Source of the DNA: a virus
Lineage: Duplodnaviria; Heunggongvirae; Uroviricota; Caudoviricetes
Virus record (IMG/VR): IMGVR_UViG_2565956730_000004
Direction: 5' to 3' (one strand)
Length of the DNA: 30,222 bases
The position numbers and the translations under genes are program-made. The notes beneath the pieces were generated by a model. That model did not search any database. It was not told where the DNA came from and saw only the letters and a list, made by a program, of their open reading frames with translations. Of this stretch, positions 1 to 30,222 are shown piece by piece (positions within the stretch are counted from its first letter, which is position 1; each line of letters opens with the position of its first letter).

Positions 1-546
1 GTGATTTTGTTGAGTGTGAAGGACCACCAGCACATTGATTCTGCCATTCCGGGACGTTACACTGTTCAGGCACCTTATAAAGCGGGTGCCGGGATTGGCG
101 TCCTGGAATTGCATACGGCGACAATTGGCGCGTTAGCGTCTTTTTTGTTGCTACAACTCAGCTATACCCAAATTATGGTGGGCTGGGTGGGGGCACCGAA
201 AGGTGCGCCGGTTTCCGTATGCGCCGGTTACGCCAACCCTGCTCAGTTCACCACCAGCGAAATTGGCGTTTCCGGTGGTGGAAGTTATCCATTGCATACG
301 GAGGCTGCCATCATGGCTACTGTTCCAGCCCTCACTCGTCTGAATGATGAAGACTTACATAAACTCAGTTATGTAACAACTGCACTACGTGCTCTGCGCA
401 AGGTAACTCTTTCGGATCCGCAGGCGCATCAGGTTTTGGTAGAAACCCTTCTTAACTTGCAGGCTGAACGTATTCGTCTGGCGGATAAGGCTAATTTTCA
501 TATTCACCGTCTCCTGAATATCAGCGGAGGGCATCGTCATGCTTAA
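1..546 (+). CDS. Hypothetical early-region protein; reading frame open to the window edge (5' end may lie upstream), alternative internal start at ATG 313 preceded by GGAGG
   Basis: Frame is stop-free from position 1 to TAA 544-546; RBS-like GGAGG about 9 nt upstream of ATG 313; stop overlaps the start of the next gene (ATGCTTAA). No family recognised. Confidence 0.4.
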   Translation: MILLSVKDHQHIDSAIPGRYTVQAPYKAGAGIGVLELHTATIGALASFLLLQLSYTQIMVGWVGAPKGAPVSVCAGYANPAQFTTSEIGVSGGGSYPLHTEAAIMATVPALTRLNDEDLHKLSYVTTALRALRKVTLSDPQAHQVLVETLLNLQAERIRLADKANFHIHRLLNISGGHRHA

Positions 547-775
547 TCTGTTGAGCCTCAATATTCGCCGTTTACTTCAGCGTAAAAAAACATCAATTCC
601 TACAGTTGGGCAGTGGTACACCACGCCTGCAGGGCATGTTCTACGTGTTAGCCTGGTTGACCGTGAATGTCAGAAGGTGATTTGTGAACCGCTGGGCCGT
701 AATTACCGCGTCAGTATGCCGCTTATAGCCTTTCGCTCCGGAAAAAACATGAAGCATCTCGGAGGTGCAGCATGA
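539..775 (+). CDS. Hypothetical small early protein (78 aa)
   Basis: ATG 539 overlaps the upstream stop and its own stop overlaps the next start (ATGA at 772-775), typical translational coupling in a phage operon. No recognisable motif. Confidence 0.5.
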   Translation: MLNLLSLNIRRLLQRKKTSIPTVGQWYTTPAGHVLRVSLVDRECQKVICEPLGRNYRVSMPLIAFRSGKNMKHLGGAA

Positions 776-1590
776 GTATGGAGCTGATGGTTAAAGCGAT
801 GAAAATTCGAGTGGGTAATCCATTGCGAAAACTGGTTCTGATCAAGCTGGCTGATAATGCCAGCGATCAGGGTGAGTGCTGGCCCAGCTACCAGCATATT
901 GCTGACCAGTGCGAGATTAGCAAACGTTCTGTGATGAATCATATTGCGGCCCTTTGTGAGTCCGGGCTGGTAAAAAAAGTCACCCGGAAAGGTGAAAAAG
1001 GTAACTCAAGTAATATCTATCTCCTTCATCTGGATGGTGCAGGAGATTCACTAGGGGGTAGTGCAAATAATTCACTATCTGGTGCAGCAAATTCACCAGG
1101 TAGTGCAGGAGTTGCACCAGGGGGTAGTGCAGGAGATTCACCCAGAACCAGTCACTCTTTTGAACCAGTCAAAGAACCAGTCAATGAACCAATAGCTTTT
1201 GGTGCATCTGCTGATGAGTCTGTGCGAGTTCGTTCAAACCGACCGGAATACTCTCCGGAGTTTGAGCAGGCATGGCTGGCATATCCCAAACGTGCTGGTG
1301 GCAATTCAAAATCTGCAGCCTTCAAAGCCTGGAAAGCCCGTTTGAATGAGGGGGTAAACCCCGAAACCATGCTGGAAGGTGTGAAACGCTACGCGGGCTG
1401 GGTATCTGCGATGGGTAACAGCGGCACACAATTTGTGAAACAGGCTGTCACGTTCTTTGGTCCGGATCGTCATTTCGAAGAATCCTGGGAAGTTCCTGCG
1501 GTATCTGCAGCCAGACGCGAGGACCCGTACTTCAAAGCCAGTTACGACAACGTGGACTACAGCCAGATCCCGGCAGGATTCAGGGGGTGA
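772..1590 (+). CDS. Phage replication initiator: N-terminal winged-helix DNA-binding domain, repetitive Gly/Ser/Ala linker, C-terminal DnaT-like (primosomal protein I) domain
   Basis: RBS GGAGGTG 8 nt upstream of ATG 772. N-terminus (KLVLIKLADNASDQGECWPSYQHIADQCEISKRSVMNHIAALCESGLVKK) looks like an HTH replication-initiator domain; C-terminal end (..DYSQIPAGFRG) matches the DnaT C-terminal signature (..SQIPPGFRG) as recalled. Iteron-like repeats lie inside the gene. Confidence 0.8.
   Translation: MSMELMVKAMKIRVGNPLRKLVLIKLADNASDQGECWPSYQHIADQCEISKRSVMNHIAALCESGLVKKVTRKGEKGNSSNIYLLHLDGAGDSLGGSANNSLSGAANSPGSAGVAPGGSAGDSPRTSHSFEPVKEPVNEPIAFGASADESVRVRSNRPEYSPEFEQAWLAYPKRAGGNSKSAAFKAWKARLNEGVNPETMLEGVKRYAGWVSAMGNSGTQFVKQAVTFFGPDRHFEESWEVPAVSAARREDPYFKASYDNVDYSQIPAGFRG
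1036..1141. repeat. Five tandem ~22-bp iteron-like direct repeats (consensus roughly GGTGCAGGAGATTCAC) inside the replication-initiator gene; putative phage origin
   Basis: Units at about 1036-1051, 1059-1074, 1081-1096, 1102-1118 and 1125-1141; units 1 and 5 share a perfect 15-mer (GTGCAGGAGATTCAC). A second short repeat GAACCAGTCAA occurs twice at 1162-1185. Confidence 0.6.
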
Positions 1591-2081
1591 TCATGAGTCT
1601 TTTGAATGAAGTTCAGAAATTCATTGAAGCCCATCCGGGGTGTACTTCCGGAGACATTGCGGATGCTTTTGCTGGTTACTCACGGCAGCGCGTTCTGCAG
1701 TCAGCAAGCAAGTTACGTCAGAGTGGGCGTGTGGCTCACCGTTGTGAAGGGGATACACGCAGACATTTCCCGCGCCTGACTGAGAGAGCGCAGGAGCCGG
1801 AACCACAACCTGTTCGTGAAACCAGACCTGTGCGCAATTTCTATGTCGGCACTAACGACCCCCGGGTGATTTTGTGCCTGACCCGCCAGGCTGAAGAACT
1901 GGAGTCAAGGGGCTTATACCGTCGTGCTGCAACCGTGTGGATGGCGGCATTCCGTGAAAGCCACTCCCAGCCAGAACGAAACAATTTTCTGGCGCATCGT
2001 GAGCGGTGCTTACGGAAAAGCAGCAAGCGCGCTGCATCGGGTGAAGAGTGGTATCTGTCAGGGAATTACGTGGGGGCTTAA
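1587..2081 (+). CDS. Putative regulator: N-terminal winged-helix-like region with a PerC-like C-terminal motif
   Basis: ATG 1587 overlaps the upstream stop. C-terminal segment (LESRGLYRRAATVWMAAF) resembles the PerC-family motif (..AGLWRRAA.W..) as recalled; assignment is from memory only. Confidence 0.55.
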   Translation: MIMSLLNEVQKFIEAHPGCTSGDIADAFAGYSRQRVLQSASKLRQSGRVAHRCEGDTRRHFPRLTERAQEPEPQPVRETRPVRNFYVGTNDPRVILCLTRQAEELESRGLYRRAATVWMAAFRESHSQPERNNFLAHRERCLRKSSKRAASGEEWYLSGNYVGA

Positions 2082-2734
2082 TGAGTAATAAATATTGCCA
2101 GGCGCTGGTGGAGCTGCGGAACAAACCAGCCCATGAACTGAAGGAAGTGGGCGATCAGTGGCGCACGCCGGACAACATTTTCTGGGGAATTAACACCCTG
2201 TTTGGCCCGTTTGTTCTGGATCTGTTTACTGATGGTGATAACGCCAAATGTGCCGCGTATTACACGGCGGAAGACAACGCGCTGGCGCATGACTGGTCAG
2301 AACGTCTTGCGGAGCTTAAAGGTGCTGCCTTTGGTAATCCCCCATACAGCCGCGCCAGTCAGCATGAGGGGCAATACATCACCGGCATGCGTTACATCAT
2401 GAAACATGCCAGTGCCATGCGTGATAAGGGCGGGCGCTATGTTTTCCTGATCAAAGCTGCCACCAGCGAAGTGTGGTGGCCGGAAGATGCGGACCATATT
2501 GCTTTTATTCGCGGGCGTATTGGTTTTGAACTGCCAGCCTGGTTTATCCCGAAGGACGAGAAGCAGGTGCCGACAGGAGCGTTCTTCGCTGGTGCTATTG
2601 CTGTTTTCGACAAGACCTGGAAGGGACCGGCAATCAGCTACATCGGGCGCGATGAACTTGAGGCATGTGGTGAGGCCTTTCTGGCGCAGGTTCGCCAGCA
2701 GGCGGAAAAACTTGTCAGGGAGATGGCGGCATGA
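2081..2734 (+). CDS. Phage orphan DNA N6-adenine methyltransferase (Dam-like)
   Basis: ATG 2081 overlaps the upstream TAA by 1 nt (an upstream in-frame GTG at 2048 is an alternative start). Contains the adenine-methyltransferase catalytic motif NPPY (FGNPPYS). No adjacent restriction endonuclease gene. Confidence 0.8.
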   Translation: MSNKYCQALVELRNKPAHELKEVGDQWRTPDNIFWGINTLFGPFVLDLFTDGDNAKCAAYYTAEDNALAHDWSERLAELKGAAFGNPPYSRASQHEGQYITGMRYIMKHASAMRDKGGRYVFLIKAATSEVWWPEDADHIAFIRGRIGFELPAWFIPKDEKQVPTGAFFAGAIAVFDKTWKGPAISYIGRDELEACGEAFLAQVRQQAEKLVREMAA

Positions 2735-3057
2735 CGACGTTAACTCAATGCCAGCAGCAGGTGCTGGATATGCTGATTTCTTACCAGCAAGAGCGTGGCT
2801 TTCCGCCAACCAATCAGGAGGTGGCAACCATGCTGGGATACCGTTCAGTGAATGCAGCGGTGGAGCATCTTCGCGCACTGGAGAAAAAAGGCGTCATCAC
2901 GATAAAGCGTGGCGTGGCCCGGGGGATCACGCTTCATACCGCAGTGAAGGACGACGACAGCGAAGCGGTCGGTATCATCCGCGCACTGCTTGCCGGTGAG
3001 GAGAACGCCAGGTTGCGTGCAGCCCACTGGTTACATGAGAGGGGCCTGAAAGTATGA
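2731..3057 (+). CDS. LexA N-terminal DNA-binding-domain protein lacking the S24 peptidase domain
   Basis: 108 aa; QQQVLDMLISYQQERGFPPTNQEVATMLGYRSVNAAVEHLRALEKKGVI parallels the LexA N-terminus (..RSPNAAEEHLKALARKGVI). No Ser/Lys autocleavage domain follows. ATGA start/stop overlap with the Dam gene. Confidence 0.75.
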   Translation: MTTLTQCQQQVLDMLISYQQERGFPPTNQEVATMLGYRSVNAAVEHLRALEKKGVITIKRGVARGITLHTAVKDDDSEAVGIIRALLAGEENARLRAAHWLHERGLKV

Positions 3058-3443
3058 AGTTGATCCTTCCTTTCCCGCCCAGTGTGAACACGTACTGGCG
3101 ACACCCCAACAAAGGGGCATTTGCTGGTAAGAGCCTGATAAGCGAGGCGGGGCGAAAATTTCAGAGCGCGGCGTGCGCAGCAATAGTTGAGCAGTTACGT
3201 CGTCTGCCGAAACCAACGTCGGCACCTGCTTCAGTGGAGATCGTGTTGTTTCCTCCGGATAACCGGATCCGCGATCTGGACAACTATAACAAGGCGCTGT
3301 TTGACGCCCTGACCCACGCGGGTGTGTGGGAGGACGACAGTCAGGTGAAAAGAATGCTGGTTGAGTGGGGACCGGTTATCCCGAAAGGGAAGGTCGAGAT
3401 CACTATCAGTAAGTATGAGAAACCGGCGGGTGCAGCCGCCTGA
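3054..3443 (+). CDS. rusA: RusA-family Holliday junction resolvase
   Basis: 129 aa; starts MKLILPFPPSVNTYW.. and carries the D..DNY.K...D acidic residues typical of RusA; sits in the nin-region position expected for lambdoid phages. Confidence 0.85.
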   Translation: MKLILPFPPSVNTYWRHPNKGAFAGKSLISEAGRKFQSAACAAIVEQLRRLPKPTSAPASVEIVLFPPDNRIRDLDNYNKALFDALTHAGVWEDDSQVKRMLVEWGPVIPKGKVEITISKYEKPAGAAA

Positions 3444-3462
3444 TTAAGAGGAGAAACGAAGT

Positions 3463-4272
3463 ATGAATAATCTGATGGTCATTGATGGTATTGAAGTTCG
3501 TCGTGATGCTTATGGGCGTTACAGCCTGAACGATCTGCATCGCGCAGCAGTAGCATCTGGTGCAAATGCCAGAACCAAGGAGCCAGGAAAGTTTCTTTCC
3601 AGCCAACAAACTGTTGAGCTTGTTCATGAATTGACCAACACCCAGAATTTGGGTGTTGACCCGGTGAGTGTGATTCATGGGGGAAATGAACGGGGAACGT
3701 ATGTCTGCAAGGAACTGGTTTATGCCTATGCAATGTGGATCAGCCCGTCATTCCATCTGAAGGTGATCCGTACTTTCGATATGGTAACCAGCGCACCGGA
3801 AAAATTATCCGGGCAGGCTGCTGACAAGATGCAGGCTGGTGTGATTCTGCTGGACTTTATGCGTCGGGAATTAAACCTGTCTAACTCATCTGTGCTTGGG
3901 GCTTGTCAGAAACTCCAGGAGGCTGTTGGCTTACCGAATCTGGCTCCGCGCTATGCAATTGATGCTCCTGCCGATGCACCCGATGGCTCAAGTCGCCCTA
4001 CGCTGTCACTGAGTGCACTGCTGAAGCAGTATGGTATCCGCCTGACGGCTAATCAGGCATATCACCAGATGGTGAAGCTGGGGATCGTTGAACAACGCGA
4101 ACGATACAGCCGTACCGCGATTAACAACATCAAAAAATTCTGGTCGCTGACAGCGAAAGGCTGCATGTTCGGCAAGAACATCACCAGTCCCGCAAATCCG
4201 CGCGAGACGCAGCCGCATTTCTTCGAATCCCGATTCCCTGAGCTGTTAAAGCTGCTCGATACCGTTCATTGA
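3463..4272 (+). CDS. KilA-N domain protein (antirepressor-like)
   Basis: Strong RBS AGAGGAGAA upstream of ATG 3463; N-terminus (MNNLMVIDGIEVRRDAYGRYSLNDLHRAA...) is KilA-N-like. Confidence 0.75.
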   Translation: MNNLMVIDGIEVRRDAYGRYSLNDLHRAAVASGANARTKEPGKFLSSQQTVELVHELTNTQNLGVDPVSVIHGGNERGTYVCKELVYAYAMWISPSFHLKVIRTFDMVTSAPEKLSGQAADKMQAGVILLDFMRRELNLSNSSVLGACQKLQEAVGLPNLAPRYAIDAPADAPDGSSRPTLSLSALLKQYGIRLTANQAYHQMVKLGIVEQRERYSRTAINNIKKFWSLTAKGCMFGKNITSPANPRETQPHFFESRFPELLKLLDTVH

Positions 4273-4273
4273 G

Positions 4274-5269
4274 GTGACCGTGAGAGCACTACTGACCCCT
4301 GAAATTGCCCCGCGTATGGGGATCGTATTGTTCAGACCCGGTTCAGAGCTGATGCCCCTGTTTATGCAGGGGCGTGTCCTGCTGGAGCCTGAGCCGGAAC
4401 GTTATTCATCTTTCGCCAGTGGTGCCGTTCCGGCGGCATCACAACCGCTGGCGGATGATCCTGCCGTTCGGGCCGTGTTCCGCAATGAGGCAGTGATCCG
4501 TCGTGCGGGTGGCGTGGAATGTCTTGAAAGCTGGTTACTTCGTGAAAAAGGCTGCCAGTGGCCTCATTCCGACTGGCACAGCGAGAACATGACCACAATG
4601 CGACACGCTCCGGGCGCAATCCGTCTGTGCTGGCACTGCGATAACCAGCTGCGCGATCAGTTCACGGAACGGCTGGAATCAATGGCAACGGATAACTGTG
4701 CCCGCTGGGTGTTGTCTGTTGTGCGTCGGGATCTCGGTTTTGATGACAGTCACGTTGTGACAATGCCGGAACTGTGCTGGTGGCTGGTTCGTAATGACCT
4801 GGCGGATGCCTTACCGGAAAGCGCAGCCCGTAAGGCACTGAGATTACCGAATCCTGTTGTGCCGTCTGTCACCCGGGAAAGTGACCTTGTGCCTTCGGTT
4901 CCTGCCACCAGCATCATCCAGGATAAGGCGAAAAAGGTGCTGGCGCTGAAAGTGGATCCGGAGTCGCCGGAGTCTTTTATGTTACGCCCAAAACGTCGCC
5001 GCTGGGTTAATGAAAAGTACACGCGCTGGGTTAAGACACAGCCGTGTGCATGTTGTGGAAAGCCTGCTGATGATCCCCACCACCTGATAGGTCACGGTCA
5101 GGGTGGAATGGGAACAAAAGCGCATGACCTTTTTGTGTTGCCTTTGTGCAGAAAGCATCACGACGAGCTGCATGCGGATACCGTGGCATTTGAAGAGAAG
5201 TATGGCTCCCAGCTGGAGCTGATATTTCGTTTTATCGATCGTGCGCTGGCAATTGGCGTATTGGCGTAA
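4274..5269 (+). CDS. DUF968-family phage protein with C-terminal Cys/His (HNH-like) motif
   Basis: GTG start at 4274 directly after the upstream stop; C-terminus has CACCGKPADDPHHLIGHG...CRKHHDELH. Architecture matches DUF968 (YdfU-like) proteins of lambdoid prophages, from memory. Confidence 0.65.
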   Translation: MTVRALLTPEIAPRMGIVLFRPGSELMPLFMQGRVLLEPEPERYSSFASGAVPAASQPLADDPAVRAVFRNEAVIRRAGGVECLESWLLREKGCQWPHSDWHSENMTTMRHAPGAIRLCWHCDNQLRDQFTERLESMATDNCARWVLSVVRRDLGFDDSHVVTMPELCWWLVRNDLADALPESAARKALRLPNPVVPSVTRESDLVPSVPATSIIQDKAKKVLALKVDPESPESFMLRPKRRRWVNEKYTRWVKTQPCACCGKPADDPHHLIGHGQGGMGTKAHDLFVLPLCRKHHDELHADTVAFEEKYGSQLELIFRFIDRALAIGVLA

Positions 5270-5282
5270 GTGGAGAACGAGC

Positions 5283-6035
5283 ATGAACCTTGAAGCCTTA
5301 CCAAAATATTACTCCCCAAAATCTCCAAAATTGAGCGATGACGCACCGGCGACAGGCTCGGGTGGTTTAACGATTACGGATGTGATGGCTGCGCAGGGGA
5401 TGGTGCAGTCGAAAGCACCGCTTGGATTTGCCTTATTCCTGGCAAAAGTTGGTGTTCAGGATCCTCAGTTTGCGATTGAAGGTCTGCTCAATTACGCGAT
5501 GGCACTGGATAACCCGACATTGAACAAATTGAGTGAAGAAACCCGGTTACAGATCATCCCTTACCTTGTGAATTTTGCCTTTGCTGATTATTCCAGGTCT
5601 GCGGCAAGTAAGGCTCGCTGTGAGCATTGTGCTGGTACTGGATTTCATAATGTATTGCGCGAAGTGGTGAAACACTCCAGAAGCGGGGAATCTGTTATCA
5701 AGGAAGAGTGGGTGAAGGAACTATGTCAGCATTGCCATGGTAAGGGAGAAGTCAGCACAGCGTGCAGAGGGTGTAAGGGTAAAGGTATTGTCCTGGATGA
5801 AAAAAGAACCCGGCTTCATGGTGTGCCTGTTTATAAGATTTGTGGGCGTTGCAATGGCAACCGGTTTAGCCGTTTACCAACCACACTGGCGCGGCATCAT
5901 GTCCAGAAACTGGTACCGGACCTGACGGATTATCAGTGGTACAAAGGATATGCAGACGTTATTAATAAACTGGTTACAAAGTGCTGGCAGGAAGAAGCGT
6001 ATGCTGAATCGCAATTGAGAAAAGTGACAAGATAG
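5283..6035 (+). CDS. Q-like late-gene antitermination protein
   Basis: RBS GGAGAA upstream of ATG 5283 (the longer ORF from 5241 lacks an RBS). Cys-rich zinc-binding motifs (CEHCAGTG, CQHCHGKG, CRGCKGKG, CGRCNG). Lies immediately upstream of a promoter/terminator pair and the lysis genes. Confidence 0.75.
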   Translation: MNLEALPKYYSPKSPKLSDDAPATGSGGLTITDVMAAQGMVQSKAPLGFALFLAKVGVQDPQFAIEGLLNYAMALDNPTLNKLSEETRLQIIPYLVNFAFADYSRSAASKARCEHCAGTGFHNVLREVVKHSRSGESVIKEEWVKELCQHCHGKGEVSTACRGCKGKGIVLDEKRTRLHGVPVYKICGRCNGNRFSRLPTTLARHHVQKLVPDLTDYQWYKGYADVINKLVTKCWQEEAYAESQLRKVTR

Positions 6036-6066
6036 ATAATTTTCGCCGAAGATGTCGACGTGATAC

Positions 6067-6095
6067 TTGCATTTTTCAAAAAATATGGATAAGAT
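6067..6095 (+). promoter_or_regulatory. Putative late promoter PR' (sigma70-like: -35 TTGCAT, 17-bp spacer, -10 TAAGAT)
   Basis: TTGCAT at 6067-6072 and TAAGAT at 6090-6095 with a 17-nt spacer, about 30 bp after the Q stop; position matches lambda PR'/qut. Confidence 0.4.
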
Positions 6096-6138
6096 TTTCT
6101 CAACGATGGGCCTTGTATGTCTACCGTTGGTAAATGTC

Positions 6139-6166
6139 AAAAACCCGCCACCGAGCGGTTTTTTAT
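6139..6166 (+). terminator. Putative tR'-like terminator (short GC stem between an A-tract and a T-tract)
   Basis: AAAAACCCGCCACCGAGCGGTTTTTTATT: a 4-bp GC stem (CCGC/GCGG) extendable by A:T pairs, followed by a U-run. Weak on its own; its position downstream of the putative PR' supports the call. Confidence 0.4.
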
Positions 6167-6323
6167 TGATGTCAATTGTGTTTTTAAGGCTCTCCTTCCT
6201 TAAAGTATGTTGTACAAAAAACTGGCAGCCAGCTACGCTCATTTTGAAAAAGTGACACCCTTCAATGTTTCTTTTGAATGGAATTGCTACCCATAAATCT
6301 CTATCAAAAACAGGAGAGCATAT

Positions 6324-6566
6324 ATGGTGGAGCGTTGTTCTGTTTGTGAGCAGTCATTAAGTTATTCACGAGAAGTTGAACAAGATGGCGTTGAATATAA
6401 ATCTTGCCCAAAATGTTCTGCTGATGCCGGAGTGCACGTTTTTTATAAAACAATAGACTTTGGTTATAGGGATATGGGAGACGGAAGGCATATCGTTCAG
6501 TCATGGTGTCCGGCTTGTCGTTCTGGTGAAAAACCGTCTATACCACCAGCATTTAAATGTTGTTAA
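6324..6566 (+). CDS. Small Cys-rich zinc-ribbon-like protein (80 aa) in the Q-to-holin slot
   Basis: Good RBS AGGAGAG 5 nt upstream of ATG 6324. Four CxxC-type pairs (CSVC, CPKC, CPAC, C-terminal CC). Visibly more AT-rich than flanking phage genes. Followed by a strong terminator. Confidence 0.55.
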   Translation: MVERCSVCEQSLSYSREVEQDGVEYKSCPKCSADAGVHVFYKTIDFGYRDMGDGRHIVQSWCPACRSGEKPSIPPAFKCC

Positions 6567-6584
6567 CTCAATGAATTATAAAAA

Positions 6585-6612
6585 GAGGCTGCCTGTGGGC
6601 GGCCTTTTTTGT
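6585..6612 (+). terminator. Rho-independent terminator after the zinc-ribbon ORF
   Basis: AGGCUGCC / GGCGGCCU stem (8 bp including one G-U), tetraloop UGUG, then UUUUUU. Confidence 0.7.
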
Positions 6613-6697
6613 GCACTACGCAACTTTTGCGACTCAGCGCTATAACCAGCTTCTTTCCCTTCACTCGTTGCACTTCCGATAACCGGAGGTGGGAATT

Positions 6698-7039
6698 ATG
6701 AAAATGCATAACGATCCTCATTCCTGGTCTGACTTACTTGAATTGTTACAGAGCTGGTGGCGTGGAGACACACCGCTGGGCGCAGTAATTATGTCGATCG
6801 TTATGGCTGGCTTGCGCATTGCCTATTTTGGCGGTGGTGGTGGTTGGAAGCGAAAAACGCTCGAGATTTTGCTCTGCGGCGCTCTGACGCTGACTTTTGC
6901 ATCCGCTCTTGAGTATGTCGGATGGCCTAAATCGCTTTCTGTTGCCATTGGTGGTGGCGTTGGGTTGATCGGTGTCGATGCTATTCGTGGGGCTGCAATG
7001 AGAGTAATCGGTAACAAGTTTGGTGGCTCTAAGGAGTAA
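6698..7039 (+). CDS. S: Holin, lambda S-like, with Met-Lys-Met dual-start motif
   Basis: RBS GGAGGTGGG upstream; begins MKMH.. like lambda S (MKMPEKHDLL..); hydrophobic helices; Gly-rich C-terminus (..AIRGAAMRVIGNKFGGSKE). Confidence 0.8.
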   Translation: MKMHNDPHSWSDLLELLQSWWRGDTPLGAVIMSIVMAGLRIAYFGGGGGWKRKTLEILLCGALTLTFASALEYVGWPKSLSVAIGGGVGLIGVDAIRGAAMRVIGNKFGGSKE

Positions 7040-7042
7040 TTT

Positions 7043-7519
7043 ATGCAGGTACTAAATTCCCAGCGTAAAGCTTTCCTTGATATGGTGGCTTGGTCAGAAG
7101 GAACGGATAACGGACGACAACCGACACGTAACCACGGTTATGACGTTATTGTCGGTGGTGAACTCTTCACTGATTACTCCGATCACCCTCGCAAACTTGT
7201 CACGCTAAACCCAAAACTCAAATCAACAGCAGCCGGGCGCTATCAGCTTCTTTCCCGTTGGTGGGATGCCTATCGTAAGCAGCTTGGTCTGAAAGACTTC
7301 TCTCCCAAAAGTCAGGACGCTGTGGCATTGCAGCAGATTAAAGAGCGTGGCGCTTTACCGATGATTGACCGCGGTGATATCCGTCAGGCTATCGACCGTT
7401 GCAGCAATATCTGGGCTTCACTGCCGGGCGCTGGTTATGGCCAGTTCGAGCATGAGGCTGACAACCTGATTGCAAAATTCAAAGAGGCTGGCGGAACGGT
7501 CAGAGAGATTGAGGTATGA
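7043..7519 (+). CDS. R: Endolysin, lambda R-type lytic transglycosylase
   Basis: Nearly colinear with lambda R as recalled (..[54 protein letters not shown]..); catalytic Glu within WSEGTD. RBS AAGGAG. Confidence 0.9.
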
Positions 7520-7983
7520 GCAGAGTAACCGCGATTATCTCCGCTCTGGTTATCTGCATCATCGTCTGCCTGTCATGGGCTGTTAATCATTACCGTGATA
7601 ACGCAATCGCCTACAAAGAGCAGCGCGATAAAAAAGTCAGTGAGCTGAAGCAGGCGACCGCCACCATTACTGACATGCAGCAACGCCAGCGTGCTGCTGA
7701 TGCACTCGATGCTAAATACACGAAGGAGTTAGCTGATGCGAAAGCTGAAAATGATGCTCTTCGGCGCAAGCTTGATAATGGTGGCAGGGTGCTCGTCAAA
7801 GGAAAATGCCCTGTGCCATCCTCAGCCGAAACCTCCGGCGCCTCCGGCATGGGCAATGATGCCACCGTCGAACTCTCTCCAGTTGCTGGACGAAACGTTC
7901 TCGGTGTCCGGGACGGAATTATCCGCGACCAAACAGCACTGAGAACGCTTCAGGAATACATCAGGACGCAATGCCTTCGATGA
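7516..7983 (+). CDS. Rz: Rz i-spanin
   Basis: N-terminus [31 protein letters not shown].. matches lambda Rz as recalled; N-terminal TM segment plus coiled-coil periplasmic domain. Confidence 0.9.
7736..7942 (+). CDS. Rz1: Rz1 o-spanin lipoprotein, embedded in the +1 frame of Rz
   Basis: RBS AAGGAG 7 nt upstream; [21 protein letters not shown].. has a lipobox (VAGC) and a Pro-rich mature region ([11 protein letters not shown]), like lambda Rz1. Confidence 0.8.
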
Positions 7984-8158
7984 TAGCGATAATTTTACTC
8001 ATCATCCTTCACATCTGGCTCTGTAGGCAGGGTGGTGATCACTTCTGGAGTGAATCCAGATTAAACATCTCATTGCTGATGCTTGAAGTTGAGCATATGG
8101 CGCGCGGTAAGGGGCTGCGTTGAGATAAGAGCCAGTTCATTACAAATACCAGGATTTA

Positions 8159-8182
8159 GCCTCGCATTCGCGGGGTTTTTTT
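8159..8182 (+). terminator. Rho-independent terminator ending the lysis cassette
   Basis: CCUCGC / GCGGGG stem (one G-U), loop AUUC, followed by seven U. Confidence 0.65.
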
Positions 8183-8192
8183 ATATCTGAAT

Positions 8193-8220
8193 TTCACAGC
8201 GCATCTCACGCGCATATTAA
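8193..8220 (+). promoter_or_regulatory. Putative sigma70 promoter for the Rha gene (-35 TTCACA, 16-bp spacer, -10 TATTAA), with direct GCGCAT repeats in the spacer
   Basis: TTCACA at 8193-8198, TATTAA at 8215-8220; spacer contains GCGCAT twice (possible operator). Confidence 0.35.
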
Positions 8221-8326
8221 CGAGAGCCTTTCAGTAAGCGAGCCTGAGAAATGCCGTTATAGGTGGCGACCTCTCTCGGGCGGCTTTTCTGTGAGACAGG
8301 CTCACTTTCTAAAAGGTAAAGACGCA

Positions 8327-8869
8327 ATGAACTACCCAACCGTTGTTAACGATATAGATTTCAGAGACCTAATTTTTGTAGCAAACAACGATCCGGTTAC
8401 AGATTCTTTTATGGTGGCAAAAGCATTTGGAAAGCTGCCGAAGAACGTAGTTCGTGACATTGAGCGAACCATAGAAGCTTGCCCTCCTGAGTTTGATACA
8501 AAGCTCAACTTTGAGCTTTGCTATAAAAACAATGAGTTACAGAATGGTAAGCCGCAAAAATTCTACCGTCTCCGCAAGGATGGGTTGATGCTTTTGGTTA
8601 TGTCCTACACCAAAAAAGAAGCAATGCGTATCAAAATTGCTTACATCAACGCATTTAACTGGATGTACGCCATGCTTCAGGTTGGTCATCGTCAATTTGA
8701 AGAAGAGAGAAATGCCGTAATGCTGGAGTACATGAAAGAGAAGGATGTTGCCAGCATGTCAGGTCGCCTGCTTAATCGCTGGGGAAAAATTAAGAAGCCT
8801 CAGCTACTGGCGAGAATTGAACGCCTTGAACAGCACGGGCAAACCGTAATTCCCGGACTCACCAATTAA
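8327..8869 (+). CDS. Rha-family phage regulatory protein
   Basis: ATG 8327 is the probable start (ORF opens at GTG 8291). N-terminal Rha-domain-like sequence (MNYPTVVNDIDFRDLIFVANNDPVTDSFMVAKAFGKLPKNVVRDIERTI..). Confidence 0.8.
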   Translation: MNYPTVVNDIDFRDLIFVANNDPVTDSFMVAKAFGKLPKNVVRDIERTIEACPPEFDTKLNFELCYKNNELQNGKPQKFYRLRKDGLMLLVMSYTKKEAMRIKIAYINAFNWMYAMLQVGHRQFEEERNAVMLEYMKEKDVASMSGRLLNRWGKIKKPQLLARIERLEQHGQTVIPGLTN

Positions 8870-9049
8870 CGGCAGTACCGCGAAACAACCCAAGCCAGTA
8901 AGTGGGGAAATAACACTGGCAGCCACTGAAAGATGAACCCCCTGCCTGATGGCAAAAAAGATTCTTTGTGGTGGCGGACTGATGGAAAGACATCGGTTAT
9001 TGCAGAGGCCATTCAATGAGTGGTCTCGACAATGGCTTATACCATGCAC

Positions 9050-9075
9050 GGGATAACTTAACTGATATCCCTTTT
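9050..9075 (+). terminator. Rho-independent terminator downstream of Rha
   Basis: GGGATA / TATCCC perfect 6-bp stem with a 10-nt loop, followed by TTTT. Confidence 0.5.
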
Positions 9076-9155
9076 AACGGATAAACGGAGCCAATAATGG
9101 CAGAAAATGTCGGTATTATGGCAGTGAAATTTGGATAAATCGGAGATTAGTACAT

Positions 9156-9506
9156 ATGCCGCCACGAATCCCAAAAGCCTGCCGTGTTCGCGGCTGCCGC
9201 CATACCACTACTGACCCGTCAGGCTACTGCGAAAGCCACAAAAGCGAAGGCTGGACGCAATATAAGCCAGGTCAGTCCCGTCATCAGCGCGGTTATGGTT
9301 CGAAGTGGGATGTTATCCGTGAACGTGTGCTGAAGCGTGACAAAGGGCTGTGTCAGTTGTGCCTGCGTGTCGGTGTGGTGCGTGAGGCGAAAACCGTTGA
9401 CCACATCATCCCTAAAGCGCATGGCGGCACTGATGCAGACTGCAATCTGCAGAGCCTGTGCTGGCCGTGTCATAAGGCGAAGACGGCCCGTGAACGACTG
9501 AAGTGA
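9156..9506 (+). CDS. HNH endonuclease (terminase-associated)
   Basis: Cys/His motifs: CRVRGCRH..C.SH and CQLC...VDHIIPKAHGGTD..NLQSLCWPCHKAK; lies immediately upstream of the terminase genes, as in HK97-like cos phages. Confidence 0.85.
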   Translation: MPPRIPKACRVRGCRHTTTDPSGYCESHKSEGWTQYKPGQSRHQRGYGSKWDVIRERVLKRDKGLCQLCLRVGVVREAKTVDHIIPKAHGGTDADCNLQSLCWPCHKAKTARERLK

Positions 9507-9532
9507 TAATAATTCTCAACTGTCTGAGGGGA

Positions 9533-9602
9533 GGGGCGGGTCAAATCCCTGTGACCTGACGTCTTCCGGACTGCCCGCCCCATCGTTTTTTTATACCCGC
9601 GA
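9533..9602 (+). terminator. Long GC-clamped hairpin with U-run; terminator and/or cos-proximal packaging element
   Basis: GGGGCGGG (9533-9540) pairs with CCCGCCCC (9584-9591), with a structured interior (TCCGGA and GACGTC palindromes), followed by TTTTTTT. Confidence 0.45.
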
Positions 9603-9631
9603 AAAATGAAATTTAACCAGGAGTGCCGCAT

Positions 9632-10126
9632 ATGGCTGGAACGGCGGGGCGTTCCGGGCGTCGCCCCAAGCCAACGGCGCGCAAGGCGCTGGCCGGAAAC
9701 CCCGGCAAGCGAGCCCTGAATAAAGATGAACCTGTTTTTACGCCCATCAAAGGTGTTGAGCCACCGGAGTGGTTCGCTGAAGAAGATCTCCCTCTCGCTA
9801 CGATCATGTGGCAACTGACAACTAAAGAACTCTGCGGTCAGGGCCTGCTGTGCGTGACTGACCTCGCGGTGCTTGAGCGGTGGTGCGTGGCCTACGAGTT
9901 CTGGCGACGTGCCGTGAAAAATATTGCCAGACAGGGCAACACCATCACCGGTGCAATGGGCGGCATGGTCAAAAATCCGGAGCTGACCGCCAAAAAAGAA
10001 CAGGAGTCCGAGATGAGCAGCACGGGGGCAATGCTCGGACTCGACCCCAGCAGCCGTCAGCGTCTGATTGGCCTGGCGGGGCAGAAGAAAACCACTAACC
10101 CGTTTCTGAAAATCATCGAATCATGA
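9632..10126 (+). CDS. Terminase small subunit (P27 family)
   Basis: RBS CAGGAG 8 nt upstream of ATG 9632; Arg/Lys-rich N-terminus ([30 protein letters not shown]); immediately upstream of and overlapping the large terminase. Confidence 0.8.
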
Positions 10127-11856
10127 GCCGGAAATCTTACCCCAACGTAAATGCTGCCAATCAGTATGCCCGTGATGTCGTGCGCGGAAAGATTGTGGCC
10201 TGCCAGTTTGTGATTCAGGCCTGCCAGCGCCATCTTGATGACCTGATGGCGGAAAAAAGTAAGTCGTTTCGTTACCGCTTCGACAAGGACCTGGCTGAAC
10301 GGGCCGCCAAATTTATTCAGCTGTTGCCGCACACCAAGGGTGAGTGGGCATTTAAGAGGATGCCCATCACGCTGGAGCCGTGGCAGCTCTTTGTGATCTG
10401 CTGCGCGTTTGGCTGGGTCAATAAAGGCTCCCGGCTGCGCCGCTTCCGTGAGGTGTATACCGAAATCCCCCGTAAGAACGGCAAATCGGCAATCTCTGCC
10501 GGTGTCGCCCTGTATTGTTTTGCCTGTGATAACGAGTTCGGCGCGGAAGTGTATTCCGGTGCCACGACAGAGAAACAGGCATGGGAAGTCTTTCGCCCGG
10601 CAAGACTGATGTGTAAACGCACACCCATGCTGACGGAAGCGTTCGGGATTGAGGTTAACGCCTCAAACATGAACCGTCCGGAGGATGGTGCGCGTTTTGA
10701 ACCGCTGATCGGTAACCCCGGTGATGGTTCATCACCCCACTGTGCGGTGGTGGATGAATATCACGAGCACGCCACAGATGCGCTTTACACCACGATGCTT
10801 ACCGGGATGGGGGCGCGACGTCAGCCACTGATGTGGGCTATCACTACCGCCGGGTACAACATTGAGGGGCCGTGCTACGACAAACGGCGGGAAGTCATCG
10901 AGATGCTCAACGGCTCGGTGCCTAACGATGAACTGTTCGGGATCATCTATACCGTTGATGAAGGTGACGACTGGACCGACCCGCAGGTGCTGGAAAAAGC
11001 CAATCCAAATATTGGCGTGTCGGTTTATCGCGAATTTTTGTTAAGTCAGCAGCAGCGTGCGAAAAATAACGCCCGTCTGGCAAACGTCTTTAAAACAAAA
11101 CACCTCAATATCTGGGTGTCGGCGCGTTCGGCGTATTTCAACCTGGTGAGCTGGCAGAGCTGCGAGGATAAATCACTGTCCCTTGAGCAGTTCGAGGGGC
11201 AGCCGTGCATTCTGGCCTTTGACCTGGCGCGTAAACTGGATATGAACAGCATGGCGCGACTTTATACCCGCGAGATTGACGGTAAAACGCATTACTACAG
11301 TGTAGCCCCGCGTTTCTGGGTACCGTATGACACGGTGTACAGCGTCGAGAAAAATGAAGATCGCCGGACAGCCGAACGCTTTCAGAAATGGGTGGAAATG
11401 GGCGTTCTGACCGTTACCGATGGTGCGGAGGTGGATTATCGCTACATCCTCGAAGAGGCCAAAGCGGCGAACAAAATCAGCCCGGTCAGCGAGTCACCCA
11501 TCGACCCCTTCGGGGCGACCGGGCTCTCACATGACCTTGCTGATGAAGACCTGAACCCCATCACTATCATTCAGAACTACACCAACATGTCCGACCCGAT
11601 GAAAGAGCTGGAAGCGGCAATTGAATCGGGGCGCTTTCATCATGATGGCAATCCCATCATGACCTGGTGTATCGGCAACGTGGTCGGCAAAACCATTCCG
11701 GGTAACGATGATGTGGTGAAGCCCGTCAAAGAGCAGGCGGAAAACAAAATCGATGGTGCAGTTGCGCTGATTATGGCGGTTGGCAGAGCCATGCTGTACG
11801 AGAAAGAAGACACGCTGTCTGACCACATTGAGTCCTATGGGATCCGCTCGCTTTAA
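10123..11856 (+). CDS. Terminase large subunit
   Basis: 577 aa; ATGA overlap with the small subunit; ATPase-like and nuclease-like regions (e.g. acidic VVDEYHEH motif) in the expected order; position between small terminase and portal. Confidence 0.9.
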
Positions 11857-11867
11857 CTGAGGTAATT

Positions 11868-12050
11868 ATGATCATGCTGATTCTCGCGCCTCTGGTGGGC
11901 GTGCTGGGGGCGCTTTTGCTGGCGTATGGTGCCTGGCTGATTTATCCCCCGGCGGGGTTTGTTGTTGCCGGGGCGTTGTGCCTGTTCTGGTCGTGGCTGG
12001 TGGCGCGATATCTCGACCGTACACAGCTGTCTGTTGGTGGAGGTAAATAG
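11868..12050 (+). CDS. Small predicted membrane protein (60 aa, two hydrophobic helices)
   Basis: RBS GAGGT 6 nt upstream; [26 protein letters not shown]...[18 protein letters not shown]; stop overlaps the GTG start of the portal gene. Confidence 0.45.
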
Positions 12051-13291
12051 TGTTCTTTTCGGGATTATTTCAACGAAAAAGTGACGCACCGGTGACCACG
12101 CCAGCAGAGCTGGCGGATGCCATCGGGTTGTCCTACGACACCTATACCGGAAAGCAGATCAGCAGTCAGCGAGCCATGCGACTGACGGCGGTTTTTTCCT
12201 GCGTCAGAGTGCTGGCAGAGTCGGTCGGGATGTTGCCCTGCAATCTGTATCACCTGAACGGCAGCCTGAAGCAGAGAGCCACCGGCGAACGTCTGCATAA
12301 ACTGATCTCCACGCATCCCAATAGCTATATGACGCCGCAGGAGTTCTGGGAGCTGGTGGTCACCTGTCTGTGTCTGAGGGGAAATTTTTACGCCTACAAA
12401 GTGAAAGCATTTGGCGAAGTGGCTGAACTGCTGCCCGTCGATCCCGGTTGTGTGGTACCGAAGCTTAACAGTAGCTGGGAGCCGGTCTATCAGGTCACAT
12501 TCCCGGATGGCTCCACGGATGTACTGAGCCAGGAGGATATCTGGCATGTGCGCACGCTGACGCTGGACGGACTGGTGGGGCTGAATCCCGTCGCCTATGC
12601 CCGCGAGGCAATATCGCTGGCGGCAGCGACCGAAGAGCACGGGGCCAGACTGTTCAGCAATGGCGCGGTGACGTCGGGGGTGTTGCGTACAGAGCAGACG
12701 CTGTCAGATCAGGCTTATGAGCGCCTGAAGAAAGATTTTGAGGAGCGTCACACCGGGCTTGGCAATGCTCACCGCCCGATGATCCTTGAGATGGGGCTGG
12801 ACTGGAAGTCGATGGCGCTGAACGCCGAGGACAGCCAGTTCCTGGAAACCCGCAAGTTTCAGCTTGAAGAAATCTGTCGTCTGTTCCGGGTGCCGTTGCA
12901 CATGGTGCAGAACACCGATCGCGCCACCTTCAACAATATCGAAGAGCTGGGGCTGGGATTTATCAACTATTCACTGGTGCCGTATCTGACCCGCATCGAA
13001 CAGCGGATCAACACCGGACTGGTACGAAAAAGTAAGCAGGGCGTTTATTACGCCAAATTTAACGCCGGGGCGTTACTGCGCGGGGATATGAAGTCCCGTT
13101 TTGAAGCCTACGCCACCGGGATCAACTGGGGAATTTACTCTCCCAATGACTGCCGCGACCTGGAAGATATGAATCCGCGTCCCGGTGGGGATGTCTATCT
13201 CACACCGATGAACATGACCACGAAACCCTCCGATGGCAGTAAAGCCGGTAAGCAGAAGGATAACGCCAATGCAGACGAAACAACGTCTTGA
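12050..13291 (+). CDS. Portal protein (HK97 family)
   Basis: GTG start with RBS GGAGGT 7 nt upstream; 413 aa; located between terminase and prohead protease. Confidence 0.85.
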   Translation: MFFSGLFQRKSDAPVTTPAELADAIGLSYDTYTGKQISSQRAMRLTAVFSCVRVLAESVGMLPCNLYHLNGSLKQRATGERLHKLISTHPNSYMTPQEFWELVVTCLCLRGNFYAYKVKAFGEVAELLPVDPGCVVPKLNSSWEPVYQVTFPDGSTDVLSQEDIWHVRTLTLDGLVGLNPVAYAREAISLAAATEEHGARLFSNGAVTSGVLRTEQTLSDQAYERLKKDFEERHTGLGNAHRPMILEMGLDWKSMALNAEDSQFLETRKFQLEEICRLFRVPLHMVQNTDRATFNNIEELGLGFINYSLVPYLTRIEQRINTGLVRKSKQGVYYAKFNAGALLRGDMKSRFEAYATGINWGIYSPNDCRDLEDMNPRPGGDVYLTPMNMTTKPSDGSKAGKQKDNANADETTS

Positions 13292-13919
13292 TGTACCGCT
13301 GAGTCTGAAATCTGTCAGTGACTCCGGTGAGTTTGAAGGGTATGGCTCCGTCTTTGGTGTAAAGGACAGCCACGATGATGTGGTGATGTCCGGGGCATTT
13401 GCTGCTTCCCTGCGGGCGTGGAGTGACAGAAAAGCGTTACCTGCGCTGCTCTGGCAGCACCGCATGGATGAACCCATCGGTGTTTACACCGAAATGAAGG
13501 AAGACGATGTCGGGCTTTACGTCAGGGGACGGTTGCTTATTGATGATGATCCCCTCGCAAAACGCGCACATGCACACATGAAGGCCGGTTCGTTAACCGG
13601 CCTTTCTATTGGGTATGTCCTGAAAGACTGGGAATACGACCGGAGCAAAGAAGCCTTTCTGCTGAAAGAAATCGACCTCTGGGAAGTCAGCCTGGTGACG
13701 TTCCCGTCTAACGACGAGGCGCGGATCAGCGACGTCAAGAACGCACTGGCCCGCGGGGAAATCCCCGAACAGAAAAAAATCGAAAGAGTCCTGCGTGATG
13801 TCGGACTCTCCCGTACCCAGGCCAAAGCATTCATGGCCGGGGGCTATGGCGCACTGTCCCTGCGCGACGCTGAGGATGTGGGCTCTGCACTGAATGCACT
13901 GAAAAATCTGAACTTCTAA
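13269..13919 (+). CDS. Prohead maturation protease (HK97 family, S78-like)
   Basis: MQTKQRLDVPLSLKSVSDSGEFEGYGSVFGVKDSHDDVV.. is a typical N-terminus for this family; upstream in-frame ATG at 13233 is an alternative start. Confidence 0.85.
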   Translation: MQTKQRLDVPLSLKSVSDSGEFEGYGSVFGVKDSHDDVVMSGAFAASLRAWSDRKALPALLWQHRMDEPIGVYTEMKEDDVGLYVRGRLLIDDDPLAKRAHAHMKAGSLTGLSIGYVLKDWEYDRSKEAFLLKEIDLWEVSLVTFPSNDEARISDVKNALARGEIPEQKKIERVLRDVGLSRTQAKAFMAGGYGALSLRDAEDVGSALNALKNLNF

Positions 13920-13933
13920 TCAGGAGAAATACG

Positions 13934-15139
13934 ATGGCGGTTGATATTAAAGATGTCGAACAGGTCGCGCAGGAGCTGCAGCAGAAGTTTGACGACTTCA
14001 AAGCAAAGAACGACAAGCGCGTGGATGCGATTGAGCAGGAAAAAGGCAAACTTGCCGGGCAGGTGGAAACCCTGAACGGGAAACTCAGCGAGCTGGAAAA
14101 CCTCAAAAGCGATCTTGAAAAAGAGCTTCTTGAGCTGAAACGTCCGGCAGGTGGTGCGCAAAATAAACTGGCCACCGAGCATAAAGAAGCGTTTGTGGGC
14201 TTCCTGCGTAAAGGCCGTGAAGATGGTCTGCGCGATCTGGAGCGCAAGGCATTACAGGTGGGCACCGATGAAGACGGCGGCTATGCCGTGCCGGAAGCAC
14301 TGGATCGCAACATTCTTACCCTGCTGAAAGATGAAGTGGTGATGCGCCAGGAAGCCACGGTGATCACCGTTGGCGGTTCCGACTACAAAAAACTGGTGAA
14401 TCTGGGCGGCACGGCTTCCGGATGGGTTGGCGAGACTGACGCGCGCTCCCAGACTGCCACCTCAAAACTGGGACTGATTGAACCTTTCATGGGGGAAATC
14501 TACGGTAACCCGCAGGCTACCCAGAAAATGCTGGATGATGCCTTTTTCAACGTGGAAGCATGGATCAACAGCGAGCTGGCAACCGAATTTGCCGAACAGG
14601 AAGAAATTGCCTTTACCACCGGCGATGGTACCAAGAAGCCGAAAGGGTTCCTGGCGTATGAATCCACTGATGAAACCGATAAGGTCCGGGCGTTCGGCAA
14701 ACTTCAGCATATTGTATCCGGCGAAGCGACGGCGGTGACCGCAGACGCCATTATCAAACTGATTTACACGCTGCGTAAGGCACACCGCACTGGCGCGAAG
14801 TTCATGATGAACAACAACAGCCTGTTTGCCATCCGTCTGCTGAAAGACACCGAGGGTAACTATCTGTGGCGTCCGGGGCTGGAACTGGGGCAGCCGTCCT
14901 CTCTGGCGGGTTACGGTATCGCTGAAAACGAACAGATGCCGGATATCGCCGCTGATGCGAAAGCCATTGCATTTGGTAACTTCAAACGGGGTTACACCAT
15001 CGTTGACCGTATCGGCACCCGCATTCTGCGTGACCCGTACACCAATAAACCGTTTGTCGGTTTTTATACCACCAAGCGCACCGGCGGGATGCTGGTCGAT
15101 TCGCAGGCCATCAAACTGCTGAAGATTGCAGCGGCGTAA
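13934..15139 (+). CDS. Major capsid protein (HK97 fold) with N-terminal coiled-coil scaffold-like region
   Basis: RBS AGGAGA; N-terminal about 100 aa is heptad-rich/charged (delta-domain-like); 401 aa; directly follows the protease. Confidence 0.85.
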   Translation: MAVDIKDVEQVAQELQQKFDDFKAKNDKRVDAIEQEKGKLAGQVETLNGKLSELENLKSDLEKELLELKRPAGGAQNKLATEHKEAFVGFLRKGREDGLRDLERKALQVGTDEDGGYAVPEALDRNILTLLKDEVVMRQEATVITVGGSDYKKLVNLGGTASGWVGETDARSQTATSKLGLIEPFMGEIYGNPQATQKMLDDAFFNVEAWINSELATEFAEQEEIAFTTGDGTKKPKGFLAYESTDETDKVRAFGKLQHIVSGEATAVTADAIIKLIYTLRKAHRTGAKFMMNNNSLFAIRLLKDTEGNYLWRPGLELGQPSSLAGYGIAENEQMPDIAADAKAIAFGNFKRGYTIVDRIGTRILRDPYTNKPFVGFYTTKRTGGMLVDSQAIKLLKIAAA

Positions 15140-15145
15140 TCACTC

Positions 15146-15167
15146 AGGGGCGCGGAACCGCGCCCCT
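15146..15167 (+). terminator. Strong GC hairpin after the capsid gene (attenuator or partial terminator; no clean U-run)
   Basis: AGGGGCGCG-GAAC-CGCGCCCCT: perfect 9-bp stem with a tetraloop. Confidence 0.4.
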
Positions 15168-15187
15168 GTTCTGACGGGTGAAGAATC

Positions 15188-15388
15188 ATGATCCTGAAAC
15201 AAGATCTGAAATGGTCACCGGACGGTATGCGTGTTGAGGTCATTCGGGCCGGTGAGTATGACGACGGGGCGCTTCCTGCCCGGGTGCAGGAGATTGCACT
15301 TCAGGCTGGGTTAGCAGAGCGCGGAATCAGTACAAAAAGCAGTAAAGCGGCAAAAGAGAAAAAAGCCACGACCAGTAAAGAGGGCTGA
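15188..15388 (+). CDS. Hypothetical small protein (66 aa) with Lys-rich C-terminus
   Basis: ORF directly between capsid and connector genes with stop adjacent to the next start; weak RBS. Confidence 0.35.
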   Translation: MILKQDLKWSPDGMRVEVIRAGEYDDGALPARVQEIALQAGLAERGISTKSSKAAKEKKATTSKEG

Positions 15389-15390
15389 GT

Positions 15391-15714
15391 ATGCTTCTGA
15401 CAATGGAAGAGATTAAAGCCCAACTCCGGCTGGATGAGGATTTCGATGCTGATGACCGCCATCTGCAACTGCTGGCCTGTGCGGCGCAAAAGCGGACGGA
15501 AACGTATCTGAACCGGAAGCTCTATGCACCGGATGAAACCATTCCGGACAGCGATCCGGACGGGCTGCACCTGCCGGATGATATTCGTCTGGGGATGCTG
15601 ATGCTTATCAGCCATTTTTACGAAAACCGCTCGTCGGTTACGGAAGTGGAGAAACTCGACATGCCGCAGAGTTTTGGCTGGCTTGTCGGCCCGTACAGGT
15701 ACTTTCCGCAATGA
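15391..15714 (+). CDS. Head-tail connector protein (gp6-like)
   Basis: N-terminus MLLTMEEIKAQLRLDEDFDADD... is typical of gp6-like connector proteins; RBS AGAGGG. Confidence 0.75.
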   Translation: MLLTMEEIKAQLRLDEDFDADDRHLQLLACAAQKRTETYLNRKLYAPDETIPDSDPDGLHLPDDIRLGMLMLISHFYENRSSVTEVEKLDMPQSFGWLVGPYRYFPQ

Positions 15715-16121
15715 AAATTCGTCAGGCGCAGACCAGCGCAACCTACATTCTGCCGGACCCCGGTGAACTGAATAAACGCGTCCTGATCCGCCAGCGGGTG
15801 GATATGCCCGCGGATAACTTTGGCGTGGAGCATCAATACCCGGTTACGTTCCGGACATGGGCGAAGGTTATCCAGACCAGTGCCACCACCTGGCAGGAAA
15901 CCGCGCAGACTGGAGACGCCATCACCCATTACATCACCATTCGCTACCGCCGGGGGATCACCGCTGATTATGAGGTGGTCTGCGGTGACAGTGTGTACCG
16001 GGTGAAACGTCAGCGCGATCTGAACGGGGCGCGGCGCTTTCTGCTGCTGGAGTGTACGGAACTGGGCGAATTTACGCAGAGTCACGGAGGCAGCAATGGC
16101 GACTCCCTTTTTTCACGTTGA
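15711..16121 (+). CDS. Head closure / head-tail adaptor protein
   Basis: ATGA-coupled start; 136 aa; size and position typical of this family. Confidence 0.7.
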   Translation: MKIRQAQTSATYILPDPGELNKRVLIRQRVDMPADNFGVEHQYPVTFRTWAKVIQTSATTWQETAQTGDAITHYITIRYRRGITADYEVVCGDSVYRVKRQRDLNGARRFLLLECTELGEFTQSHGGSNGDSLFSR

Positions 16122-16602
16122 TGTTCAGCAGCCCGCGGAGATGCGCTTTAACCGCGCCCGTGTCCGGCGGGCGTTTGTCACGATTGGGCAGCGTCATATG
16201 CGTGATGCCCGTCGGCTGGTGATGCGCCGTGCGCGGTCGGCACCGGGTGAAAATCCCGGTTATCAGACCGGACGTCTGGCTCGTTCGATTGGTTACATGG
16301 TGCCGAGAGCCAGTAAAAAGCGAGCCGGTTTTATGACACGCATTGCCCCTAACCAGCGCAACGGGAAGGGGAACCGGATGATCTCTGGTGACTTCTATCC
16401 GGCGTTTCTGTTTTTTGGTGTCCGGGGAGGAGCAAAACGTCGTCGTAGCCATCATCGTGGTGCATCCGGTGGCAGCGGCTGGCGGCTGGCTCCACGTAAT
16501 AACTTTATGGTGGAAACTCTTGAAAAGAACCGCAGCTGGACACGCTATTTTCTGGCGCGGGAATTGCGTAAATCACTGAAGCCGGAGCGACGACACAGAT
16601 GA
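16096..16602 (+). CDS. HK97 gp10-family neck/tail-completion protein
   Basis: RBS GGAGG before ATG 16096; basic 168-aa protein in the expected position. Confidence 0.65.
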   Translation: MATPFFHVDVQQPAEMRFNRARVRRAFVTIGQRHMRDARRLVMRRARSAPGENPGYQTGRLARSIGYMVPRASKKRAGFMTRIAPNQRNGKGNRMISGDFYPAFLFFGVRGGAKRRRSHHRGASGGSGWRLAPRNNFMVETLEKNRSWTRYFLARELRKSLKPERRHR

Positions 16603-17159
16603 AACTGACGCCTGTTATTGCTGCGCTGCGTGCCCGCTGCCCGTATTTTGAAAACCGGGTGGCAGGCGCGGCACAGTTCAAAAATCTGCCGGAGGTCGGA
16701 AAGCTGAGACTCCCGGCGGCGTATGTGGTACCGGGTGATGACTCTCCGGGAGAAAACAAAAGCCAGACCGACTACTGGCAGGAGCTGAAAGAGGGCTTCT
16801 CCGTGGTTGTCATACTGAGTAACGGGCGTGATGAGCGCGGTCAGTTTGCCTCGTATGATGTGGTGGACGATGTCCGGCAGATGCTCTTTAAGGCTCTGCT
16901 GGGCTGGAACCCGGAAGCGTGCGGTAACCCGATTACCTATGACGGCGGCACGCTGCTGGATCTGAATCGTCATGAGCTGATTTATCAGTTCGATTTTTCG
17001 GTCATCAGCGAGCTGACCGAAGACGATACCCGCCAGCAGGATGACCTGAACAGTCTGGATGAACTGCGAACGCTGGCGATTGATGTTGATTATCTCGATC
17101 CCGGTAACGGGCCTGACGGCGATATCGAACATCACACCGAAATAACCCTTCCTTCCTGA
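16599..17159 (+). CDS. Putative tail terminator / neck protein (Mu-like)
   Basis: ATGA-coupled; 186 aa; located immediately before the DUF2635 and sheath genes. Family assignment tentative. Confidence 0.5.
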   Translation: MKLTPVIAALRARCPYFENRVAGAAQFKNLPEVGKLRLPAAYVVPGDDSPGENKSQTDYWQELKEGFSVVVILSNGRDERGQFASYDVVDDVRQMLFKALLGWNPEACGNPITYDGGTLLDLNRHELIYQFDFSVISELTEDDTRQQDDLNSLDELRTLAIDVDYLDPGNGPDGDIEHHTEITLPS

Positions 17160-17167
17160 GGATCCTC

Positions 17168-17338
17168 ATGTTTGTGAAACCTGTTAAAGGGCGGTCAGTG
17201 CCTGACCCTGCCCGCGGCGACCTTTTGCCCGCCGAAGGGCGAAATGTTGACGAGAACAACTACTGGCTGCGCCGTGAAGCAGCGGGTGATATCCGGCGCG
17301 TGAATAAAAAGGTGAACACCGATGACGATAAGCTTTAA
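17168..17338 (+). CDS. DUF2635-like small protein (56 aa); not in the supplied ORF track because it is under 60 aa
   Basis: RBS TGAGGA 6 nt upstream of ATG 17168; translates to MFVKPVKGRSVPDPARGDLLPAEGRNVDENNYWLRREAAGDIRRVNKKVNTDDDKL; stop overlaps the sheath start. Confidence 0.6.
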   Translation: MFVKPVKGRSVPDPARGDLLPAEGRNVDENNYWLRREAAGDIRRVNKKVNTDDDKL

Positions 17339-18818
17339 CACCATTCCGTCGAATACGCTGGTTCCGCTGTTTTATGCGGAAATGGATAACCAGGCTGCGA
17401 ATACTGCACAGGACAGCGGAGCATCGCTGCTGATTGGTCATGCCAATAACGGTGCAGAGATTGTTGCCAACAGTCTGGTACTGATGCCGTCGGCAGACTA
17501 TGCACGCCAGATTTGTGGTGCGGGAAGTCAGCTGGCGCGTATGGTCGAGGCTTATCGCCAGACCGACCCGTTTGGCGAGCTGTATGTGATTGCCGTTCCT
17601 GAATCCACAGGCGCGGCGGCAACGGTTACGCTGACGGTGACCGGGGCGGCAACCGAAACCGGCACGGTGAATGTGTATGTGGGACGTACCCGCGTGCAGG
17701 CACCGGTGACTAACGGCGATAACGTCACGATGATTGCCAGCAGTATCCAGGATGCCATCAATGCCGTTCCGACCCTGCCGTTTACGGCTTCATCTTCGGC
17801 AGGCGTGGTCACACTGACCGCGCGTCATAAGGGGCTTTGCGGGAATGAAATTCCTGTCAGCCTCAATTACTACGGCTTTGGTGGGGGCGAAGTGCTGCCA
17901 GCGGGCGTACAGATTGCCGTGGCGACGGGTACCGCCGGAACGGGTGCTCCGGTTCTCACCGGCGCGGTGGCTGCAATGGCGGATGAGCCGTTTGATTATA
18001 TCGGCCTGCCGTTCAACGACACGGCCTCCGTTAACACGCTGGTGACCGAGATGAACGATACCAGCGGTCGCTGGAGCTATGCGCGTCAGCTGTATGGTCA
18101 TGTGTATACGGCAAAGATCGGCACGCTGTCAGAACTGGTGACCGCAGGTGACCAGTTTAACCAGCAGCACATTACCCTGGCGGGGTACGAAAAAGACACC
18201 CAGACGCCTGCCGACGAGCTGGCGGCAAGCCGTACCGCCCGCGCAGCGGTGTTTATCCGCAACGATCCGGCACGTCCCACGCAGACCGGTGAGCTGGTGG
18301 GTATGCTGCCTGCGCCGAAGGGGAAACGGTTCACGATGACAGAACAACAGACCCTGCTGTCTCATGGCGTGGCAACGGCGTATGTCGAAAGCGGGGTGCT
18401 GCGCATTCAGCGTGATGTCACCACGTACAGGGAAAATGCTTACGGGGTTGCGGATAACAGCTACCTCGACAGCGAGACGCTGCATACCAGTGCGTATGTA
18501 CTGCGCAAACTGAAATCCGTCATTACCAGTAAGTACGGGCGTCACAAGCTTGCCAGCGACGGTACCCGCTTTGGTCCCGGTCAGGCGATTGTCACCCCGG
18601 CGGTGATCAAAGGGGAACTGCTGGCAACCTACCGTCAGCTCGAGCGTGCGGGGATTGTGGAAAACTACGAACTTTTTAAGCAGTACCTGGTTGTGGAGCG
18701 TGATGCCAGCGATCCGAACCGCCTGAACACTCTGTTCCCGCCTGACTATGTTAACCAGTTGCGTGTCTTTGCCGTGGTTAACCAGTTCCGTCTTCAGTAT
18801 TCAGAGGAGTCCGCATAA
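17322..18818 (+). CDS. Contractile tail sheath protein (Mu gpL-like)
   Basis: 498 aa; RBS AAGGTGA; followed by tube, chaperone and tape measure genes in the canonical order. Confidence 0.85.
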   Translation: MTISFNTIPSNTLVPLFYAEMDNQAANTAQDSGASLLIGHANNGAEIVANSLVLMPSADYARQICGAGSQLARMVEAYRQTDPFGELYVIAVPESTGAAATVTLTVTGAATETGTVNVYVGRTRVQAPVTNGDNVTMIASSIQDAINAVPTLPFTASSSAGVVTLTARHKGLCGNEIPVSLNYYGFGGGEVLPAGVQIAVATGTAGTGAPVLTGAVAAMADEPFDYIGLPFNDTASVNTLVTEMNDTSGRWSYARQLYGHVYTAKIGTLSELVTAGDQFNQQHITLAGYEKDTQTPADELAASRTARAAVFIRNDPARPTQTGELVGMLPAPKGKRFTMTEQQTLLSHGVATAYVESGVLRIQRDVTTYRENAYGVADNSYLDSETLHTSAYVLRKLKSVITSKYGRHKLASDGTRFGPGQAIVTPAVIKGELLATYRQLERAGIVENYELFKQYLVVERDASDPNRLNTLFPPDYVNQLRVFAVVNQFRLQYSEESA

Positions 18819-19174
18819 TGGCCCGTATCGGGGGAACCTGTTATTTCAAAATTGACGGTCAGCAGCTATCGCTGACCGGCGGCATTGAGGTGCCCATGAA
18901 CAGGACGGTCAATGATGACATCATCGGCCTGGACGGTTCAGTGGACCGCAAGGAAACTCACCGTGCGCCTTATGTTAAAGGGACCTTCAAGGTGCCGAAG
19001 AATTTTCCGGTGAGCAAAATCACCTCGTCTGATGAGATGACAATCACTGCCGAGCTGGCGAACGGTCAGGTCTATGTACTGTCGTCTGCCTGGCTGCACG
19101 GCGAAGCGAACCATAATGCCGAAGAAGGCACGGTTGATCTTGAGTTCCACGGTGAAGAAGGGGATTACCAGTAA
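18818..19174 (+). CDS. Tail tube protein (Mu gpM-like)
   Basis: 118 aa; RBS AGGAG; immediately follows the sheath gene. Confidence 0.8.
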   Translation: MARIGGTCYFKIDGQQLSLTGGIEVPMNRTVNDDIIGLDGSVDRKETHRAPYVKGTFKVPKNFPVSKITSSDEMTITAELANGQVYVLSSAWLHGEANHNAEEGTVDLEFHGEEGDYQ

Positions 19175-19443
19175 TGAAAGAGCTTGAGTTAAAGAAACCG
19201 ATTACCGCTCATGGCGAGACACTCTCCGTACTGGAGTTTGATGAGCCCACCGGGAAAGATGTCCGCGAGCTGGGGTATCCCTACCAGATGAATCAGGATG
19301 AGTCCGTCAGACTTCTGGCGCATGTGGTATCGAAATACATTGTGCGGCTGGCGAAAGTGCCGCAAAACTCTGTCGACCAGATGTCTCCGGCAGACCTGAA
19401 TGCTGCGGCGTGGCTTGTGGCTGGTTTTTTCCTCCAGGCCTGA
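19174..19443 (+). CDS. Tail assembly chaperone (G-like; zero-frame product)
   Basis: 89 aa acidic protein directly upstream of the tape measure gene; contains a slippery heptamer near its 3' end. Confidence 0.7.
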   Translation: MKELELKKPITAHGETLSVLEFDEPTGKDVRELGYPYQMNQDESVRLLAHVVSKYIVRLAKVPQNSVDQMSPADLNAAAWLVAGFFLQA

Positions 19444-19592
19444 CGGCTGAATACCTCACTGATCGCTTCTTTGACTGCGCCAGCTACTGGCGCATTAATC
19501 CCTTCGAATTGCTGAATATGCCGATCAGTGAAATTCCCTTGCTGGTCAGTCAGGCAAACAGGATAGAGCAGGAGAAACGCACACATGGCTGA
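19174..19592 (+). CDS. Tail assembly chaperone, extended product via programmed -1 frameshift (GT-like)
   Basis: Slippery T_TTT_TTC at 19425-19431; the -1 frame is open from there to TGA 19590-19592, which overlaps the tape measure start. Confidence 0.55.
19425..19431 (+). other. Putative -1 programmed ribosomal frameshift slippery heptamer (T TTT TTC)
   Basis: Zero frame reads GGT TTT TTC; fits the X_XXY_YYZ pattern; downstream -1 frame is open for about 54 codons. Confidence 0.55.
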
Positions 19593-21417
19593 ATTTGAGC
19601 TTAAGGCGTTGATCACCGGTGTCGACAGGCTTTCTCCCGCGCTGTCGAAAATGCAAAAGAAAATCCGGGGATTTAAACGCCAGGCGGAAGAAGCGTCACA
19701 GGGTGGGCTGGCGCTTGGTGGCGGACTGGCTGCGGGTCTGACGCTTTCCCTGAAATCTTATGCCGATCAGGAAAACGCCGCCACCGGGCTGAAAGTTGCC
19801 ATGATGGATGCGAACGGTGAGGTCGGAAAGCGCTTTCAGGACATCAATAAACTGGCTATTGGTCTGGGTAACCAGCTACCCGGTACAACGGCTGATTTCC
19901 AGAACATGATGCAGATGCTGGTGCGTCAGGGGATCCCGGCAGAAAACATTCTTGGCGGTGTGGGTAAAGCGACAGCTTATCTTGCGGTACAACTGAAAAA
20001 AACACCGGAAGCGGCTGCTGAGTTTGCTGCAAAGATGCAGGATGCTACCGGAACGGCGTCAGAAGACATGATGGGGCTGTTCGACACTATCCAGAAGGCG
20101 TTTTATCTGGGCGTTGACGATACCAACATGTTGTCCTTCTTCACTAAAACCAGTTCTGTTCTGAAGATGGTGAACAAGGACGGTCTTCAGGCTGCACAGA
20201 GCCTTGCCCCCATCAGCGTCATGATGGATCAGATGGGGATGAACGGGGAGTCGGCAGGTAATGCCCTGCGAAAAGTTATCCAGTCCGGATTAAGCGTTAA
20301 GAAAATCAGGGACGTCAATAAAGTCATGGCCCGCCAGAAACTCGGGGTACAGCTCGATTTTACTGACGGCAAAGGAAGTTTTGGCGGTCTTGATAACATG
20401 TTCAGGCAACTGGCAAAGCTGCGAAAACTGACCGACGTTAAGCGAACAGGTGTACTTAAGGCAATATTTGGTGATGATGCCGAAACCCTTCAGGTGGTTA
20501 ATGCACTAATCGATAAAGGAAAGGATGGCTACGATCAGATCCAGCAGAAGATGAATAAACAGGCCAGCCTGAATAAACGTGTTCAGGCCCAGCTTGGTAC
20601 GCTGTCCAACCTGTGGGAGGCAATGACGGGGACCGCAACTAACGGCCTTGCGGCTATTGGCGGCGCATTTTCTGGTGACGCCAAAAATATCACGCAATGG
20701 CTGGGGGAGTTAGGGGAAAAATTCACGAAGTTTGCGGATGAAAATCCCCGGGTTATTCGCGGCGTCGTCGGGCTTGCTGCCGGTCTTGCGATTCTGAAAC
20801 TGGGATTGATGGGCGTTGGCGGTGCCATCAGTATTGTCAGCAGGATCATGTCGATGACGCCGATTGGCATGATTGCGACGGCGATTGCTCTGGCTGCGGG
20901 ATTAATTATCACTAACTGGGATGTTGTCGGACCTTATTTCAAGAAGCTCTGGGAAACCATTGGTCCTTATTTTGAGGCAGGTTGGGAACTTCTGAAGAAG
21001 GTTTTTGCCTGGTCGCCGCTGGGGATGGTGATCAATAACTGGGGACCGGTTGTTAAGTGGTTTCAGGATATGTGGGACAAGCTGAAGCCAATTATTGAGT
21101 GGTTTACCGACAGTTCCGGTGACACGGTCGATGCCATTAACTCTGCGCAGTGGGGCGCGGGTGCTTATGATGCTTATGGGACGGGAATACCGGCGCGGGG
21201 ATACACACCTTATCCGGCGGTGGATCCGGCTCAGTCAAACAACGCCTCCGATGCCACAGGCTCGAATCCCTTCATGATTAACAAAGCTTCTGTGCCAAAA
21301 GTTGATGGTGAGATCAAGGTATCTTTTGTGAATTCGCCTCCGGGTATGCGGGTTATGGAAACGCGATCCAGCGGTTTTGATGTCAGCCATGATGTTGGCT
21401 ATACGCGGTTCAGGTAG
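19585..21417 (+). CDS. Tail tape measure protein
   Basis: 610 aa; Ala/Gly-rich alpha-helical N-terminal half and hydrophobic Gly-rich segments in the C-terminal half; RBS AGGAGA; canonical position. Confidence 0.85.
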   Translation: MAEFELKALITGVDRLSPALSKMQKKIRGFKRQAEEASQGGLALGGGLAAGLTLSLKSYADQENAATGLKVAMMDANGEVGKRFQDINKLAIGLGNQLPGTTADFQNMMQMLVRQGIPAENILGGVGKATAYLAVQLKKTPEAAAEFAAKMQDATGTASEDMMGLFDTIQKAFYLGVDDTNMLSFFTKTSSVLKMVNKDGLQAAQSLAPISVMMDQMGMNGESAGNALRKVIQSGLSVKKIRDVNKVMARQKLGVQLDFTDGKGSFGGLDNMFRQLAKLRKLTDVKRTGVLKAIFGDDAETLQVVNALIDKGKDGYDQIQQKMNKQASLNKRVQAQLGTLSNLWEAMTGTATNGLAAIGGAFSGDAKNITQWLGELGEKFTKFADENPRVIRGVVGLAAGLAILKLGLMGVGGAISIVSRIMSMTPIGMIATAIALAAGLIITNWDVVGPYFKKLWETIGPYFEAGWELLKKVFAWSPLGMVINNWGPVVKWFQDMWDKLKPIIEWFTDSSGDTVDAINSAQWGAGAYDAYGTGIPARGYTPYPAVDPAQSNNASDATGSNPFMINKASVPKVDGEIKVSFVNSPPGMRVMETRSSGFDVSHDVGYTRFR

Positions 21418-21516
21418 TGTACAAAATGATTAATGTGTTTTTGTCTGGCATAATTTGGGTTTTCAGCTTTAAGTAGTTAATATAATCATTCCTTACAAAT
21501 GATTGAAGGGATGATT

Positions 21517-22011
21517 ATGCGTATCTTTGTTTTTTTTATATCTGCACTTTTATCTTTTAACTTGGCTGCGGAAGAGTGTAAGTTCAGCTTTAATGAGTCA
21601 GAATTAATCTCTTCTATAGGTATTGCACCAGTTAAGCAAGAGATAATAAAGGATGAAGGAATAACTAAGCGGCAATATGAATTCAGAAGAGAATTATCTT
21701 CTGAAGAAATGCTTAGTGATGACGCTGATGAAAAATATGAGCCGCAGTTTTATATATCTGTTTATAATCCATCATGCCCACAAAAGGTTATTGTTTGGTT
21801 TTTCAAAGACAATAAAAACACAATGGATTTAAGTAATGAGGTCCTTGCTGGTAGAGCGTTCAAGTATTTAACTGGTGTTAATGAAAGTATTTTTGAAAAT
21901 AAAATGAAAAAGTTTTTAAAGGTACAGTCATTTGAATCTTTTGATGAAAGGACAGATTCTAAATTTATAAAGAGTGGTGATATTTATTCCATTGATGTTC
22001 AACTCAGATAG
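21517..22011 (+). CDS. AT-rich inserted gene: secreted/periplasmic protein of unknown function (165 aa) with N-terminal signal peptide
   Basis: RBS AAGGGA about 6 nt upstream of ATG 21517 (ORF opens at 21499). N-terminus MRIFVFFISALLSFNLAAEE is signal-peptide-like; two Cys in the mature part; Lys/Glu/Asn-rich AT-biased codons unlike neighbours; flanked by an AT-rich upstream region and a downstream terminator. Confidence 0.65.
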   Translation: MRIFVFFISALLSFNLAAEECKFSFNESELISSIGIAPVKQEIIKDEGITKRQYEFRRELSSEEMLSDDADEKYEPQFYISVYNPSCPQKVIVWFFKDNKNTMDLSNEVLAGRAFKYLTGVNESIFENKMKKFLKVQSFESFDERTDSKFIKSGDIYSIDVQLR

Positions 22012-22031
22012 TAATTAAAAATATTAGATTC

Positions 22032-22088
22032 CCGCCACATCTTCTGCGATGTAAATAACTGACAAAGCAGATTTGGCGGGTTTTTTGT
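22032..22088 (+). terminator. Terminator-like structure after the inserted gene
   Basis: CCCGCCA (22032-22038) pairs with TGGCGGG (22075-22081), followed by TTTTTTG; the interior holds a small CATC/GATG hairpin. Confidence 0.45.
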
Positions 22089-22101
22089 ATCCGGAGTTTA
22101 T

Positions 22102-23430
22102 ATGACGTGGAAAGACAGGCTTCAGGATGCGTCATTTCGCGGCGTACCGTTTAAGGTTGAAGAAGAAAGTGCGGGAACCGGTCGCCGTGTGGAAACACAC
22201 GAATATCCGAACCGCGACAAGCCCTATACCGAAGATCTGGGAAAAGTCACTTTCCGCCCGTCCATCACAGCTTATGTGGTGGGAGATGACTGCTTTGACC
22301 AGCGCGATCGCCTGATTGAAGCGCTGAATAAACCCGGTCCCGGCACGCTTGTCCACCCGACATATGGTGAGCTGAAAGTCTGTGTTGACGGGGAAGTTCG
22401 GGTCAGCACATCGAAAAGTGAAGGGCGTATTGTCCGCTTTGACCTGAAGTTTGTCGAAGCAGGAGAACTCTCTTACCCCACATCAGGTGCGGCGACGGCG
22501 CAGACGCTGATGTCATCCTGTTCTGCACTGGATGACTGCATCAGTGACAGCTTCAGCGGTTTCAGTATCGATGGTGTGGCGGATTTCGTGCAGAACGACG
22601 TTATCGGTAATGCCAGCATAATGCTGGGGTATGTTTCTGATGCGATGAAAGTGGTGGATTCTGCCGTATCGGATGCCGCCAGGCTGTTGCAGGGGGATAT
22701 CTCGGTACTTCTGCCGCCGCCATCGTCAGGCAAAAATTTCGTTGAGCAGGTGCAGAAAATGTGGCGTACCGGGAAACGCCTTTATGGTAACGCCAGCGAC
22801 CTGGTCACCATGATCAAAACGCTTTCCGGTGTCAGCCTCGGCAGCGATCTGCAACCGCGCGGCGTCTGGAAAACGGACAGTAAAACCACCGCCACGGCTA
22901 CGCAGCAGCGTAACGTGGTTGCCAGCACCCTTCGTACGACCGCAATCAGCGAAGCGGCGTATGCCGTCACCCGATTGCCTGCGCCAACAACTTCCGCGGT
23001 GATGCAGAATTCCGCAGTGGGGCAGGCAACAACACCCGCGCAGAGCACTGGCTGGCCTGCCGTCACGCATCCGGCACTGAACAATGCACCGGCGGTGAAA
23101 AACACGGTTGACCTGCCGACGTGGGAAGAACTGACTGACATTCGCGACACACTGAATACGGCAATTGATAAGGAGTTGTCCCGTACAACCAGTGATGCGC
23201 TGTTTCTGGCGCTGCGCCGGGTGAAAGCAGATCTGAATGCGGATATCAACACGCGCCTTGAACAGTCTGCACGGATCATTCAGCGCACACCGGATGAGGT
23301 TTTACCCGCGCTGGTGCTGGCGGCGACCTGGTTTGATAACGCGGCGCGTGACGCGGACATTATCCGGCGTAATGCCATTACGCATCCCGGCTTTGTGCCG
23401 GTGATCCCTCTGAAGGTGCCAGTGCAATGA
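22102..23430 (+). CDS. DNA circularization protein (Mu gpN-like)
   Basis: 442 aa; RBS GGAG; first gene after the tape measure region, as in Mu/SfV-type tail modules. Confidence 0.8.
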   Translation: MTWKDRLQDASFRGVPFKVEEESAGTGRRVETHEYPNRDKPYTEDLGKVTFRPSITAYVVGDDCFDQRDRLIEALNKPGPGTLVHPTYGELKVCVDGEVRVSTSKSEGRIVRFDLKFVEAGELSYPTSGAATAQTLMSSCSALDDCISDSFSGFSIDGVADFVQNDVIGNASIMLGYVSDAMKVVDSAVSDAARLLQGDISVLLPPPSSGKNFVEQVQKMWRTGKRLYGNASDLVTMIKTLSGVSLGSDLQPRGVWKTDSKTTATATQQRNVVASTLRTTAISEAAYAVTRLPAPTTSAVMQNSAVGQATTPAQSTGWPAVTHPALNNAPAVKNTVDLPTWEELTDIRDTLNTAIDKELSRTTSDALFLALRRVKADLNADINTRLEQSARIIQRTPDEVLPALVLAATWFDNAARDADIIRRNAITHPGFVPVIPLKVPVQ

Positions 23431-24506
23431 ACGACAATGTCACGCTACGGGTAAATGGCCGGGAGTGGAATGGCTGGACATCGGTGCGCATCGGTGCCGG
23501 TATTGAACGGCTGGCGCGGGATTTCAGTGTGGAGATCACTCGCCAGTGGCCAGGATATGAGGGTATCACCACGCTTCAGCCGCGCATTAAAAACGGTTCA
23601 AAAGTGGAAGTGCTGATTGGTGATGAGCTGGTGATCACCGGCTGGGTGGAGGCGACTCCCGTTCGTTACGATGCCCGTTCGGTCAGCACCGGTATTGCCG
23701 GACGTAGTCTGACGGCTGACCTGATTGACTGTGCAGCCGAACCGACACAGTTTAACGGACGCTCGCTGGTGCAGATTGCGCAGGCGCTTGCTGCGCCTTT
23801 CGGCATTGAGGTGGTGAACAGCGGTGCGCCATCGGGTGTTATTCCTGATGTTCAGCCTGATCACGGTGAAACGGTGATTGAGGTAATCAACAAAATACTC
23901 GGTCAGCAGCAGGCGCTGGCTTACGACGACCCGCACGGCAGGCTGGTGATTGGCGGTATTGGCTCAACGCGGGCACATACCGCGCTGGTACTCGGGGAAA
24001 ACATCCTTTCCTGCGATACGGAGAAGAGTATCCGGGAGCGGTTTTCTGTTTACCAGGTGGCGGGGCAGCGTGCCGGAAACGACGATGATTTCGGTGAGGC
24101 CACCACCACCGCGCTGCGGGCCCGCACAGAGGACGCATTTATTGCCCGTTACCGTCCGATGTATATCAGGCAGACAGGGCAGGCTACGGGGGCAGGCTGT
24201 ATTGCGCGTGCTGACTTTGAAGCCCGACAACGGGCGGCGCGGACGGATGAAACCACCTATGTGGTGCAGGGCTGGCGACAGGGTAACGGTACGCTGTGGC
24301 AGCCCAACCAGCGGGTGATTGTCTTCGATCCGGTCTGTGGTTTCGACAATACCGAACTGCTTGTCTCGGAAGTCACGTTTACTCAGGACCAGAACGGCAC
24401 CCTGACGGAAATCCGTGTCGGCCCACCTGATGCTTATCTGCCTGAACCCGAAGCCCCCGGCGCGCGGAAAAAGAAAAAAGCCAGAGTACAGGAGGACCCG
24501 TTCTGA
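23427..24506 (+). CDS. Baseplate hub / tail protein (Mu gpP-like)
   Basis: 359 aa; ATGA-coupled; canonical position. Confidence 0.8.
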   Translation: MNDNVTLRVNGREWNGWTSVRIGAGIERLARDFSVEITRQWPGYEGITTLQPRIKNGSKVEVLIGDELVITGWVEATPVRYDARSVSTGIAGRSLTADLIDCAAEPTQFNGRSLVQIAQALAAPFGIEVVNSGAPSGVIPDVQPDHGETVIEVINKILGQQQALAYDDPHGRLVIGGIGSTRAHTALVLGENILSCDTEKSIRERFSVYQVAGQRAGNDDDFGEATTTALRARTEDAFIARYRPMYIRQTGQATGAGCIARADFEARQRAARTDETTYVVQGWRQGNGTLWQPNQRVIVFDPVCGFDNTELLVSEVTFTQDQNGTLTEIRVGPPDAYLPEPEAPGARKKKKARVQEDPF

Positions 24507-25054
24507 TGAGGACGATTGAAGCCATGCAGCGACAACTCCTCGGCCTGATTGGGCGGGCCGTGGTGAAAAGCATCAGTGCCGCCACGAAATGTCAGACCGT
24601 GGATGTGTCCCTGATTGCCGGTGAACCCAAAGCCGGGGTTGAACATCTTGAACCCTACGGTTTTACCGCAAGGGCAAACAGCGGTGCGGAAGCGGTGGTG
24701 TTGTTTCCGGATGGTGACCGTTCTCATGCGGTGGTTGTTACGGTGTCGGACCGGCGCTACCGCCTGAAAGGGTTGCAGACGGGTGAGGTGGCTGTCTATG
24801 ACGATCAGGGGCAGTCCGTGACGCTGACCCGGGAGGGGATCGTGGTGGACGGTGCAGGTAAAACGATCACGTTTCGCAATTCACCTAAAGCACGTTTTGA
24901 AATGGACCTGGAAGTGACAGGACAGGTGAAAGACCTGTGCGACTCCAGCGGCACCACCATGTCAGCGATGCGGCTTGCCTATAACGGGCATCGTCACAGA
25001 GAGAACGGTCAGGGCAGTAACACCGACAAACCGGATAAAGCGATGGAGGCATGA
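24506..25054 (+). CDS. Baseplate spike / assembly protein V (Mu gp45-like)
   Basis: 182 aa; RBS AGGAGG; between the hub and gp46-like genes. Confidence 0.8.
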   Translation: MRTIEAMQRQLLGLIGRAVVKSISAATKCQTVDVSLIAGEPKAGVEHLEPYGFTARANSGAEAVVLFPDGDRSHAVVVTVSDRRYRLKGLQTGEVAVYDDQGQSVTLTREGIVVDGAGKTITFRNSPKARFEMDLEVTGQVKDLCDSSGTTMSAMRLAYNGHRHRENGQGSNTDKPDKAMEA

Positions 25055-25479
25055 TGGAACTGTGGCTGACGGTGAACGGTAAACGCACCTGCGCCAGCGC
25101 ACCGCTGGATCCGCTGACCCGCGCCGTGGTGATTTCCCTGTTTACCTGGCGGCGGGCGGAGCCTGATGACAACGCCGACGTCCCGATGGGATGGTGGGGG
25201 GATACCTGGCCTGCGGTACAGAATGACCGTTACGGCTCCCGGCTGTGGCTGCTTCAGCGCAGCAAACTGACCAATCAGCTGGTGCAGACGGTAAGGGGGT
25301 ATATCCGCGAATGCCTGCAATGGATGATTGATGACGGCGTGGTGTCCCGTATTGATCTGGATATCCGCCGCACCGGGATTAATGAACTGGGTAACAGTAT
25401 CACTCTCTGGCGTCGTGACGGACCGGTAATGATTTCTTTTGATGATCTGTGGAGTGCGATAACGCATGGCGGACAGTGA
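25051..25479 (+). CDS. Baseplate protein (Mu gp46-like)
   Basis: 142 aa; RBS GGAGG; translationally coupled. Confidence 0.75.
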   Translation: MMELWLTVNGKRTCASAPLDPLTRAVVISLFTWRRAEPDDNADVPMGWWGDTWPAVQNDRYGSRLWLLQRSKLTNQLVQTVRGYIRECLQWMIDDGVVSRIDLDIRRTGINELGNSITLWRRDGPVMISFDDLWSAITHGGQ

Positions 25480-26524
25480 ATTTCAGCGCCCGACGCTGGC
25501 AGAAAATATCAGTATGCTCCGTAACGATTTATTCGCCAGGCTGGACGTCAGCGACACGCTCCGGCGCATGGATGAAGACGTGCGGGCAAAGGTGTATGCG
25601 GCGGCGCTGCATACGGTTTATGGGTACATCGATTATCTGGCAATGAATATGCTGCCTGACCTGTGCGATGAGTCCTGGCTGGCACGACATGCTGCGATGA
25701 AACGGTGTCCGCGCAAGGGGGCCACGGCTGCCAGCGGGTATATGCGCTGGGAAGGTGTCAGCGATGGCCTGAAGGTGACTGCCGGGAGCGTGATTCAGCG
25801 CGATGACCTGGTTCAGTACACGGCAACTGCCGATGCAACCAGCTCCGGTGGTGTCCTGCGTGCGCCGATCACTTGCTCAACTACAGGCGCGGTCGGTAAC
25901 GCTGACGACGGTACGGCATTAATCCTGGTCACGCCGGTGAATGGTCTGCCGTCTTCCGGTGTTGCAGATACCCTGACTGGCGGATTCGATACTGAAGATC
26001 TGGAAACGTGGCGCGCCCGCGTCATTGAGCGGTATTACTGGACGCCGCAGGGCGGGGCTGACGGGGACTATGTCGTCTGGGCTAAAGAAGTGCCCGGCAT
26101 TACCCGCGCATGGACATACCGTCACTGGATGGGAACGGGAACTGTCGGTGTGATGATTGCCAGCAGTGACCTGATTAATCCCATTCCGGAAGAATCAACG
26201 GAAACGGCGGCAAGACAACATATCGAGCCACTGGCCCCGGTGGCAGGCTCTGATTTATATGTATTCAGGCCGGTGGCGCATAAAGTGGATTTTCATATCC
26301 GCGTGACGCCGGACACACCGGAAATACGGGCTGCCATCACCGCCGAGTTGCGTTCGTTCCTGCTGCGTGATGGTTATCCGCAGGGAGAACTGAAGGTGTC
26401 GCGTATCAGTGAAGCGATTTCCGGTGCGAACGGGGAATACAGCCATCAGTTGCTTGCACCGGCAGACAATATCTCCATTGCAAAAAATGAACTGGCGGTA
26501 CTGGGGACGATTTCATGGACGTGA
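25466..26524 (+). CDS. Baseplate J-like protein (Mu gp47-like)
   Basis: 352 aa; position and size match baseplate J family. Confidence 0.8.
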
Positions 26525-27099
26525 CAAACGATGATTACATCCGTCTGTTGTCGGCACTGTTGCCCCCCGGTCCGGCGTGGTCATCCAGCGATCCAGCGAT
26601 TGCCGGTGCGGCACCGTCATTAACCCGCGTTCATCAGCGTGCGGATGCCCTGATGCGGGAGCTGGATCCGCGCACCACCACTGAACTGATAAACCGCTGG
26701 GAGCGTCTGTGCGGCCTGCCGGATGAATGTATTCCGGCGGGAACGCAGACCCTTCGCCAGCGTCAGCAACGGCTGGATGCGAAGGTTAATCTGGCGGGCG
26801 GCATCAATGAGGATTTTTACCTTGCACAGCTTGCTGCCCTGGGCAGACCAGACGCCACCATCACGCGATACGACAAAAGCACGTTCACCTGCTCATCGGC
26901 CTGTACTGACGCAGTGAATGCGACGGAATGGCGGTATTACTGGCAGGTCAACATGCCAGCCGCCACCAACACCACCTGGATGACATGTGGCGATCCCTGT
27001 GATTCCGCACTGCGTATCTGGGGCGACACCGTTGTCGAGTGCGTGCTTAACAAACTCTGCCCTTCGCATACCTACGTAATTTTCAAATATCCGGAGTAA
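26515..27099 (+). CDS. Baseplate/tail protein (Mu gp48-like, YmfQ/DUF2313-like)
   Basis: 194 aa; Cys-containing C-terminus; directly upstream of the tail fibre gene. Confidence 0.7.
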
Positions 27100-27102
27100 T
27101 CC

Positions 27103-29478
27103 ATGCATCGTATAGACACGAAAACCGCGCAGAAGGATAAGTTCGGCGCGGGTAAGAACGGTTTTACCCGTGGTAACCCCCAGACCGGCACGCCTGCCAC
27201 CGATCTGGATGATGACTACTTTGACATGTTGCAGGAAGAACTTTGCAGCGTGGTGGAGGCCTCCGGTGCCAGTCTGGAGAAGGCGCGGCACGACCAGCTG
27301 CTTACCGCGCTTCGTGCGCTGCTGTTAAGCCGCAAAAATCCGTTTGGCGATATCAAATCGGATGGCACGGTAGAACGCGCTCTTGAAAATCTGGGGTTAC
27401 AGGATGTAAAAGCTGGTTCATTGAACAATCTGTACACTAACCATTCCCGTAGTGTCTTAATGGAATTGCCGTTATTATTCCCAGACTACGATACGGTGCT
27501 GGCTGCTCAGTCTGGTGCGGAATATATGTATCCACAGGGATTTGTGGTGACAGGAGAAAAAATCTATCTGAGTTATACCGTTGAGCCAAAGCAGACACGG
27601 AACGTTATAGTTCAGTACACAACATCCGGCGAATATGAGGGATATTATTATGTCGATAATGGAGGTCGTGGCGTTGTCAGCGAAGGCCTTGTGGTGACAA
27701 CGGATTACGGTGGATTACGTTTGTTCATGTCAGGAGAAAATGGATTACTGAAACAGTTTTCGCTTGATGGGGCAATTTCTGGTTCAGTATTGCCGTTAAT
27801 TGATGAACATGATGTCGGTGTTTACAACCAGTTCAGCTATCGTAAAAACCGCTGGGTGGTTGAACAGTCAGCGCCGGAAGTGGGAGGCCTGATCACCCGC
27901 ACAGTATTTGCGGTGTATGATTTTCAGTTTCGTCGGACAGGGACATTCACATTACCGTTGCATGATTCCGGATATATCACGGAAAGCACAGACAGCTATG
28001 CAAGACGCTTCACAAAACGTCAGGGAATTGCTGTGGGAGACGATTATATTGCCTGTTCTTATGGTGGCTATTTTAATACCGGGGCATCAGCCGGATTTAA
28101 CCAGTTTCAGGGGGTTAAGGTCTTTTCTCCGGATGGAGTAAAGCAGCAGGAATCCATTCTTCATCCCCAAAAAATGATAGATGTGCTTACCAGGCAGGGT
28201 TTTACACCTTCGCGCATTGAGAACGAAGGAATTTGTATTTCTGACGACGGCGGCAGTATATATTCGCTTTATATCTTTCTGGAGCGTGGGTTACCACAGG
28301 CTTATCAGAAAGGAATTGTTCTGATGAAAGAGTTCAGTACTGGCAGAGATGCTATTGATTTTCGTCAGGCAGCCTGGTTGTACACGGGGTTTGATGTGTC
28401 TCATGCCAGTATTGGAACATTTCCCCGTAGTGCCCAGGGGTTGGTAAACCCGGTGTTGGGGACGGTATTCACATCCCTGTCTGAAATTCTGGCATATATG
28501 CGTTCTGTGAGTCAGAAATGGTTTTGTCTGCATACAACCACGACACCGATTAAAGATCTGAGTGGAAATGACATTCCTGCTGACAATTATGTGTTCATCA
28601 AGAATGCTAATAACCAGACATTCTATATAACGCAGGAGTCAGCTGAAGGTGGAATAAAATATAAAGCTGTCACTACAGACAGCGGAGAATATGGTTTTCA
28701 GCGACAAAGAGAGGCAATCTGGTCCAATGTTATCACCATCGCACAAAAGAGCGATGGTGAGGATCAGTTTAATCGTATTATCGCTGCCTCGAAAAGTGGT
28801 TCAGGTAAAAATCAGGATAAAATACTGGTAGTTGACCAACAGGCATCAGAGGGGAATAACACGCTGGTAATTGGCGGTGGTTCATCTGTGTTCAGGTCAG
28901 CGACAGTGATTGATTTTGCAACGAATCAGGATGCAAATGCCACAGGAGGAGAAAAGAGATGGCGCATAGATTCATCAGGAAATCTCCGCCCTTATACAGA
29001 TAATACGTATTCGATCGGTTATGCCTCATGGCGACCCGCACAGGTTTATTCAGCTACGGGAAGTATCAGTACATCAGACCGGACTCATAAACAGGACGAA
29101 ACAATTCTGTCGGATGCAGAAAAAAGGGTTGCCAGAAAGCTGCTCGGGTATATCTGTCGGTTCCGTTTCAGGGATGCAGTGTCCAGCAAAGGGAACGCAG
29201 CCAGATGGCATGTAGGAGTGATTGCTCAGGACGTACAGAAGGTCTTCTCTGAGGAAGGGCTGGACGCTTTTGATTACGGTATTTTGTGTCGTGATGAATA
29301 TCCGGCGGAATATGAAGTGGTTTACGGGACTCGTATGGAGCTTGGTCCTGACGGACTCCTTACAATGGAAGAATACGATACCGGAGAGCGCAAGCTGGTC
29401 AGGGAGGCTGGTGAAATAATGTCTGTAAGGAATGATGAGCTGCATTATTTCATGCTGGCATCGCTGTCTGGCCAGTGA
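27103..29478 (+). CDS. Tail fibre protein with conserved N-terminal anchor, AT-richer central region and C-terminal self-cleaving intramolecular chaperone (peptidase S74-like)
   Basis: 791 aa; RBS GGAG. Conserved-looking N-terminus ([40 protein letters not shown]..). C-terminus has an S-D-R-x-x-K motif ([10 protein letters not shown], Ser codon about 29074) followed by roughly 130 aa, matching endosialidase-chaperone-type autoproteolysis. Confidence 0.85.
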
Positions 29479-29488
29479 ATAATATTAA

Positions 29489-29515
29489 TGTAAGGAGCGA
29501 TATAAGCTCCTTACA
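29489..29515 (+). terminator. Perfect 10-bp hairpin just after the tail fibre stop; likely terminator for the late operon
   Basis: TGTAAGGAGC-GATATAA-GCTCCTTACA, followed by TCATGCATTTT. Confidence 0.5.
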
Positions 29516-29973
29516 TCATGCATTTTATGCTGCGATTATGCGTTCTCCTGTTGTTTGTTGCTGAGAGTGAAACACCGGAAACATACTGGTGGATTGAAAT
29601 GTTCTGTGTGGCAGCGTATGAATATGTCGTGGTAGGGTGGATAAAAAATGCCCGTGATGATCCGGGCAACATAGCAGTATGCATTTTTCTATTGTGAACT
29701 GATGCATTATACAAGTAATGCTGTTATTGAGGAAAGTTTAAAGAAGCGGCTCTTCTCCGCCTGTAAAGTTTGGTCATTATTGCTTTATATATAAGTTCCA
29801 CCAGTAGGCGATCATCTATGATGTTGGCATATCGACTTTGTATAAGAGGTTTCCGGTCGGAGATAAATGAAACCGTAGCACGTCGTATGCAAGAACGTGC
29901 CACGGCTGGCTGGCGAACTTTCGATAGTGCGAGTATTGAATGATTTCCAGCCGTTACCGATTTTACGTGTTAA

Positions 29974-30222
29974 TTAGTGAACAAACCACTCATCAGCAGA
30001 TTCCCAGGTATCTTTCAGAGTCTCCTGAACAAAAGTTTTTGCAGAATCCTTATCTGCGGTGCGTGTAACAGAAAGGCCATCGTTGCTGGTGGCTTTTACG
30101 ATCACCTCTACATCGTCATAACGCTTACTGATGCGTCGGGTTAATTCTTCCTTTAACGCATCCACAGCACCGGTTGGCATTTTAGTCATTTTTTCTTTGG
30201 CTATGCAGATTTCAATACGCAT
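29974..30222 (-). CDS. dinI: DinI-family protein (phage paralogue)
   Basis: 82 aa on the minus strand, start codon at the window edge; [11 protein letters not shown].....LTRRI...........[32 protein letters not shown] parallels E. coli DinI (MRIEVTIAK...QETWESADDWFV) as recalled. Promoter and RBS lie beyond the window. Confidence 0.8.

What the first reader, a model, noticed from the sequence alone, without database searches (positions are those of the whole stretch)
1036..1185. Iteron array (putative phage origin) inside the replication-initiator gene
Five tandem units with about 22-bp periodicity (two helical turns) sit in the linker-coding part of the replication gene, at roughly 1036-1051, 1059-1074, 1081-1096, 1102-1118 and 1125-1141; units 1 and 5 share a perfect 15-mer. 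A second repeat, GAACCAGTCAA, occurs twice at 1162-1185. This mirrors lambda, where ori iterons lie inside gene O and are bound by the N-terminal domain of O. Here the initiator ends in a DnaT-like domain rather than a lambda-O-like one, suggesting a different helicase-recruitment route.
Basis: partly seen in the sequence, partly recalled or inferred. Interest (0 to 1): 0.55.

Follow-up and report, generated by a model that had tools for sequence, protein, structure and literature searches.

The report
Phage replication origin inside initiator gene
The repeats are almost certainly the binding sites at which this SfV-like phage's replication protein starts DNA copying, a lambda-style origin hidden inside the protein's own gene, next to a 37-base DNA box that is kept almost letter-perfect in related phages across many bacterial genera.

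Summary
Five 15-bp dyad units (GTGMA-N5-TKCAC) start at 1037, 1061, 1082, 1103 and 1127, against 0.22 expected by chance in 30 kb. GAACCAGTCA has three exact copies at 1145-1183.

The repeats lie in the disordered-linker coding part of the only replication gene (772-1590, SfV orf39 type, the "Eru6" type of Stx phages).

About 200 homologous loci show the repeats are selected as DNA, not as peptide:
- The same motif occurs in both orientations and in different reading frames.
- Spacing stays at 21-24 bp.
- Arms are conserved and spacers are not.
- Each recognition-helix type has its own unit sequence.
- Natural chimeras keep N-domain and repeats together.
- Some relatives carry lambda O's own C-domain behind this module.

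The box starts exactly 2 nt after the last unit and is the local GC minimum. Its synonymous codon sites are 97% identical, against 40% in the N-domain.

The "DnaT-like domain" is only a 9-residue C-terminal tail (SQIPAGFRG).

Verdict: a lambda-style intragenic iteron origin in a different initiator family. This is a new member of a known kind. Binding and origin activity are inferred, not shown.

The parts
772..1590 (+). Replication-initiator gene (272 aa), homologue of SfV orf39 / cdtI orf46 / the Stx-phage 'Eru6' HTH_36 protein. The whole origin lies inside it.
   Evidence: ORF. PHROG phrog_270 'replication initiation protein' at 3e-88. Pfam HTH_36 over aa 17-67 at 1.8e-11. 98-99.5% nucleotide identity to SfV, cdtI, mEp460, Stx2c phages and Stx2a_WGPS2.
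772..1035 (+). Coding region of the N-terminal winged helix-turn-helix domain (aa 1-88). This is the presumed iteron-binding domain. The recognition helix is at aa 51-63 and the beta-wing at aa 67-85.
   Evidence: AlphaFold2 model with pLDDT 80-92 and the secondary structure listed. Foldseek returns winged-helix proteins, including the DnaD N-domain and RepA_N initiators. Helix residues 50, 52, 55 and 56 covary with iteron class.
1035..1143 (.). Iteron array of five dyad-symmetric units, GTGMA-N5-TKCAC, extended to 19 bp as T-R-GTGMA-N5-TKCAC-Y-A. Cores lie at 1037-1051, 1061-1075, 1082-1096, 1103-1117 (a perfect palindrome, GTGCA/TGCAC) and 1127-1141. Spacings are 24, 21, 21 and 24 bp.
   Evidence: 5 observed against 0.22 expected. 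Family-wide conservation of arms, orientation flips, frame changes and 21-24 bp spacing.
1120..1124 (.). GGGGG run between the penultimate and last iteron. A second GGGGG run lies at 1054-1058.
   Evidence: Sequence. A G5 or C5 run, on either strand, sits at this position in all iteron classes.
1142..1190 (.). Conserved origin box. The family consensus is CC-AGAAYCAGTCAC-TCTTYT-GAAYCAGTCAAT-GAACC (37 nt). In this window one 12-bp unit is duplicated. GAACCAGTCA copies lie at 1145, 1162 and 1174. It is the presumed unwinding or loading element next to the iterons.
   Evidence: The box has 0-3 mismatches out of 27 in most of 88 loci. Identical-codon fraction is 0.970, against 0.396 in the N-domain. 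Conservation has sharp edges at -2 and +34, GC is 0.40 against 0.60 in the adjacent iterons, and the top strand is G-poor. The box starts exactly 2 nt after the last unit in 138 of 140 arrays. It occurs only with this N-domain family.
1036..1242 (+). Coding region of the disordered linker (aa 89-157), which carries the iterons and the box.
   Evidence: pLDDT is 30-46 over aa 91-157. Homologues differ in length in steps that match unit gain and loss.
1243..1587 (+). Coding region of the small helical C-terminal domain (aa 158-272). Its family is unknown and it is the presumed host-replisome recruitment domain.
   Evidence: Helices at aa 162-225 with pLDDT 56-78. No Pfam match at E<=10. No PDB sequence match. 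It is one of at least 11 alternative C-domains joined to the same N-domain/iteron/box module.
1561..1587 (+). C-terminal tail SQIPAGFRG, 8 of 9 residues identical to the extreme C-terminus of E. coli DnaT (SQIPPGFRG).
   Evidence: (I/V)PxGFRG tails end 53 of 190 family members, spread over two unrelated C-domain types.

Best explanation
Proposed mechanism. The segment 1035-1190 is the replication origin of this SfV-like temperate phage. It is built like lambda's ori but uses a different initiator family.

1. The early-right transcript produces the 272-aa initiator.
2. Dimers of its N-terminal winged-helix domain bind the five 19-bp dyad-symmetric iterons. The iterons are spaced about two helical turns apart, so the dimers lie on one face of the DNA and form an O-some-like nucleoprotein complex.
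3. The complex is held in fixed register with the adjacent 37-nt box, which begins 2 bp after the last iteron. The box is comparatively A+T-rich, strand-asymmetric and conserved. The duplex is opened there.
4. The replicative helicase is brought in through the initiator's C-terminal domain.
5. This phage encodes no loader or helicase. The C-domain and its DnaT-like tail would therefore recruit the host DnaB-DnaC machinery directly.

What is shown: the repeats, their geometry, DNA-level selection, co-inheritance and covariation with the N-domain, the conserved box, the interchangeable C-domains with their partners, and the absence of phage loader or helicase genes.

What is inferred: binding, dimer stoichiometry, unwinding at the box, and the role of the tail.
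For: (1) The motif is non-random: 5 matches against 0.22 expected, all within the array.

(2) Selection acts on DNA, not on the peptide. Class-A arrays from 63 loci contain 283 units in all four orientation/symmetry states (95 forward, 65 reverse, 86 perfect palindromes, 37 other). 68 of 220 spacings are 22 or 23 bp, so one DNA motif encodes GAADS, VQQIH or SESPAP in different units. Spacing nonetheless stays at 21-24 bp. The first unit of Morganella phage IME1369_02 is the exact reverse complement of the window's unit 1.

(3) A non-circular test supports this. Loci were grouped only by recognition-helix signature and DNA was indexed only by distance from the box. Each helix type shows its own conserved arms at the same coordinates, and the spacers vary. 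Mutual information between unit class and residue peaks in the recognition helix (aa 52: 0.90, aa 55: 0.95, aa 56: 0.82 bits).

(4) Natural chimeras exist. P0065 (phi24B-type) and P0069/P0072 (RothD-type) carry a foreign N-domain together with its matching repeats, joined to the window-type C-domain.

(5) The module sits in front of at least 11 different C-domains, each paired with a matching partner gene: lambda-P family, IstB/DnaC-like, DnaB helicase or Toprim primase-helicase. One of those C-domains is lambda O's own (40% identity, E = 2e-23). The module therefore occupies the place of lambda O's N-domain plus ori.

(6) Box: identical-codon fraction is 0.970 against 0.396. It is the GC minimum at 0.40. 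Its register with the last iteron is fixed in 138 of 140 arrays.

(7) The iterons and box are encoded in a disordered linker, as in the lambda paradigm. There the ori lies mid-gene O and consists of iterons plus an AT-rich tract, and two iterons plus the AT-rich tract suffice for unwinding (PMC7466680). Lambda's own iteron spacings are 20, 24 and 23 bp.

(8) The complete SfV genome has no other annotated replication gene.
Against: There is no experimental evidence of binding or origin activity for any member of this family in the literature I could search.

The box is only moderately A+T-rich (60%). Its strict sequence conservation suggests specific recognition rather than a generic unwinding element, so its role is uncertain.

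In this particular window all unit spacings are multiples of three. Taken alone, the window cannot separate a DNA repeat from a peptide repeat, so the argument rests on the homologues.

Covariation between helix and iteron class is confounded by shared ancestry.

Some relatives have only two units (250-aa proteins), and I do not know whether those elements replicate.

No DnaA boxes, IHF sites or GATC clusters flank the array. This neither helps nor hurts the case.
Confidence: 0.8

Rival explanations
1. The repeats are only a low-complexity Gly/Ser/Ala/Pro linker. They were generated and homogenised by replication slippage, have no DNA-level function, and the origin lies elsewhere.
For: In this window every spacing is a multiple of three and the array encodes a G(S)AGDS(P/L) repeat within a disordered linker. 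Copy number varies in nature, as slippage would produce.
Against: Across homologues the peptide is not conserved but the DNA motif is. It occurs in both orientations and in different frames, and 22- and 23-bp spacings are common. Arms are conserved while spacers are not, and the units have dyad symmetry. Spacing is held at 21-24 bp whatever the frame. Unit sequence tracks the recognition helix.
Confidence: 0.04
2. The units are real binding sites for the initiator but act mainly as operators. They would provide autoregulation, a transcriptional roadblock, or copy-control 'handcuffing', and would not be the site where replication starts.
For: Dyad-symmetric winged-helix sites are typical operators. 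Iterons in plasmids also act in copy control (established knowledge of iteron plasmids). Nothing here measures initiation.
Against: The sites lie in the middle of the gene, not at its promoter. They are locked in register to a conserved box at the local GC minimum. The module replaces lambda O's N-domain plus ori in front of a genuine lambda-O C-domain and in front of loader or helicase partner genes. No other candidate origin element was seen. The motif occurs nowhere else in the 30-kb window.
Confidence: 0.08
3. The 37-nt box is conserved mainly as a homologous-recombination joint. In this view it is a 'linker' for swapping initiator N- and C-modules between phages, and is not a functional part of the origin.
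For: The box sits exactly at the boundary between the co-inherited N-domain/iteron block and the interchangeable C-domains. Its conservation has sharp edges. Its length is about that needed for efficient homologous recombination (established knowledge).
Against: Near-perfect identity is held in hosts from about 40% to 63% GC, which is hard to sustain by second-order selection for evolvability. Its fixed 2-nt register with the last iteron and its low GC and strand asymmetry point to a mechanical role in initiation. Recombination at the box is more likely a by-product of its conservation.
Confidence: 0.08

Closest known systems
Bacteriophage lambda ori / O protein (lambdoid 'origin inside gene O')
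   Same: The origin lies in the middle of the initiator gene, in the part that encodes a linker between an N-terminal DNA-binding domain and a C-terminal recruitment domain. There are four to six dyad-symmetric iterons of about 19 bp, spaced 20-24 bp (PMC7466680). A lower-GC segment follows immediately. Iterons are type-specific and travel with the N-domain. Extra iterons lengthen the protein. Some family members carry lambda O's own C-domain.
   Different: The N-domain belongs to Pfam HTH_36 and has weak DnaD_N similarity. It is not Phage_rep_O, and BLASTP finds no similarity to lambda O. The element next to the iterons is a 37-nt sequence-invariant box of 40% GC, not a long AT-rich tract. 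The window phage has no P gene or other loader.
P22 gene 18 and phage L gene 18 origins (repeats inside the initiator gene, partnered with a DnaB-type helicase)
   Same: The logic is the same, and genome papers infer these origins by the same kind of sequence reasoning (PMC8022706). The initiator module can be paired with a helicase instead of a loader, as in the L107-type relatives here.
   Different: The repeat sequences and the initiator family differ. No conserved box of this kind is described for those phages.
RepA_N plasmid initiators of Gram-positive bacteria (e.g. pSK41 RepA) and SPP1 G38P/oriL. This comparison is recalled from memory, not read here.
   Same: A winged-helix N-domain binds iterons that lie within its own coding sequence, and the C-domain is host-specific. 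The RepA_N structures 4pql and 4pt7 appear among the fold matches, but with weak scores (E = 0.015-0.04).
   Different: The hosts and lineages are different. The fold match is generic winged helix. No sequence relationship was shown.
E. coli DnaT (primosomal protein I)
   Same: The last nine residues are 8/9 identical and C-terminal in both proteins. Some database records label family members 'primosomal protein I'. A different branch of the family (RothD type) nearly reaches Pfam's DnaT DNA-binding domain: 24.6 bits against a cut-off of 25.
   Different: The window protein's C-domain does not match Pfam DnaT (PF17948) or any solved structure by sequence. Nothing beyond the tail aligns with DnaT.

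Membership tests
Lambda-type intragenic iteron origin (functional class) | Three or more tandem, dyad-symmetric repeats of about 18-20 bp, spaced about two helical turns apart | tested here: met
   There are five units. The dyad is GTGMA-N5-TKCAC, extended to 19 bp. Spacings are 24, 21, 21 and 24 bp. In the family, spacings are 21-24 bp.
Lambda-type intragenic iteron origin (functional class) | Repeats lie inside the initiator gene, in the segment coding the inter-domain linker | tested here: met
   The array at 1035-1143 encodes aa 89-124. The model is disordered over aa 91-157.
Lambda-type intragenic iteron origin (functional class) | [quoted passage not shown] | tested here: met
   Recognition-helix classes each have their own units. 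Chimeras keep N-domain and repeats together.
Lambda-type intragenic iteron origin (functional class) | Repeats are constrained as DNA beyond what the encoded protein requires | tested here: met
   Units flip orientation and change reading frame while spacing is kept. Arms are conserved and spacers are not.
Lambda-type intragenic iteron origin (functional class) | Adjacent A+T-rich DNA-unwinding element | tested here: inconclusive
   A 37-nt box follows directly and is the GC minimum: 0.40 against 0.60 in the adjacent iterons and 0.50-0.58 in the rest of the surrounding 800 nt, with a G-poor top strand. It is only 60% A+T, and it is conserved in sequence rather than merely in composition. Unwinding was not tested.
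Lambda-type intragenic iteron origin (functional class) | Initiator binds the repeats, and the fragment supports replication with initiator supplied in trans | not testable with these tools
   This needs EMSA or footprinting and an ori-cloning assay. No such data for this family were found in the searchable literature.
Lambda O protein family (Pfam Phage_rep_O N-domain plus lambda-O C-domain binding P) | Sequence homology to lambda O | tested here: not met
   Pfam gives HTH_36 and not Phage_rep_O. BLASTP against lambda O finds nothing significant. Only another branch of the family (L011 type) has the lambda-O C-domain.
Lambda O protein family (Pfam Phage_rep_O N-domain plus lambda-O C-domain binding P) | Adjacent P-type helicase-loader gene | tested here: not met
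   The next gene (1587-2081) is a PerC-family regulator. The complete SfV genome has no annotated loader or helicase gene.
DnaT (primosomal protein I, Pfam PF17948) | DnaT DNA-binding domain | tested here: not met
   The C-domain has no Pfam hit even at E<=10 or at E<=0.01. A homologue search with the C-domain returned no hit carrying a DnaT Pfam domain, although a few weak partial hits are labelled 'Primosomal protein I' by their source. The fold search returned no DnaT.
DnaT (primosomal protein I, Pfam PF17948) | C-terminal ...SQIPPGFRG tail | tested here: met
   The window protein ends SQIPAGFRG, 8/9 identical and terminal in both proteins. The function of this tail was not found in the papers read.
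HTH_36 / phrog_270 phage replication initiators | Profile match above threshold | tested here: met
   HTH_36 scores 44.1 bits against a cut-off of 25. phrog_270 matches at 3.2e-88 over aa 3-271.

The most novel reading that the evidence does not exclude
The 37-nt box CCAGAAYCAGTCACTCTTYTGAAYCAGTCAATGAACC may not be a generic A+T-rich unwinding tract. It could be a sequence-specific initiation element shared by a whole superfamily of gammaproteobacterial phage origins. It would be read either by the nearly invariant first 48 residues of the initiator or by a conserved host factor. It would set, to the base pair, where the duplex opens, whichever helicase system the C-domain recruits. In 'initiator-solo' phages such as this one, the DnaT-like (I/V)PxGFRG tail would be a mimic peptide that plugs the phage initiator straight into the host's DnaT-to-DnaC/DnaB hand-off, bypassing both DnaA and PriA.
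Probability: 0.3. Interest if true: 0.65.

Novelty: new member of a known kind. Interest (0 to 1): 0.45.

Why it matters
This gives a concrete, base-pair-resolved candidate origin for a replication module found in SfV, cdtI, ST64B, many Stx2 phages (types 'Eru5' and 'Eru6') and phi24B/Min27. A full-length copy of the window's initiator gene occurs in about one in six complete E. coli genomes (897 of 5,426). The recent Stx-phage literature states that nothing is known about how these phages replicate (PMC8951638).

The family is a natural specificity-swap series. There are about seven iteron classes, each paired with small changes in the recognition helix. Class B, for example, differs from class A by N56R and GTGCA to GTGAC. 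That makes DNA-recognition rules directly testable.

The invariant box and the DnaT-like tail are specific handles on two questions: how an initiator with no loader of its own opens DNA, and how it recruits the host helicase.

The practical uses are in predicting incompatibility or exclusion between prophages and in building phage-derived replicons.

Tried and rejected
- Rfam scan of 500-2100: the only hit was mir-875 at 22 bits against a gathering score of 84, caused by the inverted-repeat character of the units. I rejected an RNA-element reading.
- Single-strand DNA folding of 1030-1200: z = -0.62, so there is no unusual structure.
- Promoter and terminator scan of 700-1700: no promoter-like site and nothing above shuffle expectation. 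I dropped the idea that TTGAAC in the box is a -35 element.
- DnaA-box, IHF and GATC scans: no canonical site at the array. The GATC-free stretch 866-1464 is not significant.
- PDB sequence search and Pfam on the C-domain: nothing.
- Whole-model Foldseek was dominated by generic winged-helix hits. It could not classify the low-confidence C-domain.
- The SfV genome paper (J Bacteriol 2002) is not held. I therefore could not check whether its authors noted the repeats.
- The Weigel & Seitz 2006 review of phage replication modules could not be read.
- Literature searches for the motif strings returned only unrelated primers.
- The P. fluorescens Pf-5 paper's 'iterons' concern an unrelated genomic island.
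- tRNA scan of the window: none.
- My first C-domain clustering by single linkage over-merged types. I repeated it with a coverage filter.
Full report
**1. The observation**

The sequence at 1036-1190 reads GGTGCAGGAGATTCACTAGGGGGTAGTGCAAATAATTCACTATCTGGTGCAGCAAATTCACCAGGTAGTGCAGGAGTTGCACCAGGGGGTAGTGCAGGAGATTCACCCAGAACCAGTCACTCTTTTGAACCAGTCAAAGAACCAGTCAATGAACC.

- The degenerate dyad GTGMANNNNNTKCAC matches five times in the 30,222-base window, all in the array, at 1037, 1061, 1082, 1103 and 1127.
- Dinucleotide-preserving shuffles give a mean of 0.22 matches, and none of 100 reaches five.
- Units 1 and 5 are the identical 15-mer. Unit 4 (GTGCA-GGAGT-TGCAC) is a perfect palindrome.
- Spacings are 24, 21, 21 and 24 bp.
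- Tandem Repeats Finder and the repeat finder see the same arrays.
- GAACCAGTCA has three exact copies (1145, 1162, 1174), not two, plus a degenerate fourth.

**2. The host gene and the genome**

- ORF 772-1590 (272 aa) matches PHROG phrog_270 'replication initiation protein' at 3e-88. It has Pfam HTH_36 at aa 17-67 and a sub-threshold DnaD_N match.
- The DNA is 98-99.5% identical to the replication gene of SfV (orf39), cdtI (orf46), mEp460, a series of Stx2c phages and Stx2a_WGPS2. Stx2a_WGPS2 is the reference phage of replication type 'Eru6'. The authors of that scheme state that nothing is known about the replication proteins of Eru phages (PMC8951638).
- A full-length copy is present in 897 of 5,426 complete E. 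coli genomes.
- The window as a whole is an SfV-like phage genome, 96-97% identical to SfV in blocks.
- SfV's complete annotation contains no helicase, loader or primase, so orf39 is its only annotated replication gene.
- An AlphaFold2 model built from 26 homologues gives a confident winged helix at aa 1-88 (recognition helix 51-63, wing 67-85). Residues 91-157 are disordered (pLDDT 30-46), and a small helical C-domain follows.
- The iterons encode aa 89-124 and the GAACCAGTCA region encodes aa 125-140, so both lie in the linker.

**3. Comparative test: are the repeats DNA elements or a peptide repeat?**

I collected homologous loci in three ways:
- tblastn of the N-domain against phage records (six loci fetched);
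- a scan of one genome per bacterial species (80 loci);
- a scan of viral contigs for the box (120 loci).

All loci share one layout. The conserved N-domain ends in ...SN(I/V)YxLxL. A tract of 2-8 tandem units follows, then a conserved box, then an unrelated C-domain.

The units fall into discrete classes:

| Class | Unit | Examples |
|---|---|---|
| A | GTGMA-N5-TKCAC | the window; Aeromonas, Pseudomonas, Shewanella, Xenorhabdus and others |
| B | GTGAC-ACAGA-GTCAC | Erwinia, Izhakiella |
| C | GTAGGC-N6-AGCAC | a Pseudomonas group |
| D | TGCCR-N5-TRGCA | Klebsiella RothD, Aggregatibacter S1249, Shewanella, Xenorhabdus |
| E/F | GGGCA-GGAGC-TGCCC and a GGGCGGCAGATAACC variant | phi24B/Min27; one Pseudomonas prophage |
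| G | TAKCA-N5-TGACA | one Vibrio phage |

Four results argue against a purely peptide-level repeat.

(a) Orientation. In 63 class-A loci the 283 units occur as GTGCA..TTCAC (95), as the reverse GTGAA..TGCAC (65), as the perfect palindrome (86) and as GTGAA..TTCAC (37), mixed within single arrays. The first unit of Morganella phage IME1369_02, GTGAATCTCCTGCAC, is the exact reverse complement of the window's unit 1 and encodes GESPA instead of GAGDS.

(b) Frame. 68 of 220 spacings are 22 or 23 bp. One DNA motif is therefore read in different frames (GAADS, VQQIH, SESPAP), while spacing stays at 21-24 bp, about two helical turns.

(c) Arms against spacers. I grouped loci only by the protein's recognition-helix signature and indexed DNA only by distance from the box, so no DNA motif was used for selection. 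The arms are at least 90% conserved and the 5-bp spacers are variable. Each helix type has different conserved arms at the same coordinates. The dyad extends to 19 bp, T-R-GTGMA-N5-TKCAC-Y-A.

(d) Co-inheritance and covariation. Mutual information between unit class and residue peaks in the recognition helix (aa 50, 52, 55 and 56: 0.71-0.95 of 1.42 bits), while aa 14-48 are invariant. Class B differs from class A in the helix only by N56R. Natural chimeras (P0065, P0069, P0072) carry a foreign N-domain with its own repeats joined to the window-type C-domain.

The data show the opposite.

**4. The box**

Its conservation has sharp edges at -2 and +34 relative to its first A. In the window one 12-bp unit is duplicated. 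E. coli 2014C-3011 has the unduplicated form.

- In 47 loci that are under 85% identical in N-domain DNA, from hosts of about 40-63% GC, pairs with the same amino acid use the identical codon 39.6% of the time in the N-domain. In the nine box codons AGA ACC AGT CAC TCT TTT GAA CCA GTC they do so 97.0% of the time.
- The few variable positions (4, 16, 21) are not third-codon positions, so variation ignores codon structure.
- The box is the GC minimum of the surrounding 800 nt (0.40 against 0.60 in the last iterons) and has a G-poor top strand.
- The last unit ends exactly 2 nt before the box in 138 of 140 unique arrays of five classes. The last two spacings are 21/22 then 24 bp in nearly all arrays.
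- A G5 or C5 run, on either strand, precedes the last unit in all classes.
- The box occurs in 139 of 50,697 phage records, always within an initiator gene. In viral contigs it is essentially always downstream of this N-domain family (108 of 120; the rest are mostly truncated contigs).
- It matches no Rfam family, is not promoter-like, and has no unusual single-strand fold.

**5. The C-terminal side**

- The N-domain/iteron/box module precedes at least 11 unrelated C-domain types.
- Each type is followed by its own kind of partner gene: Phage_lambda_P, IstB/DnaC-like AAA+, a DnaB-type helicase, or a Toprim primase-helicase.
- For the window type the next gene is a PerC-family regulator (median 164 aa), not a loader or helicase.
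- One C-domain type (L011) is homologous to lambda O residues 179-270 (40% identity, E = 2e-23). Nature has therefore placed this module where lambda O's own N-domain and ori sit.
- The window protein itself shows nothing significant against lambda O.

Its C-domain has no Pfam match even at E<=10 and no PDB sequence match. A homologue search retrieved no hit carrying a DnaT Pfam domain, although a few weak partial hits are labelled 'Primosomal protein I' by their source. BLASTP against E. coli DnaT aligns only the last nine residues, SQIPAGFRG against SQIPPGFRG, which are C-terminal in both proteins.

Such (I/V)PxGFRG tails end 53 of 190 family members. They occur in two unrelated C-domain types. 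One is the window type (41 of 59). The other is the lambda-O-like L011 type (12 of 13), which is followed by a DnaC-like gene. That arrangement resembles the host dnaT-dnaC gene pair. The papers I could read say nothing about the function of DnaT's tail and describe the DnaB-DnaC loading step after DnaT as unclear. Any role for the tail is inference.

A different branch (RothD type) nearly reaches Pfam's DnaT DNA-binding domain, at 24.6 bits against a cut-off of 25. This probably explains the 'primosomal protein I' labels in databases.

**6. Mechanism proposed**

- Initiator dimers bind the five dyad iterons on one face of the helix.
- The complex is held in exact register with the box, where the duplex is destabilised.
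- The C-domain, perhaps with its DnaT-like tail, brings in the host DnaB-DnaC, because this phage has no loader of its own.

This follows the lambda paradigm. There the origin lies in the middle of gene O and consists of iterons plus an AT-rich tract. Two iterons plus that tract suffice for unwinding, and extra iterons lengthen O (PMC7466680). Lambda's iteron spacings are 20, 24 and 23 bp.

Shown here: anatomy, DNA-level selection, co-inheritance with the N-domain, and modular pairing with helicase systems.
Inferred: binding, stoichiometry, opening at the box, and the host route.

**7. Rivals**

- A slippage-generated peptide linker is essentially excluded by section 3.
- An operator-only or copy-control role cannot be excluded. 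It is less likely given the mid-gene position, the locked register with the box, and the replacement of lambda's N-domain/ori.
- The box as a mere recombination joint explains its position at the module boundary. It does not explain its near-perfect identity across hosts of very different GC content, nor its fixed register. Recombination there is more likely a consequence of the conservation.

**8. Novelty and literature**

Finding repeats inside a lambdoid initiator gene and calling them the probable origin is standard practice. The phage L paper does this for lambda, P22 and L (PMC8022706).

For this initiator family I found no description of the origin, the box or the tail in the searchable literature.

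I classify it as a new member of a known kind: a lambda-style intragenic iteron origin in an HTH_36 winged-helix initiator family. Two features go beyond the lambda template, namely a sequence-invariant 37-nt box in fixed register and a DnaT-like terminal peptide in loader-less phages.

Interest is moderate. A specialist would expect iterons here. The strength and cleanness of the comparative signal, and the testable handles it offers for the uncharacterised 'Eru' Stx-phage replication types, are nonetheless useful.

Noticed in passing
window 1561-1587 (aa 264-272); L211 2979-3518 (E. coli dnaT): The initiator ends in SQIPAGFRG, 8/9 identical to the extreme C-terminus of E. coli DnaT (SQIPPGFRG). 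(I/V)PxGFRG tails end 53 of 190 family members, in two unrelated C-domain types. One of these types is followed by a DnaC-like gene, resembling the host dnaT-dnaC operon. This may be a shared docking peptide.
   Followed up: partly
window 1120-1124 and 1054-1058; all related loci at about -22 to -18 from the box: A run of five G, or five C in other iteron classes (so on either strand), sits between the penultimate and last iteron in every specificity class. No explanation was found for this orientation-independent DNA feature.
   Followed up: partly
L001 3258-3323 (phage cdtI); L003 (E. coli 2014C-3011); proteins P0001, P0008, P0030, P0055: Natural copy-number variants occur in near-identical phages: 8 units in cdtI (an exact 66-bp duplication of units 1-3), 302- and 294-aa forms, and 250-aa forms with only two units. 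There are also variants with one 12-bp GAACCAGTCAAA unit fewer or more. Whether two-unit elements still replicate is unknown.
   Followed up: partly
window 772-915 (aa 1-48): The first ~48 residues of the N-domain (...VGNPLRKLVLIKLADNAxDxGECWPSYQHIADQCE) are almost invariant across all iteron classes and host genera, unlike the recognition helix. This suggests a conserved function, such as dimerisation, box recognition or host contact.
   Followed up: no
L011, L012, L094 and relatives (C-domain after the box): This branch joins the HTH_36 N-domain/iteron/box module to a C-domain homologous to lambda O residues 179-270 (40% identity, E = 2e-23). It is followed by an IstB/DnaC-like ATPase gene rather than a lambda P gene.
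   Followed up: yes
L006 (Klebsiella phage RothD) C-domain: The RothD-type C-domain almost reaches Pfam's DnaT DNA-binding domain (PF17948, 24.6 bits against a cut-off of 25) and is followed by a lambda-P-family gene. This probably explains why databases call family members 'primosomal protein I'.
   Followed up: partly
window 1587-2081: The gene after the initiator is a PerC-family regulator (a yfdN homologue). Its GTG start at 1587 overlaps the initiator's stop codon by 4 bases. Only the last ~76 bases of the initiator gene plus yfdN are retained in about half of complete E. coli genomes, including K-12 strains, which looks like a remnant of this module.
   Followed up: no
window 3540-3660, 6169-6724, 7446-9154, 11776-15597, 21408-22074, 27390-30222: These blocks have no BLAST match to SfV, although the rest of the window is 91-97% identical to it. 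They are mosaic replacements in an otherwise SfV-like genome, and I did not examine them.
   Followed up: no
window 1059-1119: A weak Rfam match to the mir-875 microRNA precursor (22 bits against a gathering score of 84) is a chance result of the inverted-repeat character of adjacent iterons (inverted repeat 1061-1084 / 1094-1117).
   Followed up: yes
L007 3388-5264 (phi24B gene P): In phi24B the same N-domain/iteron/box module is followed by a large Toprim primase-helicase gene. Its genome paper reports that this gene contains an intein.
   Followed up: no

What the first reader, a model, noticed from the sequence alone, without database searches (positions are those of the whole stretch)
21418..22101. 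AT-rich insert encoding a secreted 165-aa protein between tape measure and baseplate genes (top candidate for undescribed function)
A clearly foreign, AT-rich island interrupts the otherwise tightly coupled tail operon. It contains an AT-rich upstream region with -10-like hexamers (TATAAT at 21481-21486, CATAAT at 21449-21454), an ORF with RBS whose product has a classical signal peptide (MRIFVFFISALLSFNLAAEE) and a Lys/Glu-rich mature domain with two Cys, and a downstream terminator-like structure. A periplasmic or secreted protein is not needed for virion assembly; such cargo typically encodes lysogenic-conversion functions such as superinfection exclusion or host-fitness factors. I recognise no family from the sequence.
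Basis: partly seen in the sequence, partly recalled or inferred. Interest (0 to 1): 0.65.

Follow-up and report, generated by a model that had tools for sequence, protein, structure and literature searches.

The report
Secreted cargo protein in prophage tail operon
An SfV-like E. coli prophage carries, in a swappable slot between its tail tape-measure gene and its baseplate genes, a real but uncharacterised gene for a small exported (periplasmic) protein that the virus does not need to build particles and that most likely protects the host cell envelope against other phages, though this is untested.

Summary
Window 21418-22101 is 31% GC against 52-56% in the flanks. It contains one ORF (21517-22011, 164 aa, not 165) between the tape-measure gene and the Mu gp43-like DNA-circulation gene of an SfV-like prophage. 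The ORF is a real gene: dN/dS is about 0.2, and relatives share 27-66% identity. All relatives but one have a signal peptide with a signal-peptidase-I site and two conserved cysteines, which points to a soluble periplasmic protein.

It is dispensable cargo. SfV, SfII, SfI and about half of E. coli prophages with flanks about 95-97% identical have only a 60-bp spacer there. Others carry one of four unrelated genes, three with membrane or lipoprotein signals, and one matches a PHROG named "Sie-like".

- The terminator hairpin belongs to the phage backbone and is present in empty slots too.
- The promoter is not supported: it is no better than shuffles, it is not conserved, and distant relatives start 15-17 nt after the tape-measure stop.

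The family is also not recently foreign. Every informative phage copy sits in this same slot, and its divergence tracks that of the tail genes.

The parts
19585..21417 (+). Tail tape-measure gene (610 aa); left border of the cargo slot
   Evidence: PF10145 PhageMin_Tail, E 5e-27. Annotated as tape measure protein Mup42 in phage SKA5.
21418..21516 (+). 99-nt AT-rich upstream spacer. It holds promoter-like hexamers (extended -10 TGgCATAAT 21446-21454; TATAAT 21481-21486) and the RBS-like GAAGGG at 21505-21510.
   Evidence: Sequence. The promoter-like sites are not above chance and are not conserved among homologous loci.
21517..21573 (+). Predicted Sec signal peptide (aa 1-19, MRIFVFFISALLSFNLAA), with inferred signal-peptidase-I cleavage before EEC
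   Evidence: The n/h/c organisation, with A at -1 and L/V/S/A/I at -3, recurs across the family with few exceptions. The only strongly hydrophobic stretch is at the N-terminus. There is no lipobox. AF2 pLDDT is about 50 over residues 1-20 and below 50 for 11-18. SignalP was not run.
21574..22011 (+). Mature domain (145 aa, 17 kDa, pI 4.95) with conserved C21 and C87, plus the stop codon. It is a member of PHROG 8976 (unknown function).
   Evidence: phrog_8976, E 2.8e-107. There are 39 invariant columns among 13 relatives at 55-66% identity. dN/dS is about 0.2. The AF2 model has pLDDT 88 and pTM 0.80 and is a mixed alpha/beta fold.
22031..22086 (+). Intrinsic-terminator-like hairpin (CCCGCCA...TGGCGGG, here with a 36-nt expanded loop) plus a T6 run. 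It is a backbone element of the slot, not part of the cargo.
   Evidence: RNA fold -24.5 kcal/mol, z = -3.5. The homologous hairpin is present in empty slots and behind other cargo. SfII's record annotates it as a putative rho-independent terminator. In the 11-sequence alignment 97% of cells are paired and 3 of 6 pairs show compensatory change.
22093..23430 (+). RBS (GGAG 22093-22096) and the Mu gp43-like DNA-circulation/baseplate gene (442 aa); right border of the slot
   Evidence: PF07157 DNA_circ_N, E 3.7e-34. The motif CGGAG-N-ATG after the hairpin is conserved in almost every locus examined.
5241..6035 (+). Q-type antiterminator gene (context). It predicts that late transcripts read through the slot's terminator during lytic growth.
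   Evidence: PF03589 Antiterm, E 7e-54. The read-through itself is inferred from established lambda Q biology and was not tested here.

Best explanation
The island is the occupied state of a cargo ('moron') slot that SfV-like temperate phages keep between the tape-measure gene and the gp43-like DNA-circulation gene. These phages have an HK97-type head and a Mu-type contractile tail.

Shown:
- The slot has a fixed right border, a conserved terminator hairpin followed by the RBS of the next gene.
- The slot can be empty or hold one of at least five unrelated small genes.
- This occupant is a genuine gene under purifying selection, and plaque-forming relatives lack it.

Inferred from sequence:
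- The product is exported by Sec, cleaved by signal peptidase I and disulfide-bonded (C21-C87).
- It acts as a soluble 17-kDa acidic protein in the periplasm of the lysogen or infected cell, not in the virion.

Inferred mechanism (lowest certainty): it acts as a superinfection-exclusion factor. It would intercept an incoming phage at the periplasmic stage of genome delivery, for example by binding an ejected tape-measure or tail-tip protein or a periplasmic or inner-membrane entry factor. This would be analogous in logic to HK97 gp15, T4 Sp and Ltp.

Transcription probably comes from Q-antiterminated late read-through during lytic growth, and perhaps from a weak promoter in the lysogen. The resident hairpin would stop any such prophage-state transcript before the baseplate genes.

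The confidence of 0.6 is for 'dispensable, exported periplasmic accessory protein occupying a cargo hotspot'. For superinfection exclusion specifically, my estimate is about 0.3.
For: Composition and anatomy.

The gene is real:
- 39 invariant columns in 13 relatives.
- dS 0.147 against dN 0.029 versus the E. coli variant loci L031/L032.
- phrog_8976.

The product is exported:
- A conserved signal peptide and cleavage motif in nearly all members, with C21 and C87 conserved.

The gene is dispensable and the slot is polymorphic:
- The junction flanks occur in 863 of 5,426 complete E. coli genomes at full coverage.
- In an evenly spaced sample, 29 of 47 complete junctions are empty, with a 60-bp spacer.
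- SfV, SfII, SfI and vB_EcoM-689R6 have empty slots with flanks about 96% identical.
- This gene is found in 85 genomes.
- Alternative cargo: a 176-aa TM protein in 178 genomes, an OB-fold/TM protein in 79, a 225-aa lipoprotein in 55 and bPH_1 in 28.

Slot theme:
- The OB-fold alternative matches phrog_8545, 'superinfection exclusion Sie-like', E 1.5e-49.
- Four of the five cargo types carry export or membrane signals.

Positional conservation:
- All phage-borne relatives sit in the same slot in Kosakonia, Atlantibacter, Kluyvera, Yersinia, Pantoea phage AH07 and metagenomes.
- 43 of 45 IMG/VR loci are syntenic, and the other 2 are cut by contig ends.

Backbone terminator.

Q antiterminator in the same phage.

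Precedent: the HK97 gp15 moron lies next to the tape-measure gene and excludes phages in a tail-dependent manner (PMC3594210).
Against: - There is no experimental or expression data of any kind.
- The gene matches no known exclusion, defence, immunity or inhibitor family by sequence. Pfam, NCBIfam and PADLOC gave nothing.
- An own promoter is not demonstrable. In distant relatives the gene abuts the tape-measure gene. This fits late, lytic-cycle expression at least as well as prophage-state expression.
- The 'Sie-like' label on the alternative cargo is a database annotation, not a tested function.
- One alternative cargo, bPH_1, has no export signal, so the slot is not exclusively envelope-directed.
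Confidence: 0.6

Rival explanations
1. Lytic-cycle accessory factor. The gene is an integrated member of the late tail transcript. Its periplasmic product acts late in infection, for example by blocking secondary adsorption or injection into the already infected cell, limiting loss of progeny on debris, or modulating lysis timing. It would not be a lysogenic-conversion gene. This overlaps with the best explanation in where the protein acts but differs in when and for whom it acts.
For: - In L011, L015 (Pantoea phage AH07), L022 and L012 the gene starts 15-17 nt after the tape-measure stop, or overlaps it, and has its own RBS.
- No conserved or significant promoter was found in the longer spacers.
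- The gene is co-oriented with the operon.
- A Q antiterminator would carry late transcription through it.
- Its divergence tracks the tail genes.
Against: - The gene is freely lost or replaced in viable phages.
- It keeps a strongly deviant, AT-rich composition in all lineages.
- A slot-mate lies on the opposite strand and so must be independently transcribed.
- The TATAAT-like hexamers inside the tape-measure 3' end of distant relatives could still act as promoters.
Confidence: 0.2
2. Host-fitness or virulence cargo unrelated to phages. The periplasmic protein would alter envelope physiology, for example stress tolerance, resistance to lysozyme, colicins or T6SS effectors, or host colonisation, in the way lambda Bor and Lom do.
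For: - The product is exported, and the gene is prophage cargo with deviant composition.
- Carrier strains come from diverse hosts (APEC, UPEC, mouse, chicken, cattle), with no phage-specific pattern visible.
- Morons are known to encode such functions (PMC3594210).
Against: - There is no similarity to Bor, Lom, lysozyme inhibitors or solved T6SS immunity proteins by sequence or fold.
- The family is confined to one slot of one phage tail module and co-diverges with it. This suggests a phage-linked rather than a host-general role.
- The family is very rare: 12 representatives among 1.84 billion proteins.
Confidence: 0.12
3. Tail or baseplate assembly or structural component, such as a chaperone, specific to this tail type.
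For: The position is strictly conserved between the tape-measure and baseplate genes, and the gene is co-oriented and co-diverging with them.
Against: - The signal peptide would remove the protein from the cytoplasm, where tails assemble.
- The gene is absent from SfV, SfII, SfI and most E. coli prophages that have about 96% identical neighbouring genes.
- It is replaced by unrelated genes, one of them on the opposite strand.
- Its GC content is 20 points below that of the operon.
Confidence: 0.04
4. Not a functional gene: a chance ORF or a decaying remnant in an AT-rich spacer.
For: - The gene has no annotated function anywhere.
- One IMG/VR copy (L074) appears truncated.
- One chromosomal paralogue (P0023) lacks the signal peptide.
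Against: - Full-length relatives exist down to 27% identity with conserved motifs and cysteines.
- dN/dS is about 0.2.
- The AF2 model is confident, with pLDDT 88 and pTM 0.80.
- The 90%-identity cluster has 764 member sequences.
Confidence: 0.02

Closest known systems
HK97 gp15 moron (superinfection exclusion; Cumby et al. 2012, reviewed in PMC3594210)
   Same: Both are small accessory genes of deviant composition inserted in the tail operon directly beside the tape-measure gene of a temperate enterobacterial phage. Both products are envelope-targeted. Both are absent from close relatives. gp15 blocks genome entry in a tail-dependent way.
   Different: gp15 is a small inner-membrane protein related to YebO, with a documented promoter and terminator and prophage expression. 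This protein is a 145-aa soluble periplasmic domain with no sequence similarity to it. It lies on the other side of the tape-measure gene and has no demonstrated promoter. The terminator it uses belongs to the backbone. The phage has a contractile Mu-type tail, not a siphovirus tail.
T4 Sp (spackle) and Streptococcus phage TP-J34 Ltp
   Same: Both are phage-encoded proteins exported beyond the cytoplasmic membrane that stop incoming phages during envelope penetration or DNA injection. The comparison is from my own knowledge, with Ltp also described in the abstract of PMC3952083.
   Different: There is no sequence or fold relationship. Ltp is a lipoprotein, whereas this protein has no lipobox. 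Sp inhibits the gp5 lysozyme, and no lysozyme domain was found here in the tape measure, where Pfam detected only PF10145.
PHROG 8976 (unknown function)
   Same: Full-length match, E 2.8e-107, positions 1-164 of 164. This is the family the protein belongs to.
   Different: The family has no described function, so membership adds no mechanism.
Variable cargo hotspots of temperate phages (lambdoid morons, Juhala et al. 2000; P2/P4 defence hotspots, from my own knowledge)
   Same: Conserved flanking genes bracket a short interval that holds alternative, unrelated, AT-rich small genes in otherwise near-identical phages. One alternative here is labelled Sie-like.
   Different: I found no description of this particular hotspot, the tape-measure/gp43 junction of SfV-like phages. 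The SfIV paper discusses only a moron between Q and the lysis genes. The right border here is a conserved terminator hairpin that persists when the slot is empty.
BFVD model A0A8S5RVB8 (180-aa protein of an uncultured gut siphovirus)
   Same: This is the only significant structural match: Foldseek E 7e-6, TM 0.63/0.58 over 153 columns. The fold therefore probably recurs in other phages.
   Different: Identity is 13%. Its name, 'ABC transporter periplasmic binding protein', is an automatic label for a 180-aa protein and was not verified. I could not retrieve its sequence or context.

Membership tests
Moron (Juhala/Hendrix sense) | Extra gene present between genes that are adjacent in related phages | tested here: met
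   Empty 60-bp junctions occur in SfV, SfII, SfI, O157:H7 and 29 of 47 sampled E. coli junctions, with flanks about 95-97% identical.
Moron (Juhala/Hendrix sense) | Nucleotide composition deviating from the neighbours | tested here: met
   31% GC against 52-56%. The same offset is seen in all homologous loci, 31-40% against 47-57%.
Moron (Juhala/Hendrix sense) | Own promoter | tested here: inconclusive
   The consensus scan found 0 sites. The best extended -10 candidate is matched or beaten by 10.5% of shuffles, is not conserved, and distant relatives have no spacer to hold one.
Moron (Juhala/Hendrix sense) | Own terminator | tested here: inconclusive
   A strong hairpin plus T-run follows the gene, but the same element is present in empty slots, so it is a backbone feature shared by all cargo.
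Moron (Juhala/Hendrix sense) | Expression from the repressed prophage | not testable with these tools
   Needs RNA-seq or a reporter assay in a lysogen.
Sec/signal-peptidase-I exported soluble protein | Positively charged n-region, hydrophobic h-region of 10-15 residues, and a c-region with small residues at -1 and -3 | tested here: met
   MR + IFVFFISALLSF + NLAA|EEC. The pattern is kept in nearly all family members examined, with A (once S) at -1 and V/S/A/L/I at -3. There is no second hydrophobic segment. This was inspected by hand; SignalP was not available.
Bacterial lipoprotein | Lipobox [LVI][ASTVI][GAS]C with Cys at +1 | tested here: not met
   The first Cys is two residues beyond the predicted cleavage site (LAA|EEC) in the window and its close relatives.
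Known superinfection-exclusion or anti-phage defence proteins | Sequence homology to a described family | tested here: not met
   PADLOC gave 0 hits at E up to 10. Pfam and NCBIfam gave 0 hits. The PHROG hit is to an unknown-function family only.
Known superinfection-exclusion or anti-phage defence proteins | Exclusion phenotype against a superinfecting phage | not testable with these tools
   Needs efficiency-of-plating assays.
Periplasmic lysozyme inhibitors (Ivy, PliC/MliC, PliG) and solved T6SS immunity proteins | Fold similarity to solved members | tested here: not met
Mu-type tail or baseplate structural proteins | Present in all phages with this tail module, and cytoplasmic | tested here: not met
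   The gene is absent from SfV, SfII and SfI and carries a signal peptide.
PHROG 8976 | Full-length profile match | tested here: met
   E 2.8e-107, positions 1-164 of 164.

The most novel reading that the evidence does not exclude
The protein founds a new family of soluble periplasmic superinfection-exclusion factors directed at contractile Mu-type tails. It would work by binding the ejected tape-measure or tail-tip complex, or a periplasmic entry factor, and would co-evolve with the adjacent tape-measure gene. In this reading, the tape-measure/gp43 junction of SfV-like prophages is a previously undescribed exclusion or defence hotspot. Its interchangeable cargo, delimited by a conserved terminator, consists mostly of envelope-targeted genes: this protein, a TM protein, a lipoprotein, an OB-fold 'Sie-like' protein and a bPH protein.
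Probability: 0.25. Interest if true: 0.6.

Novelty: new member of a known kind. Interest (0 to 1): 0.4.

Why it matters
Exclusion genes carried by prophages decide which phages can infect about a fifth of sequenced E. coli strains that carry SfV-like prophages. That matters for phage therapy and for the spread of the serotype-converting phages of Shigella.

This locus offers three things:
- An uncharacterised exported protein with a confidently predicted fold and no solved relative.
- A cleanly delimited cargo slot with at least five alternative occupants in near-isogenic backgrounds. This makes a natural swap panel for testing envelope-level anti-phage functions.
- A conserved terminator inside a tail operon whose role, whether setting tail-to-baseplate stoichiometry or insulating cargo transcripts, could be tested.

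If the protein has no phage-related phenotype, the finding reduces to one more hypothetical moron.

Tried and rejected
Family and homology searches:
- Pfam, NCBIfam and PADLOC scans of the protein gave no hits even at lax thresholds.
- An exhaustive profile search of 1.84 billion representatives found only 12 family members, none annotated.
- A second word-indexed search with a broader alignment added only Yersinia 'hypothetical proteins'.
- A profile search against PDB sequences gave only noise.

Fold searches:
- Foldseek against the PDB gave nothing at E below 0.001.
- BFVD gave one unnamed-quality hit.
- afdb50 was unavailable, so the AlphaFold database was not searched.
- The weak DcrB and RseB rows in Foldseek (TM 0.2-0.3) were considered and rejected as insignificant.

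Other checks:
- Lipoprotein was rejected because there is no lipobox.
- Tail chaperone or structural protein was rejected because of the signal peptide and the absence from SfV, SfII and SfI.
- A known RNA element in the island was ruled out: Rfam found only isrK and C4, at the window start.
- The broad alignment A2 was too divergent for the locus finder.
- The genome-contig scan returned only Kluyvera and Atlantibacter.
- Literature searches for the accession, for phages SKA5 and AH07, and for a described hotspot at this junction found nothing specific.
- I tested whether the putative promoter is conserved across homologous loci; it is not.
Full report
**1. What is in the sequence**

The window is a temperate enterobacterial phage genome. 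It carries the following genes:
- a Dam methylase, a KilA-N protein and a Q antiterminator (5241-6035);
- a holin (6689-7039) and an Rz protein;
- a Rha protein, an HNH endonuclease and the terminase genes;
- HK97-type head genes;
- a Mu-type contractile tail: sheath 17322-18818, tube, chaperone, tape measure 19585-21417, gp43-like DNA-circulation protein 22102-23430, gp44-like hub 23427-24506, then gp45-48 homologues and a tail fibre.

By DNA identity it belongs to the SfV group. The junction flanks are about 96% identical to SfV, SfII and SfI and 98.7% identical to Escherichia phage SKA5.

Between the tape-measure stop (21417) and the gp43-like start (22102) lie 684 nt of 31.4% GC. The flanks are 52-56% GC.

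The only substantial ORF in that interval is 21517-22011 on the + strand. It encodes 164 aa (MRIFVFF...), and GAAGGG lies 6 nt upstream. RefSeq annotates the same start, as WP_001219113.1, 'hypothetical protein'. The length is 164 aa, not 165.

**2. It is a real gene for an exported protein**

Thirteen relatives at 55-66% identity share 39 invariant columns. More distant members at 27-42% identity keep the core motifs.

Against E. coli variants about 4% divergent in DNA, dS is 0.147 and dN is 0.029. The gene is therefore under purifying selection.

Nearly all members have the same N-terminal layout:
- an N-terminal basic residue;
- a hydrophobic stretch of 12-15 residues;
- a c-region ending in A (once S), with V, S, A, L or I at -3;
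- an acidic or polar dipeptide, followed by a conserved Cys.

The exception is one chromosomal paralogue, P0023. No lipobox is present and there is no second hydrophobic segment.

The second conserved Cys (C87) implies a disulfide. That fits an oxidising periplasm, though this step is inference. The mature protein is 145 aa, 17 kDa, with pI 4.95.

AlphaFold2 with the family alignment gives a confident model, pLDDT 88 and pTM 0.80. It has a seven-stranded antiparallel sheet with two long helices and a disordered N-terminal 20 residues.

**3. It has no characterised relatives**

- Pfam, NCBIfam and PADLOC gave nothing.
- PHROGs places it in phrog_8976, function unknown.
- An exhaustive HMM search of 1.84 billion representative proteins found 12 members.
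- A broader profile search added only Yersinia hypothetical proteins.
- Foldseek against the PDB found nothing significant.
- BFVD gave one match, TM 0.63 and E 7e-6, to an uncharacterised gut-phage protein.
- The AlphaFold database could not be searched.

**4. Comparative genomics: a cargo slot**

I built a query from 500 nt of the tape-measure 3' end joined to 500 nt of the gp43 5' end. It matches 863 of 5,426 complete E. coli genomes at full coverage.

In an evenly spaced sample of the ranking, 29 of 47 complete junctions span 1,063 nt. That corresponds to a 60-nt spacer with no gene, as in SfV, SfII, SfI and O157:H7.

The rest carry one of these cargo types:

| Cargo | Genomes |
|---|---|
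| This 164-aa gene | 85 |
| 176-aa protein with an N-terminal TM segment | 178 |
| 148-aa TM-anchored OB-fold protein on the opposite strand | 79 |
| 225-aa lipoprotein (LLGGC lipobox) | 55 |
| 125-aa bPH_1 protein, also in Edwardsiella phage EPP-1 | 28 |

All are AT-rich, at 34-42% GC. None matches PADLOC. The OB-fold protein matches phrog_8545, 'superinfection exclusion Sie-like', at E 1.5e-49.

The gene is therefore dispensable for making phage. It sits in a recombinational hotspot whose occupants are mostly envelope-directed.

**5. The terminator belongs to the slot, not to the gene**

A GC-rich hairpin, a T-run and then (C)CGGAG-N-ATG of gp43 are present in three settings:
- empty slots;
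- slots holding each same-strand cargo type;
- loci from Kosakonia, Atlantibacter, Yersinia, Pantoea and Edwardsiella.

SfII's GenBank record annotates it as a putative rho-independent terminator. Across 11 loci, 97% of cells pair and 3 of 6 stem pairs show compensatory changes. This exceeds every shuffle and every slid register.

In the window the stem (22031-22037 with 22074-22080) encloses a 36-nt expanded loop. It still folds at -24.5 kcal/mol, z = -3.5.

Because the phage encodes a Q antiterminator, late transcription is expected to read through this hairpin. That expectation rests on established lambda biology and is an inference here. A transcript starting inside the slot would instead stop before the baseplate genes.

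**6. Not a recent foreign arrival**

Every phage-borne family member I could place lies in this same slot. Of 45 IMG/VR loci, 43 are syntenic and the other 2 are cut by contig ends.

Identity to the window copy falls in step with the flanking proteins:

| Loci | Tape measure | This ORF | gp43 |
|---|---|---|---|
| L002, L004, L007 | about 77% | about 60% | about 74% |
| L011, L012, L015 | 56-60% | 35-40% | 52-57% |
| L022 | 58% | 27% | 43% |

The family has thus descended with this tail module while evolving faster. It has kept its low GC throughout.

Within E. coli, presence, absence and swapping at about 96% flank identity indicate exchange by homologous recombination through the conserved flanks.

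**7. Expression signals are unresolved**

The sigma-70 scan finds nothing in the island. The best candidate, TGgCATAAT at 21446-21454, is matched or beaten by 10.5% of shuffles. Candidates are not conserved among the close relatives, which have spacers of 72-134 nt.

In the distant relatives the gene begins 15-17 nt after the tape-measure stop. This argues for co-transcription with late genes as the ancestral arrangement.

Two other cargo types do carry good extended -10 promoters, and one is on the opposite strand. Independent transcription therefore occurs in this slot, but it is not shown for this gene.

**8. Interpretation**

The shown facts support a dispensable accessory gene for a secreted periplasmic protein in a tail-operon cargo hotspot.

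The function is inferred only from three lines of reasoning:
- Location: the protein acts in the periplasm, the compartment an incoming tail must cross.
- Neighbours: the slot-mates are mostly envelope-targeted and one is labelled Sie-like.
- Precedent: HK97 gp15, a moron beside the tape-measure gene, blocks genome entry in a tail-dependent way (PMC3594210).

I therefore favour superinfection exclusion at the periplasmic step, with an estimate of about 0.3. A lytic-cycle role (0.2) and a phage-unrelated host-fitness role (about 0.12) remain open. A structural role and a non-gene are effectively excluded.

**9. Verdict**

This is a new, uncharacterised member of a well-known kind, the tail-operon moron, so interest is moderate. 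The added value is the definition of the slot, its conserved terminator border and its set of alternative cargo. Together these make a compact experimental system.

Noticed in passing
window 70-146 and 171-258 (+): Rfam matches above gathering score to the isrK Hfq-binding RNA (RF01394, 61 bits) and the C4 antisense RNA (RF01695, 81 bits). This is a P1/P7-type antirepressor-control module at the start of the window.
   Followed up: no
window 6036-6688: The gap between Q and the holin is AT-rich (38-40% GC). It holds a hairpin plus T-run at about 6145-6166, then an 80-aa ORF (6324-6566) with three CxxC pairs (phrog_7682, unknown function), then its own hairpin plus T-run at about 6577-6610. This is a second moron-like unit at the position where Stx phages carry stx, and where the SfIV paper describes a moron.
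   Followed up: partly
L016-L021, L029, L030 (E. coli, SfII and Edwardsiella junction loci): The tape-measure/gp43 junction is a cargo hotspot. It is either empty or holds one of five unrelated genes. The OB-fold cargo lies on the minus strand, lacks the right-hand hairpin and instead has a GC-rich hairpin immediately after the tape-measure stop.
   Followed up: yes
L025 8001-8471 and L026 6657-7127: P0023 is a paralogue about 32% identical that lacks the signal peptide and the first cysteine. It lies 60 nt downstream of a 1,079-aa pertactin-type autotransporter in a non-phage chromosomal context, after that gene's terminator and with its own RBS. It is the only family member found outside the phage slot.
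   Followed up: partly
L008 9980-11778 (Atlantibacter prophage): Two extra genes (506 aa and 93 aa, no Pfam hits) are inserted between the gp43-like and gp44-like genes. This suggests a second variable site in the baseplate operon.
   Followed up: no
L074 (IMGVR_UViG_2541047957_000005) 2501-2960: This copy of the gene aligns only partway, to about residue 104 in one frame, and the locus is 32 nt shorter. It is possibly a frameshifted or internally deleted allele.
   Followed up: no
window 22038-22073: The slot's terminator has a 4-8-nt loop in the other hairpin-bearing loci examined. In this E. coli lineage it has a 36-nt loop expansion with its own internal CUGC/GCAG stem, and the origin of this expansion is unexplained.
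   Followed up: partly
L002 14691-16378 (Kosakonia prophage): A umuD/umuC-like pair (Peptidase_S24 + IMS) follows the tail-fibre genes as prophage-end cargo.
   Followed up: no
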